DNA of 64,000 nt. Source: Opitutales bacterium. GTDB taxonomy: Bacteria > Verrucomicrobiota > Verrucomicrobiia > Opitutales > JAVBMG01. Location of the stretch: the NCBI GenBank assembly GCA_031552815.1, contig JAVBMG010000004.1, forward strand, positions 13,795 to 77,794. Reading direction: 5' to 3'. The notes below the pieces were generated by a model. That model saw only the letters and a program-made list of their open reading frames with translations. It was not told where the DNA came from and searched no databases. Both the position numbers and the translations under genes were made by a program. This document shows, piece after piece, positions 1 to 64,000 of the stretch; position 1 is the stretch's first letter; the number at the start of each line of letters is the position of its first letter.

Positions 1-1049
1 CTGAATTCAAGAAGAAATTCGGACCGCGCGGCGTATTGCATTCCTACGCAGACGGTAAGATTGAGGATACGGGACCGCTGACCAAGAAACGCATGGAAAC
101 GGTGGACGAAGAGTTTCTTGCCGCCACAAAGGACTTTATCGGCCGCCAGAAAGCAGCGGATAAACCGTTCTTTGTCTGGTTTAATTCCACCCGTATGCAT
201 GTGTGGACGCACCTGAAACCGGAGTCAGCCGGAAAGACCGGACTTGGCTTGCAGGCTGACGGTATGGTTGAACACGACGGCATGGTCGGCGATTTGCTCA
301 AGTATCTGGATGACAACGGTCTGACTGAAAACACGATCGTCATTTACACGACCGACAACGGCGCCATGAAAAACATGTGGCCGGACGGCGGTATCTCCCC
401 GTTCCGTTCTGAAAAGGACACGAACTGGGAAGGCGCTGTGCGTGTGCCCTGCGTGATCCGTTGGCCCGGAGTCATCAAGCCCGGAACAGAGCTGAACGGT
501 ATCGTTTCCGCTGAGGACTGGTTGCCGACCCTGGTTGCCGCAGCAGGCGGTGACACGGATCTGGTTGAAAAGGTAAAGAAAGGTTATCAGGCCGGAGACA
601 AAAACTTCAAGGTACACTTGGACGGTTATAACATGGTGCCGTATCTCAAGGGCGAAACGCCTTCTCCTCGTCATGAATTCTTCTATTTCGATGACGACGG
701 ACACCTGGTTGCTTCCCGTGATGACCGTTTCAAGTATAATTTCTCCATCCAGTACGCAAAGGGTATGGAAATCTGGAGAAATCCGATGTTGACCTTACGT
801 GGTCCAATGCTCGTAGACCTGATGACGGATCCGTTTGAATATGCTGTCGATGGTTCAGTCAATTATGAGAAATGGCTTATTGACCGTGCATTTTTGATTT
901 TGCCGGCAGTCGACAAGGTTGCTCAATATGTGGCAAGCTATAAAGACTTCCCGCCAAGACAGCATCCGGCCAGCTTCTCCATTGACCAAGTGCTTGAGAA
1001 AATGGAAAAAGCAGAAGAAGCTGCAAAGGAAGCAGCAGCGAAAAAATAA
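1..1049 (+). CDS. Arylsulfatase-family protein, C-terminal part; the 5' end lies outside the window
   Basis: The frame of ORF 36..1049 stays open back to base 3 (EFKKKFGPRGV...). The sequence carries sulfatase C-terminal hallmarks IVIYTTDNGA, WEGAVRVPCVIRWPG and SAEDWLPTL. The catalytic CxPxR segment would lie upstream of the window. Confidence 0.8.
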   Translation, partial: EFKKKFGPRGVLHSYADGKIEDTGPLTKKRMETVDEEFLAATKDFIGRQKAADKPFFVWFNSTRMHVWTHLKPESAGKTGLGLQADGMVEHDGMVGDLLKYLDDNGLTENTIVIYTTDNGAMKNMWPDGGISPFRSEKDTNWEGAVRVPCVIRWPGVIKPGTELNGIVSAEDWLPTLVAAAGGDTDLVEKVKKGYQAGDKNFKVHLDGYNMVPYLKGETPSPRHEFFYFDDDGHLVASRDDRFKYNFSIQYAKGMEIWRNPMLTLRGPMLVDLMTDPFEYAVDGSVNYEKWLIDRAFLILPAVDKVAQYVASYKDFPPRQHPASFSIDQVLEKMEKAEEAAKEAAAKK

Positions 1050-1113
1050 CAGCATTGCACTCACCGTCTGTTTTCCTGTGACCGTAAATACAGGAAAACA
1101 GATTGTAAAAAGT

Positions 1114-1150
1114 AAAACTCACCTATATTTAATAGGTGAGTTTTATTTTA
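1114..1150 (+). terminator. Rho-independent terminator after the sulfatase gene
   Basis: An inverted repeat aaaactcacct (1114-1124) / aggtgagtttt (1134-1144) has a 9-nt loop and runs into ttttatttta. Confidence 0.6.
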
Positions 1151-1176
1151 ATTAATCTCTTTATCTTTTTGTCATC

Positions 1177-2190
<1,014 letters not shown>

Positions 2191-2254
2191 AAGCGGAAAT
2201 GTTTTTGTTGCCGCTTGCTGCGGTTGAAACGACTGATGCAAAACCTAGAAGACA

Positions 2255-3229
2255 ATGGATATATCCTTACAGCCTCCGTTTAAACAGGACGGTTTCCGGG
2301 AAACGGAATCGCATAACGGTGTTTATACGAGTCTTGCGGACTTATCGAAGCTCGAATTCAAGACGCAGGGCTTCAGTTTTCTGCCGAAGCAGCCGATTAA
2401 TTCACTGCTTTCGGGAAGGCATGCGTCCTTGCTTCGCGGGCGCGGTCTGAATTTTGAGGAAATCCGCCGTTACCTTCCCGGGGATGACGTGCGTACGATC
2501 GACTGGCATGTTACCGCAAGAACCTTGCAGCCGCATGTGCGCGTCTATACCGAGGAACGTGACCGTTCCTGTTTTTTGATTGTTGACCAGCGGACATCCA
2601 TGTTTTTCGGCAGTAAGCGTGTAATGAAATCGGTTGCGGCAGCAGAGGCCGCCGCGTTGGCAGCATGGAAAGTTTTCCATTCGGGGGATCGTGTCGGAGC
2701 GATCGTTTTCAATGACAGTGAAATCATTGAGTTAAGCCCGCAACGCAGCCGTTCCCGTGTTGTTGAGATTTTGAACACGATCGTAAAGATGAACAGGAAG
2801 CTGAAACCGGACGGTAACATCAAGCCGAACGGCAGCATGATTGACCGTGTCATCGCCCGCGTCAGGGGTATGGTGCCGCATGACTGGCTGGTGGCAATGA
2901 TCAGTGACGGGTTTGGCGCCGATGACGGAATAAGCCGTCCCGTTACAGAAATCGCGGAACACAACGATTTGATCTCGCTTTTTATCTACGATCCGCTTGA
3001 GGAACAGTTGCCGCAGGTGGGCAATGCGCTGTTCGGTTCGGGGCATGAACGCCTGGAAGTGGACACGGCTTCGCGTTTCGTGCACAAGGCCTTTGCAGAT
3101 GATTTTGCCCGGCGTTTGGTATTCTTTAAGGAGCTGGCGCGAGAACGCAACATGCCGTTGATCCCGTTATCGACAGCATTTGAAATCGGAGAACAGCTGA
3201 GGGAACTGATTGGACGCAGAATATTATGA
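2255..3229 (+). CDS. DUF58 (VWA-like) protein, MoxR partner
   Basis: The sequence has the DUF58 signature RRYLPGDDVRTIDWHVTART and the VWA-like strand FLIVDQRTSM. It sits directly downstream of moxR. Confidence 0.85.
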   Translation: MDISLQPPFKQDGFRETESHNGVYTSLADLSKLEFKTQGFSFLPKQPINSLLSGRHASLLRGRGLNFEEIRRYLPGDDVRTIDWHVTARTLQPHVRVYTEERDRSCFLIVDQRTSMFFGSKRVMKSVAAAEAAALAAWKVFHSGDRVGAIVFNDSEIIELSPQRSRSRVVEILNTIVKMNRKLKPDGNIKPNGSMIDRVIARVRGMVPHDWLVAMISDGFGADDGISRPVTEIAEHNDLISLFIYDPLEEQLPQVGNALFGSGHERLEVDTASRFVHKAFADDFARRLVFFKELARERNMPLIPLSTAFEIGEQLRELIGRRIL

Positions 3230-3729
3230 ATACTGATCCGACCAGTCTTGACCGTTTGCACGATATCGTGGTTCCTTCCTCCGCGCCGTGGTTTCCTCCC
3301 GCTGCCGCCTGGTGGCCTATCCTGACCATTCTGTTTTTTATTTTGTTGGCGGTAGCATGGAAGCGGTATCTGATTTGGAAAAGCAATGCTTACCGCAGGG
3401 CGGCTGTTACAGAATATGCAAGACTTTCTGCCAGACCCGGTGTTACCGTCCGGGAGTATTCGGAATTGCTGCGCAGGGCTGCATTGGCTTCCGGTCTGAG
3501 AACGTCAGTGACAGGGCTTATCGGTAAGGACTGGATACAGTGGCTGGAAGAAACAGGCGGTGTCCCGGTTCCTGAAAAGGCGGCTTTCGCCTTGACCGTG
3601 CAGCTTTACAAAAACGATGCAGTTGCCGCGGACGTGGAATTAGCTGCGTTCGTTCGCACATGGATCCGTAAACACGGCACTGAGAACAAAACGGAATCAG
3701 CCGATGATACCGGAGGGGATAAACCATGA
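3226..3729 (+). CDS. DUF4381-like single-pass membrane protein
   Basis: LHDIVVPSSAPWFPPAAAWWPILTILFFILLAV contains one TM helix. The gene has ATGA start/stop overlaps with both neighbours (3226-3229 and 3726-3729) and occupies the position typical of Bat operons. Confidence 0.6.
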   Translation: MNTDPTSLDRLHDIVVPSSAPWFPPAAAWWPILTILFFILLAVAWKRYLIWKSNAYRRAAVTEYARLSARPGVTVREYSELLRRAALASGLRTSVTGLIGKDWIQWLEETGGVPVPEKAAFALTVQLYKNDAVAADVELAAFVRTWIRKHGTENKTESADDTGGDKP

Positions 3730-5741
3730 AATACCTTGAATCCATACAGTTTGTTTATCCGTGGGTTTTTCTTGCTTTGCCGTTACCGTTTCTGGTCATG
3801 TGGCTTTTGCCGATATGGCGCAACGATGAAAGTATGCTGTCTGTGCCGTTTTCCTTTTTCAACCGCCTGAGCACGGTCGCCGGAAAGCAAAGGCAGGCGG
3901 TAGCATGGTCCGGTTGGAATTCCTTCTTTTATATGCTTTGCCTCTTCCTTGTCTGGATCGGATTAATTATCGGATTAGCCAGGCCGCAATGGATCGGCGA
4001 ACCGGTCGTCGAGGAAAAACCGGCTCGCGACCTCTTGTTGGCGATAGACCTGTCGGGTTCCATGGCAACCACGGACATGAAGGATGCAAACGGAAAAGCG
4101 ATCAGCCGTCTGGATGCCATGAAAACGGTACTCAGCGAATTTCTTTCCAAACGCAAGGGTGACCGTGTGGGATTGCTTTTCTTCGGGAGCGCTTCGTTTC
4201 TCCAGGCTCCATTCACGGAGGATCTGGATGTTTGCCAACAATTGCTTGATGAGGCGCAAGTGGGCATGGCGGGAATAAAAACCATGCTGGGAGATGCTAT
4301 GGGTTCGGCGATCCATACTTTCCAGGAAAGTCCCCTGAAGGAAAAAGTGCTCATCCTGTTAACGGACGGCAATGATACCGGGAGCCTTGTGCCTCCGGCG
4401 AAGGCGGCCGAATTGGCGAATAATGCCGGCATTATGGTACATACGATTGCCTTCGGAAATCCTGAGACTGCCGGAGAGGATAAGTTTGACGAAAAAACAC
4501 TGAAAGGCATTTCGGATGTTACCGGCGGACATTTCTTTATGGCTTCGGACCGGGAATCGCTGGCAAAGGTTTATGAACAGGTCGATAAGATCACGCCGCG
4601 CAAAGTCGACACGGTAGCACACAGACCCGTTCATGAAATGTATGTGTGGCCGTTATTTTTTGCTCTGCTGCTAAGCTTCCTGGGCCAGATGGCGGCATGC
4701 CTGAAGCCGTATATCGGGAAGCTTTTCCTCAATCCGTCTATCACGGCAGCGGTATTGCTGGTGTGTTTTCTACCTTTGTTTGCCGGGTTCTCATCCGGGG
4801 ACCTGTTTCATTTTCTACGGCCAGAAGCATTTTTTCTGCTGATTCCGTTTCTTATCGTTCTGCTGGTTCTTCAGTTTAACCGGAACGGAAAGCGTCGCTG
4901 GGCGAATGTCATTGATCCTCATTTGCTTGAGGTGTTGCTGGTGAACAGGAACAGGAAAATGAAGGTTCATCCCGTTCATGTATTGACCGTCTTCTGGCTG
5001 ATAGGGACAGTGGCCCTGGCAGGTCCTTCATTTTTTTCGGAAGCATCGCCGCAGGCGGCCAATACGGCTGATCTGGTCATCGTGATGAAGGTGACGCCTT
5101 CATTGGAAAAAGGGCAGGATCTGCAGCCGAACCGGCTTGAGCGCGCCAAGCAAAAAGTCTCCGACCTGCTTGCGTTGCGGAAGGATGCACGGAATGCGCT
5201 GATTGCGTACGGCGGCAGTTCGCACCTGGTTATGCCGCTTACTTCCGATGCTACCGTCCTGAAAACATTCTCCGATGCGCTGAGTCCGGAACTGATTCCT
5301 GTCCAGGGCGATGATCCTGAACGGGCGCTTTCACTTGCACAAAAACAGCTTGAACAGGGAAAATCGGCGGGAAGCATTCTTTTTGTGGCAGACAGTTTTC
5401 CCAATGATTTTCCCGCAGCGGTCGCGCAGCATATCGGGAAAAACGGCGCTCCGGTATCCGTTCTGGCAATGCTTTCGGATGCTCCGGATTATCCGGAAAA
5501 CACGGTTGACCTGAATATTTTGGAAAAGGCGGCAGACGAGGGGAACGGCCGCTTTGAAAGCGCATCGTCCGACAAGAGCGATGTGTCCGCAATAGCTGCT
5601 GCCGTGCGGCACACAGACTACGTGCCCGGCAAGGGAAAGGATGACCGGAAAGACGAAGGTTTTGCGTTTATGCCGTTGCTTTCCCTTGTATGGCTGCTTA
5701 ATTTCCGGCGCGGATTCACTACGGTTCAACGAACGGCGTAA
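3726..5741 (+). CDS. Fused BatA/BatB-like membrane protein with two VWA domains
   Basis: The 671-aa product begins with N-terminal TM helices. The first VWA domain has an intact MIDAS DLSGS (D108, codon 4047-4049). More TM helices follow, then a second VWA-like domain (about aa 440-600) whose MIDAS position reads KVTPS. Confidence 0.8.
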   Translation: MKYLESIQFVYPWVFLALPLPFLVMWLLPIWRNDESMLSVPFSFFNRLSTVAGKQRQAVAWSGWNSFFYMLCLFLVWIGLIIGLARPQWIGEPVVEEKPARDLLLAIDLSGSMATTDMKDANGKAISRLDAMKTVLSEFLSKRKGDRVGLLFFGSASFLQAPFTEDLDVCQQLLDEAQVGMAGIKTMLGDAMGSAIHTFQESPLKEKVLILLTDGNDTGSLVPPAKAAELANNAGIMVHTIAFGNPETAGEDKFDEKTLKGISDVTGGHFFMASDRESLAKVYEQVDKITPRKVDTVAHRPVHEMYVWPLFFALLLSFLGQMAACLKPYIGKLFLNPSITAAVLLVCFLPLFAGFSSGDLFHFLRPEAFFLLIPFLIVLLVLQFNRNGKRRWANVIDPHLLEVLLVNRNRKMKVHPVHVLTVFWLIGTVALAGPSFFSEASPQAANTADLVIVMKVTPSLEKGQDLQPNRLERAKQKVSDLLALRKDARNALIAYGGSSHLVMPLTSDATVLKTFSDALSPELIPVQGDDPERALSLAQKQLEQGKSAGSILFVADSFPNDFPAAVAQHIGKNGAPVSVLAMLSDAPDYPENTVDLNILEKAADEGNGRFESASSDKSDVSAIAAAVRHTDYVPGKGKDDRKDEGFAFMPLLSLVWLLNFRRGFTTVQRTA

Positions 5742-5752
5742 CGCATCATAGA

Positions 5753-6469
5753 ATGAAGAAAAATGAAGACAGGCACATAAAACGGTACGGGATCATCCTG
5801 ATGATCCTTTGTGTCTCTGTTGCCGCATGGTTAGGCAGACAAACCATGCTACCGCTGACTCTGGTCGACTGGTTTCTTACGCCTGATCAACAGGGTGATC
5901 TGGTTTTCAATAAGGCGGTGAAAACGCATGATATCATTGCGCTGAAAAAAGCGGCGGAACGCTACCGTGACCCGATGCGCAAAGGAATGGCACTTTACCG
6001 CGCCGGAGAATTCAAGGATGCGGCCGCTGCCTTTGCCCGGCTGAACAGTCCCGAGGCACTGTACAATCAGGGAAATGCGTTGCTGATGCATGGGGCGTAC
6101 AATGAGGCCATTATCCGGTACAATGCAGTGCTGGTTTTGCGTCCGGCCTGGAAAGAAGCGGAGGAAAACAAAGCGTTGGCTGCCGCGCGCGCCAAGCTGA
6201 TTGAGACTAAAGGCGGAAATGTGACGGACGGGAAGGGAGAACCCCCCGACGAAATTGTTTTTGACCAGAAAAAAAATGACTCGGATTACAAGGATGCGCC
6301 GACGATAACCATTGATTCGAGTCTGTCAGACAAGGAATTGCAGGCGGTATGGCTGAGAAGAATACAAACCAGGCCTGCGGATTTTCTGAGAGTGAAATTT
6401 GCGTTCCAGGCATCCCGGGAGACGCAGGCAACAAACCTGCAGGCCAAAACGGAGGAAACGTCAAAATGA
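5753..6469 (+). CDS. BatC-like TPR protein
   Basis: The protein has a signal-anchor (YGIILMILCVSVAAWL) and TPR-like repeats (ALYRAGEFKDAAAAF, ALYNQGNALLMHGAYNEAIIRYNAVL). Confidence 0.7.
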   Translation: MKKNEDRHIKRYGIILMILCVSVAAWLGRQTMLPLTLVDWFLTPDQQGDLVFNKAVKTHDIIALKKAAERYRDPMRKGMALYRAGEFKDAAAAFARLNSPEALYNQGNALLMHGAYNEAIIRYNAVLVLRPAWKEAEENKALAAARAKLIETKGGNVTDGKGEPPDEIVFDQKKNDSDYKDAPTITIDSSLSDKELQAVWLRRIQTRPADFLRVKFAFQASRETQATNLQAKTEETSK

Positions 6470-7758
6470 AGCAGGGGCAACACGGAGTCAGGAATCCAAT
6501 TCAGATTATCCGTCTCATCTTTCTGGGGATAGTCATGTTATGCTGCGGTAGCATGAAAATGACAGCGCAGGAAAAGGATGCAACCGTGCCCCGTGTGGAA
6601 ATCAGCCTTCGGGAGCAAAGACCATTCTGGGTAGGCGAGCAGATTCCCGTTTACGTGAAGATATTCGTGGAGGGACAGTTTTCCGGATCAACCCAGTTTG
6701 AGATACCCAAGATTGCCGACGGTATCCTGATGCAGTCAGAGGATCATCCTGTGATTGATGCCCAGACGGAGGGTGGCAAACAGGTATTTTCCCAACTTTA
6801 CACCTTTTTTCTTTATTGCGGTAAAGATGGAAGTACCAGCATTCCCGAATGGTCAGTCGATTTCAGTTCCAAGAAAGCTTTCAATGCGCCCGTTGAACAG
6901 CATAGCGTGAAGATACCGGTATTTACGGTGAAGACACGGCTTCCCGAGGGTGCAAAACCGGGCGAGTTTATAATCAGTACCGAAGACTTTCAGGTCATCG
7001 AAAGCTGGGAGCCTAAACCGGCATCGGAAAAGACGGGTAACGCTTTCAAGCGCATTGTCCGCATGCAGGCAAAAGACGTTCCCAGCATGTTGTTTCCCCG
7101 ATTGCCGGATCTGCACATCGGCGGATTATCCGTTTATTCCAAAAAACCGGTTTTACAGGATGAAAACGAACGGCAGGGACTGACAGGAAAACGGACAGAC
7201 GAAACAGATTTTGTCTGCGAGAGAGCGGGACACTATGCAATTCCTGCCATGACTTTCCGTTGGTGGAACATAAAGGAAAAAGCATGGAAGGAGATCACTT
7301 TGCCAGCCGTTTCCTTTGATGTGACCGGCGAGACGGTTGCATCGATCGGCATCGACAAAAAATCTGTTTCCGATGTATCAGAAAGCAATACGCGGATCAA
7401 TTGGCTGATTGGTCTTGGCGGTATCATCGCAACCGTGATCGCATGTATTTTCTTTTTCCGTAAAAAAGAAAATGAGGAGAAAAAAGCGTTTAATGCGATG
7501 ATGCGTTTTTGCCAACGCAAGGATGCAAAGAAAACCTATCTGTCGTATCTGGCATGGATAAAGACGGCAGGCGTAAACATGTCCGGACAACCTGCTGTTT
7601 CAAAACACGTATGGGCTGAATTCCAGGAGGCTGTAGCCTCGGGAACGGCATGGAATTCCCATGCTTTTGGGAAGGAAATACGGACATACAGAAGACGGTT
7701 GATTTCCCGAAGTAAAAGACAGTTTTCAAAAAAGGTACTTCCGCCGTTAAATCCTTAA
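6466..7758 (+). CDS. BatD-like (oxygen-tolerance family) membrane protein
   Basis: I moved the start to ATG 6466, which forms an ATGA overlap with the BatC stop at 6467-6469. The protein has a signal peptide, a large extracytoplasmic region and a C-terminal TM helix LIGLGGIIATVIACIFFF. Confidence 0.65.
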   Translation: MKQGQHGVRNPIQIIRLIFLGIVMLCCGSMKMTAQEKDATVPRVEISLREQRPFWVGEQIPVYVKIFVEGQFSGSTQFEIPKIADGILMQSEDHPVIDAQTEGGKQVFSQLYTFFLYCGKDGSTSIPEWSVDFSSKKAFNAPVEQHSVKIPVFTVKTRLPEGAKPGEFIISTEDFQVIESWEPKPASEKTGNAFKRIVRMQAKDVPSMLFPRLPDLHIGGLSVYSKKPVLQDENERQGLTGKRTDETDFVCERAGHYAIPAMTFRWWNIKEKAWKEITLPAVSFDVTGETVASIGIDKKSVSDVSESNTRINWLIGLGGIIATVIACIFFFRKKENEEKKAFNAMMRFCQRKDAKKTYLSYLAWIKTAGVNMSGQPAVSKHVWAEFQEAVASGTAWNSHAFGKEIRTYRRRLISRSKRQFSKKVLPPLNP

Positions 7759-7846
7759 GACAAACAAAAATAAGTGATATTATATGTAGGCGGGTTGACG
7801 AATAATCACCATTGATTAAATTTACAATTGAACACTTATAATACCA

Positions 7847-8917
7847 ATGAAACTCAAATCATATTTATCTTATACTCATTTTCTATCTTTCAGAAGGGCC
7901 GTTATTGCCACGATCAGCGTGCTGTCCGTTTCGGTTGCCCTTGCGGCGAAGGATCCGTTGCCTTCGTGGAACGATACGGCGCCGAAGCAGGAGATCATAA
8001 AGTATGTCCAACGGATTACGGACGAGGATTCGCTTGATTTCATTCCGCCGGCCAACCGTGTGGCGACCCTGGATAACGATGGCACGCTTTGGGGCGAGAA
8101 GCCGATAATCGAGATCGCTTTCGTTAATGAGCATGTGAAACAATTGGCATCAACGAACAAAGACATTGCGGCATTGCCGGAAGTGAAGGCTTTGCTTGCC
8201 AAAGATATGGAATACTTCAAGGAACACGGTGAAAAAGCTGAAATCGGATTGCTTCTGGTTTCGCACACCAATCAGTCGCTGAATGATTTCCAGAAATCAG
8301 TCCGCAGTTTTATTGATAATTACAAGGACCCGAAAACAGGACGGACAATCAAGGAAAACCGTTATCAACCCATGCTTGAACTGTTAGATTATTTGCGGGC
8401 AAATCAGTTTGACATCTGGATCTGCACAGGAGGAACAGAAAATTTCGTGCGTGTGTTTTCACAGGAACTCTACGGTGTGGCTCCCGATCATGTTATCGGA
8501 ACGCAGTTTAAAACGGAAGAACGCAACGTTGACGGAAAGGCGGTAACATGGATTCTTCCGAAGATCACCCATATCAACGACAAGGAAGGCAAACCGGTCG
8601 GGATCAAACAGGTATTGGGCGACAAACGTCCGATTATTGCCGGTGGTAACGAAGGCGGCGAGGGTGATATTGCGATGCTGAAATATTCCAAGGAACAGAA
8701 GGATCTGACTTTCCAGATTATCATTAATCACAATGATGCTGGCCGTGAAGCCCGTTACACGGAACCCAAGGACCAGTCCCTGATGGCTTCCCTGCGTTAC
8801 GGATTCATGGTCGTAAGCATGGTGGATGACTGGAAAACCGTATTTTTCACTGAAGAAGGCAAGCCGGTTGCTTCACAGGCAAAGGAAGCCGAATGCCCCG
8901 TTGCTTCCGGAAATTAA
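7847..8917 (+). CDS. Secreted HAD-superfamily hydrolase (phosphatase-like)
   Basis: The protein has a signal peptide, HAD motif I DNDGTLW, and a late motif GGNEGGEGDIAML. Confidence 0.7.
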   Translation: MKLKSYLSYTHFLSFRRAVIATISVLSVSVALAAKDPLPSWNDTAPKQEIIKYVQRITDEDSLDFIPPANRVATLDNDGTLWGEKPIIEIAFVNEHVKQLASTNKDIAALPEVKALLAKDMEYFKEHGEKAEIGLLLVSHTNQSLNDFQKSVRSFIDNYKDPKTGRTIKENRYQPMLELLDYLRANQFDIWICTGGTENFVRVFSQELYGVAPDHVIGTQFKTEERNVDGKAVTWILPKITHINDKEGKPVGIKQVLGDKRPIIAGGNEGGEGDIAMLKYSKEQKDLTFQIIINHNDAGREARYTEPKDQSLMASLRYGFMVVSMVDDWKTVFFTEEGKPVASQAKEAECPVASGN

Positions 8918-8937
8918 TTACCGTCATTTATTAATCC

Positions 8938-10113
8938 GTGTCTCTTTCGGCAAAAGAGAAGCTATTGATCTATGGATTGCCGGTTTCGCTTGGCTTTCTG
9001 AGCATGATTCCGGCTTTATCGGCAATCCATAATGATACCCAGCAGGGCAGTTCCGTTGCGGATCCAGCTCCTGCTTCGCCTCATGTTTCCGTCGGAACAG
9101 GCAAGGAACAGAAATCGGAATGGATTGTTGCGCCGTTGCCGAGTTACAGTCCTTCGCAACGCGCCCAGATAACGCTCATCGGCCAGTATATATTCAAGCC
9201 GGAAGGGCAATCACCAAGCACCAGAAAATCAGTCATTGCGGTCAGTGGGTTGTATACGCAGGAAGAAAGCTACGGGTTCTTCGGCGCTTATTCAGGTTCG
9301 CTTGATGATGATGCCTGGAGGGTGATGGCTGCTGTGGGACATATGCAAATCAATTACGATTTCTACGGAGTGGGTCTTGATGCCGGCGGCAGGGACATAT
9401 CCATTCCTGTTGAACAGAAGACGTCATTCGGAGTATTGCAGGGGCTTGGTCGAATCGCGCCTGATTTTTATTTTGGCGCGATGGGTGTTGTGAGCGGTAT
9501 TGATGCTACCGTCAATGAATCTGTTCCTGAAATAACGCTTCCGCATGATGAGTTCAAAATGGATAATGTGGGGATCGGTCCATCCTTCCTTCTGGATACG
9601 CGCAATAATCAGTTTTTTCCGACAAGCGGCTTCTATTCGCAACCAAAACTGTTGTTCTATGAAAAAGTATGGGGAAGCGATCAGAGTTACTGGACGGCTG
9701 AATTTGATTTCAACCAGTATTTTTCGATCAGCGATTCGGAAACCAGTATCCTGGCTTATCGTCTGTACAGCCGTTTTAGCGGAGGCGACGTTCCGTTTTA
9801 CCAAATGAGCCAGTTTGGGAGGCGCAGCGACCTGCGGGGTTACATTGACGGAAAGTACAGGGATAAAATGATGGCTGACTTCCAATTGGAATACCGCCAG
9901 TTACTCTGGGAGCATTGGGGGTTTGTTGTCTTTGGCGGATTCGGCGAAGTGGCTCCGAGAATGAACGATTTTAATTTCAATGATTTGCTTTTCAGCGGCG
10001 GGGTGGGAATCCGCTACAAGCTGGGGAAAGAAAACCCTGTCCATATTCGCCTGGATTGGGCTTACGGAAAGGATGGCGATGCGTGGTATGTGGCCATCGG
10101 CGAAGCGTTTTAG
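8938..10113 (+). CDS. Small Omp85/bacterial-surface-antigen-type outer-membrane beta-barrel protein
   Basis: The gene has a GTG start and encodes a signal peptide. Barrel hallmarks are RRSDLRGY, GGVGIRY and a terminal aromatic residue (...AIGEAF). I saw no obvious POTRA repeats. Confidence 0.6.
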   Translation: MSLSAKEKLLIYGLPVSLGFLSMIPALSAIHNDTQQGSSVADPAPASPHVSVGTGKEQKSEWIVAPLPSYSPSQRAQITLIGQYIFKPEGQSPSTRKSVIAVSGLYTQEESYGFFGAYSGSLDDDAWRVMAAVGHMQINYDFYGVGLDAGGRDISIPVEQKTSFGVLQGLGRIAPDFYFGAMGVVSGIDATVNESVPEITLPHDEFKMDNVGIGPSFLLDTRNNQFFPTSGFYSQPKLLFYEKVWGSDQSYWTAEFDFNQYFSISDSETSILAYRLYSRFSGGDVPFYQMSQFGRRSDLRGYIDGKYRDKMMADFQLEYRQLLWEHWGFVVFGGFGEVAPRMNDFNFNDLLFSGGVGIRYKLGKENPVHIRLDWAYGKDGDAWYVAIGEAF

Positions 10114-10170
10114 TTTCATTCCGTTAAATCGGATTGATTCACGGAAAACCATCTGTATTAATCAATATCC

Positions 10171-11577
10171 ATGAAAGCTTTCATGGATGAAAATTTCCTG
10201 CTTGATTCCAGATCAGCTCAATACCTTTTCCATAAGCATGCCGCCGGCATGCCGATCATTGATTATCATTGTCATCTGAGTCCTGCGGAGATCGCCCTGG
10301 ACCGGCGCTTTGATAACCTTGGCCAGATATGGCTTGAGGGCGATCACTATAAATGGAGGGCGATGCGCACCAACGGCATTGAAGAACGCTTTTGTACGGG
10401 CAAGGATACATCCGATTGGGAAAAGTTCCAAAAGTGGGCGGAAACGATTCCTTATACCGTGCGTAATCCGCTTTATCACTGGACGCATCTGGAATTACAA
10501 AGGGTTTTCGGAATAAAGACACTTCTGAAGCCGGAAACAGCCAGGGCTATTTTTGATGAATGTACCGAAAAATTGCGTACACCCGAGTACAGCGCACGCA
10601 ACCTGATGAGAAAATTTCATGTGGAAGCGGTATGCACGACAGATGATCCCACCGACTCGCTTGAGCATCATCTTTCTTTGAAAAAGGAAGGGTTCGAAAT
10701 AAAGGTTTTGCCGACCTGGCGTCCTGACAAGGCAATGGCGGTTGAAAATCCTTCGGATTTCCGTGCTTATGTAGAGCGTCTGATGTCCGTATCGGGAGTC
10801 AATATTGTTTCTTTCAGTGACTTGTTGCAGGCCTTGAAAAAGAGGCATGACTTTTTTGAAGCTGCCGGGTGTAAACTGTCCGATCACGGGATGGAAACCT
10901 TTTATGCCGAGGAGTATACCAACTCGGAAATAGACGGTATCTTTAACAAGGTTTTTGGCGGTAAAACGCTTATGCCGGAAGAAATGGCAAAGTTCAAATC
11001 CGCCTTGTTCTTTGAAGGTGCCGTCATGGACTTTGAATCCGGTTGGACGCAGCAGTTTCACTATGGTCCGCTTCGCAACAACAGTACGCGCCTGTTAAAA
11101 AGCGTCGGGCCTGATGCGGGATGCGATTCCATCAGCGATCTGAGTGTGGCCAGGGCGATGTCCCGTTTTTTTGACCGTCTGGACAGCGCCAATAAGTTGG
11201 GTAAGACCATTATTTATAACCTGAATCCTCGGGATAACGCATTGGTTGCCGCAATGGTCGGTAATTTCCAGGACGGTTCTGTTCCCGGTAAAATGCAGTT
11301 TGGTTCGGGATGGTGGTTCCTTGACCAGCAAAAGGGAATGGAGGAGCAGATCAATACCTTGTCAGCACTCGGGCTTTTAAGCCGTTTTGTTGGCATGCTG
11401 ACTGACTCGCGCAGTTTTCTTTCTTACCCGCGTCATGAATATTTCCGTCGTATTTTGTGTAACCTGATTGGTAACGACATTGAAAAAGGATCACTTCCGG
11501 AATCCGAATTAGCATTTTACGGAAAACTGGTAGAAGCTGTTTCCTACAATAATGCCAAGAGCTTTTTTGATTTCTGA
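10171..11577 (+). CDS. uxaC: Glucuronate isomerase
   Basis: The 468-aa product starts FMDENFLL...PIIDYHCHL and ends WWFLDQ...GMLTDSRSFLSY, which is the full-length UxaC pattern. Confidence 0.95.
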   Translation: MKAFMDENFLLDSRSAQYLFHKHAAGMPIIDYHCHLSPAEIALDRRFDNLGQIWLEGDHYKWRAMRTNGIEERFCTGKDTSDWEKFQKWAETIPYTVRNPLYHWTHLELQRVFGIKTLLKPETARAIFDECTEKLRTPEYSARNLMRKFHVEAVCTTDDPTDSLEHHLSLKKEGFEIKVLPTWRPDKAMAVENPSDFRAYVERLMSVSGVNIVSFSDLLQALKKRHDFFEAAGCKLSDHGMETFYAEEYTNSEIDGIFNKVFGGKTLMPEEMAKFKSALFFEGAVMDFESGWTQQFHYGPLRNNSTRLLKSVGPDAGCDSISDLSVARAMSRFFDRLDSANKLGKTIIYNLNPRDNALVAAMVGNFQDGSVPGKMQFGSGWWFLDQQKGMEEQINTLSALGLLSRFVGMLTDSRSFLSYPRHEYFRRILCNLIGNDIEKGSLPESELAFYGKLVEAVSYNNAKSFFDF

Positions 11578-11658
11578 ACAGGGTTCGGAGGAGAGAAGAA
11601 ACGGTTGAAACAACTATCAGCGGATTCAGTTTTAAAAACAATAAACATACAAGATGTC

Positions 11659-12471
11659 ATGAGTAGCTTATTCAGCGTAAAAGAACGTGTGATTGTCCTT
11701 ACGGGAGGAACGGGAGTCCTGGGTTCCTGCATAGCCAAACACCTTGCGGAAGAAGGTGCGAAGGTTGTCATCCTTGCCAGAAAAGAGGAGGTCGGAAAAG
11801 AACTTGTTAATGCGATAAAGGCGAAAGGACAGGAAGCTGCTTTCTTCAAGACAGATGTTCTTAACAGAGAATTCCTTGAAGAAACAAAAGAACAGATACT
11901 GGACGCATACGGTAGCATCGATGTGCTGATCAATGCCGCCGGCGGTAACATGCCGGGAGCCACGATACCGGACGATAAATCCATCTTTGACCTGGATATC
12001 GAATCCATGCGAAAAGTCGTGGATGTGAATTTGTTCGGAACGGTGATCCCGACCATGGTCTTTGCAAAGCCGATGGTTGAGAAAAAAAACGGAAGCATTA
12101 TCAATTTTTCGTCGGAGTCTGCATTACGTCCGCTGACGAGAGTGGTGGGATACGGCGCGGCCAAGGCGGCTGTGGCAAACTTTACGCAATACATGGCCAT
12201 TGAACTGGCCACGAAGTTCGGGGAAGGTTTACGCGTAAATGCCATTGCGCCGGGGTTTTTCCTTTCGGAGCAGAACAAGGCATTGCTTACAAACCCGGAT
12301 GGATCTTATACCGAGCGAGGCAAGAAAATCATTGCGCATACGCCGTTTGCGCGTTTCGGAAAACCGGAGGAACTGCTCGGTTCGATACAATACCTTTGCA
12401 GCGATTCATCCCGGTTTGTTACCGGAACAACGCTGATTGTGGACGGCGGTTTTGACGCCTATTGCATCTGA
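11659..12471 (+). CDS. SDR-family oxidoreductase, probably D-mannonate/fructuronate oxidoreductase (Bacteroides UxuB type)
   Basis: The sequence has the TGGTGVLG Rossmann motif and a YGAAKAA catalytic Tyr-x3-Lys. It lies between uxaC and uxuA. I chose ATG 11659 instead of the ORF-track start at 11605. Confidence 0.7.
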   Translation: MSSLFSVKERVIVLTGGTGVLGSCIAKHLAEEGAKVVILARKEEVGKELVNAIKAKGQEAAFFKTDVLNREFLEETKEQILDAYGSIDVLINAAGGNMPGATIPDDKSIFDLDIESMRKVVDVNLFGTVIPTMVFAKPMVEKKNGSIINFSSESALRPLTRVVGYGAAKAAVANFTQYMAIELATKFGEGLRVNAIAPGFFLSEQNKALLTNPDGSYTERGKKIIAHTPFARFGKPEELLGSIQYLCSDSSRFVTGTTLIVDGGFDAYCI

Positions 12472-12495
12472 CAATAATTTAAACGAGAACGATTT

Positions 12496-13665
12496 ATGCA
12501 TCTTCTAGAACAAACCATGCGCTGGTACGGACCGAATGATCCTGTCAGTCTTTGGGATATCAGACAAGCGGGAGCAAGCGGTATTGTTACGGCATTGCAT
12601 CACATCCGGAACGGCGAAGTGTGGACGGTCGGAGAAATCAGAAAACGAAAGGAAATGATCGAGTCTGCCGGGTTGCGCTGGTCCGTCGTCGAGAGTGTTC
12701 CCGTCCATGAGCATATAAAGACGCAGGAGGGAGACTACAAAACGTATGTGGAAAACTATAAGACCAGTCTCAAAAACCTGGCATCCTGCGGTATCCTGAC
12801 GGTAACCTATAATTTTATGCCGGTTATCGATTGGACGCGTACGGATCTTGCCTATACCTTGCCTGATGGCTCCAAGGCTCTTCGTTTTGACAAAGCGGAG
12901 TTTTCCGCCTTTGATCTGTTCATCCTTAAACGGCCTCATGCGGAAAAGGATTACACGCAAGAAGAAATCGAGAAGGCAAAACAGTGTTTTGCGGCCATGA
13001 AGGAGGAGGACAAGGTACGATTGACCAATAATATCATCGCCGGACTTCCCGGGGCGGAAGAGAGTTTTACATTGGGAGAATTCCAGAGACAGTTGGACAG
13101 ATATACCCATGTGGATGAAAAAAGGCTGCGCTCAAATCTGATTGATTTTCTGAAGGCGATTTGTCCGATTGCCGATGAAGCCGGCATTAACCTGGTGATC
13201 CATCCGGATGATCCTCCGTATTCGGTGCTTGGTTTACCCAGAGTGATGAGCACGGAAAATGATTTTCTTGAAATCGTCAAAGCGGTTCCGAATAAATCAA
13301 ACGGACTTTGTTTTTGCACCGGCTCATTCGGTGTGCGTGCAGACAATGGTCTTCCGGGAATGGTAGAAAGGCTGGGAGACCGAATCCATTTCGTCCATTT
13401 GCGTTCGACGGAACGGGACGCAGAGGGTAATTTCTTTGAGGCAAACCATCTGGAAGGAGATGTCGATATGTACAGTGTCATGAAACAGCTCTATCTGGTT
13501 CAGAGGCGGAGAAAGGTCTCTATTCCTATGCGCCCGGATCACGGACACCAGATGATTGATGATCTGAAGAAGAAGACAAATCCGGGTTATTCGTGTATCG
13601 GGCGTTTGCGTGGCCTCGCTGAACTCCGCGGCCTTGAAATGGGAATCGCAAAATCATTGGAATGA
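12496..13665 (+). CDS. uxuA: Mannonate dehydratase
   Basis: The N-terminus [23 protein letters not shown] parallels E. coli Uxu[17 protein letters not shown], and the 389-aa length fits. Confidence 0.95.
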
Positions 13666-13694
13666 GAATCTGATAACTTTAAACATCAAAAATT

Positions 13695-14735
13695 ATGGGA
13701 AAAATAATAACGTTTGGGGAGATTATGCTCCGCTTGGCCACGCCGGGTTTTTTGCGTTTTAACCAGGCACAGGAATTGTCAGCAACTTTTGGAGGAGGAG
13801 AGGCAAATGTCGCGGTCTCGCTCGCCAATTACGGATTGAAAACAGATTTTGTGACGCGTTTGCCGAAGAATGATATTGCGCGCTCATGCGTGATGAATCT
13901 TCGCAGTTACGGTGTAGGTACGGACAACATTGTCTATGGCGGCGAACGCATGGGCATTTATTTCCTGGAAACGGGCGCGGTCGCGCGGGCAAGCAAAGTG
14001 GTTTATGACAGGGCGCATTCATCCATCTCTGAGATCCGGCCGGGAATGGTCGCATGGGAAAAAGTATTCCAGGGCGCACAATGGTTTCATTGGACGGGAA
14101 TAACGCCTGCGGTTTCGCAATCTGCGGCAGAGGCATGCATTGAGGCAATTACTGTTGCCAATAAGCTTGGGATAACGGTTTCCTGCGACCTGAATTACCG
14201 CAAGAATCTTTGGAAGTACGGGAAAAAAGCATCCGAGGTTATGCCGGAATTGGTTGCGGGATGTGACGTTATCCTGGGTAATGAAGAAGATGCGGAGAAA
14301 GTATTCGGCATAAAGCCGGAGGGATTTGATGCTGCCGCTACCGGCGGCCACGTTGATGCTGCGGCCTTTGAATCTGTCTGTACGCAATTAATGAAACGTT
14401 TTCCGCGTTGTAAAAAAGCCATCATCACGTTGCGTGGCAGTATCAATGCGAACCACAATACATGGGGTGGGGTGCTTTATGACTGCAAACAGTTGTATCA
14501 GTCCCCGACATACGATATCACACACATTGTTGATCGTGTCGGCGGCGGGGATTCGTTCATGGGCGGACTGATTTATGGACTGATCACTTATCCGGAAGAC
14601 AATCAAAAAGCGCTGAACTTCGCGGTTGCGGCATCGTGCCTGAAGCATACGATTTACGGGGATTTCAACCAGGTTTCCGTGGAGGAAGTCGAATCGTTGA
14701 TGAAAGGCGATGGTTCAGGCCGGGTAAACCGATAA
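13695..14735 (+). CDS. kdgK: 2-dehydro-3-deoxygluconokinase (PfkB family)
   Basis: The sequence shows [22 protein letters not shown] and the PfkB signature [16 protein letters not shown]. The genomic context supports the call. Confidence 0.85.
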
Positions 14736-14755
14736 TCACAAACCAAACAAGACTT

Positions 14756-15424
14756 ATGAGATTTTCACGCATACAGGTAGCTTTGACAATGGAATCAACA
14801 GGGATGATTCCTGTGTTTTACAATAAGGACGTAGAAACATGCCAGCGCGTAATCAGCGCTTGTTATCATGGCGGGGTCCGTGTATTTGAATTTACAAACC
14901 GGGGGGACTTTGCCCACGAGGTTTTTGCGGAATTAAGCAAATGGATCATCAAGGCATGCCCGGAAATGATTCTTGGCGTGGGTTCAGTCGTGGAAGCGGG
15001 AACAGCATCATTATATATGCAACTTGGAGCAAACTTCATTGTTTCGCCGATCCTTAATCCGGAAATGGCAAAAGTCTGTAACCGGCGTAAGGTAGCATGG
15101 AGTCCGGGTTGCGGTTCGCTCAACGAAATTTCCTATGCGGAGGAATTAGGAGCGGAAATCGTGAAGATTTTTCCGGGATCTTCTGTCGGAGGTCCGTCAT
15201 TCGTGAAAGCGATCAAAGGTCCGTGTCCCTGGACTAAAATCATGCCGACAGGCGGTGTTGAACCTACTGAGGAAAACCTGAAAGCGTGGTTTGATGCGGG
15301 AGTTACCTGTGTGGGAATGGGATCGAATCTATTTCCCTCCGATGTGATAGCAAGAAACGAATACGAGAAGGTTTCCCTGCTTTGTGCGAGTGTTCTTGAT
15401 ATCATTAAACGAATCAGAAAATAA
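14756..15424 (+). CDS. eda: KDPG/KHG aldolase
   Basis: I set the start at ATG 14756. The sequence has [14 protein letters not shown] and IMPTGGV segments and closes the uronate cluster. Confidence 0.85.
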
Positions 15425-15442
15425 TAATCGTTTAAATGAATT

Positions 15443-15470
15443 AAAAAGCCCGCTTTATTGCGGGCTTTTT
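15443..15470. terminator. Bidirectional rho-independent terminator between eda (+) and tatA (-)
   Basis: The structure is aaaaa-gcccgc (15448-15453), loop tttatt, gcgggc (15460-15465), then ttttt. An A-run on the left and a T-run on the right serve both strands. Confidence 0.85.
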
Positions 15471-15482
15471 CAGTTTAAAGTT

Positions 15483-15737
15483 TTATTCTTTATCTTTTTG
15501 GTCATCTGATTCGATGGCCTTTTTCTCTGCTTTTTTTTCTGAGGCTTTTTTCTCTTCCTCATCGTCATCATCTTCGGATGCTGCCTTCTTGAATTCCTTG
15601 ATGGATTTTCCGACACCTTTGGCAAGTTCAGGTAATTTGCTGCCTCCGAAGAGCAGGACAATCACAAATAATACGGCAACCAAAACCCATGGGCTTAGCA
15701 TGGCCAAGGAGGGCAGGTAATGAGATGTTTCGTTCAT
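15483..15737 (-). CDS. tatA: Twin-arginine translocase subunit TatA/E
   Basis: The sequence WVLVAVLFVIVLLFGGSKLPELAKGVGKSIKEFKKA is followed by an acidic/lysine tail. The true start may be the internal Met at 15701. Confidence 0.85.
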   Translation of the reverse strand: MNETSHYLPSLAMLSPWVLVAVLFVIVLLFGGSKLPELAKGVGKSIKEFKKAASEDDDDEEEKKASEKKAEKKAIESDDQKDKE

Positions 15738-15779
15738 ACGTTTAAAACTAAATTTAAGTTATGTTTAAGCAAGTCTGAA

Positions 15780-16157
15780 TTAATTTTCGGTGTTGTCCAC
15801 GATCCGGTCATTAGGGAGCGGTATTCCTTCCTGAATGTCATACGCAACCGTGTTTACCCGTTTGGTTATTTCCTGTGAGAGGTTAAGCACCGAGACCGTC
15901 TCATAGTTTTCATTTTTTACCGACAGTTTTTTGGGCGGTAACATGGAACGGTGAAATTCAACAATGGCAAAATGCAATTCCTCATCGACATCCGTTATTT
16001 TTCCGATGACCTGGCGCTCGGCAACCTGGACATTTGTTTTCGGGGAGTTGTCGGGTATGGTTTCACATGAAACGGATATGAGAGAGAGATAAACAACGAA
16101 TCCGCAGGCTGTTGCTTTGCGGAATCGTGTGAATTTATCTGATTCTCCGAAAATCAT
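15780..16157 (-). CDS. Small putative lipoprotein, function unknown
   Basis: A hydrophobic leader ends in SVSC, which is lipobox-like. The start forms an ATGA overlap with the rpoD stop (16154-16157). Confidence 0.5.
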
Positions 16158-18256
16158 TCGTCCTTTGATTTTATGAAGGTCGCGAATCCCGGTTTGTTCA
16201 TCATGCTCGGGTCTGCGTCAAAGAATCCGTGCAGCTGCCGCATACGGGTTGGGTGACGCATCTTGCGCAAAGCCTTTGCCTCAATCTGGCGAATACGTTC
16301 GCGGGTAACATCAAATTGTTTCCCTACTTCTTCCAGGGTACGGCTGTAACCGTCTGCAAGACCGAAACGGAGTTCAAGAACCTTGCGTTCGCGTTCGGTC
16401 AGACTTTCCAGAACATCGCCGATTTTCTCACGGAGCAACGCGTACGCTGTCATGTCGTAAGGATTTTCCGCGCTCTTGTCTTCAATGAAATCACCGAAAG
16501 TGGTGTCGTCGCTGTCACCAACGCTTGTCTGGAGCGAGATTGGCTGTTGTGCCATCTTCATGATGGTCTGGACACGCTCAACAGGCATATCCATTTCTTC
16601 CGCAACTTCTTCGGCTGTGGGTTCATGTCCGAGTTCCTGAAGCAATTGTTTTTGTACCTGCATCACCTTGTTGAGTGTTTCGATCATGTGAACAGGGATA
16701 CGGATCGTACGGGCCTGATCAGCGATGGAACGGGTGATTGCCTGGCGTATCCACCAGGTAGCATACGTGGAAAACTTATAACCGCGGCGGTATTCAAATT
16801 TTTCAACGGCTTTCATCAGGCCCATGTTTCCTTCCTGAATCAGGTCAAGGAAAGACAAACCTCTGTTGGTGTATTTTTTGGCGATGGAAATAACCAGGCG
16901 GAGATTGGATTCGACCATTTCCGTTTTTGCCGTGTTTGCTTCACGGATGGCTTTTCTTACTTCATAAATGGTTGAAACAAGAAGAACCGGTTCAATGCGG
17001 TGTTCCTGGCGAATATGTTCGTAAAACTCCTTAACCTGCTTTTCTGTGATATTTGCCTGTTGCGCTTTGCGGGCATTTATCTTTGCGAGGATACCGCGCT
17101 GGTTTTTATCGGTAAGCACCTGGTATTCTTCGATCTTGTAAATGATCGGCATTATTTCCTGGATATACTCATCAAAGAGTTTCAGTTTGAAACAAAACCG
17201 TTTGAAGACGTTCTTTATTTCTTCCTGCAGGGTTGTCAGTTTCTTTTCCAGCTTTGCTTTATTTGCCTGAGGTGCCGACAGGAATTCAATCCATGTCTTG
17301 GCGATTTTTTCCTCAATTTCCTTTGCCTGTTCAATCTGTTTCTCCAGGCTGTTGAAATATTTCTCGCGGGACTCAACTTTTTTATCAAGCACAATGCGGT
17401 CAAAGCGTTCTTCGCGCTTAAGCAATTTTTCCGCGGTTTCTATCTGGAATTTGTTGGTGAGTCGGGTGTTGAAGAGGGCTTCCAGACCGCTCATTTCCGC
17501 CCTTTCGATACGCTTGGAAATCGCAACTTCCTGTTCGCGGGTGAGAAGGGGAACCTGTCCCATTTGTTTCAGGTACATGCGGACAGGATCATCGACAATA
17601 TCCGTTCCCTGCATCTGGGATGCCTCGTCTTTTTCGTCAATACGGGCCTTATACTGTTCCAACTCATCTTCGTCGATAATCTCAATATCGAGATTTTCAA
17701 GGATACTGAGCATGTTCTCAAGATCGCTTGTGTTATCGATGGTATGAGGGAGGAATAAATTTACGTCATTATAGGTGAGGTAACCTTGAGCCTTGCCGAA
17801 ACGGATCAACTCCTTTGTACGTATGTCCAGAGGTGCGTTTGGATTAACGACGGGCCGTTTTTCAACGACTGGTTCGGCTTCCTTGTTCTTGGGTTTTCTT
17901 CCGCGTTTTTTCGGTTCTTTGGCAGGGACATCCTGTGGCACCAGGATAGTGACCACTTCCGGTTTTGCCGGAGTTTTTTCTTTTGCCGGAACCGGAGTAA
18001 GCGTTTTGGGTGCTTTTACCTGCAAGTCCTTGGACTTCTTTGCCGGTAACGGTTTCTTTGCGGGCGCTTCTTGTTTTTTAGCTACCTTTTTCTTTTGAGG
18101 CGCCGGGGTTTTAGGCTTTGCAGAAACCTTCTTTGTCGGAGCTGAGGTTTTGGACACCTTCTTCGCAGCAGGAGATTTAGCCTTAGCAACAGGTTTCTTG
18201 ACCGGTTTCTTTTCGGCTTTTACATGCTTGTTTCCTTTTTTGTTTTTTGCGACCAT
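16154..18256 (-). CDS. rpoD: Primary RNA polymerase sigma factor (sigma-70) with a lysine-rich N-terminal extension
   Basis: The sequence has [54 protein letters not shown] (region 2) and a region 4 segment [28 protein letters not shown]. The first ~140 aa are K/A/P-rich. Confidence 0.95.
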
Positions 18257-18283
18257 ATGAAGCTGTTCTTAATTTAAAGTTTT

Positions 18284-20146
18284 TTAAAATGATTCGGGAA
18301 TCGTCCTCAGAGCGTTGTCTGCCAATTTGATTACTTCCTGAAGATTCTTTAGTTCTTCCATGTTACTGCTATCAAGACGTGACATTTTACGCATGGCATT
18401 TTCCCTCAGGTTGCTGAAATGTTTTTTATATATGTCTTTGATGCAATCGTTTGCCAATTTCTCCATGTTTGCATTGGGGATACTGACACTGGTGCATAGG
18501 TAATAGATTTTTTGCTCTTCTTCCGTTTCCCATAAATCGGAGTGATCTGCATGAGAATCCCATAGCCCTTCTTTTATCTCAGCGAGAATACGACCGAGCA
18601 TTTTGCCGGCCGGTTTATTTGAGAGCCAAGCGGCATCCAGTTTCTTTGTGCACGATTCCCCGATTTCTTCATGATTTAAAACAATCCAAAGTAAGACCTC
18701 TTCTTGGGTTGTCAAACCGTTTTGGACTTTTGGATCAATGAAGGCATTTTGTCGGTTATCAGCCTGAACTTCCTGTTTCTGTGTGACAATTTGTCGTTGC
18801 TTGAATTTCTCAAAATTGGCGTAAATAAGATCGTCCCGAATATTGAAGAATTTTTGTCCGATTTTTGTAATGTGTTCTCGGGCGGTAAACGGATTTTTTA
18901 TTTCGGAAAATAACTCAAAAATAGCTTCCAGGGCCTGGTCTTTTTCCATAGCGGAGGCGGCAGTCAAATCCGGCAGAAGCGATTTTATGAAAAAGTCGAT
19001 TCCGGGAGTGGCATTTTTCCGTAATGCATCAAGCGCAGTTTTGCCTTCTCGGCTGAAAAGACTGTCAGGGTCTTCCTTTGGGGGAAGGACGAGGCAATCG
19101 ACATCCAACTCCGCCGGAACCGCAAGTTTAATAAGCCTGATCGCGGCTTTTTGTCCGGCGCTGTCCCCATCCAGCAAACATTCCAGTTTTCCGGTAAAGC
19201 GTTTGATCAGCCTGAGCTGGGTATCGGTAATGGCTGTCCCTTGGGGAGCGATGGCATTGGTTATGCCGCAGCTATGACAGCGGATGGCGTCCAGTTGTCC
19301 CTCGACCAGAAGGGCAGGCATATTTTTCTCCTTTGAGAGCGTACTTTTGGCACGGTCCAGGTTAAAGAGCTGTTGGCCCTTGGTAAATACAGGCGTTTCG
19401 GGCGAATTGATGTACTTGGCTTCCTCGCTGGCATGATCGTTTGGCGTGAGCGCTGTTTTTCTGGCGGTAAAGGCGATCACCCGGCCTTGAATATCCCTGA
19501 TGGGAATCATCAGACGGCCGCGGAAGCGCGCTGACAGTTGCTGTATTCGTTTTGTGTTTTGCGGGCCGTAAAATATCCCGCATTTGAGCATGGCTTCCAG
19601 GGATATCTGTTTGCGTTCGAGACAGGCCACCAGGAGGTTGCCGTCGACGGGTGCAAATCCTATTTTGTAATCCTTCGCTGTTTCCAGTTCAAAGCGGCGT
19701 TCTTTCACCCAATAATTACGCATTGTTTCAGCGGCAGCATTGTTTGCCATGAATTGCTCATGAAAAAATTGTGTAGCCAGTTCATGGATGAGATAGAGTT
19801 CTTTGCGCAGGCTGGGTTTTTCATCCATGCTACCGCCCTGGTGTTTTTCTTCATATTCAAGGGGAATATTGTATTTATTCGCAATGAATTCGACTGCTTC
19901 CGAAAAATTCAAATGTTCCATTTGCTGGATGAACTTAAACATGTCACCCCCTTGACCGGTACTGAAACAATAATACAATCCCTTTGTCTGGTTAACAAAG
20001 AAAGAGGGTGTTTTTTCGGTGGTGAAGGGGCTCAGTCCTTTCCATGTTGATCCGGACCGCCGCAATTGGACGTAATTGGAAACCAGATCAACAAGATCCA
20101 CGGAGTTCCGAATCTTGTCTATACAGGAACGCTTGACAAGCGGCAT
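18284..20146 (-). CDS. dnaG: DNA primase
   Basis: The N-terminal EKTPSFFV...YYCF..GQGGD segment corresponds to the zinc-binding domain, but with substituted ligands. A TOPRIM region (LLVEGQLDAIR, LLDGDSAGQKA) is present. The gene sits directly upstream of rpoD. Confidence 0.9.
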   Translation of the reverse strand: MPLVKRSCIDKIRNSVDLVDLVSNYVQLRRSGSTWKGLSPFTTEKTPSFFVNQTKGLYYCFSTGQGGDMFKFIQQMEHLNFSEAVEFIANKYNIPLEYEEKHQGGSMDEKPSLRKELYLIHELATQFFHEQFMANNAAAETMRNYWVKERRFELETAKDYKIGFAPVDGNLLVACLERKQISLEAMLKCGIFYGPQNTKRIQQLSARFRGRLMIPIRDIQGRVIAFTARKTALTPNDHASEEAKYINSPETPVFTKGQQLFNLDRAKSTLSKEKNMPALLVEGQLDAIRCHSCGITNAIAPQGTAITDTQLRLIKRFTGKLECLLDGDSAGQKAAIRLIKLAVPAELDVDCLVLPPKEDPDSLFSREGKTALDALRKNATPGIDFFIKSLLPDLTAASAMEKDQALEAIFELFSEIKNPFTAREHITKIGQKFFNIRDDLIYANFEKFKQRQIVTQKQEVQADNRQNAFIDPKVQNGLTTQEEVLLWIVLNHEEIGESCTKKLDAAWLSNKPAGKMLGRILAEIKEGLWDSHADHSDLWETEEEQKIYYLCTSVSIPNANMEKLANDCIKDIYKKHFSNLRENAMRKMSRLDSSNMEELKNLQEVIKLADNALRTIPESF

Positions 20147-20149
20147 AGT

Positions 20150-21583
20150 TTATTTTGCGGTCATCTGAGACAAAGCAGCCCGGGCTTCGTCGCGATAGGG
20201 GAACGTTGTAGGACTACGACGTAGAAATTCGCGATAGAGGTAAGTGGCTTCGGGTACGGAGTCTTGGGCACGGTAACGTTCAGCCATCCAATAAAGCGTC
20301 TGGTATTTTTCCGGGAAACGGAGGTAGACGCGTGTAATCTCATCGGAAACCTTGTTAAACTGATAGGTTTCCGGCAGTGTCTGGAGAAAATGGAGGGCAT
20401 ACTCATAGTTCTCAGGGGCCAAGCGGCTTGCTTCTCCTGCGGCAACCTGGGCTTCCGACCAACGGCTTTGATCAATGAGTACCCGGGAAAGATCGTACCA
20501 GAGCGTGGCGTTTTCACTGTCCACGGAAATAGCCTTGCGCAGATAGTGGGAAGTCGCATGAAGATCGCCTGCATCCTTTGCTTTTCGTGCGTCTTCAATG
20601 TATGGCTTGATTGCATTAAATTTACTTTCCTCAGCCTCCTTGGCGGCTTGCTTTTCCGCAGCAATCCGGTTGGCTTCATCCGTTTTGGCGGCTTCATCCG
20701 CTTTTCGTTTTTCTTCGGCCAAACGGGTTTGTTCGGCAAGTCTTGCCGCCTCTTCAGTCCGGCGTTTCTCTTCAGCTGCCTTAGCTGCTTCTATTGCGGC
20801 GGCCTGCTTTGCTTTTTCCTGTTCCTGTGATTGCTTTGCCTTATATTCCGTCAGTGCGGCACGGGCAGGTGCTATGACTGCTGTATTTTGAGGATAGCGT
20901 TTGTCATAGTTTGCAATCATTTGCTCGAGTTCCGAAAAGTCTTTTTCGTTTGCCAGGATCATAATAAGCAAAGCTTGCGCTCTATATGTGGCATTCTGGG
21001 AAATAGCCGCGTTTTTCAAATGGGCTTTGGCATCATCATACCGTTTCAGATTATAGTAGAGTTCCCCGAGCCGTTCAGCAGTTGCCGCATTGTACTTGTT
21101 TTTATTTTCCTTAATGGCAGCAATATAAGCGTTTACGGATTTTGCGTATTCTTTTTTGTGGTAATAATTATCGGCGAGCGTAGTCCATACGTCTGCGTTT
21201 TTCGGGTTTTTCTCAAGATACTTTTCAAAAAATCCGATAGCCCGGTCCTGGTTGCCGTTTTTCAGGGAAAGCTGTGCAGCTTTCAACAGGAACTCAGCAT
21301 TCGGGTTCAGGGAAAATGCTTTCTCGTAATAATCTGCGGCGGCGGCTTTTCCCATTGCCTCTGAAATGATCGCGAGTTGTTCGATAATGAGAGGATTATT
21401 GGGGAATTTGAGATCTAGTGCTTCAAGTGTGGCCAAGGCACGGGCATTATTCCCTTCACGTTGTTCCTGTTTTGCTTGCTCTATCCCCTTATTTATTTTT
21501 TCCTCGGGAGTCGTTTGTTTACAACCAAAGACAAAAAAGAGCGATATACAAAGTAAGTTAAAAATTATAAGGAATCGTTTCAT
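20150..21583 (-). CDS. TPR-repeat lipoprotein with a central charged A/E/K-rich segment
   Basis: The lipobox is FVFGC. Multiple TPR-like repeats flank the segment QEQEKAKQAAAIEAAKAAEEKRRTEEAARLAEQTRLAEEKRKADEAAK. The stop lies 3 nt before the dnaG start. Confidence 0.7.
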   Translation of the reverse strand: MKRFLIIFNLLCISLFFVFGCKQTTPEEKINKGIEQAKQEQREGNNARALATLEALDLKFPNNPLIIEQLAIISEAMGKAAAADYYEKAFSLNPNAEFLLKAAQLSLKNGNQDRAIGFFEKYLEKNPKNADVWTTLADNYYHKKEYAKSVNAYIAAIKENKNKYNAATAERLGELYYNLKRYDDAKAHLKNAAISQNATYRAQALLIMILANEKDFSELEQMIANYDKRYPQNTAVIAPARAALTEYKAKQSQEQEKAKQAAAIEAAKAAEEKRRTEEAARLAEQTRLAEEKRKADEAAKTDEANRIAAEKQAAKEAEESKFNAIKPYIEDARKAKDAGDLHATSHYLRKAISVDSENATLWYDLSRVLIDQSRWSEAQVAAGEASRLAPENYEYALHFLQTLPETYQFNKVSDEITRVYLRFPEKYQTLYWMAERYRAQDSVPEATYLYREFLRRSPTTFPYRDEARAALSQMTAK

Positions 21584-21618
21584 TGGACAAAATGAAGATA
21601 TTTTCCTGTCAGTATTAT

Positions 21619-22659
21619 ATGATGTTCAAAAAATTGCACGCAAAAATGCTTTTGCTGTGTTTCTTGGTATTGAATATGAGTTTTGCCTCGGCGCAAACAG
21701 CAAATACAGGTTCTTTTGTTTATGAGAGTCATTTATCAGATTTTTCCCGGGAAGGGTATTCGAACGCTTTGAACGCAATGCTGCCAAAGTGGGAGAAGCA
21801 GTCAGGGAAAGCACTGGTACCGGGTGAAAAGGGTAAAATCGCATTGAAAGTCTACAGTAATTCGGGGGCAGGCATTGAAACGCCCAAAAATCTTGTGCGT
21901 GCATTGATTTCCTACCTGAGGGATCATGGCTGGAAAAACGAGCAAATCATCATCATTGATGCGGATGCCGCGTCACTCCGTGAGGCTGGTTATTTGCCGC
22001 CGATTTCCCTGAGGCGCAATGATTTCGACGGGGTTTCCGTCGTTTACCTGAGCAATGACCAGATTAACAAGGACTGGTTCTTCGAAAACGCATTGCCTCC
22101 CTGGGAATCGGATATTCCTCAGAAGAAAACGGTTAATACGGAAAATGATGACGAGGGTCGGAAAAGTTACTTGCCTTATGTGCTGGTTAACGGCGTGGAT
22201 TTCTGGATAAACCTTCCGGTTGTGACGGATCATCCGTCAATAGGAATCAACGGAGCACTGGCTAACAGCAGTCTTTGGGCTGTGACGAACCGGGAACGTT
22301 TCTGGAGAAATCCGGTGAATGCGGCGGTTGCGATTGCGGAAATAAACGCCATTCCGGAGTTCCATAAGAGTTTTGCCATGAACATTCTGTCAACGGAACT
22401 GTACCAGTATATCGGCGGACCTGTCTTTAATTCGCGTTACACAAAATCAGAACCGGTCCTTTACCTGAGCAGCGATCCCATAGCATTGGATATGCTGATG
22501 TTTCAGAAAATCAATAAAGACAGGCTTGCTGAAGGATTCAAAGCGATGGAATTACCGATTATTTTCCGGTATGCCGCCTCGCTGAATCTCGGTACCGACG
22601 ACTCATCCAAGGTAACATTTATCACGGTCGACCAAAGGCAGGAAAACGGACAGAAATGA
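21619..22659 (+). CDS. Secreted DUF362-like protein, function unknown
   Basis: The signal peptide is MMFKKLHAKMLLLCFLVLNMSFASA. KIALKV...TPKNLVRALISYLRDHGW..IIIIDA and DFWINLPVVTDH resemble the DUF362 pattern as I recall it. The start is uncertain (TTG 21583, ATG 21592 or ATG 21619). Confidence 0.5.
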   Translation: MMFKKLHAKMLLLCFLVLNMSFASAQTANTGSFVYESHLSDFSREGYSNALNAMLPKWEKQSGKALVPGEKGKIALKVYSNSGAGIETPKNLVRALISYLRDHGWKNEQIIIIDADAASLREAGYLPPISLRRNDFDGVSVVYLSNDQINKDWFFENALPPWESDIPQKKTVNTENDDEGRKSYLPYVLVNGVDFWINLPVVTDHPSIGINGALANSSLWAVTNRERFWRNPVNAAVAIAEINAIPEFHKSFAMNILSTELYQYIGGPVFNSRYTKSEPVLYLSSDPIALDMLMFQKINKDRLAEGFKAMELPIIFRYAASLNLGTDDSSKVTFITVDQRQENGQK

Positions 22660-22672
22660 GGTTTCCCGTTGC

Positions 22673-23404
22673 TTACTCAACGTAAAGAATCCGGCCGCAT
22701 TGTTCGCAATAGTGAAGCTTGGATGCATCCTTCAGTGCGTTTGCGCTTTGCGAGGTTTTCATGTGGCAACCGCCGCAAATGCTGTCTCGGAAAGGAACAA
22801 CGCAGGGCAGTCGGGTGACATTTTTTCTGACGCGGTCGTATGCCTGAAGATACACAGGGTCACATTGTTTACGCTGCTCATCCAGTTGGGTATTGATTGC
22901 ATCAAAGGTTTCCTTTGATTTCTGAATGCGGGCTTCTACCGCTTTCCTTTCATCACGCAGGTTTTGCATATTGTGCGCGACTGCTTTTTCCATGAATGCT
23001 ACCGTCTTTTTTTCTTCTTCAATCTCGTCAATGAGCATCAATTCTTTGTCTTCAAAGTCACTGATTTTCTTTATGGTTTGTTCGATTTCCTTGTTAATGG
23101 CTTCGAATTCGTCCACTTTTTTCACGAGCGCCTGCTGACCCTTTAGGCGTATGAGCTGTTCCTCTGCTTTCTTTGTTTCCTTTTCACAGTCATCACGCAG
23201 TTTTTCTTTTTCCGAAAGTATTTTTTTAACAGTCAGCAATTGCTGTTCTTCCTGCTTTATTTTAGCGTCTATGGACGCAATTTCTTCCGGAGCCCGTGTA
23301 AATGACAATTCGCTGTCATGTTTCGCTTTGTCAAGCGACTGGAGTTTTAAGAGACATTCAATTTCTACTTGCACGCTTATTGTTTTAAAACAGGCCGGAT
23401 TCAA
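22673..23404 (-). CDS. Coiled-coil protein with a C-terminal C4 zinc ribbon (COG1579/DUF164-like)
   Basis: A long heptad-like K/E-rich region ends in CGGCHM...(x)...CEQCGRILY. The start is uncertain (TTG 23404 or GTG 23374). Confidence 0.7.
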   Translation of the reverse strand: MNPACFKTISVQVEIECLLKLQSLDKAKHDSELSFTRAPEEIASIDAKIKQEEQQLLTVKKILSEKEKLRDDCEKETKKAEEQLIRLKGQQALVKKVDEFEAINKEIEQTIKKISDFEDKELMLIDEIEEEKKTVAFMEKAVAHNMQNLRDERKAVEARIQKSKETFDAINTQLDEQRKQCDPVYLQAYDRVRKNVTRLPCVVPFRDSICGGCHMKTSQSANALKDASKLHYCEQCGRILYVE

Positions 23405-23481
23405 AGCAATGTTTTTTTATATGCATAATGCATTATTCTCTCCGGCAGTATCTATGCTATCGTCGGAAGAAAGCAGTTTCT

Positions 23482-23521
23482 GAGAAAAAAGAAACCGGAC
23501 GGTATCCCTTTTACCGTCCGG
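23482..23521 (-). terminator. Rho-independent terminator (minus strand)
   Basis: A perfect 9-bp stem ccggacggt (23495-23503) / accgtccgg (23513-23521) is followed, on the minus strand, by tttcttttttctca. Confidence 0.65.
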
Positions 23522-23715
23522 CTCTCTTATCTAGAGATTGGACTTACCCCAAGAACCAATCTCACATTATTTCCCTAACCCTGATGAAACAAATTTCTAT
23601 TACATCTAACACTTAACTAAACGCTGTGAATTATGATTAGTTTCAGGATTGGTCAAAAATGCTATTTATTAGCAAGATTGAAAAGGGTAGAGGATAAAAC
23701 TGCTAAAATTTATAC

Positions 23716-26202
23716 TTATTGTTCACGGGTAAGCTTTCCCCATTGTTCGCTTTTAAAGACCATGATATCAGGGTTTATCAGGTTATACCGCAGGCTTACA
23801 CGGCCGTTGGGTGCTATATTCACCAGATCGTTTCCGTGAATGTCCCAAGTCAGTCCTTCAAGCCAGTCAACGGCTTTTCCTTCATGATAAGCCTTGACAG
23901 TTCCGTCAGCGCGGAATTCCCGGGCAAAATTCTCACCGTTGGCAATGTAATGCCATCTGCTGCCGGAAATCATTTCTTTGGTGGGGGCAAGCAGCGGTGT
24001 GTGCATGGTTTCGCAGAGGGTTCCGTATTTTTTGTAAAGTTTCCTGGCTATTGCGATGGTGTCACCGACCGGTTTTGCCGGATAGCTGTTTCTAGCGTTT
24101 ACCCAGGCAAGTTCTGCTTGGGAAAGTTCATCAAGAAACGCCTTTTCCCTGAAGTTTTCATTTTTTTCAAGGGATTCCTGCAGATAGCGGAAATACATGG
24201 CCCACCGCATGTGGTAATAGTCTTTCAGCAAGCCGTTCCATTGACGGTTCGCATAGTCGTTTATATCATCATTGGGATGACCGTTCCATAACGTTAGCAG
24301 GTTGCGGGCCTGATATTCGAACATGGCTTTCTCCTCGGGCGTTTTTCCGGTGTTTTTTGCGTCCTCAAGCCAGATTCCAAGAAGGAAATTTTTATGTGAC
24401 CCAAGCAGTGTATCCAGGTCAGAAACCATATCCAGGAAGAGGGTTGTGTGAGCCTTGAATGCGTCGCTATCTTTTGCCTGGTACGCTTCCATTGCCTTGA
24501 CCCGCAAGGAGTTGGTCGCATCAACGATGATCTGGCGGGTGACATCAATCAGATCATAGCGGTAACTTTGGCTGATTTCAAAATCATCGGCAGCGGCAAG
24601 TAACTCTTTCCACGCAAAGACAAACCTGCTGGCATCATGATGTGTGAAGGTGGAACCCCATGTGCGTGCTTTTAAGGGATTTGCGCGCAGGGGACGCGCC
24701 GCAAAAACCGGGTTTCCGGGGGTTGACTCACTGAAGTCGACGGAATAGGGGGTAGCTTGTATGATTTCCCAAGCAGTCTGGGCGTGTTTGTTGCGTTTCC
24801 CGTAGCGGCGTTCCGTATACCTTCGGAACCATGCCTTGAGATCGACGGAATCGTGACGCCATGCGAATTCCTGCATCAGGTCGAAGGCCGCCGGATTGTG
24901 CATGGTTCCTTCCGGTACGACGCCTATGCCAACCATGTTTCCGCGGTCGGGAGCATTCAGCGTATCCGGGATGATGTGGGCGAGTTTGTTCATATCTCCG
25001 CCGAGGTCGGTGTTACCGCCGAAATTCTGAAGATAGCACCATACCCAGTTTTTGCCGTTGAATGCATGGGAACGATTCCAGAACGGTTCGGAATCACACC
25101 ATAAATCAAGCGCCATCACACGTTCTGACGGAACACGCTGAAGCAGTTCGCGATAATCCTTTTGCCAGCATTGTTTTACCCAGACAGCTTCAGGATCAAT
25201 TTCCATCATTGAGTTAATAATCGTCTCGCCGCAGGCGGCCATATCAACGCCTTCTGCGTTGCCGCCTTCATGGAACGGATCCCCGGTATAAAATCCGGCC
25301 CGTCCGTAGAGCTTTTCCTGTTCGAGCAAAAAGGTTTTGGCGAGTTTTTTGAAATAGGGGTTGGCGGGGTCGAGCATGTCCTGTCTTTTGAAAACGCCCC
25401 AATTCCCTTGGGGTAATACCCGTGCTCCGGGGTTTTTCTTTTCAAAATCAGGCGGTACCATGCCGTAAAAACTTTGCAATACGATTTTCATGCCGAGTCC
25501 GCGTGCCCTTTGAATGATTTTTTCTGCGAGTTCGCTACGTTCGCCGATAAATGTTTTGGGAACAGCTCCACCGTAGTTTTCCAGGTTTTGCATATAAAAC
25601 CATGGCAAATGAGCGACACTTCCCAGCCATGTACGGATTTCCTCGTCGGTATATCCGTACTGTATGTAGGTATTGACAAACACGGCTTCCTGTCCGGTCA
25701 GGATAAGCGGGAGATTGATTCCGTTCATCGCCATCAGGTCAATTTCCCTTTCCCATTCCTTCCATCCCCACCAGGGCATGGTATAACCGTATGCGGTGTA
25801 GTTGTAGAAATAGCGGTAAGGTACGGTAGCATCCTTCCTTATTTTCTCGGGAACGGGGGTGAGGGCTTCCGATAGATCCAACTGGTCAGAGCACCAGGAA
25901 ACGGAAGCGTTCAAATAGTATTTCATGTACCAATTCAGGGCGGAAGCAATGGATACGCCGTTGTTACCGCGCAGGAGAATGATACCGTCCCTGTTGTCGA
26001 TCTCGAAAAAGTCTTTCTCCTGAGAAACGATTTCGACGACGAACTGTTCGTAATGATCGGGCAATATCCGCTTGATCAGGGCGATGACAGATTGTTCTTC
26101 CGGGCTGTGTTTATTGTTTGCGGCAAGACCTTCGGTGACAAAAGCCAACAGAATCGCCATGCCTAAGAGCAGGTGTTTTTTCATGATTGGATAAATAAGC
26201 AT
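23716..26202 (-). CDS. Alpha-N-acetylglucosaminidase (GH89, NAGLU-like)
   Basis: The 828-aa product has a signal peptide. NAGLU-like segments are GNNGVSIASALNWYMKYY, YTMPWWGWKEWEREIDLMAMNGINLPL and HLPWFYMQN. Confidence 0.9.
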   Translation of the reverse strand: MLIYPIMKKHLLLGMAILLAFVTEGLAANNKHSPEEQSVIALIKRILPDHYEQFVVEIVSQEKDFFEIDNRDGIILLRGNNGVSIASALNWYMKYYLNASVSWCSDQLDLSEALTPVPEKIRKDATVPYRYFYNYTAYGYTMPWWGWKEWEREIDLMAMNGINLPLILTGQEAVFVNTYIQYGYTDEEIRTWLGSVAHLPWFYMQNLENYGGAVPKTFIGERSELAEKIIQRARGLGMKIVLQSFYGMVPPDFEKKNPGARVLPQGNWGVFKRQDMLDPANPYFKKLAKTFLLEQEKLYGRAGFYTGDPFHEGGNAEGVDMAACGETIINSMMEIDPEAVWVKQCWQKDYRELLQRVPSERVMALDLWCDSEPFWNRSHAFNGKNWVWCYLQNFGGNTDLGGDMNKLAHIIPDTLNAPDRGNMVGIGVVPEGTMHNPAAFDLMQEFAWRHDSVDLKAWFRRYTERRYGKRNKHAQTAWEIIQATPYSVDFSESTPGNPVFAARPLRANPLKARTWGSTFTHHDASRFVFAWKELLAAADDFEISQSYRYDLIDVTRQIIVDATNSLRVKAMEAYQAKDSDAFKAHTTLFLDMVSDLDTLLGSHKNFLLGIWLEDAKNTGKTPEEKAMFEYQARNLLTLWNGHPNDDINDYANRQWNGLLKDYYHMRWAMYFRYLQESLEKNENFREKAFLDELSQAELAWVNARNSYPAKPVGDTIAIARKLYKKYGTLCETMHTPLLAPTKEMISGSRWHYIANGENFAREFRADGTVKAYHEGKAVDWLEGLTWDIHGNDLVNIAPNGRVSLRYNLINPDIMVFKSEQWGKLTREQ

Positions 26203-26312
26203 TTAAGCCACAAAGGATTAAAAGAAAGTGGAAAAAATCCAAGAAAATAAAACTGCCTGCAGACGCCTGATGAAGCAGAGAACAGGTAAGCCAGCTTAGG
26301 CCTTATCGGGGA

Positions 26313-27692
26313 CTACTTGCTTTCCTCGGCGCGATAGCCGCCGCCAAGCGCTTTGATGAGCGTGATTTCCTGAAATAGGCGCTGACCATCAATCAATACA
26401 AGGGATTGTTTTTCAAGAATAACGGGCAGTCGGGCTTCCGTCGCCTCGACTTTTGTACGCAGTCCTGACTTATACGCGGCTTCAGCCGCTCTTTGCAGCG
26501 ACTCCATGTTCTCAAGTTTTTTGACCTGGAGATTACGTTCTGTTTCAAGCGTTTGCAGATTGTTGCAACTGACAGCTACTTCGCGTACAGCATTCAGCAC
26601 GGATTGATTATAATGTTCAATGAGCAGGTCGCGTGTTGCGCGCGCATTATCCAAGGCGGCATTCAGGCGACCGATATCAAATATGGGTAGGTAAACAAGG
26701 GGTAGTCCGATGGACTGCTGGGTGGATTTCTTCAAAAGATTGCCGACTTCCAACTCTCCAAAAATAAATAATCCGGCCAGGTTCAGGCTTGGATAAAATG
26801 CTGCTTCCTTGGCTTCGATTTCGCTCAAGGAGGCTTGCACATACCAGCGCATTGCCTGTAAGTCCGGGCGACGGGCAAGCAGTTCATAGGAGAGTTCGCT
26901 GGGCAGGTTTGCCTGGTTTTCAGGCAGGGGCATCGGTTTTATTCCCGGCATATCATCGGCTCCCGATCCGATCAATGCCCGTAAAGCTTCACGGATTTCC
27001 TTGATTTGCCCTTGGGCGGAAGCAATCTGGCGATCAATACTGATCTGCTGCGCACGTATATTGTTTATTGCCAAGGGGGCATCAAGACCGTTTATGCTTT
27101 TGGCTTGTTTTGCCTGCAAGGCCAGCTCCCAGACTTCATTCGCTTGCTTGAGCAAATCAATGAGTTGGTAGGTCATTTGAATCCGGTAATAGAGCGAAGC
27201 GATTTCCGCTGAAAGTTCGAGTTCGACAGCGGCAGCCTCGGCAACATGAGCATTTTTTGCGCCAATGGCAGCTTCAACCTGTTTCCGTTGCTTCCCCCAA
27301 AGGTCGACACTGTAGTTGGCCATAATATTCCAGCCTTGGAATCCATCCGTCAGGATACCGCCTGCCATGACCTGCATGTTCATCCACCAGGTGCCAAGCA
27401 TTCCTGCCTGTGCGTGTGCCTGGCTGATACGTATCTGGGCGATGGTCATATTCGGCGCCTTTTCAATGGCATAGTCCATCAGGGCATTGAGTTGCGGATC
27501 ATTGTAATGCGTCCACCAACGGGCTGCCGGCCAACCGTCTTTTGCCAAGTGAATATCATCCGCAAGGCGGACTTTTTCCGGCGCGATTTGTGTATGCGGT
27601 TTATCTTCATTCATGACACAGCCGGAGAACAATCCGATGGAACAGCATAGGATGCTCAGGTAAAGAGCGGATGATTTTTGTATCTTCTTCAT
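26313..27692 (-). CDS. Efflux outer-membrane factor lipoprotein (NodT/TolC family, MdtP-like)
   Basis: The lipobox is LFSGC. The protein has two TolC-like helical repeats and is the last gene of a four-gene efflux operon. Confidence 0.85.
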   Translation of the reverse strand: MKKIQKSSALYLSILCCSIGLFSGCVMNEDKPHTQIAPEKVRLADDIHLAKDGWPAARWWTHYNDPQLNALMDYAIEKAPNMTIAQIRISQAHAQAGMLGTWWMNMQVMAGGILTDGFQGWNIMANYSVDLWGKQRKQVEAAIGAKNAHVAEAAAVELELSAEIASLYYRIQMTYQLIDLLKQANEVWELALQAKQAKSINGLDAPLAINNIRAQQISIDRQIASAQGQIKEIREALRALIGSGADDMPGIKPMPLPENQANLPSELSYELLARRPDLQAMRWYVQASLSEIEAKEAAFYPSLNLAGLFIFGELEVGNLLKKSTQQSIGLPLVYLPIFDIGRLNAALDNARATRDLLIEHYNQSVLNAVREVAVSCNNLQTLETERNLQVKKLENMESLQRAAEAAYKSGLRTKVEATEARLPVILEKQSLVLIDGQRLFQEITLIKALGGGYRAEESK

Positions 27693-27694
27693 TT

Positions 27695-29863
27695 TCAGGA
27701 AACTTCGATGACAGGCTTTGTTATGGTATTCCCGTTATCTTGTTTGCTTGACCAGTCGGGAAGTGAGGCAAAGCAATTGATCAACGTCCGGGCATTCGCG
27801 AGAAGCGTCCGGGTTAATGGATCTGCAGGCGTGAATTGTTTCAGTCTTTGGTTGGCAAGAAAAAGGTTTTGTTGTGCGTCATGGGACGGTGCTTTCTGGT
27901 TCTCGACGCTGTTTGCATAGATGTCGCAAAGATCAGCGGATTGTTGGCGGAGCGACTGGATTTCCCTCATCAAATCCGGATCTGTCGCGGTTGCCGCATT
28001 GACTTGAGAGCGGAGCGTATCCTGAGCAATGAGTATATCGCGGCTGGATTCAATAAGCGTCTGCGCATAATCGGCAAGGTATGCTTTTTTACCTCCCTGC
28101 CTGTAATCTTTCTCGGTTCTGACTTTGACAAGCATTTCCTCGCATTGATTTATTTGCGACCAGCAGTCGAGGTGTTGTTGGACGTAACGGATTTGTTCCT
28201 GCTTAGGAGTTTCATCGGAAACGGGGCGAATCAGTTGCGCCAGTGAACGAAGCAGCGCAGTCATCTTTTGTCGAAAAGTACTATCGGCGCTTTCAGGCCA
28301 GATATAAGTGAACGCAAAATAGACCAGTGTTACACCGAGCAGGATGCCTATCAGACGGTCACGGATTTCAACAAGATTATGCGAGGGTTCAAATCCGTTA
28401 AGAATGGCAAGGGACATAGTAAGAACCATTTGGGTCCCTATATACGCTATGCGTTCCGAACCGGTAGCAATCCACGCTCCAATGGCAATAATGGGCATTA
28501 CGGTCAACAAAAGGGCCGTAATACTGTTAATGTAAGGAAAAACGAAAATGCTTATCAGAAGTGCAGCAATACTGCCCAGTATGCCGCCGTAAATACGCAG
28601 GGTTCCTTTGGACAGGGTAGCGCCAAGGGTCGGATAGGCAATGATTCCGCAGGTCAGCATCATGGTGTGGATACCTTCCCATTGCACGGCATTATAGAAA
28701 AGATATGCCAAAGCGCTGCAGAAAGTCAGTTTAAGGGCATAGCGTGAGTAATTCGGATTGGTACGGATATCGGAAACAAACAGGGATTCCTTCGGCTTTG
28801 TTTCCGTCGCATCCTGAGGAATATCGAAATCGCTCAAATATAATAATGTTTTATAGATTTCATTGAAATGAGCTTCTGTGGCAAGTATTTGTTGTTCCTC
28901 GGCTGTGGGCGTCCATGTGAGCTTGTAGTGTTGGTTTTTGGAAAAGGTCGTTTCCAGTATACGGATTTGTTCGCGAAGCCGGGCAATCGTCGATTGGCGG
29001 ATTGAAAGACTTTTTTCCGAATTAACAGATTTTTCTATGTTACCGTCTGTATTCCGAAACAGATTTACAGTCTGGTATATGCGTGATATCGCGGAAATCG
29101 CTGTTTCCCGGTACACTTTGCTTGCGTAATGGCCTTTATCCCCAATAGCTGAAAACGTTGCCAACTTGTGTAAATGAACAGCTTTTTTTTGCAGTTGCTG
29201 TGCTGTCAGAGGCTCTGATTGCCTTTTATCGGGCTCACCGGATAATGATGCCAGGATGGTGTCGGTATCATTCAGTTGACGGGAAACTTCATTCCGCAAT
29301 TGCTCGATGGGTTCATCCGGAAAGAGAAGCGTATTAATAATTAATGCCAGAGCGATAGGATAATTAAGTGCAAACAAAGACCAGAATATCTGATGCAGGA
29401 TATATTCAGCCTGGTCGGTGAAATCGCCAATGCTTTGCAGATAGATGGTGGCAACGGCTGCACCAAAGAAAATAATTCCCAGTTTTGAGACACGCATGGC
29501 ATACATGCTGAGAAAAAACAGAAAACTGGTGCATAGGATGCGTATCAGCGGGTATTCGTAGGTGTACTTTAAAACAAGGATTTCAATACTGACGGAAACA
29601 AAGTTGGCGAAAAACAATAAGGCCCCGACAATACGTGTGAGTGTGGCATTGGATTGAATGGTGTAGAAAACGATAACCAGTGAGAGCGGCAGCAATGGTA
29701 TCCGGTATGCCTGAGAAATGATGATCACAAGCGCAGATGTCAGAATAAGACGCATTGCCATATTTGCTCTACCGGGAAACGGAGCCATTTCGTCATAGAC
29801 CGATCGGGCAAATGACTTGATGTCTTCCGGTATGAGATGGGAAATGCTCATGGAGTCAATCAA
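27695..29863 (-). CDS. FUSC-family (fusaric-acid-resistance/MdtO/AaeB-like) inner-membrane efflux protein
   Basis: The 722-aa product has two clusters of hydrophobic helices separated and followed by long helical cytoplasmic regions. It is flanked by HlyD-type and OMF genes. Confidence 0.8.
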   Translation of the reverse strand: MIDSMSISHLIPEDIKSFARSVYDEMAPFPGRANMAMRLILTSALVIIISQAYRIPLLPLSLVIVFYTIQSNATLTRIVGALLFFANFVSVSIEILVLKYTYEYPLIRILCTSFLFFLSMYAMRVSKLGIIFFGAAVATIYLQSIGDFTDQAEYILHQIFWSLFALNYPIALALIINTLLFPDEPIEQLRNEVSRQLNDTDTILASLSGEPDKRQSEPLTAQQLQKKAVHLHKLATFSAIGDKGHYASKVYRETAISAISRIYQTVNLFRNTDGNIEKSVNSEKSLSIRQSTIARLREQIRILETTFSKNQHYKLTWTPTAEEQQILATEAHFNEIYKTLLYLSDFDIPQDATETKPKESLFVSDIRTNPNYSRYALKLTFCSALAYLFYNAVQWEGIHTMMLTCGIIAYPTLGATLSKGTLRIYGGILGSIAALLISIFVFPYINSITALLLTVMPIIAIGAWIATGSERIAYIGTQMVLTMSLAILNGFEPSHNLVEIRDRLIGILLGVTLVYFAFTYIWPESADSTFRQKMTALLRSLAQLIRPVSDETPKQEQIRYVQQHLDCWSQINQCEEMLVKVRTEKDYRQGGKKAYLADYAQTLIESSRDILIAQDTLRSQVNAATATDPDLMREIQSLRQQSADLCDIYANSVENQKAPSHDAQQNLFLANQRLKQFTPADPLTRTLLANARTLINCFASLPDWSSKQDNGNTITKPVIEVS

Positions 29864-29884
29864 TGACTGCGATGTAAAGTACGT

Positions 29885-30898
29885 TTATCTGGCCTGATCC
29901 GTATTTATTTTTACAACAGCTGAGGCTCCGATACGGAATAAATCGGCGTCCGGTTGCGAGATGCTCATCTTGACAGGGAAGCGTTGGGAAATGCGTATCC
30001 AGTTCATGCTGCGCTGCACACGCGGAAGTCCTTCCAGCACCAGTCCTCCGTCGCTGGGCAATACGCCGTAACCTGTGGATTCGACGGTACCGTCAAAAAC
30101 TTTCTGTGTATCGCTCATTAGGCGGATTTTTACGGGTTGGCCGGTACGGATTTTGCTCAGATCGCCTTCGCGGAAATTGGCAATGACATACCAACGCTCG
30201 GTATTAATGAGGGTAAAGACAGGCTTGAGCGGGGAAGCTTGCTGCCCAACCGTTGTTTTCAGCGAAACAACACGTCCGTCAAAAGGCGCATGGATGGTAG
30301 CTTGTTCCATGTGAAGTTCGGCAAGAGCGATTTCCGCACGGATAACATCGCGTTGGGCAACCAGGGCATCAATGCTCCCAACGGCATTGGCTGCCTGCTG
30401 GGCCTGTAGTTCCACGGCTGCAAGATCTGCGAGTGCGGAACGGTTGGCAGCGCGCGCGCGGTCCACGTCTTCAACGGAAACGTAACCGTGTTCCAATAAC
30501 GGCTCCGTGCGTTTCAGCGTATCGCCTGTTTGTTCGGCGATTATGCGTGAGCGTTCCACCATGGCGAGCACAGATTCGGCATTGTATTCCTGAGCTTTCA
30601 CGAGGCGGCGTGAGGTGATGATCTGCTGGTCAAGCGCTGCCAAGGCAGCTTTTCCGCGTGCCAGTTCTATTTCAACGGGTCGGGTGTCGATGCGGAAGAG
30701 GAGGTCGCCTTTTTTTACGGATTGATTATCGCTGACCGCTAATTCCACGATACGTCCCGGAACTTCAGCCACAACATCAATGGTGTCGGCGTAAACATAG
30801 GCATCATCGGTGGATGGTTCATTATCGGCACGCCAGGCAACGAAAACCAGTGCTCCTATTGCTATCAGGAAAAGAAAAATAGCAGGTAACTTTTTCAT
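29885..30898 (-). CDS. HlyD-family membrane-fusion protein (MdtN/AaeA-like)
   Basis: The protein has a signal-anchor, the lipoyl-like segment VVAEVPGRIVELAVSDNQSVKKGDLLFRID, and a coiled-coil middle. Confidence 0.85.
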   Translation of the reverse strand: MKKLPAIFLFLIAIGALVFVAWRADNEPSTDDAYVYADTIDVVAEVPGRIVELAVSDNQSVKKGDLLFRIDTRPVEIELARGKAALAALDQQIITSRRLVKAQEYNAESVLAMVERSRIIAEQTGDTLKRTEPLLEHGYVSVEDVDRARAANRSALADLAAVELQAQQAANAVGSIDALVAQRDVIRAEIALAELHMEQATIHAPFDGRVVSLKTTVGQQASPLKPVFTLINTERWYVIANFREGDLSKIRTGQPVKIRLMSDTQKVFDGTVESTGYGVLPSDGGLVLEGLPRVQRSMNWIRISQRFPVKMSISQPDADLFRIGASAVVKINTDQAR

Positions 30899-30948
30899 AA
30901 ATGGTATTTATCGGAAATTTGTTTTTACTTGTATGGAACACTGGTTAA

Positions 30949-31200
30949 TCAGAAAAAGAACAACCAGATGAAGCAGGAAAATACAATTGACAAGGCAAGG
31001 TAGAGAAGGGCCGGTAATCCCATGTTGCGTCCGAGTGGCGTACAAAGCAGCAATGCCCGTACAATAAGTGTCATGAAGATACCGCCGATGATGCAAAACA
31101 CCCAATCCGGGAAATAGGCGCCGACAATCGGAATGGAAGACGGTAGCTTATTGCAGCCGGTTAACGCAAAACCGAAAGAAAGAAAAATCAAATGTTTCAA
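30949..31200 (-). CDS. YtcA-family small membrane lipoprotein
   Basis: LKHLIFLSFGFALTGC is a lipobox, followed by IPIVGAYFPDWVFCIIGGIFMTLIVRALL. I placed the start at TTG 31200 rather than the ORF-track start at 31296. The gene is the first in the efflux operon, like E. coli ytcA-mdtNOP. Confidence 0.6.
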   Translation of the reverse strand: MKHLIFLSFGFALTGCNKLPSSIPIVGAYFPDWVFCIIGGIFMTLIVRALLLCTPLGRNMGLPALLYLALSIVFSCFIWLFFF

Positions 31201-31350
31201 GCGTTTTTCTATAATGAATTCCAGACTTCCAATCGTAAAGAATGAATACAATGTTCGTTTTTTGATTGATTTCAGTATGACAAATATAATTTTCATTATT
31301 TCAGTTATGGGACATTAAATAGTCCTGACTGAAATATTCAAGAGAAATAA

Positions 31351-32805
31351 TTACCAGGTGTAATAAACGATGTATTCAACCGTTTTCTCTTCGTCAGGTT
31401 TTAGGTCTACTTTCATCAGGATTTGGGACGCATTTACCGACTCATAGGGAACAGTTGAGCTTTTAATTTGCGCTTTCCGGTTGGAGCGGAGATTTTCGCG
31501 GAGTTCAACGGTAGCGGCTTCATTCTTTCTGTTTTTTAATGTAAACTCAATGGTCTCCTGAATCCAGGGTTGCGATTTGACCTTAATCAAAGAGCTGGAT
31601 GTGGTTGAATCCGAAGCAAATTCCTTGATCCGGCTTTCAGCAATGAGATCGAACGCTTTTCCTGTGTAAAACTTGATTTCCTCGTTTTTCGGTGTGTGAT
31701 TGATGTTGCTTTCGCCTACGAATTCAAGCTGAGTTCCGTTCTCGCGGTATAGTCTGATATTACCGCCGGGGAAGGGCATGCCGAGATGGTTTTCTTCCTT
31801 GTTGTTGATTTTCCGCAATATGGAAACGGTTTCGATTCTCTTTTCTTCATTCTGGTTGCGGCTATCGGAAGAGGCTGAATTGACTTCATAAACCGTATTT
31901 ACTTTTACACCGTCAGCCCGGATAAATTCTATCTGCTTTGTTTCGTTGTTCAGCAGCGTGATGGCATTGGGCAGGTTGTAATAATGGAACTCGTCAAATG
32001 CTTTCTGGGTGACGGCAAGGCGTGCGGCCATCGGTGCGTACATGATTTCACTCTTGGAGTAGTCATTTTCATCATATTGCAAACGTTGCCTTTGTTTGTT
32101 CACGTCTCCGGCAATAAAGCTGACGGTAGCATTCTCGTACGCGCGCCCGCTTGTATTCGACATGGTAATCCAGGCGGAGACGGAGCCGGTATCACTTTTC
32201 TCGGGAAGCGTGATATTGTAATCCGCTTTCCAGGACAGTCCGTAAGAGATGTAGCCGATTTCTGCATTCACCTTGGCGGTAGTATCCGATTGTAATTTCC
32301 AGCGCAGTTCCGGTTTCAGAATGTTACCGTCGTTTCCGAGATTCGGAAATAATACCTGGCCCGGTAATCCGAATTGTATTCCTTTCTCGGTCTGGATAAT
32401 GGCTTCAGAGCCGTTGTACCAGTTGCGTCCCATGACATAACCGCTACGGATAACCTTTCCGGTGATTAAAATGGGCGTATCTTTTTCCGTTGTCTGGAAA
32501 GTTAGCTCCTTGCCTTCAAATTGCTTGAGCAGAAGCCCTTCGGAAACGGGATCATTCCGATAGCTTTGTTCAAGTATGTTCAGTGATTGTTTGCCTGCCT
32601 TGTCGCGCAAAATCACGGATTCCGGCTCAAGCTGGTATGAAATGTCGTTGTAGGTTACATTGTTGATTCCCTCTTTGAGATCAAGTTCCAGCGAATTGCG
32701 GATAACCGCAAAATTGCCGTTGTAAATGGTTAATGAGGTTTGCGCATAAAGTCCGGAAGTGACCGCGGTAGCATTCAATAAGACAAAAGAAAGTAATTTT
32801 TTCAT
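31351..32805 (-). CDS. DUF4139-domain secreted protein (MuiA-like), function unknown
   Basis: The protein has a signal peptide, and the N-terminus SLTIYNGNFAVIRNSLELDLKEGINNVTYNDISYQLEPESVILRD is typical of DUF4140/DUF4139 proteins. Confidence 0.65.
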   Translation of the reverse strand: MKKLLSFVLLNATAVTSGLYAQTSLTIYNGNFAVIRNSLELDLKEGINNVTYNDISYQLEPESVILRDKAGKQSLNILEQSYRNDPVSEGLLLKQFEGKELTFQTTEKDTPILITGKVIRSGYVMGRNWYNGSEAIIQTEKGIQFGLPGQVLFPNLGNDGNILKPELRWKLQSDTTAKVNAEIGYISYGLSWKADYNITLPEKSDTGSVSAWITMSNTSGRAYENATVSFIAGDVNKQRQRLQYDENDYSKSEIMYAPMAARLAVTQKAFDEFHYYNLPNAITLLNNETKQIEFIRADGVKVNTVYEVNSASSDSRNQNEEKRIETVSILRKINNKEENHLGMPFPGGNIRLYRENGTQLEFVGESNINHTPKNEEIKFYTGKAFDLIAESRIKEFASDSTTSSSLIKVKSQPWIQETIEFTLKNRKNEAATVELRENLRSNRKAQIKSSTVPYESVNASQILMKVDLKPDEEKTVEYIVYYTW

Positions 32806-32891
32806 GATTCAGGTGATTATATTTACCTCTTATTATAAGGGCGGATTTCTTATTGGAAAGTAATTTTCTCGCTTCTCTTTATTGCGGTTTA

Positions 32892-32938
32892 CCCTAAGAT
32901 GAAGCGCTTTCAAATCATTTTAAAGCAAAGCGTTAGGG
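32892..32938 (+). promoter_or_regulatory. Leader hairpin that buries the purine-rich tract just upstream of the U32 start codon
   Basis: ccctaa (32892-32897) pairs with ttaggg (32933-32938), and cgcttt (32905-32910) pairs with aaagcg (32927-32932). The ATG lies at 32940. Confidence 0.3.
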
Positions 32939-32939
32939 A

Positions 32940-34229
32940 ATGGATTCTCAAAGAAAAGTAGAACTGATGTCGCCTGCGGGCAGCTTCGACTCGTTGATGG
33001 CCGCTATTCAGGGCGGCTGTAATTCCGTTTATTTCGGTATCGGAAATCTGAATATGCGGGCTAAGGCTTCCATTAATTTCAAGAAGGAAGACATCGGTGT
33101 GATTTCAGGTATTTGCCAGGCGGAAGATATCCGGAGTTATCTGACGATGAATACGATCATGTTTGATAAAGATCTTCCGATGATGCGCGATATTCTGGAT
33201 CTGGCCAAAGAATCAAATATTACTGCCGTTATTGCATCGGATCAGGCAGTTATCAATTATGCCTCGAGCATCGGCATGGAAGTTCATCTTTCCACGCAGC
33301 TGAATATCACGAATTTTGAAACGATAAAATTCTATTCTCATTTTGCCGATGTTGCCGTCCTTGCGCGTGAGTGCACGCTGGCGCAGATGAAGGCGATCTG
33401 TGCCCAGATCAAGGAACAGGCTATCTGCGGGCCATCCGGGAGGCTTATGGAAATAGAGGTCTTTGTTCACGGCGCGCTCTGCATGTCGGTTTCCGGAAAG
33501 TGTTATTTAAGCTTGCATACCCAAAACGCCTCGGCAAACCGCGGCGCGTGTTTACAGAATTGCCGCCGCCGTTACCGTGTAACAGACATAGAAGACGGCC
33601 ATGAACTGGAGATTGATAACGAGTACATCATGTCTCCGAAAGATCTGTGCACGATCAATTTCCTGGACAAACTGATCGAAACCGGCATTCAGGTTTTAAA
33701 GATAGAAGGGCGCGGAAAAAGCGCCGATTATGTGAGGACGGTCACCCATTGCTACCGTGAAGCCATAGACAGCTATTATGCGGGCACTTATTCGGAAGAA
33801 AAAGTGCGAGACTGGATGAAGCGCCTGGAAATGGTTTTCAACCGCGGGTTCTGGGGTGGTTACTATCTCGGAAAAAAGATGGGAGAGTGGACTGATGCTC
33901 CCGGTTCCAAGGCTACCGTCAAAAAAATCTACGTCGGAAAAACAACCAATTATTTTTCACGGATAGGTGTTGCTGAGTTTCATCTGGAAGGCGGTGACCT
34001 GAGCAGGGGCGACAAAATCATGATTATCGGACCGACTACGGGTGTGGTTGAAACCATCGTGGATGACATGCATGTGAATGACGATGGTCAAATGAAGCAC
34101 GCAAGAAAAGGCGATACCTGTGCCATAAAACTGGATACACCCATCCGTAAAACGGATAAACTGTACAGAGTGGTTCCCAACGATGCCATAGGGCATTCGG
34201 TTGATATCAAACTTGACAGACGTCTCTGA
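32940..34229 (+). CDS. Peptidase U32-family protein (collagenase-like; the family now also includes RNA hydroxylation factors)
   Basis: The sequence has VELMSPAGSFDSLMAAIQGGCNSVYFG and KIEGRGKSADYV. The 429-aa length fits the family. Confidence 0.85.
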   Translation: MDSQRKVELMSPAGSFDSLMAAIQGGCNSVYFGIGNLNMRAKASINFKKEDIGVISGICQAEDIRSYLTMNTIMFDKDLPMMRDILDLAKESNITAVIASDQAVINYASSIGMEVHLSTQLNITNFETIKFYSHFADVAVLARECTLAQMKAICAQIKEQAICGPSGRLMEIEVFVHGALCMSVSGKCYLSLHTQNASANRGACLQNCRRRYRVTDIEDGHELEIDNEYIMSPKDLCTINFLDKLIETGIQVLKIEGRGKSADYVRTVTHCYREAIDSYYAGTYSEEKVRDWMKRLEMVFNRGFWGGYYLGKKMGEWTDAPGSKATVKKIYVGKTTNYFSRIGVAEFHLEGGDLSRGDKIMIIGPTTGVVETIVDDMHVNDDGQMKHARKGDTCAIKLDTPIRKTDKLYRVVPNDAIGHSVDIKLDRRL

Positions 34230-34254
34230 TTCGGAAGATGATTTTGCTTTCAAA

Positions 34255-34330
34255 GGGGCCGTAGCTCAGTTGGAAGAGCGCTTCGTTCGCAATGAAGAGG
34301 TCGTCGGTTCGATCCCGATCGGCTCCACCA
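34255..34330 (+). tRNA. tRNA-Ala (anticodon CGC)
   Basis: The 76-nt sequence folds as a cloverleaf. The acceptor stem is GGGGCCG/CGGCTCC with the G3:U70 Ala identity pair, the anticodon loop is TTCGCAA, the T-loop is GGTTCGATCC, and CCA is encoded. Confidence 0.95.
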
Positions 34331-34608
34331 GTTTTCCGGAACATAAGAAATCTGGCAAGCATCGTTAATGCCAACGGAAAGTTGAAGGATAAGATTCCGA
34401 GTATGGCAGATTTTTTATTGAGCTGCGAGTTTGAGAGCATAGTAATAGTATTGTCATACAAAATTTGCAAAAAGAATTAGATTAATTCATCGGTTATTGT
34501 TTATTCTAAAATTCTGTCTTAATTCAGCTGCTTTGAAACGATTTGCATATTACTTACAACTTTTAGAATAAACAGGGTTTGAATATAAATTATCTATACC
34601 AAATACCA

Positions 34609-35856
34609 ATGACAAAAATAGAAAACCTGACAAATGCGCCCAAGAAGCGCATTCATTCCATTGATGCCCTGAGAGGATTTGCTCTTTTGGGAATTATCAT
34701 GGTTCATTGCATGGAACACTTTGACCTGATATCCGTACCTGTGCTGGAATCTCCGTTCTGGCAATGGATAGACAATGCGGTGAGCAGTGCGATTTATTTT
34801 ATCTTTCAGGGTAAAGCCTACGCTATTTTCTCATTATTGTTTGGCTTAAGTTTTTTCATTCAGATGGATTCGCAGGCAGACAAAGGAGTGGACTTTCGCT
34901 TCCGTTTTTTGTGGCGTTTAATGCTTCTTCTTGGTCTCGGATATTTGAATGGCATGGTTTACATGGGCGAATTTTTCGTGGTTTATGCGGTGCTTGGAAT
35001 CGTTCTCATTCCACTTTATAAGGTACCGTCCAAATACCTGATCATTCTCAGTGTGCTTCTGTTCATGCAGATACCCGGTATCATGCAGTTTGTTTCCCTC
35101 TTGAGCAATAATGCGGTAAACACGCCGTCAGAAATGAATATACGCATGGAATCGCTCTTTGAGCAAAGTGCCTATGTGTTTACCAACGGTTCCGTATGGG
35201 ATGTACTCAGCTTTAACGCGTTCAAGGGGCAAAGCGCAAAATTGCTTTGGGTGTTCATTCATCTCCGTTATCTTCAACTGATCGGATTGTTCATTGTCGG
35301 ACTGCTAATCGGGCGAAGCGGTATTCACAAGGATGAAGCGAAAATGGTGAAATACGGTAAGCGAGTCCTGCCGTATGCTGTTGGTGTTTTTGCATTCTTT
35401 TATGGGATTGTATTGCTTCTCCCGCACATGGGCGTTTCCGGTTTCGCGTTGGAAAACGGTGAAACCCTTTTCAAGTCCTACGGTAACTTGGGTATGATGG
35501 TGACATATATCTGTCTGTTCACGATCCTCTATCATAAACGGGACTGGGCGAGAAAGCTGTTGGAAAAACTTGCTCCGGTCGGGCGCATGAGCGTCACCAA
35601 CTACATGGTTCAGTCTTTTCTGGGTGTGATTATCTTTTACGGATTCGGTCTGAATTGTGCAGTGAGGAGTTTCCTTGAATGTGCGCTGATCGGTATCGGA
35701 CTGGGCGCTTTTCAGATTGCTTACAGTAATTGGTGGATCAAACGCTTTTATTATGGTCCGATGGAATGGTTGTGGAGAACGCTTACTTTCTTTAAACGGG
35801 TTCCCCTGAGACGCCAGGAAGCGAAACCGTTGGTTCCCGCATGTGAAACCCGATGA
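34609..35856 (+). CDS. DUF418/YeiB-like polytopic membrane protein
   Basis: The sequence has RIHSIDALRGFALLGIIMVH and GRMSVTNYMVQSFLGVIIFYGFGL. I chose ATG 34609 rather than TTG 34579. Confidence 0.7.
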   Translation: MTKIENLTNAPKKRIHSIDALRGFALLGIIMVHCMEHFDLISVPVLESPFWQWIDNAVSSAIYFIFQGKAYAIFSLLFGLSFFIQMDSQADKGVDFRFRFLWRLMLLLGLGYLNGMVYMGEFFVVYAVLGIVLIPLYKVPSKYLIILSVLLFMQIPGIMQFVSLLSNNAVNTPSEMNIRMESLFEQSAYVFTNGSVWDVLSFNAFKGQSAKLLWVFIHLRYLQLIGLFIVGLLIGRSGIHKDEAKMVKYGKRVLPYAVGVFAFFYGIVLLLPHMGVSGFALENGETLFKSYGNLGMMVTYICLFTILYHKRDWARKLLEKLAPVGRMSVTNYMVQSFLGVIIFYGFGLNCAVRSFLECALIGIGLGAFQIAYSNWWIKRFYYGPMEWLWRTLTFFKRVPLRRQEAKPLVPACETR

Positions 35857-35939
35857 ATCTTTCAGAATAGGGAATTCGCTGTACACAAAAAAATGACTTG
35901 CCAAATCACCTCCATATGATTGTTTAGCAGCTTTCCTTT

Positions 35940-36016
35940 GGGGGATTAGCTCAGTTGGTTAGAGCGCTTGCATGACACGCAAGAGGTCGGCGGTTCGACT
36001 CCGCCATCTCCCACCA
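35940..36016 (+). tRNA. tRNA-Val (anticodon GAC)
   Basis: The 77-nt sequence folds as a cloverleaf. The acceptor stem is GGGGGAT/ATCTCCC (with one G:U pair), the anticodon stem-loop is CTTGC-ATGACAC-GCAAG, the T-loop is GGTTCGACTCC, and CCA is encoded. Confidence 0.95.
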
Positions 36017-36023
36017 TTTTACA

Positions 36024-36057
36024 AAGCCGTTTTCGCTTAGGAAACGGCTTTCTTATT
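36024..36057 (+). terminator. Rho-independent terminator after tRNA-Val
   Basis: A stem aagccgttt (36024-36032) / aaacggctt (36042-36050) is followed by tcttatt. Confidence 0.7.
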
Positions 36058-36116
36058 GAAAAACGTGTAACATGGTATTCCCTTAATGGTAAGAATTAAT
36101 TCAATAAGGACTAACT

Positions 36117-37571
36117 ATGAAAACAGGCTCGGTACTCTTATCTTTTATTAGCATTTCCGCGTTAACTGCGTTATCGCATGCTGAAGTTATTGATGGCATA
36201 GTGACAAAACCTCGTACAGATGTGAGCTCAGGGATATTGACCTATGAAATAACTAATGGAAGCACGTTAATTTTTGAAAATAACAATGTTATCGAAAGCG
36301 GGGGTGCTGTGTCGGTTGGCGGTGGGGTATTTGTTGCGACTCCGGATAACACCGATGGCAATGGGCAGGTGATTTTTCAAAATAATCATGTTGAGAGTTC
36401 AGGTGGGGCAATTTATAACACTGGTGGAAATGTCAGCTTAGAAAATGCGGTATTTGAAAATAACAGCGCGAACGTTTATGGAGGAGCGATAGTCAACGTG
36501 GAAGGAACGCTGACCATTCGCAATGCAATTTTCCAAAACAATCGCTCGCTCAATGCGCTGGGTGGAGCAATCTTTAGTGATGCACAGGGAGGACTCTCGA
36601 CTACTGCTGTGATTACGGATAGTAGTTTTCTCGGGAATTCAGCAACGTTTGGAGGAGCTATCTGTAGTAACCAAGCGTCTCTTTCGATATTTTCTATTAA
36701 CAAGGATGTAGTATTCGCGGGTAATACGGATAGCGCATTGGGTTTAAGGGCAAATGCGATCAGAAATGCGGATGGGGCACTCTATTTGGCAGCGAACGAT
36801 GGTCGTCAGCTTCTTTTTCGTGATCCCGTGGCGAGCTTGCCTGGTCAGTCCAATATAACCCATATTAACAGTACGGATGGAACAGTTGCTGGAAAAACAA
36901 CCGGACGGGTGACTTTTAGCGGGCAGGATTTTTCTGCGGGTAGCGTGAATGTTCAATCTGCGATAGCGGGAACCACGACGGTTTACGGTGGAACATTTGA
37001 GCTAAGGGATGCCGCAGAATATGGGGTGAACACCACGGGAACCATTGTCAGTTTAAATGATACTGCCATTCTGGCGAGTACCGCAAGCGGAAATGGGATA
37101 ACGAATATCCTGGCCACGGAGTCTTTGACGCTGGAGGAAGGTTCAAGGATTTCAATTCAGGATGCAACGACTTTGGAAATTCAAAATGCAAATGTGCAAT
37201 TTAACGGAGCTGTCTCCATAGAATTTATAATGAACGAAAATGGCACGGCCGGATTGGGTTTGTTGAATTTTGCGGGCGGAAACCTGGATCTCATGAGGTT
37301 AACTCTGATCATAGATGTTGGTTCGTTGGATTTGTCAGATGCGTTTTGGAAGAGCTCTTGGGCTACTGAAATCATTATATTGGATTCTGGGATGTTCACA
37401 AACAACTTTGCCGATATTGAAACAACCGCTACAGGCGGAGCTTTTCACACTGAAATTGATAATGGTTCCTTGAGGCTTGTTTGGGTGGCTGTTCCTGAAT
37501 CGTCCAGCTATGCCATGATCTTGGGGCTGACTTCGTTCGCAGGATTACTGGTTCGCCGGAAAAGAAAGTAA
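36117..37571 (+). CDS. Pmp-repeat (GGAI/FxxN) surface protein with a PEP-CTERM sorting signal
   Basis: The protein has a signal peptide. Repeated motifs include SGGAVSV, SGGAIYN, YGGAIVN, LGGAIFS and FGGAICS, interleaved with FENN/FQNN/FLGN. The C-terminus VPESSSYAMILGLTSFAGLLVRRKRK reads as a PEP-like motif, a TM helix and a basic tail. Confidence 0.75.
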   Translation: MKTGSVLLSFISISALTALSHAEVIDGIVTKPRTDVSSGILTYEITNGSTLIFENNNVIESGGAVSVGGGVFVATPDNTDGNGQVIFQNNHVESSGGAIYNTGGNVSLENAVFENNSANVYGGAIVNVEGTLTIRNAIFQNNRSLNALGGAIFSDAQGGLSTTAVITDSSFLGNSATFGGAICSNQASLSIFSINKDVVFAGNTDSALGLRANAIRNADGALYLAANDGRQLLFRDPVASLPGQSNITHINSTDGTVAGKTTGRVTFSGQDFSAGSVNVQSAIAGTTTVYGGTFELRDAAEYGVNTTGTIVSLNDTAILASTASGNGITNILATESLTLEEGSRISIQDATTLEIQNANVQFNGAVSIEFIMNENGTAGLGLLNFAGGNLDLMRLTLIIDVGSLDLSDAFWKSSWATEIIILDSGMFTNNFADIETTATGGAFHTEIDNGSLRLVWVAVPESSSYAMILGLTSFAGLLVRRKRK

Positions 37572-37745
37572 TAAACAAAGTTGCCAATTCTTGGCATATT
37601 TATCGTTGTCCTGTCTCTCTATCTTATGTTTAATTGTATGATAAATTAAGTTAAATTATTAATTGAATTATGATAATACAATCTATTTAAGAAATGCTGT
37701 AGCTATTTATACAGGAATTATGAGAAGCAATAGAACAGCATCTAA

Positions 37746-38023
37746 ATCAAATATTTATTCACTCATTCATTGGCTTGTTCCGACGGTAGCATTACTGTTT
37801 CATCAGAGGAATATATTTCTTTCGCGGACCGGCTGTTGGTTTGTTTTCCAACGAGGATGGATTAGTCGATATCAATGGTTATTCCTTTGCCATTATTTAT
37901 AACACAAACAATATTGTATTGCAGCAGCAGGAACTGGCACAAACTCCCGAAATGTCTTCTTATTCCCTGTTTTCGAGTATCTTCTCTGTTGGTTTTGTAC
38001 TTTTGCGTCGGAGAAAAGTATAA
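37746..38023 (+). pseudogene. Probable decayed C-terminal remnant of a second PEP-CTERM protein
   Basis: Frame 3 (37746-37865) reads ...DGSITVSSEEYISFADRLLVCFPTRMD*. Frame 2 (37790-38023) continues ...SNEDGLVDINGYSFAIIYNTNNIVLQQQELAQTPEMSSYSLFSSIFSVGFVLLRRRKV*. There is no ATG and no N-terminal domain, and the only possible start is TTG. Confidence 0.35.
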
Positions 38024-38077
38024 ATTTCAATGATAGTAATGAGATTTTAGAACAGAAGACTTGATGCTGCCATAGAG

Positions 38078-38830
38078 TTAGACTTCGCCGATATAGCTCA
38101 ATGTTTTATACGGCAAATCAATCATGGTACCGTCTTTATACTGTTCAAAGATGTCAGTTAAACCGTCCCTGTAGGCATCGTAGTTTTTACTTCCTTTTTC
38201 AGGCGCATAGGAAGAGGACAGATAGCGGCCAATGAATGGTTCTTTTGCAGACAGGATAGCGTTGGAGAATGTTTCATGCCGGAAATTGCCGTTATTGAAA
38301 AACATATTCAGAGAAGCGGCATCCGGTAATCTGCCCGAGTTGAAGCCGATATAGTTGATCTGTAAATGCTCGCAAAGCCGGTGTATCGCCATGATCACGT
38401 TGTCTTGTGAATCCAGACTGTTCCATACCAGCGCGACTTTTCCATGCGGTTTGAGGATTCTCCGGCATTCTTCGCGGAACTTAGGGATATCGAACCAGTG
38501 GAATGCCTGTGCTGCCGTAACCAGATCAACGGAATGCAGCGGTAAACCTGTATTTTCCGCGAGTCCGTCCATTACGGTGATATTATCAAACCCGGTATTT
38601 TGGCTTATGCTGCTCTCCCGCATATCAGTATTGGGTTCAACAGCATAAACTTTCCGTACAAAGGGGCTGATTGCCCTGGCAAAGATGCCTGTCCCGCTGC
38701 CGACATCGGCCACAGTTGTATCGGCAATCCTTATCTGTTCGGAAAGGTAACGTAAATATGTCTCGGGATAAGTTGGACGGTATCTTGAATAATGTTCTGT
38801 TTTTCCGGTGAATTTTTTAAATTTTTCCAT
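38078..38830 (-). CDS. Class I SAM-dependent methyltransferase
   Basis: Motif I is VADVGSGTGIFA, motif II-like is VDLVTAAQAFHWF, and the protein is 250 aa. Confidence 0.8.
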   Translation of the reverse strand: MEKFKKFTGKTEHYSRYRPTYPETYLRYLSEQIRIADTTVADVGSGTGIFARAISPFVRKVYAVEPNTDMRESSISQNTGFDNITVMDGLAENTGLPLHSVDLVTAAQAFHWFDIPKFREECRRILKPHGKVALVWNSLDSQDNVIMAIHRLCEHLQINYIGFNSGRLPDAASLNMFFNNGNFRHETFSNAILSAKEPFIGRYLSSSYAPEKGSKNYDAYRDGLTDIFEQYKDGTMIDLPYKTLSYIGEV

Positions 38831-38846
38831 GATTAAGTCCGAGCGT

Positions 38847-39482
38847 TCAATTTATACACTCAAGGACAGGAGAGCGTGTTAATTCGACAGGGGTAATCAT
38901 TTCGCGATCAAGCGGAACATGTCCTTCCAGTTTTAAAATAAACGGTTCAAAGGGTTTCCAATCAAGGGATTCAAGGGTTTGCCATTGTCCGATCTGTATT
39001 CCAAGCGCACGGTCGTAGGCTTTATAAACCAATTCCGAGCAGTAGATTTCGTTATCTTCCGGGGCGTAATGGATGTCGTAAGGACGGCCAAGATAGCTTT
39101 TCAATTCCGTGCGCAATTTTTCCGTATCAATGATTTGCGTATCCTTACAGCGGTAAACAGAGTAATGGAAATCCCGGCCACGCAACACCCAGATGCTTAA
39201 AGGAGTGATACAGACCTGTCTGCCGGCCTCATACACAACCCATCGATCATTTTCCTTCATGACAATACCGCAATGTGACCAGGGCGATTGTGTGGCGCCT
39301 TCAATCGCATCGACCAATTCCATGTGCGGAAGTGACTGGAAGATAATGTCACCTTCTCGGGGTTCGTAGAACAGATAGGGAAGCAGTTTGTAGGGTTTGA
39401 TAAACAGGAGCAAGAGGAACAGGATCAATACGAGTATTCCTAAATAAAAACACCGTAACCGCTTCTTTGAGGGAATCTTCAT
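38847..39482 (-). CDS. YiiX/C92-family permuted papain-like (NlpC/P60 clan) enzyme with an N-terminal membrane anchor
   Basis: GDIIFQS...SPWSHCGIV supplies the His and then YCSELVYKAY supplies the Cys. This is the permuted His-before-Cys order typical of YiiX/YaeF. Confidence 0.7.
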   Translation of the reverse strand: MKIPSKKRLRCFYLGILVLILFLLLLFIKPYKLLPYLFYEPREGDIIFQSLPHMELVDAIEGATQSPWSHCGIVMKENDRWVVYEAGRQVCITPLSIWVLRGRDFHYSVYRCKDTQIIDTEKLRTELKSYLGRPYDIHYAPEDNEIYCSELVYKAYDRALGIQIGQWQTLESLDWKPFEPFILKLEGHVPLDREMITPVELTRSPVLECIN

Positions 39483-39499
39483 GTTACCGTCTGCTCGGC

Positions 39500-40168
39500 T
39501 TAGAGTTTGATTTCACGGGGCATTTCAATGATGCGTTGCGTGGCGGTATCATAGAGAATACCTCCGACCCAGACAGAGTCTATTTTACCGTCTTTTGCCT
39601 CGTATAGCGAAATGGCAAGCGTCGTTACAGTGGGAGGAATTCCATCCTTTTTTCTCAGCATCTGCAATACATCCTGTGCATACATGGCTGCATAATCCTG
39701 CCTGCTTTTTGCCTGTTTGAATTCCATGTGGGCAATGATTTCCTCCGGTTTCATGCTCATGCGGAGGTGCTGCGGGGAGTAATCCTTTTCGGAAAATGTG
39801 CTGTTGTTGAACAGGTAAGTCGCTTTTCCGGTATCGTCCACAAACAACATGACATCATCTTCGGCAAACAGCATGCTTATAAGCAGCGCTTTCTCAATGT
39901 TACCGCTTTTCAATTTCATTTCCAGTTTTCCGTCGGGTTTGAATACCCATGTTCCGCCCAGATTGTTTACCTTTTCATTGGTGGAATAGATGCCGAACTT
40001 TCCGTGCGCCCAGAACTCGATGCACTCACGCCCTACCTGAACCTTTTGCCATTTCCCCAGAATTTGTTCCTCAAGTGGTTTTTTGCAGGAAGAGAGCAGG
40101 GCTATACCGATTAAAAAAAATACGCTGAAATATCTCATGCTCGGGAAGAACCATGGCAAATGCTTCAC
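39500..40168 (-). CDS. Putative lipoprotein, function unknown
   Basis: The signal peptide ends in LLSSC (lipobox). I recognised no other motif. Confidence 0.5.
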   Translation of the reverse strand: MKHLPWFFPSMRYFSVFFLIGIALLSSCKKPLEEQILGKWQKVQVGRECIEFWAHGKFGIYSTNEKVNNLGGTWVFKPDGKLEMKLKSGNIEKALLISMLFAEDDVMLFVDDTGKATYLFNNSTFSEKDYSPQHLRMSMKPEEIIAHMEFKQAKSRQDYAAMYAQDVLQMLRKKDGIPPTVTTLAISLYEAKDGKIDSVWVGGILYDTATQRIIEMPREIKL

Positions 40169-40299
40169 CCTCTTTCAAACAGATTTATTTTCCTACGTTT
40201 GTCTTTCTGATGCTGCCTTGTACTTTTATTGGTTGAAATGTTCATGCAATGCCTTTTGATAATACTTATTCACTTGCTTAAAATAAACCCTAATAAACC

Positions 40300-42189
40300 A
40301 TGTTAAATATCGGTGTAATCGGTCTGGGCGCAATGGGGCAAACCCATCTGGATGCCTACGGTAAAATTAAAAACGCCCGTGTCATTGCGGTTGCTGACAG
40401 TTCCAAGGAGTTGCTGGAGGGTAAAGCCAAGGCGCATGGTAACATCAAAGGTCAGGCACAGCATAGCTTTGATTACAGTGCCGTGAAGAAATACGAAGAT
40501 GCGGTTAAACTGATTAATGATCCGCAGGTACAGGCGGTTGATATCTGCCTGCCGACGCCAGCGCATCTGCGGTTTGCGTTGATGGCAGTCCGGGCAGGGA
40601 AGCATGTCATTCTGGAAAAACCCGTGACCCGTTATTCGGAACAGGTCTGGCAAATCATTGAGGTGGCAGGACGTCAGAACGTCATGGTCATGCCTGCCCA
40701 TTGCATGCGTTTTTGGCCGGAATGGGTCTGGCTGAAGGAAACCATAGACCGGAAAACATACGGCAAGGTTTTTTCGGCGCATTTCGAGCGATTGGCTTCA
40801 CATCCGGGTCGCGGTTATACGCTTCACGGCGAAGCCAGCGGCGGAGCCTTATTTGATGTTCATTTGCACGATACCGATTTTATTACTTACTGTTTCGGCT
40901 TACCTGAAAAAGTCTCATCCAATGGCTACAGTAAGGTAACGGATGCCATTGACCATATTTTCACGCATTATGATTTTGGCAAATATGGTCCGATGATTAC
41001 AGCGGAAGGGGCGTGGAATATGGCGGACGGCTTTCCTTTCCAGATGCGCTATCGTGTCAATTTTGAGGATGCTACCGCTCTTTTTGACATCAACGCCGAG
41101 AAAAAGCTGATGCTTTTCCAAAAGGGAATCGAACCGAAAGTGATTTCCTGTGCAAACGAGATGGGATACCTGTATGAATTGCAGTATTTTGTCGATTCGG
41201 TACTCCAGCGTAGACCATTTGAGCAGGTAACGATGCTGGATGCGGCAAATACGACGGCCATTCTCGAAGCAGAGGATATTTCGTGCCAGAAAAATGGTGA
41301 ACCGGTGACGGTAGCATACAGAAAACTGAGGCCTTTCAAAATAGGAATCATGTCGGATTCTTTCAAACTATCGCCGTTGGAGGGAATGAAGGTGTCCAAA
41401 AGCGTCGGTGCGCAGGGGATACAGATTTACGCTGTAAAGGGTGAAATTTCCCCGGAAACTTTGAATAAACCCGCCCGCCAGGCACTCAAGGATTTCATCA
41501 GCCAATGTAATCTGGAAATTGCTGCTCTCTGCGGCGATCTTGGCGGACATGGTTTCGAGCGGGCTGATGAAAATGTTGAAAAAATACACCGTTCAAAGGC
41601 CATCGTTGATCTGGCGTCCGATTTAGGGACAAAAGTGGTGACAACGCATATCGGGGTGGTTCCTTCGGACAGTCATTCGGAAATCTATCAGAACCAGCTT
41701 GCTGCGTGCCGTGAATTGGCTAACTATGCGAGTTCCAAGGGAGTGACTTTTGCCATCGAAACGGGGCCGGAAGAAGCGGTAACATTGAAATCATTCCTTG
41801 ATGATGTGGCAACTCCGGGAATCGGGGTGAATCTTGATCCGGCGAATTTTGTCATGGTCACAGGTGATGATCCCGTGAAAGCGGTATTCACCTTACGAAA
41901 CTACATTGTGCATACACACGCAAAGGACGGTATCAAGCTTGGGTCCTGTGATCCGGTAAAAGTCTATGCTGCGTTTGCTGAACATGATATTGCCGGGTTT
42001 GATTTCGGAACGCTGTTCAATGAAGTTCCCCTGGGAGAAGGTTCGGTTCGTTGGGATGAATATCTGGATGCTTTGGAAATTGTCGGTTACCGCGGATTTC
42101 TGACCATAGAACGGGAAGTCGGTGAGAATCCTGTGGCTGACATCCGGGAGGCTGTCCGGTTTTTGCAGCGGAAGATTCAAACAAAATAA
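40300..42189 (+). CDS. Fusion protein: N-terminal Gfo/Idh/MocA oxidoreductase plus C-terminal xylose-isomerase-like TIM-barrel (sugar phosphate isomerase/epimerase family)
   Basis: The N-terminal ~335 aa carry LNIGVIGLGAMGQTHLDAY, ICLPTPAHL and EKP. From about aa 345 the TIM-barrel part carries KIGIMSDSF, VVTTHIGVVP, FAIETGPE and HAKD...LGEGSV.W. Confidence 0.8.
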   Translation: MLNIGVIGLGAMGQTHLDAYGKIKNARVIAVADSSKELLEGKAKAHGNIKGQAQHSFDYSAVKKYEDAVKLINDPQVQAVDICLPTPAHLRFALMAVRAGKHVILEKPVTRYSEQVWQIIEVAGRQNVMVMPAHCMRFWPEWVWLKETIDRKTYGKVFSAHFERLASHPGRGYTLHGEASGGALFDVHLHDTDFITYCFGLPEKVSSNGYSKVTDAIDHIFTHYDFGKYGPMITAEGAWNMADGFPFQMRYRVNFEDATALFDINAEKKLMLFQKGIEPKVISCANEMGYLYELQYFVDSVLQRRPFEQVTMLDAANTTAILEAEDISCQKNGEPVTVAYRKLRPFKIGIMSDSFKLSPLEGMKVSKSVGAQGIQIYAVKGEISPETLNKPARQALKDFISQCNLEIAALCGDLGGHGFERADENVEKIHRSKAIVDLASDLGTKVVTTHIGVVPSDSHSEIYQNQLAACRELANYASSKGVTFAIETGPEEAVTLKSFLDDVATPGIGVNLDPANFVMVTGDDPVKAVFTLRNYIVHTHAKDGIKLGSCDPVKVYAAFAEHDIAGFDFGTLFNEVPLGEGSVRWDEYLDALEIVGYRGFLTIEREVGENPVADIREAVRFLQRKIQTK

Positions 42190-42270
42190 GTATGATTTAT
42201 TATTAATTCTGCTTGCTGAACGCAAATCGGCAGGGCAGACTTTTTCCTGTTTTCAATTTTTTGTCAAATT

Positions 42271-42819
42271 ATGAAGAACCTTTGTAAAGTAATTATTCCC
42301 TTAATCATCATGTCCTTTTTCGTGGCTGGCTGCCCCAAAAAGAAGACTGATCCGAGCCAGACGACGATGCAGAAATCGTCGCAGAACGATAACGGACCGG
42401 GTACTACGTTTCCCGGCGATGGCATGAACCCCGATGATGGTTTGAATTCACGCAACAAGATACTTGGGAAATACACAACAAGAGAAGCAGGGTTACTGCA
42501 GTCGGTTTATTTTGCGTTTGATCAATCGCATATCCGCCCAAGCGAACGTGTAAAAGCGGAATCTGCGGCAAATTATCTGAAAGCCAATCCGAACAACGGA
42601 ATAGAGATTGTAGGCTATTGTGACTGGAGAGGAACGACGGAGTATAATCTCGGTCTTGGCGATCGCCGTGCAGGCAGCGTACGCGACTATCTTATTAGCA
42701 TGGGAATAGACGGTTCCAGAATCAATGTGGTTTCCAAGGGCGATCTTGATGCTACCGTCAAAGGTAATGCCGAACAAACCGCCCATGACCGCCGTGCGGA
42801 ATTGATTGTCCTGAAATAA
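42271..42819 (+). CDS. pal: Peptidoglycan-associated lipoprotein (OmpA C-like), copy 1
   Basis: The lipobox is FVAGC. The OmpA-like domain reads VYFAFDQSHIRPSER...VGYCDWRGTTEYNLGLGDRRAGSV. Confidence 0.85.
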   Translation: MKNLCKVIIPLIIMSFFVAGCPKKKTDPSQTTMQKSSQNDNGPGTTFPGDGMNPDDGLNSRNKILGKYTTREAGLLQSVYFAFDQSHIRPSERVKAESAANYLKANPNNGIEIVGYCDWRGTTEYNLGLGDRRAGSVRDYLISMGIDGSRINVVSKGDLDATVKGNAEQTAHDRRAELIVLK

Positions 42820-42946
42820 GGGAAGATCAAGCTCATTTCCGGAACCCGACATTTACCTGTTGGGTTTTCTATTAATTGAGCTTTGTACTTGCAGAAAAGC
42901 ATATGGGTCACAGAATAATAATAAATTGATTTAATTTAAAACTATC

Positions 42947-43510
42947 ATGAAAAACCTGTGTAAAGTCCTCATTCCGTTGATTATTATGTCTTTCTTTGTG
43001 ACCGGGTGTCCGAAGAAAAAGCCTGATCCAAGCCAAACAGTCATGAGTCAGGGTTCAGGTGAGGGAGCTATCGGCGGTGATATGGATTTGGATTCGAATT
43101 ACGATCCTGACCGTAACGGAGCGGCGGGAGAAGGACTTCAGGACCGCAACAGTGGTGGTGATTTCAGCCGTCAGGTGAGAGGACAGTTGCAATCCGTTTA
43201 TTTTGCGTTTGACCAATCGCATATCCGTCCAAGCGAACGTGCAAAGGCACAGGCGGCCGCAAGTTATCTGCAATCCAATCCGAATAAAGGCATACTGATT
43301 GAAGGCTACTGTGACTGGAGAGGAACGACAGAGTATAATCTTGGTCTTGGTGATCGCCGTGCGAGCAGTGTCCGCAGCTATCTGGAAAGCCTTGGCATTA
43401 ATCCGAGCCGTGTTCAGGTTGTATCCAAAGGTGACCTTGAAGCTGTTGTCAACGGGTCTTCGCAACAAATGGCGGAAGATCGTCGTGCAGAGTTGGTTGT
43501 TCTCGAATAA
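42947..43510 (+). CDS. pal: Peptidoglycan-associated lipoprotein (OmpA C-like), copy 2
   Basis: The lipobox is FVTGC. The OmpA-like domain reads VYFAFDQSHIRPSER...EGYCDWRGTTEYNLGLGDRRASSV. Confidence 0.85.
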   Translation: MKNLCKVLIPLIIMSFFVTGCPKKKPDPSQTVMSQGSGEGAIGGDMDLDSNYDPDRNGAAGEGLQDRNSGGDFSRQVRGQLQSVYFAFDQSHIRPSERAKAQAAASYLQSNPNKGILIEGYCDWRGTTEYNLGLGDRRASSVRSYLESLGINPSRVQVVSKGDLEAVVNGSSQQMAEDRRAELVVLE

Positions 43511-43530
43511 ACAAGCAGCTTATGATTTCT

Positions 43531-43568
43531 AAACCCTGACATGTGACAGCGTGCCAGGGTTTTTATTT
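43531..43568 (+). terminator. Probable rho-independent terminator after the second pal
   Basis: aaaccctg (43531-43538) pairs with cagggttt (43555-43562) across a large loop, followed by ttttattt. Confidence 0.5.
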
Positions 43569-43595
43569 AAGGAAATCAATCAACGATAAAAAGCT

Positions 43596-44735
43596 ATGAT
43601 GTTAAATTTCTGGTCCATACTGCTTTTCCTTTATATAACATTGCGTCTATGGTTACCCTTGCCGGTGAAGTGGTACGTCAAGCTGGTTCCGACGGCGTTT
43701 ACCTTGTTGATTGCATTGAAGCATTTTATTCTCCGGAAGTATTTCGGAGGATTGGCATTCCCTGAACTGTCAGTGACAGCACAATTAATTATCGGTTGGC
43801 TATATGCCGCATTTATTTTCCTCTTCCTGCTTGTATTGTTCAGGGATATCCTCATTGGTATCCTGTGGCTATCCCGTCTTCTCGGCTCATCCTTGCGTCT
43901 CTCTGTCTCAAAAATACAATGGGCTGTCGGATTAAGTGCGGTAGCATTGTTTATGGCTGCCTACGGCGTATGGGAGGCTGTACGTGTTCCCGACATACGC
44001 ACGACAGCGGTTACATTGTCCAAATTGCCCAAGGAACTTGACGGTATCACTGTTGTTCAAATTTCCGACTTACATGCCAGCGATTTGTTAAGCGAGGCAA
44101 GAGTAGATGCCATTGTTGCACAGGTAAACGCTCTCCATCCTGATCTGATCCTGCTTACGGGAGACATCGTAGACGGTTCTCCCGGGAGAAGAGTAAACGA
44201 TGTGGCGCCGCTTCGGAATCTGAAGGCAAGATACGGTGTATTTGCCTGTGTTGGGAATCATGAGTATTATTCGGGATACGCAGAATGGATAAACGAATTT
44301 TCAAGACTCGGACTTCTCGTATTGGAGAACAGCCATGTGGTTGTAGAGATCAATAATTATCCGGTGGTTATTGCCGGCGTAACCGATCCTGCTGCCGGCA
44401 GACGCTTAGGGAATACTCCTGATATTCGGAAAGCACTGTCCGGTGCGCCAACCGATGCACCCGTCATATTAATGGCCCATCAACCGCGCGATGCAAAACG
44501 GAATGCGGCAGCAGGCGTTGACTTACAGCTCTCCGGTCATACTCACGGGGGGCAGTTCATCGGTCTCGGCCATATTGTCGGTATGTTCAATGAAGGCTTT
44601 TTATCCGATTGGTATCAGGTCGAAAAAATGCATCTCTATGTGAGTCGGGGAGCCGGGCTATGGAACGGTTTTCCTGTCAGAATGGGTGTTCCTGGCGAAG
44701 TCACTGAAATAGTGTTGCACAGTGAAAAACCATAA
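43596..44735 (+). CDS. Membrane-anchored metallophosphoesterase (calcineurin-like)
   Basis: N-terminal TM helices precede the motifs QISDLH, GDIVDG, GNHEY and GHTHGGQ. Confidence 0.85.
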   Translation: MMLNFWSILLFLYITLRLWLPLPVKWYVKLVPTAFTLLIALKHFILRKYFGGLAFPELSVTAQLIIGWLYAAFIFLFLLVLFRDILIGILWLSRLLGSSLRLSVSKIQWAVGLSAVALFMAAYGVWEAVRVPDIRTTAVTLSKLPKELDGITVVQISDLHASDLLSEARVDAIVAQVNALHPDLILLTGDIVDGSPGRRVNDVAPLRNLKARYGVFACVGNHEYYSGYAEWINEFSRLGLLVLENSHVVVEINNYPVVIAGVTDPAAGRRLGNTPDIRKALSGAPTDAPVILMAHQPRDAKRNAAAGVDLQLSGHTHGGQFIGLGHIVGMFNEGFLSDWYQVEKMHLYVSRGAGLWNGFPVRMGVPGEVTEIVLHSEKP

Positions 44736-44828
44736 AGGTGAAAGTGTGCATATAGCCTTGACAATTCACCTGAACAACCCAGTTCTTTAGTCATTCACAG
44801 AACAGATTGGTTTCTAAGTAAATAACTA

Positions 44829-46379
44829 ATGTCACCCCTTTATTTTATGCGTAGATTATTGACTGTACTTTTATTTATAAGCACATCCTTGTTTGCTCAG
44901 CATGTGGAGCAAACTTACAATAATCCTGTCATTTCAGGCGATTTTCCCGATCCGACCGTGATACGGGTAGGGAATGATTATTATGCTGCCGGCACCACTT
45001 CAGATTTTGCGCCTAATTATCCATTGTATCACTCGACAGATCTTGTTAACTGGAAACGGATTGGGGCAGTCTTCAGCGAAGCACCGTCATGGATAAAGGG
45101 CGATTGCTGGGCGCCGGAGTTATACTATAATAACGGAACCTATTACGTTTATTACACGGCGCGCAAAAAGAGTGATAATATTTCCTGTATCGGCGTTGCC
45201 ACGACAACAGACCCGAGGAAGGGATTCAAGGATCACGGTCAGTTGATAGAGTGGGGCAAGGAAGCCATTGATGCCTATGTGTTTAAGGATGATGACGGAA
45301 AACTGTATATTACCTGGAAAGCATACGGGCTTGAAGAAAGGCCGATAGAAATTCTTGCATCGGAATTATCCCCGGACGGACTATCCCTGAAAGGAGCGCA
45401 TTTTACGCTGACCGATCATACCAAGGGATGGATTGGCAGGGGAGACGAGGGACAGTGCATTGTGAAGCGTAATGGATATTATTATCTATTTTATTCCATC
45501 GGCGGGTGTTGTGATAACCGATGTGATTACCGTGTTCACGTTTCAAGGGCAAAGAACCTCAGAGGCGATTGGGAACAATATGAGCCCGAAGCGATTTTAC
45601 AGGGTGGTGATTTGTGGAAATGTTCCGGACATGGTACTATCGTTCAGTCCCCGGACGGAAGATACTTCTATCTGTATCATGCTTACAATGCCTATGATTT
45701 TGAATTTGTCGGCAGGCAGGGTTTACTGGACGAATTGCTTTGGAATGATGAAACGGGCTGGCCTTATTTCAAATATGGAAATACGCCTACAGCTCAGGCT
45801 CCTGTCCCGTTCAAAGGTACTGTGCAGAATAAAAATAAAGACATAGATGATGATTTCAAGACGGGTAATTATGATGCCTATTGGCAATGGGACATGAATT
45901 TATCCCGACCGGATTTATCAAAGGATAAAGAAGGGTTGAAAATCAAAAATAAAGAGGGACTCTGTTTCTTTGGCGTAAACACTCAATCCGGAAAGTACCG
46001 GATGGAAACCGCTATCACGAACGAAGGAGATAAATTCAGAGGATTAACCGTTTACGGCGGACAGAATGATTTATTGGCCTGGGGGCTTTCCGGAGATGAG
46101 ATAAAACTGTTTCGTGTTGAAAAGGGAAAAAGAACAGAACTGTTTTCCAAGCAAATTGCAGATAAAAAACCACTCAGAATAAGAATCGATGCCCTAAGCG
46201 GTCGATTATATAAATTTTATTGGTTGGGCAAGAACGACGAATGGCAATCTTTTCCGGCTGAAAATAACTATGTGGAAGGCGTATCGCTTCCTCAATGGGG
46301 CAGAGGACTACGCGTCGGGTTTCTTGTAGAAGGAGAGCAACCCGCAGCATTTTCGTTTTTCCGCTTGCTGAACAAATAA
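44829..46379 (+). CDS. GH43 glycoside hydrolase (beta-xylosidase/alpha-L-arabinofuranosidase family) with a C-terminal beta-sandwich
   Basis: The sequence shows NPVISGDFPDPTVIRVGNDYYAAGTT, CWAPELYYNNGTYYVYYTA and a signal peptide. Confidence 0.9.
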   Translation: MSPLYFMRRLLTVLLFISTSLFAQHVEQTYNNPVISGDFPDPTVIRVGNDYYAAGTTSDFAPNYPLYHSTDLVNWKRIGAVFSEAPSWIKGDCWAPELYYNNGTYYVYYTARKKSDNISCIGVATTTDPRKGFKDHGQLIEWGKEAIDAYVFKDDDGKLYITWKAYGLEERPIEILASELSPDGLSLKGAHFTLTDHTKGWIGRGDEGQCIVKRNGYYYLFYSIGGCCDNRCDYRVHVSRAKNLRGDWEQYEPEAILQGGDLWKCSGHGTIVQSPDGRYFYLYHAYNAYDFEFVGRQGLLDELLWNDETGWPYFKYGNTPTAQAPVPFKGTVQNKNKDIDDDFKTGNYDAYWQWDMNLSRPDLSKDKEGLKIKNKEGLCFFGVNTQSGKYRMETAITNEGDKFRGLTVYGGQNDLLAWGLSGDEIKLFRVEKGKRTELFSKQIADKKPLRIRIDALSGRLYKFYWLGKNDEWQSFPAENNYVEGVSLPQWGRGLRVGFLVEGEQPAAFSFFRLLNK

Positions 46380-46493
46380 GATATCATTCTGCATTATGGA
46401 TGAAAATGCGTGAATCGCAGAACTATTTGGCAAAGGTGGGGTTTATGTTTTTGTTCCACCAAAAACCAATAGTAGAAAAACTGTAAACGAATC

Positions 46494-48653
46494 ATGATTC
46501 ACAGGAAAATTGCCTATATTGCCTTATTGCTGTTTACTTTAACATACGTAAAGGCTGAAAAGAAACGCACCGATTATGTTAATCCCTTTTTAGGGACTGC
46601 AACCTTATGGGACAGTAAGGAACTTGGCTATACACCTACAGTAAGGGCTTGGGGTGCGGAGGTCTTTCCGGGATCGTCGCTTCCTAATGCAATGGTTCAG
46701 CTGACGCCGGTTACCCAATTCAGGAGCGGTTCAGGATATCAATACGAAGACAGTGTTATCTATGGCTTTGCTCATACGAGCAAAGGCCATTGGAATCTCT
46801 GCCATATTCCGTTGCTTCCTGCTACAGGCCCGGTGTCTCCCGATGATTTTGCTTCGCCGTTCAATCATGAAAAAGAATCCGCACATCCGGGCTACTATCA
46901 GGTATTTCTTGAGCGCTACGGTGTGAATGCGGAATTAACATCCACTTTGCGATGCGCTTTTCATAAATACACGTTCGATGCCGGGAAAGAGAAAAAATTG
47001 ATCGCCGATCTTACTCGTTCCAATGAAGGCGTGAGGGGGTGGAGCATTTCAAAGAAAGACGATTACACTTTTACCGGTTTTCAGCAGACGGGGGAAAAGA
47101 TGCATTTCTATGCGGTGGCAAACCATAAGATTAAAGACATTGAGTCTGTCAAAAGCAATAAGCGGGAGGTCTCGGTAGTTCGTTTTGAAGATGACTCGAA
47201 ACCGTTGGAAATACAGATCGGTTTTTCATTTGTAAGTATTGATAATGCAAAGGAAAACCTGGAAAAAGAAATGCTTGGAAAGAGTTTTTCTCAAGTACGG
47301 AACGAAGCTACCGTGACATGGGACAATCTGTTGTCGAAAATAAAAGTGAGCGGCGGTACGGAAAAGCAAAAGGAAACGTTTTATTCCTGCCTGTATCGAT
47401 CATTCCTGTGGCCCGCGTTGCGGAGTGACGTGAACGGCGATTTTATCGGAGAACGGGGAAAACTGGAAAATAAAGGCTTCCGTTTCTACACGGATCCTTC
47501 CTTCTGGGATGATTACAGAAACAAACTGGTTTTGCTCGGAATGCTTTCTCCCGATGTTACCGTGGATGTTATCAATTCCATTACCTATAAGGGGGAAATA
47601 CGGGGATTTATGCCAACATTCTTTCATGGCGATCATGCTTCCGTTTTTGTCACGGGATCATACCTTCGCGGATTAAGAGGATTTGATGTTAATAAAGCCT
47701 ACGAACTCATTCTTAAGAATGCGACCGACGAGAGTGGAAGCGAGGATATACAGAGAGAAAGAACGACAGGCAGAGGCTATCTTAAAGAATATAAGGAAAA
47801 AGGCTATATTTCAGAATTTGACATAAAGAATCCCGTTACGAATACACAGGCCAAAGCCTCTGTCACGAAAACACTTGAATATGCGTACGATGATTATGCG
47901 GTAGCATTACTGGCGAAAGAACTGAATGACGAGGCAAACTACAACATGCTGATGAAACGCTCGGGTAATTATAAAAATCTCTTCGATCCGTCGACAGGGC
48001 TCATGCGAGGACGCTTGGAAAACGGTGACTGGGTGGAGGATTTCAACCCTGAGTACCCTTACTATAAATTCATGTACAGGGAGGCCAATGCATGGCAATC
48101 ATCCTTTTTTGCCCCGCATGATGTCAAAGGATTGATCGGGCTATATAAAGACAAGGAGGCATTTGAAAAGAAACTGGATGATCTTTTTACCATTCCATGG
48201 GGCGGTTACGAAGCCCATAACCTGACTGCCTTTATCGGACAGTATTGTCACGGAAATCAACCCGATCACAATTTTCCTTATCTGTATTATTTTGTAGGCA
48301 AGCAGGAGAAATCACAGGCAATCATTGATCAGTGCCTTGGGTTCTACCGCATGGGAAAAGAAAGTTTGTCTTATCCGGGGATGGATGATACGGGAGAAAT
48401 GTCGGCATGGTATGTTTTCAATGCGATAGGACTTTATACCTTTTCGCCGGCAGATCCTGAATATATTGTTTCCGTTCCTATTTTTGATAAAGTGGAATTG
48501 TGTATGAAAGATAATGTCTGTTTTACCATCCAGAAGAAGGGTTCAGGTAAAAAGATTACCGATATTACTTACGGAGATCAAAAAGTGGACGGATACTTCA
48601 TTTCCCACGATGCTTTAAAAGAAGGTAAAATATTAATCATCACGACGAAGTGA
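46494..48653 (+). CDS. GH92 alpha-mannosidase family protein
   Basis: The sequence has VNPFLGT near the N-terminus, GNQPDHNFPYLYYFVGK and GMDDTGEMSAWYVF. The product is 719 aa. Confidence 0.9.
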   Translation: MIHRKIAYIALLLFTLTYVKAEKKRTDYVNPFLGTATLWDSKELGYTPTVRAWGAEVFPGSSLPNAMVQLTPVTQFRSGSGYQYEDSVIYGFAHTSKGHWNLCHIPLLPATGPVSPDDFASPFNHEKESAHPGYYQVFLERYGVNAELTSTLRCAFHKYTFDAGKEKKLIADLTRSNEGVRGWSISKKDDYTFTGFQQTGEKMHFYAVANHKIKDIESVKSNKREVSVVRFEDDSKPLEIQIGFSFVSIDNAKENLEKEMLGKSFSQVRNEATVTWDNLLSKIKVSGGTEKQKETFYSCLYRSFLWPALRSDVNGDFIGERGKLENKGFRFYTDPSFWDDYRNKLVLLGMLSPDVTVDVINSITYKGEIRGFMPTFFHGDHASVFVTGSYLRGLRGFDVNKAYELILKNATDESGSEDIQRERTTGRGYLKEYKEKGYISEFDIKNPVTNTQAKASVTKTLEYAYDDYAVALLAKELNDEANYNMLMKRSGNYKNLFDPSTGLMRGRLENGDWVEDFNPEYPYYKFMYREANAWQSSFFAPHDVKGLIGLYKDKEAFEKKLDDLFTIPWGGYEAHNLTAFIGQYCHGNQPDHNFPYLYYFVGKQEKSQAIIDQCLGFYRMGKESLSYPGMDDTGEMSAWYVFNAIGLYTFSPADPEYIVSVPIFDKVELCMKDNVCFTIQKKGSGKKITDITYGDQKVDGYFISHDALKEGKILIITTK

Positions 48654-48756
48654 GCATAAAAGAAAGTTCAGGAAGAAAAAGGCGGTAGCATTGGAAATGG
48701 CACTAACTATTTTAGATTAAAATAAAATCGTTTTCATTGGTGAAAAGTCAGACATA

Positions 48757-50325
48757 ATGGCTTTGACTCATTTAAGTTTTAACAACGTTGAATTCGGATA
48801 TCCGGGCATGAGTATGCCTCTGTTTAGTGGATTGACTATACAGTTTCCCGAAGAATGGACTGGTATTATCGGGCCTAATGGGGCTGGAAAGACAACGTTA
48901 TTGCGTGTGGCTTGTGGAGCGTTTGAACCATTGTCGGGCATTGTTCAACGACAGGGTAAGACGTTTTATGTTGCGCAAAGGACTGATGATATTCCTGCAT
49001 ATTTTGAAGATTTTCTTTGGTCTCCGGATGCCGCAATGATAAAGTCGCGTTTATGTATCGGTGACGATTGGTTTGAACGATGGAATACTCTCAGTCACGG
49101 CGAACGAAAACGATCGCAAATTGCCATCGCATTATGGTTTGAGCCGGATATACTTGCGCTTGACGAACCGACAAACCATATCGATACAGATGCACGTCGG
49201 TTACTTGTACAGATCTTAAAGGAATTCCACGGTACGGGATTATTGGTTAGTCATGATCGAGAACTATTGGATGAATTATGCACTCATTGCCTGATGTTGG
49301 AACCACCGGTTGCTAGACTTCGACCGGGAGGGATTACCGATGCACTTGCACAGGAGGAAATTGACTTCAGAACAGCTCAGTACGAAAGCGATACATTGCG
49401 AAGAACGGCCTTACGCTTGCGTGAAGAAGCACAGCGCAGACGGATGGCCGCAGAGCAAAAAGCGGCAGACATGCGCGGTTCAAAGCAAAAGAAAAGCTCT
49501 ATACATGACCATGACGCACGGGCAAAACGCATTCTGGCGAAAATGACAAGCAAAGATACTTATGCAGGTAAACTTGTCGGGCAGATGACGCAGCGTGCTT
49601 CATCAATTGAAGCACAGAGAGCTGAAATACCTGTTCAAAAACGTTATGAAACAGGGATTTGGATAGACAGGGCATCGTATATACCACGAGACTTTTTGCT
49701 ACGTTTGCCGGCAGGTAAACTTTTGCTTAATAAAGGGAACGATGACGACGATAGCGTGGAAAACGAATCCAGAGTATTATGCTATCCTGATCTGGTAATC
49801 GGCGGCAAAGACAGAATTGCTTTAACGGGTGCAAACGGTTTAGGCAAAAGTACGTTGATTCGGTATATACTTTCGCATTTACAAATTCCTGAAGAAAATC
49901 TGATAAATATACCTCAGGAAATAACGGCAGAGGAATCGCGTTTATTATTGGGAAGAATAAAAGAACTACCGAATGAAGATCAGGGGCGAATCATGACAAC
50001 GATCAGTCGGTTAGGCTCTCGTCCTGCACGATTATTGGAAAGCGAACAACCAAGTCCCGGTGAGATACGAAAGTTATTGCTGGCTTTAGGTATTATACGG
50101 GGTCCGCATTTCATAATAATGGACGAACCGACCAATCACATGGACTTACCTAGCATTCTTTGCCTGGAAGAGGCATTGGCTGATTGTCCATGTGCAATGC
50201 TGCTGGTAAGTCATGATAAGTCCTTCTTACAAAAGACGACAGTATTGCATTGGGAGCTGCAACCTGAAAAAGCGATTGACGGTACGATAAAAAACTCGCG
50301 GTTAGTCATAATGTCCAACCGCTGA
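48757..50325 (+). CDS. ABC-F family ATPase (two ABC domains, no TM domain)
   Basis: Walker A motifs are GPNGAGKTT and GANGLGKST. Signature motifs are LSHGERKR and PSPGEIRK. Walker B motifs are LALDEPTNH and IIMDEPTNH. A charged linker separates the two domains. Confidence 0.85.
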   Translation: MALTHLSFNNVEFGYPGMSMPLFSGLTIQFPEEWTGIIGPNGAGKTTLLRVACGAFEPLSGIVQRQGKTFYVAQRTDDIPAYFEDFLWSPDAAMIKSRLCIGDDWFERWNTLSHGERKRSQIAIALWFEPDILALDEPTNHIDTDARRLLVQILKEFHGTGLLVSHDRELLDELCTHCLMLEPPVARLRPGGITDALAQEEIDFRTAQYESDTLRRTALRLREEAQRRRMAAEQKAADMRGSKQKKSSIHDHDARAKRILAKMTSKDTYAGKLVGQMTQRASSIEAQRAEIPVQKRYETGIWIDRASYIPRDFLLRLPAGKLLLNKGNDDDDSVENESRVLCYPDLVIGGKDRIALTGANGLGKSTLIRYILSHLQIPEENLINIPQEITAEESRLLLGRIKELPNEDQGRIMTTISRLGSRPARLLESEQPSPGEIRKLLLALGIIRGPHFIIMDEPTNHMDLPSILCLEEALADCPCAMLLVSHDKSFLQKTTVLHWELQPEKAIDGTIKNSRLVIMSNR

Positions 50326-50356
50326 CGTAAAAAGAAAAATACAGTAGCATTTGTTG

Positions 50357-51433
50357 TTACTTGGTATTTATCTTATATATGCAGGTATGCTTATATTCCT
50401 CTGTCGGAGATAATAGGGTCGATGGAAAACTCACATGATTAGGACTATCCGGGAAATGTTGCGTTTCCAGAGCCAAGGATGCCCTACGATTATAGGTTTT
50501 TTCATCTTTTCCGATAATGGAACCGTCAAAAAAATTACCTCCGTAGAACTGAATTCCGGGTTCAGTTGTCCAGACTTCCAGGTAACGGCCTGATACAGGC
50601 TCATAAACTGATGCTGCAAATTCTAGGGCATCCTTTGTTTTTCTCTTCAGTATCCAGTTATGATCATACCCATGTCCATGTTTCAACTGAACGTAGTCAT
50701 TATCCACCCGCTCTCCGATAAGGGTTGGTTTTTGGAAATCCATGGGTGTATTTGTTACGGATAATAGTTCTCCTGTCGGTATCAAGACTTCATTTACAGG
50801 AGTAAATTTATCCGCATTTATCATGAGCTGGTGGTCATTGATTGTACCGTTTCCCGCTCCATGAAGATTGAAAAAAGAGTGATGGGTTAGATTCACAATC
50901 GTTTTTTTATCGGTCGTTGCATAGTGAGTCACGATAAATTCATTTTCATCATTGAGCTCATAAACCATTCTGACATTTAAGTTCCCCGGATAGCCTTCTT
51001 CTCCGTCCTTTGAAACATAAGTAAATTCCAATGTCTGGGCATTCACCTGTTTTGCGTCCCAAACAACCATGTCAAATCCCTTGTTTCCTCCATGCAGGCT
51101 ATTCGGCGTATTGTTTATCGGTAACTGGCAGGTAATCCCATCCAGCTTGAACTTACCATTTGCGATGCGGTTTCCGTAGCGTCCGATTGTCGCGCCGAGG
51201 AAACGTTCGCCTTTGAAGTGAACATACTTGTCTATATGATTATGTCCCAGGACGATATCGGTAAACTGTCCGTTTTTATCCGGCGCCCAGAATTCAACAA
51301 CCCTGGCTCCGAAATTAGTCACAGTGATCTCGATTCCATTTTTGTTTCTGAGCGAGTACAGATCCGTTAGTTTTCCGTCAACGGTTGATTGGAAATCAGA
51401 CCGTTTCATTTTCGAATACTGAAGATTTTCCAT
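50357..51433 (-). CDS. galM: Aldose 1-epimerase (galactose mutarotase family)
   Basis: The sequence has LHGGNKGFDMVVWDA, NLTHHSFFNL and LALETQHFPDSPN. Confidence 0.9.
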   Translation of the reverse strand: MENLQYSKMKRSDFQSTVDGKLTDLYSLRNKNGIEITVTNFGARVVEFWAPDKNGQFTDIVLGHNHIDKYVHFKGERFLGATIGRYGNRIANGKFKLDGITCQLPINNTPNSLHGGNKGFDMVVWDAKQVNAQTLEFTYVSKDGEEGYPGNLNVRMVYELNDENEFIVTHYATTDKKTIVNLTHHSFFNLHGAGNGTINDHQLMINADKFTPVNEVLIPTGELLSVTNTPMDFQKPTLIGERVDNDYVQLKHGHGYDHNWILKRKTKDALEFAASVYEPVSGRYLEVWTTEPGIQFYGGNFFDGSIIGKDEKTYNRRASLALETQHFPDSPNHVSFPSTLLSPTEEYKHTCIYKINTK

Positions 51434-51450
51434 AATATTCGGTGAATAAA

Positions 51451-52788
51451 TTATTTCCCGACCAACTCTTTCTGGAGTTGTTCGAGTGATTTATTCTTTG
51501 TCTCCGGTATAAGAAGAGCGAAGACAAAACTGCCAGCCGTCATGACAGCAAAGAATCCAAAGATATAGGTCGCCCAGTTCCCGTTCCTTACGAAAATAGG
51601 AAACATCCATGTCAAGGCGGCACACCAAACCCAGTGGGTCATGCTACCGAGCACTTGTCCCTTGGCACGAACACTGTTCGGGAAAATTTCCGCAATTAAT
51701 ACCCAGATAACAGCTCCGAGCGAGATGGCAAAGAAGGCAATAAACCCCATCAAACACATAAGCATGTAGTATCCTGAAATGGAATCCAGGTAATAGAATC
51801 CTCTGGCAACCAAGGCGAGTGATACCGTCATTCCAAATGCCCCAATATAGAGTAACGTTTTCCGTCCAATCTTATCAATCAAAGACATGCCGATCATGGT
51901 AAAAGTCAGATTTGTTAATCCAATGATGATCGACTGCATCATTGCCGATTCCTTGAATATTCCGGACATTTCGAATATCCGGGGAGCATAATAGAGAATT
52001 GCATTAATACCTGACAATTGATTGAAGGTCGACATCAGAAAAGCAATGAGAATGGGTTTACGGTATTCCCACTGAAACAGTTTGCTACCTTCTTTTCCAA
52101 TAGCGGCAACAGATAACGATTCTTTTATGTCCCTTACTTCATCGGCGACTTCTTCATCGCCTACTTTTGCAATTACCTCTCTTGCTTCGTTTTCTCTGCC
52201 TTTGCTGACTAACCAGCGCGGACTTTCAGGAACTGTAAATAACAAGACACAGAAGAGAAGGGCAGGGATACCTTCAACGCCTAGCATCCATTGCCAGTCA
52301 TGAGCAATACCGCTAATAAAATAGTTGGAAATAAATGCGAGCACAATACCAAGCACGATATTAAATTGAAAGAATGCGACAAATCTGCCTCTCCAATGAG
52401 AGGGTGAAATTTCGGCAATATACATAGGTCCGATAACGGAAGAAGCTCCAACGGCAAGTCCTCCGATAAAACGGAAGATCATGAATGAATGCCAATTGAT
52501 AATGGCCGCGCTTCCGATCGCAGACACAAAATATAAAAGTGCAATGAATATCAGCGATCTGAGTCTTCCGTATTTCTCTACAGGTCCACTGCAAATGAGG
52601 GCACCGATAATCGTGCCGATGAGAGCCGTTGCCATGGTAAATCCATGCCAGAAATTATCTAGATGATAGATACTCTGGATGGACTGTTCAGCCCCGGAGA
52701 TAACGGCGGTGTCGAACCCGAAGAGCAAACCGCCCAAGGAAGCGACAAACGCAATATAAAACATGAAACCTTTAATAGATTCTTTCAT
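51451..52788 (-). CDS. MFS sugar-porter-family transporter (XylE/GalP/AraE-like)
   Basis: I set the start at ATG 52788; the longer ORF would overlap the upstream gene. The sequence has GGLLFGFDTAVISGA, EKYGRLRS, PESPRWL and PETKNKSLEQL. Confidence 0.9.
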   Translation of the reverse strand: MKESIKGFMFYIAFVASLGGLLFGFDTAVISGAEQSIQSIYHLDNFWHGFTMATALIGTIIGALICSGPVEKYGRLRSLIFIALLYFVSAIGSAAIINWHSFMIFRFIGGLAVGASSVIGPMYIAEISPSHWRGRFVAFFQFNIVLGIVLAFISNYFISGIAHDWQWMLGVEGIPALLFCVLLFTVPESPRWLVSKGRENEAREVIAKVGDEEVADEVRDIKESLSVAAIGKEGSKLFQWEYRKPILIAFLMSTFNQLSGINAILYYAPRIFEMSGIFKESAMMQSIIIGLTNLTFTMIGMSLIDKIGRKTLLYIGAFGMTVSLALVARGFYYLDSISGYYMLMCLMGFIAFFAISLGAVIWVLIAEIFPNSVRAKGQVLGSMTHWVWCAALTWMFPIFVRNGNWATYIFGFFAVMTAGSFVFALLIPETKNKSLEQLQKELVGK

Positions 52789-52819
52789 TTTGATAGGAGT
52801 ATTTAGTTTGCAGTATTGG

Positions 52820-54889
52820 TTAAATTCCAAATTCGATGCGGTTAATGACATGGTCCTGGTAACATTCGTCCAGCTCAACAAAATAACCGCTCCATCCCCA
52901 TACGCGAACAATCAGATGACGGTATTGCTCGGGGTGTTTCTTTGCATCAAGTAATTTTTCTCTGCTTACGGTATTCAATTGCAATTGGTGTCCTCCAAGC
53001 ATAATGAATGTTTTCACTAACATACCGAGTTTGTTTACACTTTCTTCATTGCGGAAAACGGACTGATCAAATTCCAGTGTCAGCGGACCGCCATTGATCA
53101 CATTAACCAGATTAGGTTTGGAGAATGATTTTATCACCGATATCGGACCTTTCTGATCCATGAACAAACTGGGTGAATAATTGGCCGGTATCATTTCCCC
53201 GGCTGTACGTCCATCCGGAGTGGCACCAAGGTCATTCGCGTGAAATATGTAGTACATCGCTGTACCGGTTCCGGCACGGTAGATTCCACCACGTTCGTTG
53301 ACTTTCCCATTTAATGCATGGTCGAATGAATCCAGGAGCCTTGTACATAGCGAATCGACATAGTCGTCGTCCTGTCCCATTTTGGGTGCTTCCTTGCGGA
53401 GCAATTTTTGCAGTTCCGGTTCATTCCTGAAGTTGTTGGAAATCGCATCCATCAAGGTGCTGTAGCTGACGCGTTTTTCCTCGAAATAGTATTTTTTGAT
53501 TGCTGCCAGCGAATCTGCGGCAGTGGCAATTCCTGTTCCATGGATACCGTAGTTATTGTATTTGGAGCCAAGCGAGATATCCTTCGCATTTTTCACGGTA
53601 CCATCCATGAGCAAGGACATCATCGGTGCCGGAATGATATATGTACTTTTATGTTTTTCGCAGATAGCATCCACCCGTTTCTGAATTTCCTGTTCCACGG
53701 TCTTATAGAATGATTCATAATCAGGACATTCATTAAGCTTTGGGAAGCATTCCTTCACGCAACTGATAAGCGATACTGCATCAATGTTGGGAATATCCAG
53801 GGCGTATTTTGGTATGATAAACTCCCAACAGGCGGCTACCACGTAATTGTAGGCATCTTCCTTTGCATAGCCTTTTCGCATCAGTCCGGGGATAATGATA
53901 TCATCATTGCTGTATTGCGGAAATCCAAGGCCCTTCTTTGTGAGTTGCGAACCCAGTTGAAATATTTCATCCGGCGTATCTTTATCAACACGGATGTTTA
54001 TTTTAGGATCAATCAATTTCAGTTCGTAACTGGCTTTTAAGCACATTTTCGAGAGTTCATTGAACATATACTCTCCGTTGGTATTGCGTCCTCCGAGCAC
54101 CATGCTTTGACCATTGTCTCCTTGTTGCATGCCTGGATACAGATCGCTATCCTTATTGCACATCAGGAAGAATTCCTCAATGAGGTCAAATGCTTCATTC
54201 TCAGTCAGGGTCCCATTCATGATGTCATTCTTATAGAAAGGATAAATATACTGGTCAAAGCGTCCCAATGTATTATGATAATTGTCTGCTTCCCAAATAG
54301 AAAAATGAAGAACACGCAATAATTGCAATGCTTCTCTCAGCGTCTTGGCTCCGTCTGTTTTAATTGCCTTCAGTACGTTTGCTGTGTCTTCTTCTCCCAT
54401 GAGACGGGCATAGTTCTCATATTTCCCGATGGTTTTCTGAACGGAAATAACACAGGTAAGGGCAGCATTCAGAAAAATGGTACCTTCCTGATCCAGACTG
54501 GTATCTTTCAGCCTTTCTTCGATTTCCTTTTTACGGGCTTCCAGTCCCACTTTTATCGTAGTTTCATAATCAGCCGAAATGTTGCATACTGTGCCGCGCT
54601 CGTGAATATAATGCGTTTCTTTTATTTTATCCCATTCGTCTTTTGTGTAAATGCTGGGAATCGTGCTGACGGTTCTGGTAAAAACAATTTTTTCACCCGG
54701 AAGAATAATCGGCATTTCCGCATCAAGAAGGGTCGAAAAACAAACAGCAGATCGCATTATCGGATGCATGTTTTCCTTGAAAAAAGATTCATTGAGAGTG
54801 TCAATGCCTAGTCCTTCCGAACTCCTACGGAACTGGTGGTGTTTTTTGTCTAGGATATATTCTTTTAGGCTTTTTATTCTCTGGTTCAT
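52820..54889 (-). CDS. Glycyl-radical enzyme, PFL2 (glycerol-dehydratase/CutC-like) branch, unusually short (689 aa), substrate unknown
   Basis: The C-terminal radical motif is IVRVWGWSGYFVELD (G665, codon 52895-52897). The Cys loop is VVAACWEFIIP (C354, codon 53828-53830; E356). PFL2-like segments LRVLHFSIW and GRFDQYIYPFY are present. Confidence 0.9.
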   Translation of the reverse strand: MNQRIKSLKEYILDKKHHQFRRSSEGLGIDTLNESFFKENMHPIMRSAVCFSTLLDAEMPIILPGEKIVFTRTVSTIPSIYTKDEWDKIKETHYIHERGTVCNISADYETTIKVGLEARKKEIEERLKDTSLDQEGTIFLNAALTCVISVQKTIGKYENYARLMGEEDTANVLKAIKTDGAKTLREALQLLRVLHFSIWEADNYHNTLGRFDQYIYPFYKNDIMNGTLTENEAFDLIEEFFLMCNKDSDLYPGMQQGDNGQSMVLGGRNTNGEYMFNELSKMCLKASYELKLIDPKINIRVDKDTPDEIFQLGSQLTKKGLGFPQYSNDDIIIPGLMRKGYAKEDAYNYVVAACWEFIIPKYALDIPNIDAVSLISCVKECFPKLNECPDYESFYKTVEQEIQKRVDAICEKHKSTYIIPAPMMSLLMDGTVKNAKDISLGSKYNNYGIHGTGIATAADSLAAIKKYYFEEKRVSYSTLMDAISNNFRNEPELQKLLRKEAPKMGQDDDYVDSLCTRLLDSFDHALNGKVNERGGIYRAGTGTAMYYIFHANDLGATPDGRTAGEMIPANYSPSLFMDQKGPISVIKSFSKPNLVNVINGGPLTLEFDQSVFRNEESVNKLGMLVKTFIMLGGHQLQLNTVSREKLLDAKKHPEQYRHLIVRVWGWSGYFVELDECYQDHVINRIEFGI

Positions 54890-55644
54890 AAGACTATGGT
54901 TTTTATATTATTTTCTTGAAATACGTTGTATACACAAGGTTCTTTTTCCGTATCGAAAAGCGGTTTATATTCCTGACCGATCATGGCATATTTTGCCCCG
55001 GCTGTTTTATGATAACGTAGTATTTCAATGCGAAGCAACGACGGGGCGTCTTTTATTAATGATAGGAGATTAAGCATGTTTTCCTTTGAGTCATTGACCC
55101 CGGGGATCAATGGTATCCGGATGATAAAATCAATATTGGATGAACAGAGGTACTCCAGGTTTTTCAGAATCAACCGATTGTCCACTCCCGTATATTTTTT
55201 GTGTATTGCCGGATCGGTATGCTTCATATCCAGCATAACCAGATCAAGCATCGGTATTATCTTTTGAAATATATCCGGAGTGGCATATCCACTGGTTTCT
55301 ATTGCGGAATGTATATCCGGCTTTATCTTGCCTAGAAACTCGGCAACGAATTCCGATTGGAAAAGCGGTTCGCCGCCGGTAAGGGTTATACCTCCCTGGT
55401 TTAACTTATATATATCCTTATTCCTTAATACCTGGTGGGCGAGTTCGGTGGATGAAATCTCGTAGCCACAGATTACACGTTCATTTTTCTTTATCATAAA
55501 CTGAGGAACAGGGGAGATTCCTTCGGGATTATGACACCAGGAGCAACGTAGCGGGCATCCTTTCAGAAATATAGTTGTTCTGATTCCGGGTCCGTCATGT
55601 ATAGCAAATTCCTCTATGCTAAAAACAATGCCTTTCTTTTCCAT
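54886..55644 (-). CDS. Glycyl-radical-enzyme activating enzyme (radical SAM, PflA-like short form)
   Basis: The sequence has HDGPGIRTTIFLKGCPLRCSWCHNPE (CxxxCxxC) and GGITLTGGEPL. It has no CX2CX2CX3C ferredoxin-type insert. The stop forms an ATGA overlap with the GRE start (54886-54889). I preferred ATG 55644 over 55674. Confidence 0.9.
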   Translation of the reverse strand: MEKKGIVFSIEEFAIHDGPGIRTTIFLKGCPLRCSWCHNPEGISPVPQFMIKKNERVICGYEISSTELAHQVLRNKDIYKLNQGGITLTGGEPLFQSEFVAEFLGKIKPDIHSAIETSGYATPDIFQKIIPMLDLVMLDMKHTDPAIHKKYTGVDNRLILKNLEYLCSSNIDFIIRIPLIPGVNDSKENMLNLLSLIKDAPSLLRIEILRYHKTAGAKYAMIGQEYKPLFDTEKEPCVYNVFQENNIKTIVL

Positions 55645-55920
55645 GAAGTATTTTTGGGCAGGTACGTAACACAAATTAATTTATAAGGCTATCTTTGCAA
55701 GTTGTTTTTCGGATTCGTTCAAACGGGAGATGAAGAAACTTGCGAAGGTAGAAATAGTCATGCCAGTGGCATAAAACAGGCGTAAATACATCGAAGCAAA
55801 TTGTGTCTAGGGGAACGCTATAACACGTCAGGAATTTTAAATACAAGCTTCTGCACAATTTAGGTTTATCAACAATGAAGAATGCGTAAGGGTTTTACAG
55901 CATAAGTAAAACTATAGAGA

Positions 55921-57294
55921 TTATTTTACTCTTTGATTCGTAAATGCTACATCCATTTCTGCGCCTTTATCACCTTGTTGAAGCATCCATTTTTTCAGCT
56001 CGGATTCCATTGTCACGATTCTTTCTGCATATTGCGGATCTGCCGCAAGATTGTTTAATTCCCATGGGTCTTCCTCCAGATCATAAAATTCAATTGCCGG
56101 TCTTGTCTCAAAACGATCCACCAGATTTTTGGCTTGCGGATCAACATCGGCACTTTCCAACCAACTTGCCCAAACCTGTGTCCTATCCTTGATGTTCATC
56201 ATGTGTTTTTCGAAATATTTGGCATCAGGGGTAAGATTGAGAATGAGTTTATAGCGTTTATCCTGTATACTCCGTATCGGATAGGAGGGACCTTCGGGAA
56301 TATTATTGTGTATGCCGTATGCCCAGTTGCGATGGTCTTTCTCTTTTCCGTACAAAACCTGCAGAAAACTTTTTCCGTCTATGTCTTGAATGGCTTTTCC
56401 TCCGGCAAATTCAACCAGGGTCGGTAGAATGTCTTCATATTGGACAAGGGCATCGGATCGGGAACCTGCCGTTATCGCTTTGGGATAGCGAGCAAGTAAT
56501 GCGCTGCTTTGTCCGTACTTCCAGCAGGTCCATTTGCCTCCCGGAAATTGAGGACCTTGTTCACCCAGGAAAATCACAAGGGTATGGTCCAGTTTTCCGG
56601 TTTCTTCCAAGACTTTTAACACAGCGCCAACTTCGTCATCCAAGGCTCCGATTTCGGCGATGAAGTTTCGGAACAATGTCCGGGTTTCTTTGTTATCCAC
56701 AAAAGCAGGGGGCAAGACCATTTTTTCCGGATCAAATCTGCTCTGATCGCCCATGGTCCAAGGCACATGCGGATTGGTGCTGCAAACAAAAAGACAATAG
56801 GGCTGATTACTTTCTGTAATGAACTTCCTGATCCCATCCGTTGTGTAATAGGCCGTAGGAGAAATACAGTTTTCTTCAAAACCGGGAATGTCTTCGAATC
56901 GATAAACCGAACGCGGTTCTGTGTGTTGTTTGCCCGTCCGTCCCACCCTGTAACCGATTTCGGGCAAATAGGAAGTGATGCTTTTTATATTGGGATATGA
57001 GTTTTTGTGATTCTGGTACGCACCGTGCCTGACCGGATACAGCCCTGTATACATGGAGGCCCGAATCGGTACGCACATGGTACAGGATGCATAATTTCCG
57101 GTAAAAAGAACACCTTCTCGGGCAATTCTGTCAATATTGGGAGTCTTTATATTTTTCCCTCCGTAACAACTCAGTTCATTGGAAGCTAAATCGTCTGCTA
57201 TGATGACAACAATATTAGGTTTTTCTGCTGCTATGACCGGCAATGGGATCAGGGGTAGTATCCAATAGGCAATCTTTATAAAATGTGTCCTCAT
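55921..57294 (-). CDS. Cys-type sulfatase (formylglycine-dependent)
   Basis: The protein has a signal peptide. The sequence shows PNIVVIIADDL and the formylglycine motif CVPIRASMYTG (CxPxR). The product is 457 aa. Confidence 0.9.
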   Translation of the reverse strand: MRTHFIKIAYWILPLIPLPVIAAEKPNIVVIIADDLASNELSCYGGKNIKTPNIDRIAREGVLFTGNYASCTMCVPIRASMYTGLYPVRHGAYQNHKNSYPNIKSITSYLPEIGYRVGRTGKQHTEPRSVYRFEDIPGFEENCISPTAYYTTDGIRKFITESNQPYCLFVCSTNPHVPWTMGDQSRFDPEKMVLPPAFVDNKETRTLFRNFIAEIGALDDEVGAVLKVLEETGKLDHTLVIFLGEQGPQFPGGKWTCWKYGQSSALLARYPKAITAGSRSDALVQYEDILPTLVEFAGGKAIQDIDGKSFLQVLYGKEKDHRNWAYGIHNNIPEGPSYPIRSIQDKRYKLILNLTPDAKYFEKHMMNIKDRTQVWASWLESADVDPQAKNLVDRFETRPAIEFYDLEEDPWELNNLAADPQYAERIVTMESELKKWMLQQGDKGAEMDVAFTNQRVK

Positions 57295-57593
57295 ATTAAT
57301 TTCAATAACAGGAGGTAGGTTTATTTCGAATATAAAATGGGTGTGAGATAAATATGTGAAGATAAATTAATCAGATTGTCGCGAAAGCAATGTTCGTTTT
57401 GAAGGCAAGTTCCTGCTTATTAGTAGAAATTAATCGAAACAAGTCGGAAGTATGGGTGTTGTTCATCTTTAATCGAGATGACTTCTCTGCTCGGATACAC
57501 ATCGGTTGGCCAATAGCGTCACTCGCTTATCGAATCAAAAACAATAAATGAATGTGTTACGGGGAGGAGAACAGACTCAAACACAATACGAAT

Positions 57594-60398
57594 ATGAGAG
57601 CGTTAGTACTATTAATTATCACTGCAATCTTTGTCGGATGTTCAACCCCTCAGAATAATATGGATTTGAGTGGTAGTTGGAAATTCAGATTAGACCCTGA
57701 GGATATAGGGGTAAATGAACAATGGTATAATGCTGCATTCCATGAGCAAATTAGGTTGCCGGGTTCATTGCAGGAACAAGGGTATGGGTACGATATTGAT
57801 ACCAACACCCAATGGACCGGAGGTATTGTTGATAAAGCATGGTACACTGCTCCCGAATATGAAAAATACAGACAGAAAGGAAACATCAAAGTTCCATTTT
57901 GGTTGAACCCGGATAAACATTATGTAGGGGTGGCATGGTATCAGAAAGAAGTCGATATTCCACAGGGTTGGAGAGGCAAAACCATTCAACTCGAGCTGGA
58001 GCGTACGCATTGGGAAACAGTACTTTATATCGATGGAATTGAATTGAATAAACAAGACAGTTTATCGACTCCTCATCGGTATCTTTTAGCCGGTATTGAA
58101 CCTGGAAAACATATAATAACTATACGGGTAGATAACCGGATTCATACCGATGTCGGTATGAATGCTCACAGCGTTTCCGATCATACACAAAGCAATTGGA
58201 ACGGGCTGACCGGTAACCTGCTACTCTCAGCCAAACCAAGCGTATACATTGATGATGTACAAATATATCCTGATGTTACGAACAAGAAGGTAAGGGTAGC
58301 AATTGACCTGAAAGGGCGGACAATCTCAGGAGAAGGCAATCTTCTAATGCAACTGGAAACAGTCAAAGGCGAAGTTGTAGGTAAACCAGTTAATGTCGCA
58401 TTTGAAACTTCCGGTAGCGAAACGCAACTGGATGCTACCATAGATGCGGGAGAGACAATATTATTATGGTCCGAACATTCACCGAATCTCTATCGCTTGA
58501 AAACAGTCGTAATCGCTTCGGGAGAAAAAGATGAAAAATACACACAATTCGGATTTCGTGATTTTAAGAAAAACGGGACACGGTTTCATGTAAACGATCA
58601 ACCGGTTTTTCTACGCGGGACACTTGAATGTTGCATTTTTCCGTTAACAGGTTACCCGGCTACTGACGATGCGTACTGGGAAAAAATATACCGAGCCTGC
58701 AAAGCGTTTGGCTTGAACCATGTACGTTTTCACTCCTGGTGTCCCCCGAAAGCGGCATTCAATGTGGCCGATCGCATGGGGATTTATTTACAGGTGGAAT
58801 GCGCTGGTTGGACAACAGTGGGTAATGGCGGCTATTTGGATGAATGGTTCTACGCCGAAGGCGACAGAATACTGAAAGAGTATGGTAATCATCCTTCTTT
58901 TTGCTTTCTGGCTTACGGCAATGAGCCGAGCGGCAATAATCAGGTAAAATACCTCTCGGCTTTGGTTGATTACTGGAAAAAGAAAGATAACCGCAGACTT
59001 TATACCAGCGCTGCCGGATGGCCGTACATTCCAAATGCCGATTATTGGAATGCACCCGATCCACGCATCCAGGCGTGGGGAGGAGGATTAAAAACAATTA
59101 TCAACGCACAACCTCCCCGCTACGATTTCGATTACAGAGAAATTATTAAAAAAGATATGCCAAGCGTCAGCCATGAAATAGGGCAATGGTGTGTGTACCC
59201 AAACTTTAATGAAATCAAGAAGTATACAGGTGTGTTGAAAGCGAAAAACTTTGAGATATTCCAGGAAACATTGAAGGAGAATAATATGGAAGACCTTGCT
59301 GATGATTTCCTGTATGCATCCGGAAAACTTCAAACACTTTGTTATAAGGCAGATATCGAAGCAGCCCTCCGTACACCCGGTTTTGCAGGATTTCAATTGC
59401 TCGACTTGCACGACTTTCCCGGGCAAGGCACTGCATTAGTAGGCGTGCTGGATGCTTTCTGGGACACCAAAGGATATGTGAATGGTAAAGAATACAGCAT
59501 GTTCTGTAATCAGACAGTTCCGCTTATACGTTTTCCGAAAATGATATGGCTGAACAATGAACAGATGAATGTACCCGTTGAATTCGCTCATTTTGGGGAA
59601 GAACCCATAAAGAATGCTAATATTTTATGGGCAATTACCACAACCGATAACAGAATGATAAAAAAAGGGAACTTCGTAAAAGATCTTCCATTAGACAACT
59701 GTATTTCGGTAGGAAATATTGAAATTTCTTTTGAAGGAATAAAAGAAGCAACTCACTTAGTAGTATCTGTAGAGCTCGAAGATAAATCAGCAAAAAATCA
59801 GTGGGACATTTGGGTCTATCCGGCCCAGAAGCAAACGATTACCAATAAACCGTATGTAACATCCACATTTGACGATTCGGTAATCGACAGGCTTAATAAC
59901 GGAGAAACCGTATTACTTTTGTCTCCCAAAGGAAAAGTTGCCTCCGAAAAAGGAGGGAAGATCGCGGTAGGCTTTTCAAGCATCTTCTGGAATACGGCAT
60001 GGACATACAATCAGCCTCCGCATACGTTAGGTATACTATGTAACCCTGAACATCCGGTTTTTGCTTCATTTCCCACTCAGGGATACAGCAATTACCAATG
60101 GTGGGATATTGTTTCCGATTGTGATGCTTTGATCATAGATGATTTCCCGGCCGACTTTCGTCCCATAGTATCTTTGATAGACGACTGGTTTAAAAATCGC
60201 AGGTTAAGCTTATTGTTTGAAGCCAAAGTAGGAAAAGGGAAACTGCTGGTGTGCAGTTCAGGCCTTGACAGAGATCCGATCCAATATCCGGCAGCAGCGC
60301 AATTTAAGCAAAGCATTCTGGAGTATATGTCGTCGGACAAGTTTGATCCTCAATACGAAATTCAACCGGAATTAATAAAGAGTCTGTTTAAGGATTAA
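57594..60398 (+). CDS. GH2-family glycoside hydrolase lipoprotein (beta-galactosidase/beta-glucuronidase-like fold), specificity unknown
   Basis: The lipobox is FVGCS (start taken at ATG 57594). The sequence has DLSGSWKFRLDP, VGVAWYQKEVDIP, the acid/base-type AYGNEPSG and SHEIGQW. The extra C-terminal ~300 aa is unassigned. Confidence 0.75.
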   Translation: MRALVLLIITAIFVGCSTPQNNMDLSGSWKFRLDPEDIGVNEQWYNAAFHEQIRLPGSLQEQGYGYDIDTNTQWTGGIVDKAWYTAPEYEKYRQKGNIKVPFWLNPDKHYVGVAWYQKEVDIPQGWRGKTIQLELERTHWETVLYIDGIELNKQDSLSTPHRYLLAGIEPGKHIITIRVDNRIHTDVGMNAHSVSDHTQSNWNGLTGNLLLSAKPSVYIDDVQIYPDVTNKKVRVAIDLKGRTISGEGNLLMQLETVKGEVVGKPVNVAFETSGSETQLDATIDAGETILLWSEHSPNLYRLKTVVIASGEKDEKYTQFGFRDFKKNGTRFHVNDQPVFLRGTLECCIFPLTGYPATDDAYWEKIYRACKAFGLNHVRFHSWCPPKAAFNVADRMGIYLQVECAGWTTVGNGGYLDEWFYAEGDRILKEYGNHPSFCFLAYGNEPSGNNQVKYLSALVDYWKKKDNRRLYTSAAGWPYIPNADYWNAPDPRIQAWGGGLKTIINAQPPRYDFDYREIIKKDMPSVSHEIGQWCVYPNFNEIKKYTGVLKAKNFEIFQETLKENNMEDLADDFLYASGKLQTLCYKADIEAALRTPGFAGFQLLDLHDFPGQGTALVGVLDAFWDTKGYVNGKEYSMFCNQTVPLIRFPKMIWLNNEQMNVPVEFAHFGEEPIKNANILWAITTTDNRMIKKGNFVKDLPLDNCISVGNIEISFEGIKEATHLVVSVELEDKSAKNQWDIWVYPAQKQTITNKPYVTSTFDDSVIDRLNNGETVLLLSPKGKVASEKGGKIAVGFSSIFWNTAWTYNQPPHTLGILCNPEHPVFASFPTQGYSNYQWWDIVSDCDALIIDDFPADFRPIVSLIDDWFKNRRLSLLFEAKVGKGKLLVCSSGLDRDPIQYPAAAQFKQSILEYMSSDKFDPQYEIQPELIKSLFKD

Positions 60399-60739
60399 TA
60401 AGATCCTCATTATCTCGGAAAGCATAAGATAGCGAAAGGCACTTATAAATATGTCGATTGAAATAAAATTGATCACATGATAAAAAAGCGGCTAATCTTC
60501 AATTAATAAAGAGAACAAAGTATATTTGTGCAAAAATGTCTTCACAAGAATTGTTCAATTATTTGAAGACAAATTAGTCACATTATCACGAAAGGAACTA
60601 AATATTTATTGATATGGGATTCGCCTGCGGTCCATAAATAACGAAGAGCGCGAATAAGCATTCCCGTTTTTTCATTGCTGTGACCCGGCAACGGATACCG
60701 CTCCGTAGGCTACTCCCTCCTTTCAACTAGGAAAGCCCC

Positions 60740-62068
60740 TTATAGATGACTGTTGATGATGGATTCAAGTAATTCCTGTTTACCGCTTTTGGCTTCCGGT
60801 TCGGTCTGTTGGAGTGCGATTTGTCTCAGGTCTTCCAAGGTCAATTTTCCTGCCTCAAAAGCTTTTCCCTGTTCCGAGTCGTAAGAGGAATACCGATCTT
60901 TTCGCAGTTTCCGATAATCCGAATTTTCCAGAATATCCGCTGCCACAATCAGTGCCCGGGCAAAAGCGTCCATTCCGCAGATATGAGCAATAAACAAGTC
61001 CTCGGGATCAGTAGAATTACGCCTGACTTTCGCGTCAAAATTAGTGCCACCTGTGGAGAACCCAGGCCCTTCCAGCAACACCAACCATGCATTGACGAGT
61101 TCCTGAACATTGACGGGAAATTGGTCAGTATCCCAGCCGTTTTGGTAATCTCCCCGGTTGGCATCGATGCTTCCCATCATGCCGGCATCAACGGCCACTT
61201 GCAGTTCATGCTCAAAAGTATGCCCAGCCAATGTCGCATGATTAACTTCAATGTTTAATTTGAAGTCCTTATCCAAGCCGTAGTGCCGCAGGAAACCAAT
61301 GACAGTTTCCGCATCATAATCATATTGGTGCTTTGTTGGCTCCATGGGCTTTGGCTCGATCAGGAATGTTCCTTTGAACCCGTTTTTTCGTCCATAATCG
61401 CGAGCTATGCCCAGCATCATGGCCAAATGTTCCTTCTCCCGCTGCATGTTTGTGTTGAGCAGGCTCATGTATCCTTCGCGTCCACCCCAGAACACATAGT
61501 TTTCTCCACCCAAGGCAATGGTAGCATCGATGGCGTTCTTTATTTGCAGGCCTGCGCAGGCTGTCACCGGGAAATGGGGATTGGTCGCTGCGCCGTTCAT
61601 ATAACGGGGATGGGTGAATACATTGGCGGTGCCCCATAACAATCTGATCCCGGATGCTTTTTGCTTTTCCTTGGCGTAATCGACTATCGTGTGCAGGCGT
61701 TTTTCAAATTCTTTCAGAGAGTCACCTTCTTCTACGAGGTCAACGTCGTGGAAGCAATAGAAGGGCATTCCCAATTTGGTCATGAATTCGAACGCGGCAT
61801 CCATTTTGTTTTTTGCCCGTTCAAGAGGAGAGTCGCCCTTGTTCCAATCAAGCCGGCGCGTGGCTTCACCAAAGGGATCATTGCCTCCGGCACACAGGGT
61901 ATGCCAATAGGCCATGGAAAAACGCAGATGCTCCTTTAGGGATTTTCCCATGATGACCCGGTTTTCGTCGTAATACCTGTAGGCGAGTGGATCGCGTGAT
62001 TGCGGTCCTGCATAGGTGATTTTTTTGATACTAGGAAAGTATTCCTTGGTCCCTGTGATGATATTCAT
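60740..62068 (-). CDS. xylA: Xylose isomerase (class II)
   Basis: The sequence has [30 protein letters not shown] and [16 protein letters not shown]. The product is 442 aa. Confidence 0.95.
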
Positions 62069-62072
62069 GGAA

Positions 62073-63548
62073 TTAATGGTTTGAGTTTAGAAAACGAAGC
62101 CAGCGTTCGTAGGCTTCTTCAAAAATAGGTTTTTCTTTCGGCTCCGGCTCTACTGTGGCAATTTTGCTCAATGATGCAAAGGCTTCGGCAGGGGAGGCAT
62201 AGACTCCGGTTCCCAGGCCTGCACCACGAGCTGCCCCGATGGAACCATCGGTGTCGTAAATCTCAATGCAGGTTTCCGCAGCTCCTGCCAGGGATTCGCG
62301 GAATACCGGACTCAGGAACATATTGGCGTTTCCCGCTCGGATAACTTGAATATCCATACCCATATTTCGCATAATATCCATACCGTATTTGAAGGCGAAG
62401 GCGACGCCCTCTTGGGCAGCCCGAAGCAGGTGACGTCGGTCATGGATATTGAAATTGATGTTGTGAAATGCAGCGCTGCTCTCGTTGTTGCCGAGGATGC
62501 GTTCTACTCCATTACCGAAGGGGACGACAACCACGCCTTTCGAGCCAATGGAAATTTCTCCTGCCAGTCTGTCCATGTCTCCATATGAGTCTCCCATAAT
62601 TCTCCGTAACCAGGACATGAGGCTGCCTGTGCCATTGATGCAAAGCAAAACACCCAGTCTGGGCGCCTCCGGCGAGTGATTGACATGCAGGAACGTGTTG
62701 ATTCTCGATTGCGGGTCGAAGGTAGCTTTGTCGTTTATTCCGTAAACAACACCCGAGGTTCCGGCGGTTGAGGCAATTTCTCCGAGCTGCAGCACATTAA
62801 GAGATAGGGCATTGTTAGGTTGATCTCCGGCCCGATAGGCAACCGGTATTCCCGGAGACAGTCCCAGCAGGCTTGCTGCGGATGCCGTGACATAACCTTG
62901 TTGTCCGAAAGTGGGTACCACCGTGGCCAGCATATCACGAGTGAGGTCTAATTCCCTGAGTAATTCATCGGAAATGCACTCTTGTTTGAAATCCCAGAAA
63001 ATTCCCTCGGAGAGGCCTGACTGTGTTGTGCAAATCTCTCCCGTGAGCCGCATCGCGATATAGTCCCCCGGGAGCATGATTTTGTGGATCTGTGCAAAAA
63101 CCTCCGGCTCATTTTTTCTGATCCACGCCAGCTTTGCTGCGGTAAAGTTGCCTGGGGAATTCAAGAGGTGGCTAAGGCAAAACTTCTCCCCCAGGTTTTT
63201 AAAAGCAGCATTCCCAATCGGAGCTGCCCGACTGTCGCACCAGATGATAGCCGGACGAAGCGTATGTCCGTTGCGATCAACGACGACCAGCCCGTGCATT
63301 TGGTAGGAGATTCCGATTCCCTTGATATCCTTTCCGGCAATTCCCGTTGCGTTGAGAATTGCCTGAGTGGCTTGCCGGAGACTTTCCCACCATGTTTGCG
63401 GGTCTTGCTCCGCCCATCCGACCTGTGGGGCGACAATCAGCATTTCGCGTTGAGGCTGCGAACTTGTGGCGACACATTTTCCCGTGTGAGCATCCACCAG
63501 GGAGGCTTTGACAAAAGAACTGCCGATATCGTATCCGAGTAAATACAT
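62073..63548 (-). CDS. xylB: Xylulokinase (FGGY family)
   Basis: The sequence has [28 protein letters not shown] and a C-terminal FGGY domain. It sits immediately upstream of xylA. Confidence 0.9.
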
Positions 63549-63556
63549 GTGAAGGA

Positions 63557-64000
63557 TTATTTGTAGATCTTGTTATAAGCCTGTTTATCAAAGCGGTAAT
63601 AGCGGGCCGCTCGATGCGCGACGTTTTGTTGCCGTTCCTCCAAGGATTTAATGTACGGCATAGTCATGATTTTTTTATGAAAATTCCGGACATCAATGGA
63701 CTTTCCTAGCACTGTTTCATATAGTTTTCTCAATTCCAGGGCCGTAAATTTTGTCGGCAGCAGTTTGAAGAGGAAGGCCGGAGATAGCTGAATATTGTGG
63801 CGGAGATGTAACAGTGCTTCAGCCAGGATTTCATTGTGGTCAAAAATTAAATTGGGAACGGAGTCGATAGGGCACCACCGGGCGTTGAACTCCGAGGAGA
63901 ACACCCGGAGACTGGTGGAAATCCGGATGGTCGACATGTAGGCGATCGTGATCACCCGTTGGATTTTCATGAAGACCTGTCCCTCCAGCCACCGGAGATC
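63557..64000 (-). CDS. NUDIX/NrtR-type transcriptional regulator, C-terminal part (the N-terminus lies outside the window)
   Basis: The frame stays open to base 64000 (DLRWLEGQVF...). The C-terminal winged-helix-like segment FTALELRKLYETVLGKSIDVRNFHKKI resembles the NrtR-family sugar regulators of Bacteroides (the AraR/XylR type). Confidence 0.55.
   Translation of the reverse strand, partial: DLRWLEGQVFMKIQRVITIAYMSTIRISTSLRVFSSEFNARWCPIDSVPNLIFDHNEILAEALLHLRHNIQLSPAFLFKLLPTKFTALELRKLYETVLGKSIDVRNFHKKIMTMPYIKSLEERQQNVAHRAARYYRFDKQAYNKIYK

Follow-up and report, generated by a model that had tools for sequence, protein, structure and literature searches.

The only glycyl radical enzymes (GREs) known to act on sugars are ether-cleaving isomerases (PMC13450708). 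These enzymes, YbiW and PflD, cleave 1,5-anhydroglucitol-6-P and 1,5-anhydromannitol-6-P and are encoded in loci for PTS sugar uptake (PMC13450708), and they have been described as C–O lyases, the 'GRE isomerases' of anhydroglycolysis (Ma et al., JACS 2024, as summarised in PMC13450708). GRE 1,2-eliminases and isomerases are marked by a CXE motif, whose Glu serves as general base to the substrate hydroxyl (PMC13450708). Given that YbiW and PflD sit in PTS loci, the idea of a GRE that acts on sugars and is tied to their uptake is not new. Here we establish the gene content, catalytic motifs, conserved linkage and distinctness from known families of a GRE operon that also encodes an activase, an MFS sugar porter and an aldose 1-epimerase, found in a 64,000-nucleotide stretch of an Opitutales genome (hereafter, the window). 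The first-pass annotation had regarded both radical chemistry on a sugar and the company of this GRE as new; sugar-acting GREs have been on record since 2024 (YbiW/PflD), whereas the pairing with an MFS porter and a mutarotase is indeed without precedent in the literature searched. This pairing implies an unphosphorylated reducing sugar, and the conserved operon points to an undescribed anaerobic step of plant-sugar breakdown that proceeds via an O2-sensitive radical enzyme.

Gene organization

All four genes lie on the minus strand, and their reading frames match to the base the coordinates first assigned to them (Table 1). The sequence likewise bears out the reported ATGA overlap of 4 nt between the activase stop and the GRE start, the gaps of 31 nt (GRE–MFS) and 17 nt (MFS–epimerase), and the 276 nt ahead of the activase ATG. 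A mechanical open reading frame list extended the MFS gene to a TTG at 52911, within the GRE gene, and the activase as far as a TTG at 55674; this accounts for the end point that the first-pass annotation gave the locus. The four genes are probably co-transcribed, and the leader is presumably the site of a promoter or operator. A promoter and terminator scan of the operon performed no better than on shuffled sequences, and no Rfam element was found in the four-gene unit or its leader.

Table 1 Features of the GRE operon, in window coordinates
Feature	Position	Strand	Basis
Leader, non-coding, 276 nt, upstream of activase	55645..55920	(-)	From activase ATG to sulfatase stop (55921)
Inverted repeat, 15 nt, inside leader	55689-55703 / 55737-55751		Leader sequence
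Activase, 252 aa from ATG at 55644	54886..55644	(-)	Radical_SAM + Fer4_12 domains; TIGR02494
CX3CX2C radical-SAM cluster motif, Cys30/Cys34/Cys37, 'GCPLRCSWCHNPE'	55534..55557	(-)	Translation
GRE, 689 aa; short-GRE family with Cys-Trp-Glu loop	52820..54889	(-)	Pfam, profile scores, model, homologue alignment
Cys loop C354-W355-E356, CXE motif	53822..53830	(-)	Predicted thiyl-radical Cys + general-base Glu
Glycyl radical motif R662-V-W-G665-W-S-G-Y-F	52880..52906	(-)	Sequence read; Gly_radical domain
MFS sugar porter, XylE-like predicted H+ symporter, 445 aa from ATG	51451..52788	(-)	Sugar_tr; TIGR00879; E. coli XylE
Aldose 1-epimerase, GalM-like mutarotase, 358 aa	50357..51433	(-)	Aldose_epim; PRK11055

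The porter matches Sugar_tr at 1.4e-107 and exceeds the TIGR00879 cut-off (353.1 versus 237.8), which places it in the MFS sugar porter family; among solved structures, E. coli XylE is its nearest relative (1e-85), but it scores below the cut-off of the XylE equivalog (364.8 versus 608). The epimerase (PF01263, 2.3e-87) belongs to the aldose 1-epimerases (GalM; PRK11055, 314.9 versus a cut-off of 240) and falls short of the galM_Leloir model (TIGR02636, 328 versus 397.65). The activase scores 246.6 with TIGR02494 (cut-off, 174.35) and, as a CX3CX2C enzyme encoded next to the GRE, has the position of a cognate activase. Aligned with PflC, YbiY and a member of the family from Bacillota, it has its three cluster cysteines in invariant columns. 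The enzyme is of a minimal type: the ferredoxin-like, Cys-rich auxiliary-cluster insert that follows CX3CX2C in eliminase-type GRE activases (PflC, YbiY, CutD-like), and which the Bacillota family member also carries, is absent from the window activase and from that of B. fragilis.

The glycyl radical enzyme

The GRE comprises a ten-stranded PFL-like barrel (PF02901, 8.6e-93) and a C-terminal glycine-radical domain (PF01228, 2.5e-21), and has both the RVxG[FWY] glycine loop and the catalytic Cys of the superfamily, which assigns it to the PFL-like division. RVWGWSGYF and C354-W-E356 are conserved at ≥98% among 80 homologues (52–100% identity). In glycerol dehydratase the residues aligned with C354 and E356 are Cys433 and Glu435, and in PflD the aligned motif is CVE, so that the Cys loop carries the Cys-x-Glu of eliminases and isomerases. 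An AlphaFold model (pTM 0.84) gave TM-scores of 0.80–0.86 to solved GREs of the eliminase and isomerase type, with low confidence at residues 251–260, 542–550, 570–587 and 657–689, stretches that take in parts of the predicted active site. Over structure alignments, identity to solved GREs was 21–25% (18–21% for IslA/IseG and BSS-type enzymes).

Thirteen family-invariant residues, one of them Glu and the others Asn, Gln, Asp, His or Arg, lie at the pocket strands (N103, H205, N206, D247, D249, Q255, Q256, D258, N259, Q261, H450, R538 and E606). Together with the replacement of bulky contact residues of glycerol dehydratase by small ones, and with a segment after the Cys loop as long as that of PflD (the enzyme for anhydromannitol-6-P), they suggest in the alignment a pocket that is larger than that of glycerol dehydratase, and polar. 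Arg538 does not vary within this clade; its counterpart is Thr in PflD, Tyr in YbiW and Gln in glycerol dehydratase; by analogy with other GREs, in which this strand bears substrate anchors, it could point to an anionic substrate.

The enzyme stands outside the characterized GRE families, as had been supposed, scoring below every NCBIfam equivalog cut-off. With YbiW and PflD it shares the GRE fold, the CXE Cys loop, an adjacent activase, a sugar-uptake locus and, probably, a carbohydrate-sized substrate; it further resembles PflD in the length of the segment after the Cys loop and in having Gly at the position of Tyr339 of glycerol dehydratase. It is nonetheless only 30% identical to PflD and 28% to YbiW, is shorter (689 versus 765–810 aa), scores 280 against a cut-off of 1109 with the PflD-type model PRK09983, and has Asn103 where both have His, in addition to its clade-specific Arg538 and the simpler activase. 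Uptake differs as well: YbiW and PflD are served by a PTS and the window operon by an MFS symporter, so that the sugar stays unphosphorylated, and the mutarotase implies a free anomeric centre, which 1,5-anhydroalditols lack. Both E. coli loci carry an FSA-type aldolase, and ybiW adjoins the sugar phosphatase gene ybiV; the window family has neither an FSA aldolase nor GldA nearby, and no PTS or FSA gene was found in 79 related loci. We therefore rejected membership of the YbiW/PflD family on score, identity and context.

Other assignments failed similarly. HypD is the second-best curated model and the second-ranked fold match, but the score is 300 bits against a cut-off of 1100, the operon has no P5C reductase neighbour, and the GRE is linked to a sugar porter and mutarotase rather than to amino-acid genes. 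CutC (247 versus 1050), HpsG/HpfG (246–250 versus 1000), IAD (201 versus 1100) and HPAD (167 versus 1150) were rejected by the same comparison of score with NCBIfam equivalog cut-off. IslA (7kq3, 1e-47), IseG (5ymr, 1.8e-50) and the benzylsuccinate synthase alpha subunit (4pkc, 2.3e-38) are remote PDB matches whose best stretch covers only part of the query, and no NCBIfam model for IslA/IseG or the X-succinate synthases hit the GRE; these identities were also dismissed.

Conservation and gene neighbourhood

We compared the neighbourhoods of the 79 related loci, drawn from Bacteroidales, Opitutales and Bacillota. An activase is present in 72 of them, a monosaccharide transporter in 65 (an MFS porter in 62) and an epimerase, up- or downstream of the core, in 33; the transporter/epimerase association on which the first-pass annotation had staked its proposal is thus conserved in other genomes. 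The 49 loci with full 10-kb flanks gave 46 with an activase, 45 with an MFS or ABC sugar transporter and 24 with an epimerase. In Bacillota, an ABC set (ATPase, permease and periplasmic-binding protein) takes the place of the MFS porter. The arrangement exceeds chance, given that 45 of the 61 adjacent activase–GRE pairs have the 4-nt overlap and that the GRE–MFS gap is short (median 12 nt, n=52). Even a relative at 48% identity still has a gene for an MFS porter and a GH36-like one beside it. Besides Bacteroides fragilis, at least 278 species carry the operon; that of the window, whose host is a member of the Opitutaceae, looks to have been acquired from Bacteroidales.

Several glycosidase types recur, all arabinofuranosidase-like or galacto-type: GH127 (21 loci), GH51-like (20), GH36-like (8), GH27 (6) and GH51 (4). 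At least one of these types is found in 42 of the 79 loci, and in 32 the glycosidase gene and the GRE gene belong to one same-strand run. Among solved structures, those nearest the GH127 neighbours are beta-L-arabinofuranosidases (6ex6, 1e-102; 4qjy); with the aceric-acid-hydrolase model, the GH127 neighbours score 342 against a cut-off of 950. The GH36/GH27-type neighbours are relatives of alpha-galactosidases and beta-L-arabinopyranosidases. The earlier suggestion that the substrate is released by the flanking sulfatase, GH2, GH92 and GH43 enzymes did not hold up: a sulfatase is encoded at 4 of the 79 loci and a GH43 enzyme at one besides that of the window, and none of the related loci has GH2 or GH92. 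Regulators near the loci are of sugar type, comprising a GntR-HTH plus periplasmic-binding-like domain protein in 24 loci as well as LacI, AraC and HTCS regulators. The 152 other neighbour families included neither BMC shell nor aldehyde dehydrogenase genes, and no kinase or aldolase gene recurred among them. An IMPase-family gene is found in 10 loci, where it accompanies GH127 in two distinct gene orders, and an MDP-1-type phosphatase gene follows the GRE in 2; these neighbours hint at a phosphorylated species.

The Bacteroides L-arabinose utilisation operon comprises arabinofuranosidases, a sugar transporter, an aldose epimerase and araA/B/D. The loci studied here resemble it in having GH127 and GH51-type arabinofuranosidases, a monosaccharide transporter, a mutarotase and a sugar-responsive regulator, and differ in that the activase–GRE pair stands in for the isomerase, kinase and epimerase genes; araA is nearby in only one related locus.

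Proposed function and alternatives

We tentatively propose, with somewhat less than even confidence, that the four genes make up a single catabolic module that handles a neutral reducing monosaccharide, in which the GRE acts as a radical C–O lyase/dehydratase, likely, to judge from the neighbouring glycosidases and sugar-type regulators, on an arabino/galacto sugar. The XylE-like MFS symporter (in Bacillota relatives, a ribose/arabinose-type ABC system) would bring in free sugar, probably L-arabinose, D-galactose or a close relative from plant arabinofuranoside-rich glycans, and the GalM-like mutarotase would equilibrate its anomers. The activase, with SAM and a single [4Fe-4S] cluster, would generate the radical at Gly665 of the GRE. 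From there it would move to Cys354 in every catalytic cycle; Cys354 would then take an H atom from a sugar carbon that bears a hydroxyl, and Glu356 would take the proton from the hydroxyl on that carbon; the resulting ketyl radical would expel the oxygen substituent of the adjacent carbon (a hydroxyl or a ring/ether oxygen), and return of the H atom would yield a deoxy-keto sugar or deoxy-lactone, to be processed further by enzymes encoded elsewhere in the genome. We infer the substrate identity, the site of H abstraction and the product. Several observations run against this proposal: downstream enzymes are not co-located, which leaves the fate of the deoxy-keto product unexplained; the epimerase is present in under half of the loci (33/79); Arg538 could signal an anionic substrate; and the IMPase-family and MDP-1-type genes hint at phosphorylated species. 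In addition, organisms that bear the operon usually possess the ordinary arabinose and galactose pathways, so that an unmodified everyday aldose would be a slightly surprising substrate.

A narrower and more doubtful form of the proposal has the GRE take a common reducing sugar in unphosphorylated form (such as L-arabinose or D-galactose) as its direct substrate, abstracting a ring C–H and eliminating the neighbouring hydroxyl, so that a single redox-neutral step gives a deoxy-keto sugar or 2-deoxy-lactone. The abstracted ring C–H is possibly the anomeric one, and this would explain the mutarotase. If true, it would provide a radical, ATP-independent entry for pentoses or hexoses that bypasses the isomerase–kinase–epimerase route, and the enzyme would be the first known free-aldose GRE and would occur in Bacteroides fragilis and in hundreds of species from gut, rumen and termite gut.

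An ether-modified or otherwise unusual sugar (such as an O-methyl, anhydro or deoxy sugar) from the same glycans and through the same porter would account for a costly radical enzyme despite the ordinary arabinose and galactose pathways. To our knowledge, anaerobes lack oxygenase routes for sugar ethers; here the GRE would rescue a dead-end sugar by cleaving the ether C–O to give an ordinary deoxy-keto sugar, as modelled on ring-ether cleavage by YbiW/PflD, and the mutarotase would serve the product or a co-imported common sugar. Ether cleavage being the only sugar chemistry known for GREs (PMC13450708), the PflD-like length of the post-Cys-loop segment and the dispensability of the epimerase in over half of the loci all favour this explanation, which we nevertheless consider somewhat unlikely: the neighbours point to no candidate modified sugar, the GH127 neighbours are nearest to plain beta-L-arabinofuranosidases and far from the aceric-acid-hydrolase model, and sugars blocked at C1 (1,5- or 1,6-anhydro) would have no use for a mutarotase. 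It is less probable still that the GRE substrate is a phosphorylated or otherwise converted derivative, formed by a kinase or isomerase encoded elsewhere, which would make the enzyme an analogue of YbiW and PflD, the 'anhydroglycolysis' enzymes, that works without a PTS. Both characterized sugar GREs use 6-phosphates (PMC13450708), the phosphatase gene ybiV beside E. coli ybiW has possible parallels in the IMPase-family and MDP-1-type genes, and Arg538 is peculiar to the clade; against this, no kinase recurs among the 152 neighbour families, an FSA-type aldolase is not nearby as it is in both E. coli loci, and the PRK09983 score is far below its cut-off.

That the enzyme is a diol/polyol dehydratase of the glycerol/1,2-propanediol type, acting on a small fermentation intermediate and adjacent to sugar genes through shared regulation only, appears very unlikely. 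Glycerol dehydratase (1r8w) is the best match in both sequence and fold (2.3e-78; TM-score 0.83, structure rank 1; about 25% identity), has the Cys-x-Glu motif and aligns its His281 with window His205, and a 45%-identical relative of the window GRE adjoins an Fe-alcohol dehydrogenase. In the alignment, however, His164, Ser282, Tyr339 and Tyr640 of glycerol dehydratase are replaced by Asn103, Asn206, Gly260 and Gly542, and Asp447 falls in an 8-residue deletion (residues counted by hand), so that four glycerol contacts (His164, Tyr339, Tyr640 and Asp447) are altered or deleted. Considering in addition the score below the PFL2/glycerol-dehydratase subfamily cut-off (TIGR01774, 337.5 versus 678.2 bits), the lack of recurrent aldehyde/alcohol dehydrogenase (aldehyde-processing) or microcompartment genes among the 152 families, and a transporter linkage kept across three phyla, we rejected this assignment. 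A pyruvate/2-ketobutyrate formate-lyase paralogue (PflB, TdcE) is barely credible: the public annotation reads 'pyruvate formate lyase family protein' and the Pfam domain is PFL-like, but a single Cys followed by Trp-Glu replaces the Cys-Cys pair of PFL, TIGR01255 scores 78 against 994, and E. coli PFL structures match at 1e-17 only.

Because GH127 enzymes act on hydroxyproline-linked arabinosides, HypD and the window operon could both serve the degradation of hydroxyproline-rich glycoproteins. HypD is also found in Bacteroides and Parabacteroides (PMC6219649).

Operon structure and conservation

The glycyl radical enzyme (GRE, 689 amino acids) belongs to a real, conserved and uncharacterised operon that is tied to monosaccharide uptake, and its family lies next to an importer in three phyla. 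The ORF list and translations placed the four genes on the minus strand at exactly the positions given by the first-pass annotation, and reading of the sequence bore out the layout that it had described: the activase stop codon and the GRE start codon share an ATGA overlap, gaps of 31 nt (GRE–porter) and 17 nt (porter–epimerase) follow, and a 276-nt leader lies between the stop codon of an upstream sulfatase gene and the activase gene. The mechanical ORF list also held longer TTG-initiated versions of the porter and activase frames, which are artefacts of the ORF rule; that of the porter extends into the GRE coding region. An Rfam search of the operon and the upstream stretch gave zero matches, and a promoter and terminator scan of the unit gave nothing better than shuffles. 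The leader contains a 15-nt inverted repeat, its arms 87% complementary and 33 nt apart, that could be an operator, a leader hairpin or chance.

Coordinates of the operon genes and other features of the window
Feature	Position	Strand	Basis
Aldose 1-epimerase	50357–51433	minus	ORF and strong domain assignment
MFS sugar porter	51451–52788	minus	ORF and strong domain assignment
Glycyl radical enzyme	52820–54889	minus	ORF and strong domain assignment
Radical-SAM activase	54886–55644	minus	ORF and strong domain assignment
TTG-initiated version of porter ORF	51451–52911		Mechanical ORF list
TTG-initiated version of activase ORF	54886–55674		Mechanical ORF list
Inverted repeat in leader	55689–55703 / 55737–55751		
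S1 sulfatase	55921–57294		
ABC-F gene	48757–50325		
rpoD	16154–18256		
GFO/IDH/MocA–AP_endonuc_2 fusion	40300–42189		
ORF, 484 amino acids	31351–32805		
ORF, 469 amino acids	6349–7758		
ORF, 358 amino acids	21583–22659		
GH89, uxaC–uxuA, xylose isomerase–FGGY kinase and Chlam_PMP genes (joint coordinates)	23716–26202, 10171–13665, 60740–63548, 36117–37571		

When a single genome for each GTDB species was scanned with a sequence pattern, relatives of the GRE turned up in at least 278 species (mostly Bacteroidales, together with Opitutales/Verrucomicrobiota and some Bacillota); the 90%-identity cluster of the Bacteroides fragilis GRE holds 1914 sequences. We fetched 80 related loci and called and clustered their ORFs; 79 were usable, 49 of them with full 10-kb flanks. 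The activase was present in 72 of the 79 usable loci (46/49 with full flanks), the MFS porter in 62/79 and the epimerase in 33/79 (24/49), and 45 of the 49 fully flanked loci encoded an MFS or ABC sugar transporter. Of 61 adjacent activase–GRE pairs, 45 share the 4-nt overlap; between GRE and porter, the median gap in the related loci was 12 nt. In Bacillota loci, an ABC ATPase, a permease and a periplasmic sugar-binding protein take the porter's place, as expected if the constant requirement is monosaccharide import. The association of the GRE with a transporter and an epimerase, proposed from the window alone, is thus conserved in other genomes.

Family placement and active site

The GRE combines a PFL-like barrel with a glycine-radical domain and carries an RVWGWSGYF loop (Gly665) and a Cys354-Trp-Glu356 loop. 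It fell below every curated family threshold in NCBIfam, scoring 337 against a cut-off of 678 for the PFL2/glycerol-dehydratase subfamily model, 300 against 1100 for HypD, 280 against 1109 for the PflD-type model, 247 against 1050 for CutC and 78 against 994 for PFL. The closest solved structures in HMMER searches were B12-independent glycerol dehydratase (2.3e-78), Streptococcus PflD, HypD and Escherichia coli PflD; BLASTP identity was 30% to E. coli PflD and 28% to YbiW. The AlphaFold model (pLDDT 79.7, pTM 0.84) superposed near-equally on eliminase and isomerase structures (TM-scores of 0.80–0.86, identities of 21–25%). Given the sub-threshold scores and the near-equal superposition on all eliminases and isomerases, the GRE is of the Cys-x-Glu (eliminase/isomerase) type and lies outside all characterised families, in agreement with its initial description as an orphan. 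A literature search on glycyl radical and sugar/Bacteroides topics found no characterisation of the family.

Active-site residues were read from a HMMER alignment to glycerol dehydratase and by residue counting. The glycerol contacts His164, Ser282, Tyr339 and Tyr640 of glycerol dehydratase correspond to Asn103, Asn206, Gly260 and Gly542 in the GRE, Asp447 falls inside an 8-residue deletion and His281 is retained as His205; the alignment to PflD is gap-free after the Cys loop. In 80 homologues (52–100% identity), conservation reaches 98% or more at 161 positions, among them the polar residues N103, H205, N206, D247, D249, Y251, Q255, Q256, D258, N259, Q261, H450, R538, N599, T604 and E606 in the barrel strands. 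Read in this way, the pocket would be larger and hydrogen-bond-rich, which fits a polyhydroxylated substrate, in a region where the confidence of the model is partly low.

No sharp family boundary emerged when 1.84 billion representatives were searched exhaustively with HMMER: short GREs (650–700 amino acids) form a continuum without a gap between 61% and about 35% identity, followed by ordinary GREs of 750–810 amino acids at about 31–35%. The GREs linked to the operon thus form a sub-clade within a broader Cys-Trp-Glu clade, which is uncharacterised, occurs in other contexts too and is in large part associated with carbohydrates. The clade-wide core signature comprises N103, H205, D247/D249/Y251, D258-N259-G260-Q261, C-W-E, H450, R538, G542 and E606; positions 204, 206, 207, 256, 357, 445, 446, 452, 543, 550 and 570 vary. 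We examined the contexts of remote members in the 35–50% identity clade (loci L088, L090 and L091; proteins P0258, P0259 and P0278). A 48% relative still has the MFS porter beside it, together with a GH36-like gene, a 45% relative lies beside Fe-alcohol dehydrogenase, NagB-like and NagA-like genes, and a 40% relative sits in a biosynthetic cluster. A sialate O-acetylesterase gene accompanies the second of these, and the biosynthetic cluster encodes a B12-radical-SAM enzyme, carrier proteins, adenylating enzymes and a glycosyltransferase.

Neighbouring genes and glycan source

The first-pass annotation had derived the substrate from the flanking sulfatase, GH2, GH92 and GH43 enzymes. Among the 79 loci, a sulfatase was found in 4; apart from the window's own genes, GH43 was found in one locus and GH2 and GH92 were absent. 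The sulfatase/GH2/GH92 origin was dropped, as this linkage is not a conserved one. Of the 79 loci, 42 encode one or more arabino/galacto-type glycosidases, 32 of them in a same-strand run with the GRE. The recurrent neighbours include GH127 (21 loci; nearest solved structures the beta-L-arabinofuranosidases 6ex6, at 1e-102, and 4qjy), a GH51-like relative of alpha-L-arabinofuranosidases with an extra lectin-like domain (20 loci), classical GH51 (4 loci), GH36-like enzymes and GH27 (8 and 6 loci; solved relatives are alpha-galactosidases and beta-L-arabinopyranosidases) and GH106 (5 loci). The regulators are of sugar type: 24 loci encode a protein that joins a GntR HTH to a periplasmic-binding-like domain, and LacI, AraC and HTCS types are present as well; in B. 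fragilis, the unit runs HTCS, SusC/SusD and then activase–GRE–MFS–epimerase–GH127. We abandoned carrageenan/3,6-anhydrogalactose as a source, an idea raised by GH127 and sulfatase, because GH127 is beta-L-arabinofuranosidase-like and sulfatases are rare in the related loci. The regulator resembles Bacillus subtilis AraR in domain architecture only, with no sequence match to the solved AraR, so L-arabinose cannot be named as the inducer. When 152 other neighbour families were surveyed with Pfam, no kinase, aldolase, dehydrogenase or microcompartment gene recurred; with no recurrent downstream enzyme there, the module appears to hand its product to pathways encoded elsewhere.

Phosphatase genes also occur near the GRE. 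An IMPase-family gene (268 amino acids; L001:17803–18609), below all equivalog cut-offs, is found with GH127 around the GRE in two gene arrangements and 10 loci (including L001, L029, L031, L032, L039, L040 and L072), and an MDP-1-type HAD phosphatase gene lies directly 3′ of the GRE in L077 and L079. Both recall E. coli, in which the sugar phosphatase gene ybiV adjoins ybiW. One Ruminococcaceae locus (L084) has two GRE–activase pairs about 5 kb apart (2048–5206 and 9303–12076); one belongs to the family studied here and the other includes a 733-amino-acid GRE that is 20% identical to it.

Comparison with known enzymes and proposed reaction

YbiW and PflD are the only carbohydrate-acting GREs in a June 2026 superfamily review; their 6-phosphate substrates are delivered by PTS systems (PMC13450708). 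Sugar-acting GREs are consequently no longer unprecedented, whereas the first-pass annotation listed no sugars among the substrates of characterised GREs. The same review describes whole clades as still unannotated and makes no mention of Bacteroides or of the present family (PMC13450708). The ybiW and pflD loci, checked in E. coli K-12, adjoin fructose-6-phosphate aldolases, whereas no aldolase gene lies near the present GRE, which is also shorter and only 28–30% identical to these enzymes. Moreover, the present family imports by an MFS symporter without phosphorylation, and its operon includes a mutarotase. Unlike the E. coli activases PflC and YbiY, Bacteroidales-type activases (that of the window and L001:9219–10004) have no ferredoxin-like Cys-rich auxiliary Fe–S cluster insert; the activase of a Bacillota family member (L081:9159–10004) has one.

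Beside the observed motifs, linkage and distinctness from known families, a reaction can be proposed that follows the pattern of all Cys-x-Glu GREs (PMC13450708). The activase would generate the Gly665 radical, the Cys354 thiyl would take a hydrogen from a hydroxyl-bearing carbon, Glu356 would deprotonate the hydroxyl of the same carbon, the ketyl radical would eject the oxygen substituent of the adjacent carbon and a hydrogen atom would be given back. A free aldose would yield a deoxy-keto sugar or, if the anomeric C–H were attacked, a 2-deoxy-lactone. In the latter case, the purpose of the mutarotase would be plain: to provide the anomer with C1–H turned towards the thiyl. An ether-modified or unusual sugar is a possible, rather doubtful substrate; a phosphorylated derivative, to which the invariant Arg538 and the IMPase- and MDP-1-type phosphatase genes nearby would point, seems less probable still. 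The loss of the glycerol contact residues argues against a small diol, which is much less likely than either.

GREs carry out chemistry that is otherwise out of reach for anaerobes, and each new family assignment has given access to a pathway (choline to TMA, hydroxyproline, isethionate and anhydroglucitol). The present family is worth pursuing given its occurrence in at least 278 species, its fixed place beside a monosaccharide importer in three phyla and its public annotation as 'pyruvate formate lyase family protein' only. If a free plant-derived sugar is the substrate, the family would add to radical carbohydrate catabolism a second branch, independent of the PTS, in the bacteria that dominate glycan degradation in the gut and rumen, and would explain a gene set of polysaccharide utilisation loci that CAZyme-centred annotation has ignored. 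With a compact GRE and a single-cluster activase, reconstitution is perhaps easier than for eliminase systems with auxiliary clusters. A direct test is within reach in B. fragilis, a species amenable to genetics.

Host and origin of the operon

The host of the window is an Opitutaceae/Opitutales bacterium, not a member of Bacteroidales. The rpoD gene encodes a 700-amino-acid RpoD with region 1.1 whose named best matches are only Opitutales, and the ABC-F gene, which ends 31 nt from the epimerase gene, has only Opitutaceae among its named best matches (63–68%; 58–68% for both proteins together). The four operon genes share 73–79% identity with Bacteroidota homologues versus only 60–64% with other Verrucomicrobiota, their order is that of Bacteroidales (epimerase downstream) and not of Opitutales (epimerase upstream), and GC content is 0.40–0.44 over the operon versus 0.51–0.52 over the window's first 6 kb. 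On the basis of this identity pattern, gene order and lower GC in an Opitutales host, the operon was likely acquired laterally from Bacteroidales; contig chimerism is the alternative account of a Bacteroidales-like operon in an Opitutales window. Upstream of the operon lies an S1 sulfatase gene; its product has a signal peptide and a CVPIR formylglycine motif and shares 69% identity with a sulfatase near the GRE cluster of a termite-gut Bacteroidales MAG (L027). The gene may have travelled together with the operon, though the linkage is rare.

Three ORFs of the window (484, 469 and 358 amino acids) had no Pfam match at E ≤ 1e-6. Other carbohydrate genes encode a GH89 alpha-N-acetylglucosaminidase, and the UxaC and UxuA enzymes of hexuronate catabolism; genes for a xylose isomerase and an FGGY kinase lie 5 kb upstream of the operon. 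A 629-amino-acid protein fuses a GFO/IDH/MocA oxidoreductase to a xylose-isomerase-like TIM barrel (AP_endonuc_2); both types are frequent in sugar oxidation and isomerisation pathways, and their fusion is unusual. The window also encodes a Chlam_PMP-repeat protein of a type typical of the PVC group.

Follow-up and report, generated by a model that had tools for sequence, protein, structure and literature searches.

Glycyl radical enzymes (GREs) of the gut produce trimethylamine, hydrogen sulfide, and p-cresol, break down hydroxyproline, and are relevant to health. PflD/YbiW (8ID0, 8YJO, 8ID7) are C-O lyases of 1,5-anhydromannitol-6-phosphate and 1,5-anhydroglucitol-6-phosphate, in which the Glu of a Cys-x-Glu (CXE) motif acts on a sugar hydroxyl. 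Their genes lie together with PTS and aldolase genes, and to our knowledge they are the only characterised GREs that act on carbohydrates. HypD, trans-4-hydroxy-L-proline dehydratase (6VXC), is an abundant gut GRE eliminase with CXE that is also present in Bacteroides. The B12-independent glycerol dehydratase (GD) of Clostridium butyricum (1R8W, 1R9D) is said, after work by O'Brien et al. in 2004, to bind glycerol through His164, Ser282, Tyr339, Asp447, and Tyr640. The roles of GD His164, the proposed general acid, and of Glu435 have been documented, and CXE is a hallmark of GRE eliminases and isomerases, whose Glu forms a hydrogen bond with a substrate hydroxyl (PMC13450708).

A GRE gene was identified in the window, a 64,000-nucleotide stretch from an Opitutales bacterium. 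It lies on the minus strand (52820..54889) and encodes a protein of 689 aa that belongs to a compact clade with the motifs CWE and RVWGW. The assignment draws on Pfam, NCBIfam, and PDB matches, AlphaFold, and Foldseek. This large clade of about 689-aa proteins has not been characterised and is a genuine variation on a known kind of enzyme.

The compact enzyme and its catalytic residues

The protein was matched by the Pfam models PFL-like (PF02901, 312 bits) and Gly_radical (PF01228, 76.6 bits). Its C-terminus is ...HLIVRVWGWSGYFVELD, which contains G665, and its Cys loop is VVAACWEFIIP, which contains C354 and E356. A phmmer search against the PDB placed these residues on C433, E435, and G763 of GD (1R8W), and PDB alignments matched the same three to their equivalents in PflD and HypD. 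The loop A-A-C354-W-E356-F (53819..53836, minus strand), with strands 350-352 and 356-358, contains the putative thiyl Cys and general-base Glu and corresponds to GC433VE435 of GD, GCVE of PflD, and the HypD loop. The glycyl radical motif R662-V-W-G665-W666 (52892..52906, minus strand) corresponds to RVAG763Y of 1R8W and forms a beta-hairpin tip (strands 660-663 and 666-669) according to DSSP of the model. The AlphaFold model has a pLDDT of 91.5 and a pTM of 0.92, and the Cys and Gly finger hairpins are both present. Foldseek gave query-normalised TM-scores of 0.86-0.89 to about 40 GRE structures, among them those of GD, PflD, HypD, and CutC. Of the features of the PFL-like GRE branch, the protein has an RVxG hairpin glycyl domain, a Cys finger loop within a ten-stranded alpha/beta barrel, and an activase, together with the C-x-E feature of eliminases and isomerases, C354-W-E356 being aligned to GCVE.

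The original prediction, made from the sequence, had placed the radical on G665 of an RVxG motif and had described a single catalytic Cys with Glu at +2 in place of the Cys-Cys pair of pyruvate formate-lyase (PFL). Both are borne out by these alignments. Its label "PFL2-type" was loose; the PFL fold is confirmed, but the protein is not a member of TIGR01774 (337.5 bits against a cut-off of 678). The Trp residues in C-x-E and around the radical Gly, which it had found unusual, are real and family-wide, with AACWE in 239/239 family cluster representatives and R[VI]WGWS[GA] likewise in all 239. The short length that it had pointed out also holds, as every characterised PFL-like GRE in the PDB has 776-1150 aa. 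A length of 680-697 aa was found in 233 of the 239 representatives. Since motifs and length are kept across this set, they represent a conserved design and not chance or an assembly artefact. A mis-called start or truncation can be ruled out by this conserved length, by the overlap (cttATGAacc) between the GRE ATG and the TGA that ends the activase gene upstream, and by an in-frame TAA 7 codons upstream of the ATG. The best explanation is that the GRE is a complete, full-length protein, predicted to be catalytically competent and to belong to the Cys-x-Glu (1,2-eliminase/isomerase) class.

The N-terminus had been described as trimmed. This proved to be imprecise, as residues 1-76 have counterparts in the ~80 residues with which canonical GREs begin, and the first helices are retained. 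The main loss is internal. Profile-profile alignment of the family profile (A2) with a long-GRE profile (A3) by hhalign, and a PDB profile search with two-domain hits, indicate that ~50-55 canonical residues (~85-135) are absent at a junction at residues ~79/80 (54650..54655, minus strand). Further deletions of about 11, 8, and 15 residues were found elsewhere by hhalign. The window GRE is 98 residues shorter than GD, and 19 of these residues fall between Cys and Gly, where the spacing is 311 aa as against 330 in GD. One small loop deletion removes the loop that bears GD Asp447.

The remainder of the GD glycerol-binding set is not kept in the alignment either: His164 is replaced by Asn103, Ser282 by Asn206, Tyr339 by Gly260, and Tyr640 by Gly542. 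Asn103 (54581..54583, minus strand) is invariant in A2. It takes the place of the His of a GH(V/I)xxDY motif that is kept in GD, PD, and both PflD structures and is nearly invariant in A3, as seen in PDB and profile alignments. Gly260 is in a family-specific loop, QQGDNGQS (residues 255-262; 54104..54127, minus strand), a region that includes the lowest-confidence block of the model (pLDDT 56, residues 251-260). Gly542 is in a family-specific strand, R538-A-G-T-G542-T-A-M-Y-Y (53249..53278, minus strand), in which Arg538 aligns to GD Gln636. RAGTG and QQGDNGQS (the latter in 237/239 relatives) are new invariant motifs of the family. His281, Arg287, and Asp289 of GD are kept as His205, Arg210, and Asp212. 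With Gly at the Tyr339 and Tyr640 positions and the Asp447 loop gone, the pocket is probably bigger than that of GD; Glu356 is predicted to be placed in this pocket, and its geometry is likewise a prediction.

Gene neighbourhood and distribution of the family

The GRE-activating radical SAM enzyme (54886..55644, minus strand) has 252 aa from the ATG at 55644 and scored 246 bits with TIGR02494 against a cut-off of 174. It contains a CX3CX2C cluster motif and is without the ferredoxin-like insert. The listed open reading frame begins at TTG 55674, and the homologue in another locus (L008) was called as 252 aa. Also present are an XylE-like MFS sugar porter of 445 aa from the ATG at 52788 (51451..52788, minus strand; Sugar_tr, 360 bits; TIGR00879, 355 bits against 238) and an aldose 1-epimerase of the galactose mutarotase family (50357..51433, minus strand; PF01263, 294 bits; NF008277, 315 bits against 240). 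It appears that the GRE is co-transcribed with the activase, the porter, and the mutarotase. A sigma-70 promoter scan gave nothing above background, as would be normal in a Bacteroidales genome. A sulfatase (55921..57294, minus strand; PF00884, 116 bits) is encoded farther upstream, 276 bp from the activase ATG. It probably belongs to another transcription unit and has only a loose association with the GRE. The sugar-uptake operon, the replacement of His164 by Asn103, and the apparently enlarged pocket are the main functional clues, and these were absent from the original prediction.

The family is carried by at least 537 species genomes from Bacteroidota, Bacillota, Verrucomicrobiota/Kiritimatiellia, Lentisphaerae, and Spirochaetes. 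The Bacteroides fragilis cluster alone has 1914 member sequences. The hosts are gut and sediment anaerobes, B. fragilis included, and most of them live in the gut or rumen of terrestrial animals. No curated family model or solved structure covers the compact clade, and every NCBIfam equivalog scored far below its cut-off. A full-text literature search on glycyl radical enzymes returned no paper on the compact family, and a 2026 review from the Drennan laboratory does not include such an enzyme.

The activase adjoins the GRE in 70 of the 81 loci compared. An MFS sugar porter adjoins it in 26 and an aldose mutarotase is present in 11. Glycosidases are also represented, with GH51 in 18/81 loci, GH127 in 9/81, and GH36 in at least 11/81. 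A link to sugars is further suggested by a xylulokinase in 4 loci and by AraA, which adjoins the GRE in one. Three types of importer adjoin the GRE in different phyla, MFS, CUT2 ABC, and CUT1 ABC with GH51, and the CUT2 components had their best scores to galactofuranose YtfR (704 bits), AraH, and RbsB. In the 56 loci with at least three genes on either side of the GRE, the activase was found in 51, a sugar transporter in 39, and any sugar gene in 46; these are raw counts, and sugar genes are common in the host genomes, which counts against the sugar link. A further point against it is that copies in Lentisphaerae and Verrucomicrobia sit between FtsJ and Sua5-like genes with no adjacent activase or sugar genes. 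No conserved downstream enzyme that would point to the product was found among the GRE loci compared.

Proposed chemistry and alternative explanations

Since the GRE adjoins an activase, a sugar importer, and a mutarotase, radical C-O chemistry on a free sugar is most likely. The enzyme is proposed to be a radical C-O lyase, either a dehydratase or a ring-opening isomerase, that acts on a free sugar of the arabino/galacto type, with a probability of about 60%. Both the activity and the reaction type are put forward here as predictions, and it is the gene neighbourhood that suggests the substrate. The activase, with SAM and a reduced [4Fe-4S] cluster, would install a radical on Gly665, and this radical would move to Cys354. 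The Cys354 thiyl could then take a hydrogen from a carbinol carbon of the imported free monosaccharide, and Glu356 could deprotonate the hydroxyl of that carbon. The resulting ketyl radical would expel the oxygen of the neighbouring carbon. In a dehydration this oxygen would be a hydroxyl, and in a ring-opening isomerisation of the YbiW/PflD kind it would be the ring oxygen. Finally, the alpha-keto radical would regain the hydrogen from Cys354.

An arabino- or galacto-configured sugar that is freed by glycosidases of GH51, GH127, or GH36 is the most likely substrate. L-arabinose, possibly as the furanose, is the leading candidate. Classically, B. fragilis counts as arabinose-negative, and this is a poor fit with L-arabinose. 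Plain aldose-ketose isomerisation would also hardly call for anything as costly as a radical enzyme, so the actual reaction may be another one. In addition, the general-acid His of GD is Asn103 in this family, which leaves protonation of the leaving group without an explanation and counts against a C-O lyase of free sugars. A replacement of AraA is unsupported, as AraA is adjacent in one locus only and was not found within the window. A sulfated or seaweed sugar, 3,6-anhydrogalactose, was considered because the sulfatase neighbours the operon. It was set aside, as sulfatases are near the GRE in only 4/81 loci and the hosts are mostly from the terrestrial gut and rumen.

Other enzyme types could possibly account for the same protein. 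After phosphorylation by a kinase encoded elsewhere, the sugar could be the substrate of a PflD/YbiW-like ring-opening isomerase, a C-O lyase of 1,5-anhydro-hexitol-6-phosphates. PflD ranks with the best matches (8yjo, 3.7e-113 in the family-profile search; 8id0, top TM-score of 0.89/0.80) and has the same short Cys-loop hairpin, the invariant and family-specific Arg538 could bind an anion, and an FGGY kinase is near the GRE in 4 loci. This remains unlikely, as the MFS and ABC importers are non-phosphorylating, the mutarotase works on free reducing sugars, and no PTS or FsaA-type aldolase was found among the conserved or annotated neighbours in the 81 loci, for which annotation is partial. NF007437 gives 280 bits, far short of its cut-off of 1109, and the His and the Tyr640-equivalent Tyr that PflD retains are both replaced in the window family. 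That the enzyme is a small-diol dehydratase of the glycerol or 1,2-propanediol type which happens to be short is improbable. The best PDB match in sequence and fold is indeed 1R8W (2.3e-78; Foldseek rank 1) and the CXE motif is present, but the GD pocket residues are lost and TIGR01774 membership fails. Aldehyde dehydrogenase, 1,3-propanediol dehydrogenase, and microcompartment shell genes occur in 0/81 loci, and sugar importers and glycosidases are found instead.

The classic glycine-radical signature has a small residue before the Gly and a Tyr after it. The window GRE departs from it at both positions, and a few distant relatives are without the Cys and/or the Gly (P0155, P0156, P0159, P0169, P0199). 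A degenerate or regulatory remnant, in which the deletions and the Trp residues around the radical Gly would block activation, is nevertheless very improbable. In the 239 representatives, whose identity goes as low as about 42% (A2), and in farther relatives down to 33% (A1), the catalytic residues and the Trp are invariant. A whole superclade of short GREs has RVWG in common, translation of the GRE is coupled to that of the activase, and the Cys and Gly hairpins are intact in a high-confidence model. A C-C lyase of the PFL type is effectively refuted. Database names alone ("pyruvate formate lyase family protein" and "formate C-acetyltransferase") speak for it, whereas AACWE has a single Cys with no Cys-Cys pair, CXE is an eliminase/isomerase signature, TIGR01255 gave 78 bits where its cut-off is 994, and matches to PFL structures are no better than 1e-17. 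A radical C-O lyase of free sugars is the preferred reading.

The sibling family and comparison with known systems

A sibling family of short GREs (SACWEP...RVWGFSAYF, 650-720 aa), also uncharacterised, has 30-35% identity to the window GRE. The two families have in common the compact architecture, the CWE loop, RVWG, the invariant Asn (G-N-x-T-x-DY), and the GD(N/T)GQ loop. The sibling genes are found in glycan biosynthesis clusters with Wzx flippase and glycosyltransferases, not in catabolic sugar-uptake operons, and UDP-galactopyranose mutase is present in 36/84 of its loci. A tentative joint reading, which is somewhat doubtful, is that the two families form a furanose-directed branch of GREs. 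The window enzyme would then catalyse a hitherto unknown radical C-O cleavage, by ring opening or deoxygenation, of free arabino- or galacto-furanose released by GH51 or GH127, and the sibling would modify a nucleotide-furanose for cell-surface glycans. If true, B. fragilis and many gut Clostridia would have an anaerobic pathway for sugars that has gone unrecognised, and the sibling would be the first biosynthetic GRE apart from ribonucleotide reductase. If a free sugar is the substrate, the window enzyme would be the first such GRE, and the recent "anhydroglycolysis" would be extended to unphosphorylated plant and microbial sugars.

The compact clade is a good experimental target. Its compact importer operons and sharp sequence motifs lead to a short list of candidate substrates. 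The 689-aa GRE may form a more tractable pair for biochemistry with its activase, which in Bacteroidales has 252 aa and lacks auxiliary clusters. The replacement of the conserved His by Asn would be informative for mechanism, and the Trp residues that flank the radical Gly are relevant to the tuning of the glycyl radical environment.

Among the known systems, GD has the same fold and is the best sequence match, with about 26-30% identity, and it likewise has a dedicated radical SAM activase. It differs in its motifs, which are RVAGY and GCVE as against RVWGW and ACWE in the window GRE, and in its gene context, which is glycerol fermentation in place of sugar uptake. HypD is similar at 2.5e-69, but its pocket and its gene context (P5C reductase) differ, and the window GRE scored 301 bits with NF043068 against a cut-off of 1100. 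PflD/YbiW, with solved chains of 776-826 aa, keep the GH motif, unlike the window GRE, and their substrates are phosphorylated. Their ring-opening C-O cleavage is nevertheless a plausible model for the chemistry that the window GRE may carry out.

Catalytic residues and fold

The open reading frame at 52820..54889 on the minus strand codes for a glycyl radical enzyme (GRE) of 689 residues. Its Cys loop (...VVAAC354WE356FIIP...) and C-terminal motif (...IVRVWG665WSGYFVELD...) read as they were described in the original prediction. A mis-called start upstream of 54889 had been a concern. The start is sound, since its ATG shares bases with the TGA that ends the upstream gene (cttATGAacc) and an in-frame TAA is found seven codons 5' of it, so the protein cannot be longer. 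Pfam assigns residues 81-543 to a PFL-like domain (312 bits) and residues 571-671 to a glycine-radical domain (76.6 bits).

The best PDB match by sequence is the B12-independent glycerol dehydratase (GD) 1R8W (2.3e-78), which places C354, E356 and G665 on C433, E435 and G763. Alignments to the sugar isomerase PflD (8ID0) and to trans-4-hydroxy-L-proline dehydratase, HypD (6VXC), concur, and a family-profile search of the PDB gave the same placement. An AlphaFold model built from 47 diverse relatives was confident (mean pLDDT 91.5, pTM 0.92). The C354 and G665 loops lie at beta-hairpin tips in this model (strands 350-352/356-358 and 660-663/666-669). Foldseek matched it to about 40 GRE structures with query-normalised TM-scores of 0.86-0.89, PflD 8ID0 being the top match (0.89/0.80). 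Glu356 is placed in the putative pocket by alignment rather than measured geometry. The protein is predicted, with high confidence, to be a functional GRE.

Compact architecture and pocket

The first homologue search identified 120 relatives at 65% identity or more, almost all exactly 689 aa, including a B. fragilis cluster of 1914 member sequences. When representatives of 50%-identity clusters were searched exhaustively, relatives of 640-745 aa aligning over the full length (1-687) persisted to about 32-35% identity, and alignments to classical 770-810-aa GREs begin only at residue ~100. A search seeded with distant members added sequences of 680-697 aa from Firmicutes, Lentisphaerae, Kiritimatiellia and Prolixibacteraceae. 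AACWE and R[VI]WGWS[GA] are present in 239/239 family representatives each, QQGDNGQS in 237/239, and 233/239 are 680-697 aa long. The compact architecture is a conserved design and no accident. At least 537 species encode a relative (scan of one genome per species), and cultured carriers include Hungatella hathewayi DSM 13479, Acetatifactor aquisgranensis, Enterocloster hominis, and [Clostridium] symbiosum.

Five full-length relatives at 31-36% identity (P0155, P0156, P0159, P0169, and P0199) are missing the catalytic Cys, the radical Gly or both, and may be non-radical paralogues. P0169 has RLWSS at the Gly position, which is reminiscent of the aminoacyl radical enzymes in the 2026 GRE superfamily review (PMC13450708). 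At one locus (L092), a second GRE gene follows the activase.

A profile of the family was aligned to a profile of 20 canonical long GREs over residues 1-688. The trimmed N-terminus that had been proposed needs rewording. Of 98 residues fewer than in GD, 79 are before the Cys and 19 between Cys and Gly. The first helices are retained, since residues 1-76 align to canonical positions 7-81 (M..RI..L... matches RI.RLK...). The main loss, between residues ~79 and 80, is an internal block that spans ~50-55 residues in the canonical GREs (about 85-135; consensus FPE..W...E.D...R..D....K..L...PYWK). Smaller deletions remove about 11 residues near residue 165, 8 from the hairpin that follows the Cys loop (GD residues 443-450), and about 15 near residue 385. 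The PDB profile search splits likewise into a weak N-terminal domain match and a main match. Helices ahead of the barrel make the conserved GRE dimer interface, and crystals of two sugar isomerases, YbiW and PflD, do not contain that dimer (PMC13450708).

Pocket residues were mapped from the 1R8W and PDB family-profile alignments. GD His164 is the proposed general acid for the leaving hydroxyl (PMC13450708). Propanediol dehydratase and both PflD structures also have His here, whereas the compact family has an invariant Asn103. GD His281 corresponds to His205, Ser282 to Asn206, Gln636 to Arg538 in the invariant RAGTG motif, and Tyr640 to Gly542. Tyr339 becomes Gly260 in the virtually invariant QQGDNGQS loop, the sole low-confidence block of the model (pLDDT 56). 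The loop that bears Asp447 is deleted, and PflD has a similarly short hairpin. With two bulky tyrosines replaced by Gly, one loop removed and new polar residues, the alignments argue for a putative substrate considerably larger and more hydroxylated than glycerol.

Gene neighbourhoods and proposed function

A sulfatase (57294..55921) comes first in minus-strand order. After a 276-bp gap to its ATG follows the activase (55644..54886, minus, 252 aa; TIGR02494, 246 bits against a cut-off of 174), which overlaps the GRE gene by 4 bp. An MFS sugar porter (52788..51451, minus; best match XylE) follows the GRE after 31 bp, and a galactose-mutarotase-family epimerase (51433..50357, minus) after a further 17 bp. 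The MFS reading frame listed at 51451-52911 (minus) begins with TTG 52911, which makes it run 92 bp into the 3' end of the GRE gene. The true start is almost certainly ATG 52788, which gives 445 aa and agrees with the call on the identical public contig (L008). GH92 (46494-48653, plus) and GH43 (44829-46379, plus) genes flank the operon, as does a GH2 (57552-60398, plus) resembling the BT4151 exo-beta-1,4-galactosidase (1183 bits against a cut-off of 1500). These three genes mark the region as one of glycan degradation in a Bacteroidales genome.

At 60740-63548 (minus), genes for a xylose-isomerase-like TIM barrel (442 aa) and for a sugar kinase of the FGGY type (491 aa) are probably a xylA-xylB pair. 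They lie ~3.4 kb from the sulfatase gene ahead of the activase and GRE genes. At 40300-42189 (plus) there is a 629-aa fusion of a GFO/IDH/MocA oxidoreductase and a xylose-isomerase-like (AP_endonuc_2) TIM barrel. Fermentimonas (L005) has unfused relatives of this fusion, and 3-keto-disaccharide-hydrolase-like genes, near its GRE. The Bacteroidales activase (54886-55644 in the window) has radical SAM CX3CX2C as its sole cluster motif. The Firmicutes activases compared (L047 and L042; ~281 aa), which belong to the same GRE family, retain two ferredoxin-like CX2CX2CX3C motifs in a compact insert. One lineage has apparently lost the auxiliary-cluster domain.

In B. fragilis the order is hybrid two-component regulator, activase, GRE, MFS, mutarotase, GH127. 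Other Bacteroidales have GntR, activase, GRE, MFS, GH51, GH127, or GH36, activase, GRE, MFS. Firmicutes have LacI, activase, GRE and a CUT2 monosaccharide ABC transporter, or alternatively CUT1 ABC, GH51, LacI, activase, GRE. Across 81 non-redundant GRE loci, an activase adjoins the GRE in 70. MFS porters were found at 26, CUT2 ABC components at about 14, CUT1 permeases at about 9, GH51 at 18, GH127 at 9, GH36 at at least 11, mutarotase at 11, a xylulokinase-like FGGY kinase at 4, and AraA at 1. At least one of these sugar genes lies within four genes of the GRE in 46 of the 56 loci with three or more genes on each side. For the CUT2 ATPase the top score is to YtfR of the galactofuranose transporter, at 704 bits (AraG, 527 bits); for the permease it is to AraH, and for the binding protein to RbsB. 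No conserved downstream catabolic enzyme was found among the 81 loci. At four loci from Lentisphaerae and Verrucomicrobia (L009-L011, L070), the GRE gene has an FtsJ/TlyA-like methyltransferase on one side and a Sua5/YciO/YrdC-like gene on the other, with stop and start codons that overlap, and neither an activase nor sugar genes adjoin it.

The conserved unit comprises an activase, the GRE and a monosaccharide importer of a non-phosphorylating type, and a mutarotase is often part of it. Enzymes releasing L-arabinofuranose, L-arabinopyranose or D-galactose frequently flank the unit. In the simplest reading, the imported free sugar would be the GRE substrate and the product would be fit for general metabolism. 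The Cys-x-Glu (CXE) motif could serve dehydration, with loss of a hydroxyl from the neighbouring carbon, or a ring-opening isomerisation of the YbiW/PflD kind, with the ring oxygen as leaving group (PMC13450708). A radical C-O lyase acting on a free sugar is the best combined explanation, with a probability of roughly 0.6. That the enzyme acts on a carbohydrate is rather likely. The chief counts against the combined explanation are that the function is a prediction and that the putative general-acid His is lost without explanation. An arabino- or galacto-configured sugar, possibly in the furanose form, is loosely ranked first as substrate; L-arabinose specifically is less likely than not. The family is abundant in human-gut species, and its operon context makes the function directly testable.

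A sibling family and known GREs

Another compact family, 650-720 aa long and 30-35% identical, is marked by SACWEP...RVWGFSAYF. In common with the first family it has the CWE loop, RVWG, Asn for His, and a GD(N/T)GQ loop. It occurs in archaea and gut bacteria, in glycan-biosynthesis clusters (e.g., L097:8001-12878). On an archaeal and a human-gut bacterial contig the order is Wzx flippase, GRE, activase, UDP-galactopyranose mutase, glycosyltransferases. Over 84 loci (L095-L178), an activase adjoins in 73, a Wzx-type flippase adjoins in 48, and the mutase is within five genes in 36; GT2 glycosyltransferases are common. Taken with the GH51/GH127 and YtfR-like surroundings of the first family, this suggests that furanose sugars are what the compact CWE/RVWG superclade as a whole handles, a lead rather than a result. 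A literature search found no paper tying a GRE to galactofuranose.

The GRE has no NCBIfam assignment, as all named-family scores are under the curated cut-offs: TIGR01774 (PFL2/glycerol dehydratase subfamily), 337 bits against 678; HypD, 301 against 1100; PflD (NF007437), 280 against 1109; CutC, 247 against 1050; and PFL (TIGR01255), 78 against 994. Database names are generic, such as "pyruvate formate lyase family protein". The June 2026 review (PMC13450708) includes no short sugar-operon GRE among the enzymes it covers and describes whole GRE clades as still unvalidated. The protein shows each testable defining feature of the superfamily and the CXE of eliminases and isomerases, and it lacks both the conserved His and the residues with which its nearest structural relatives bind substrate. 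Its fold and radical machinery are ordinary; its architecture and motifs are unusual.
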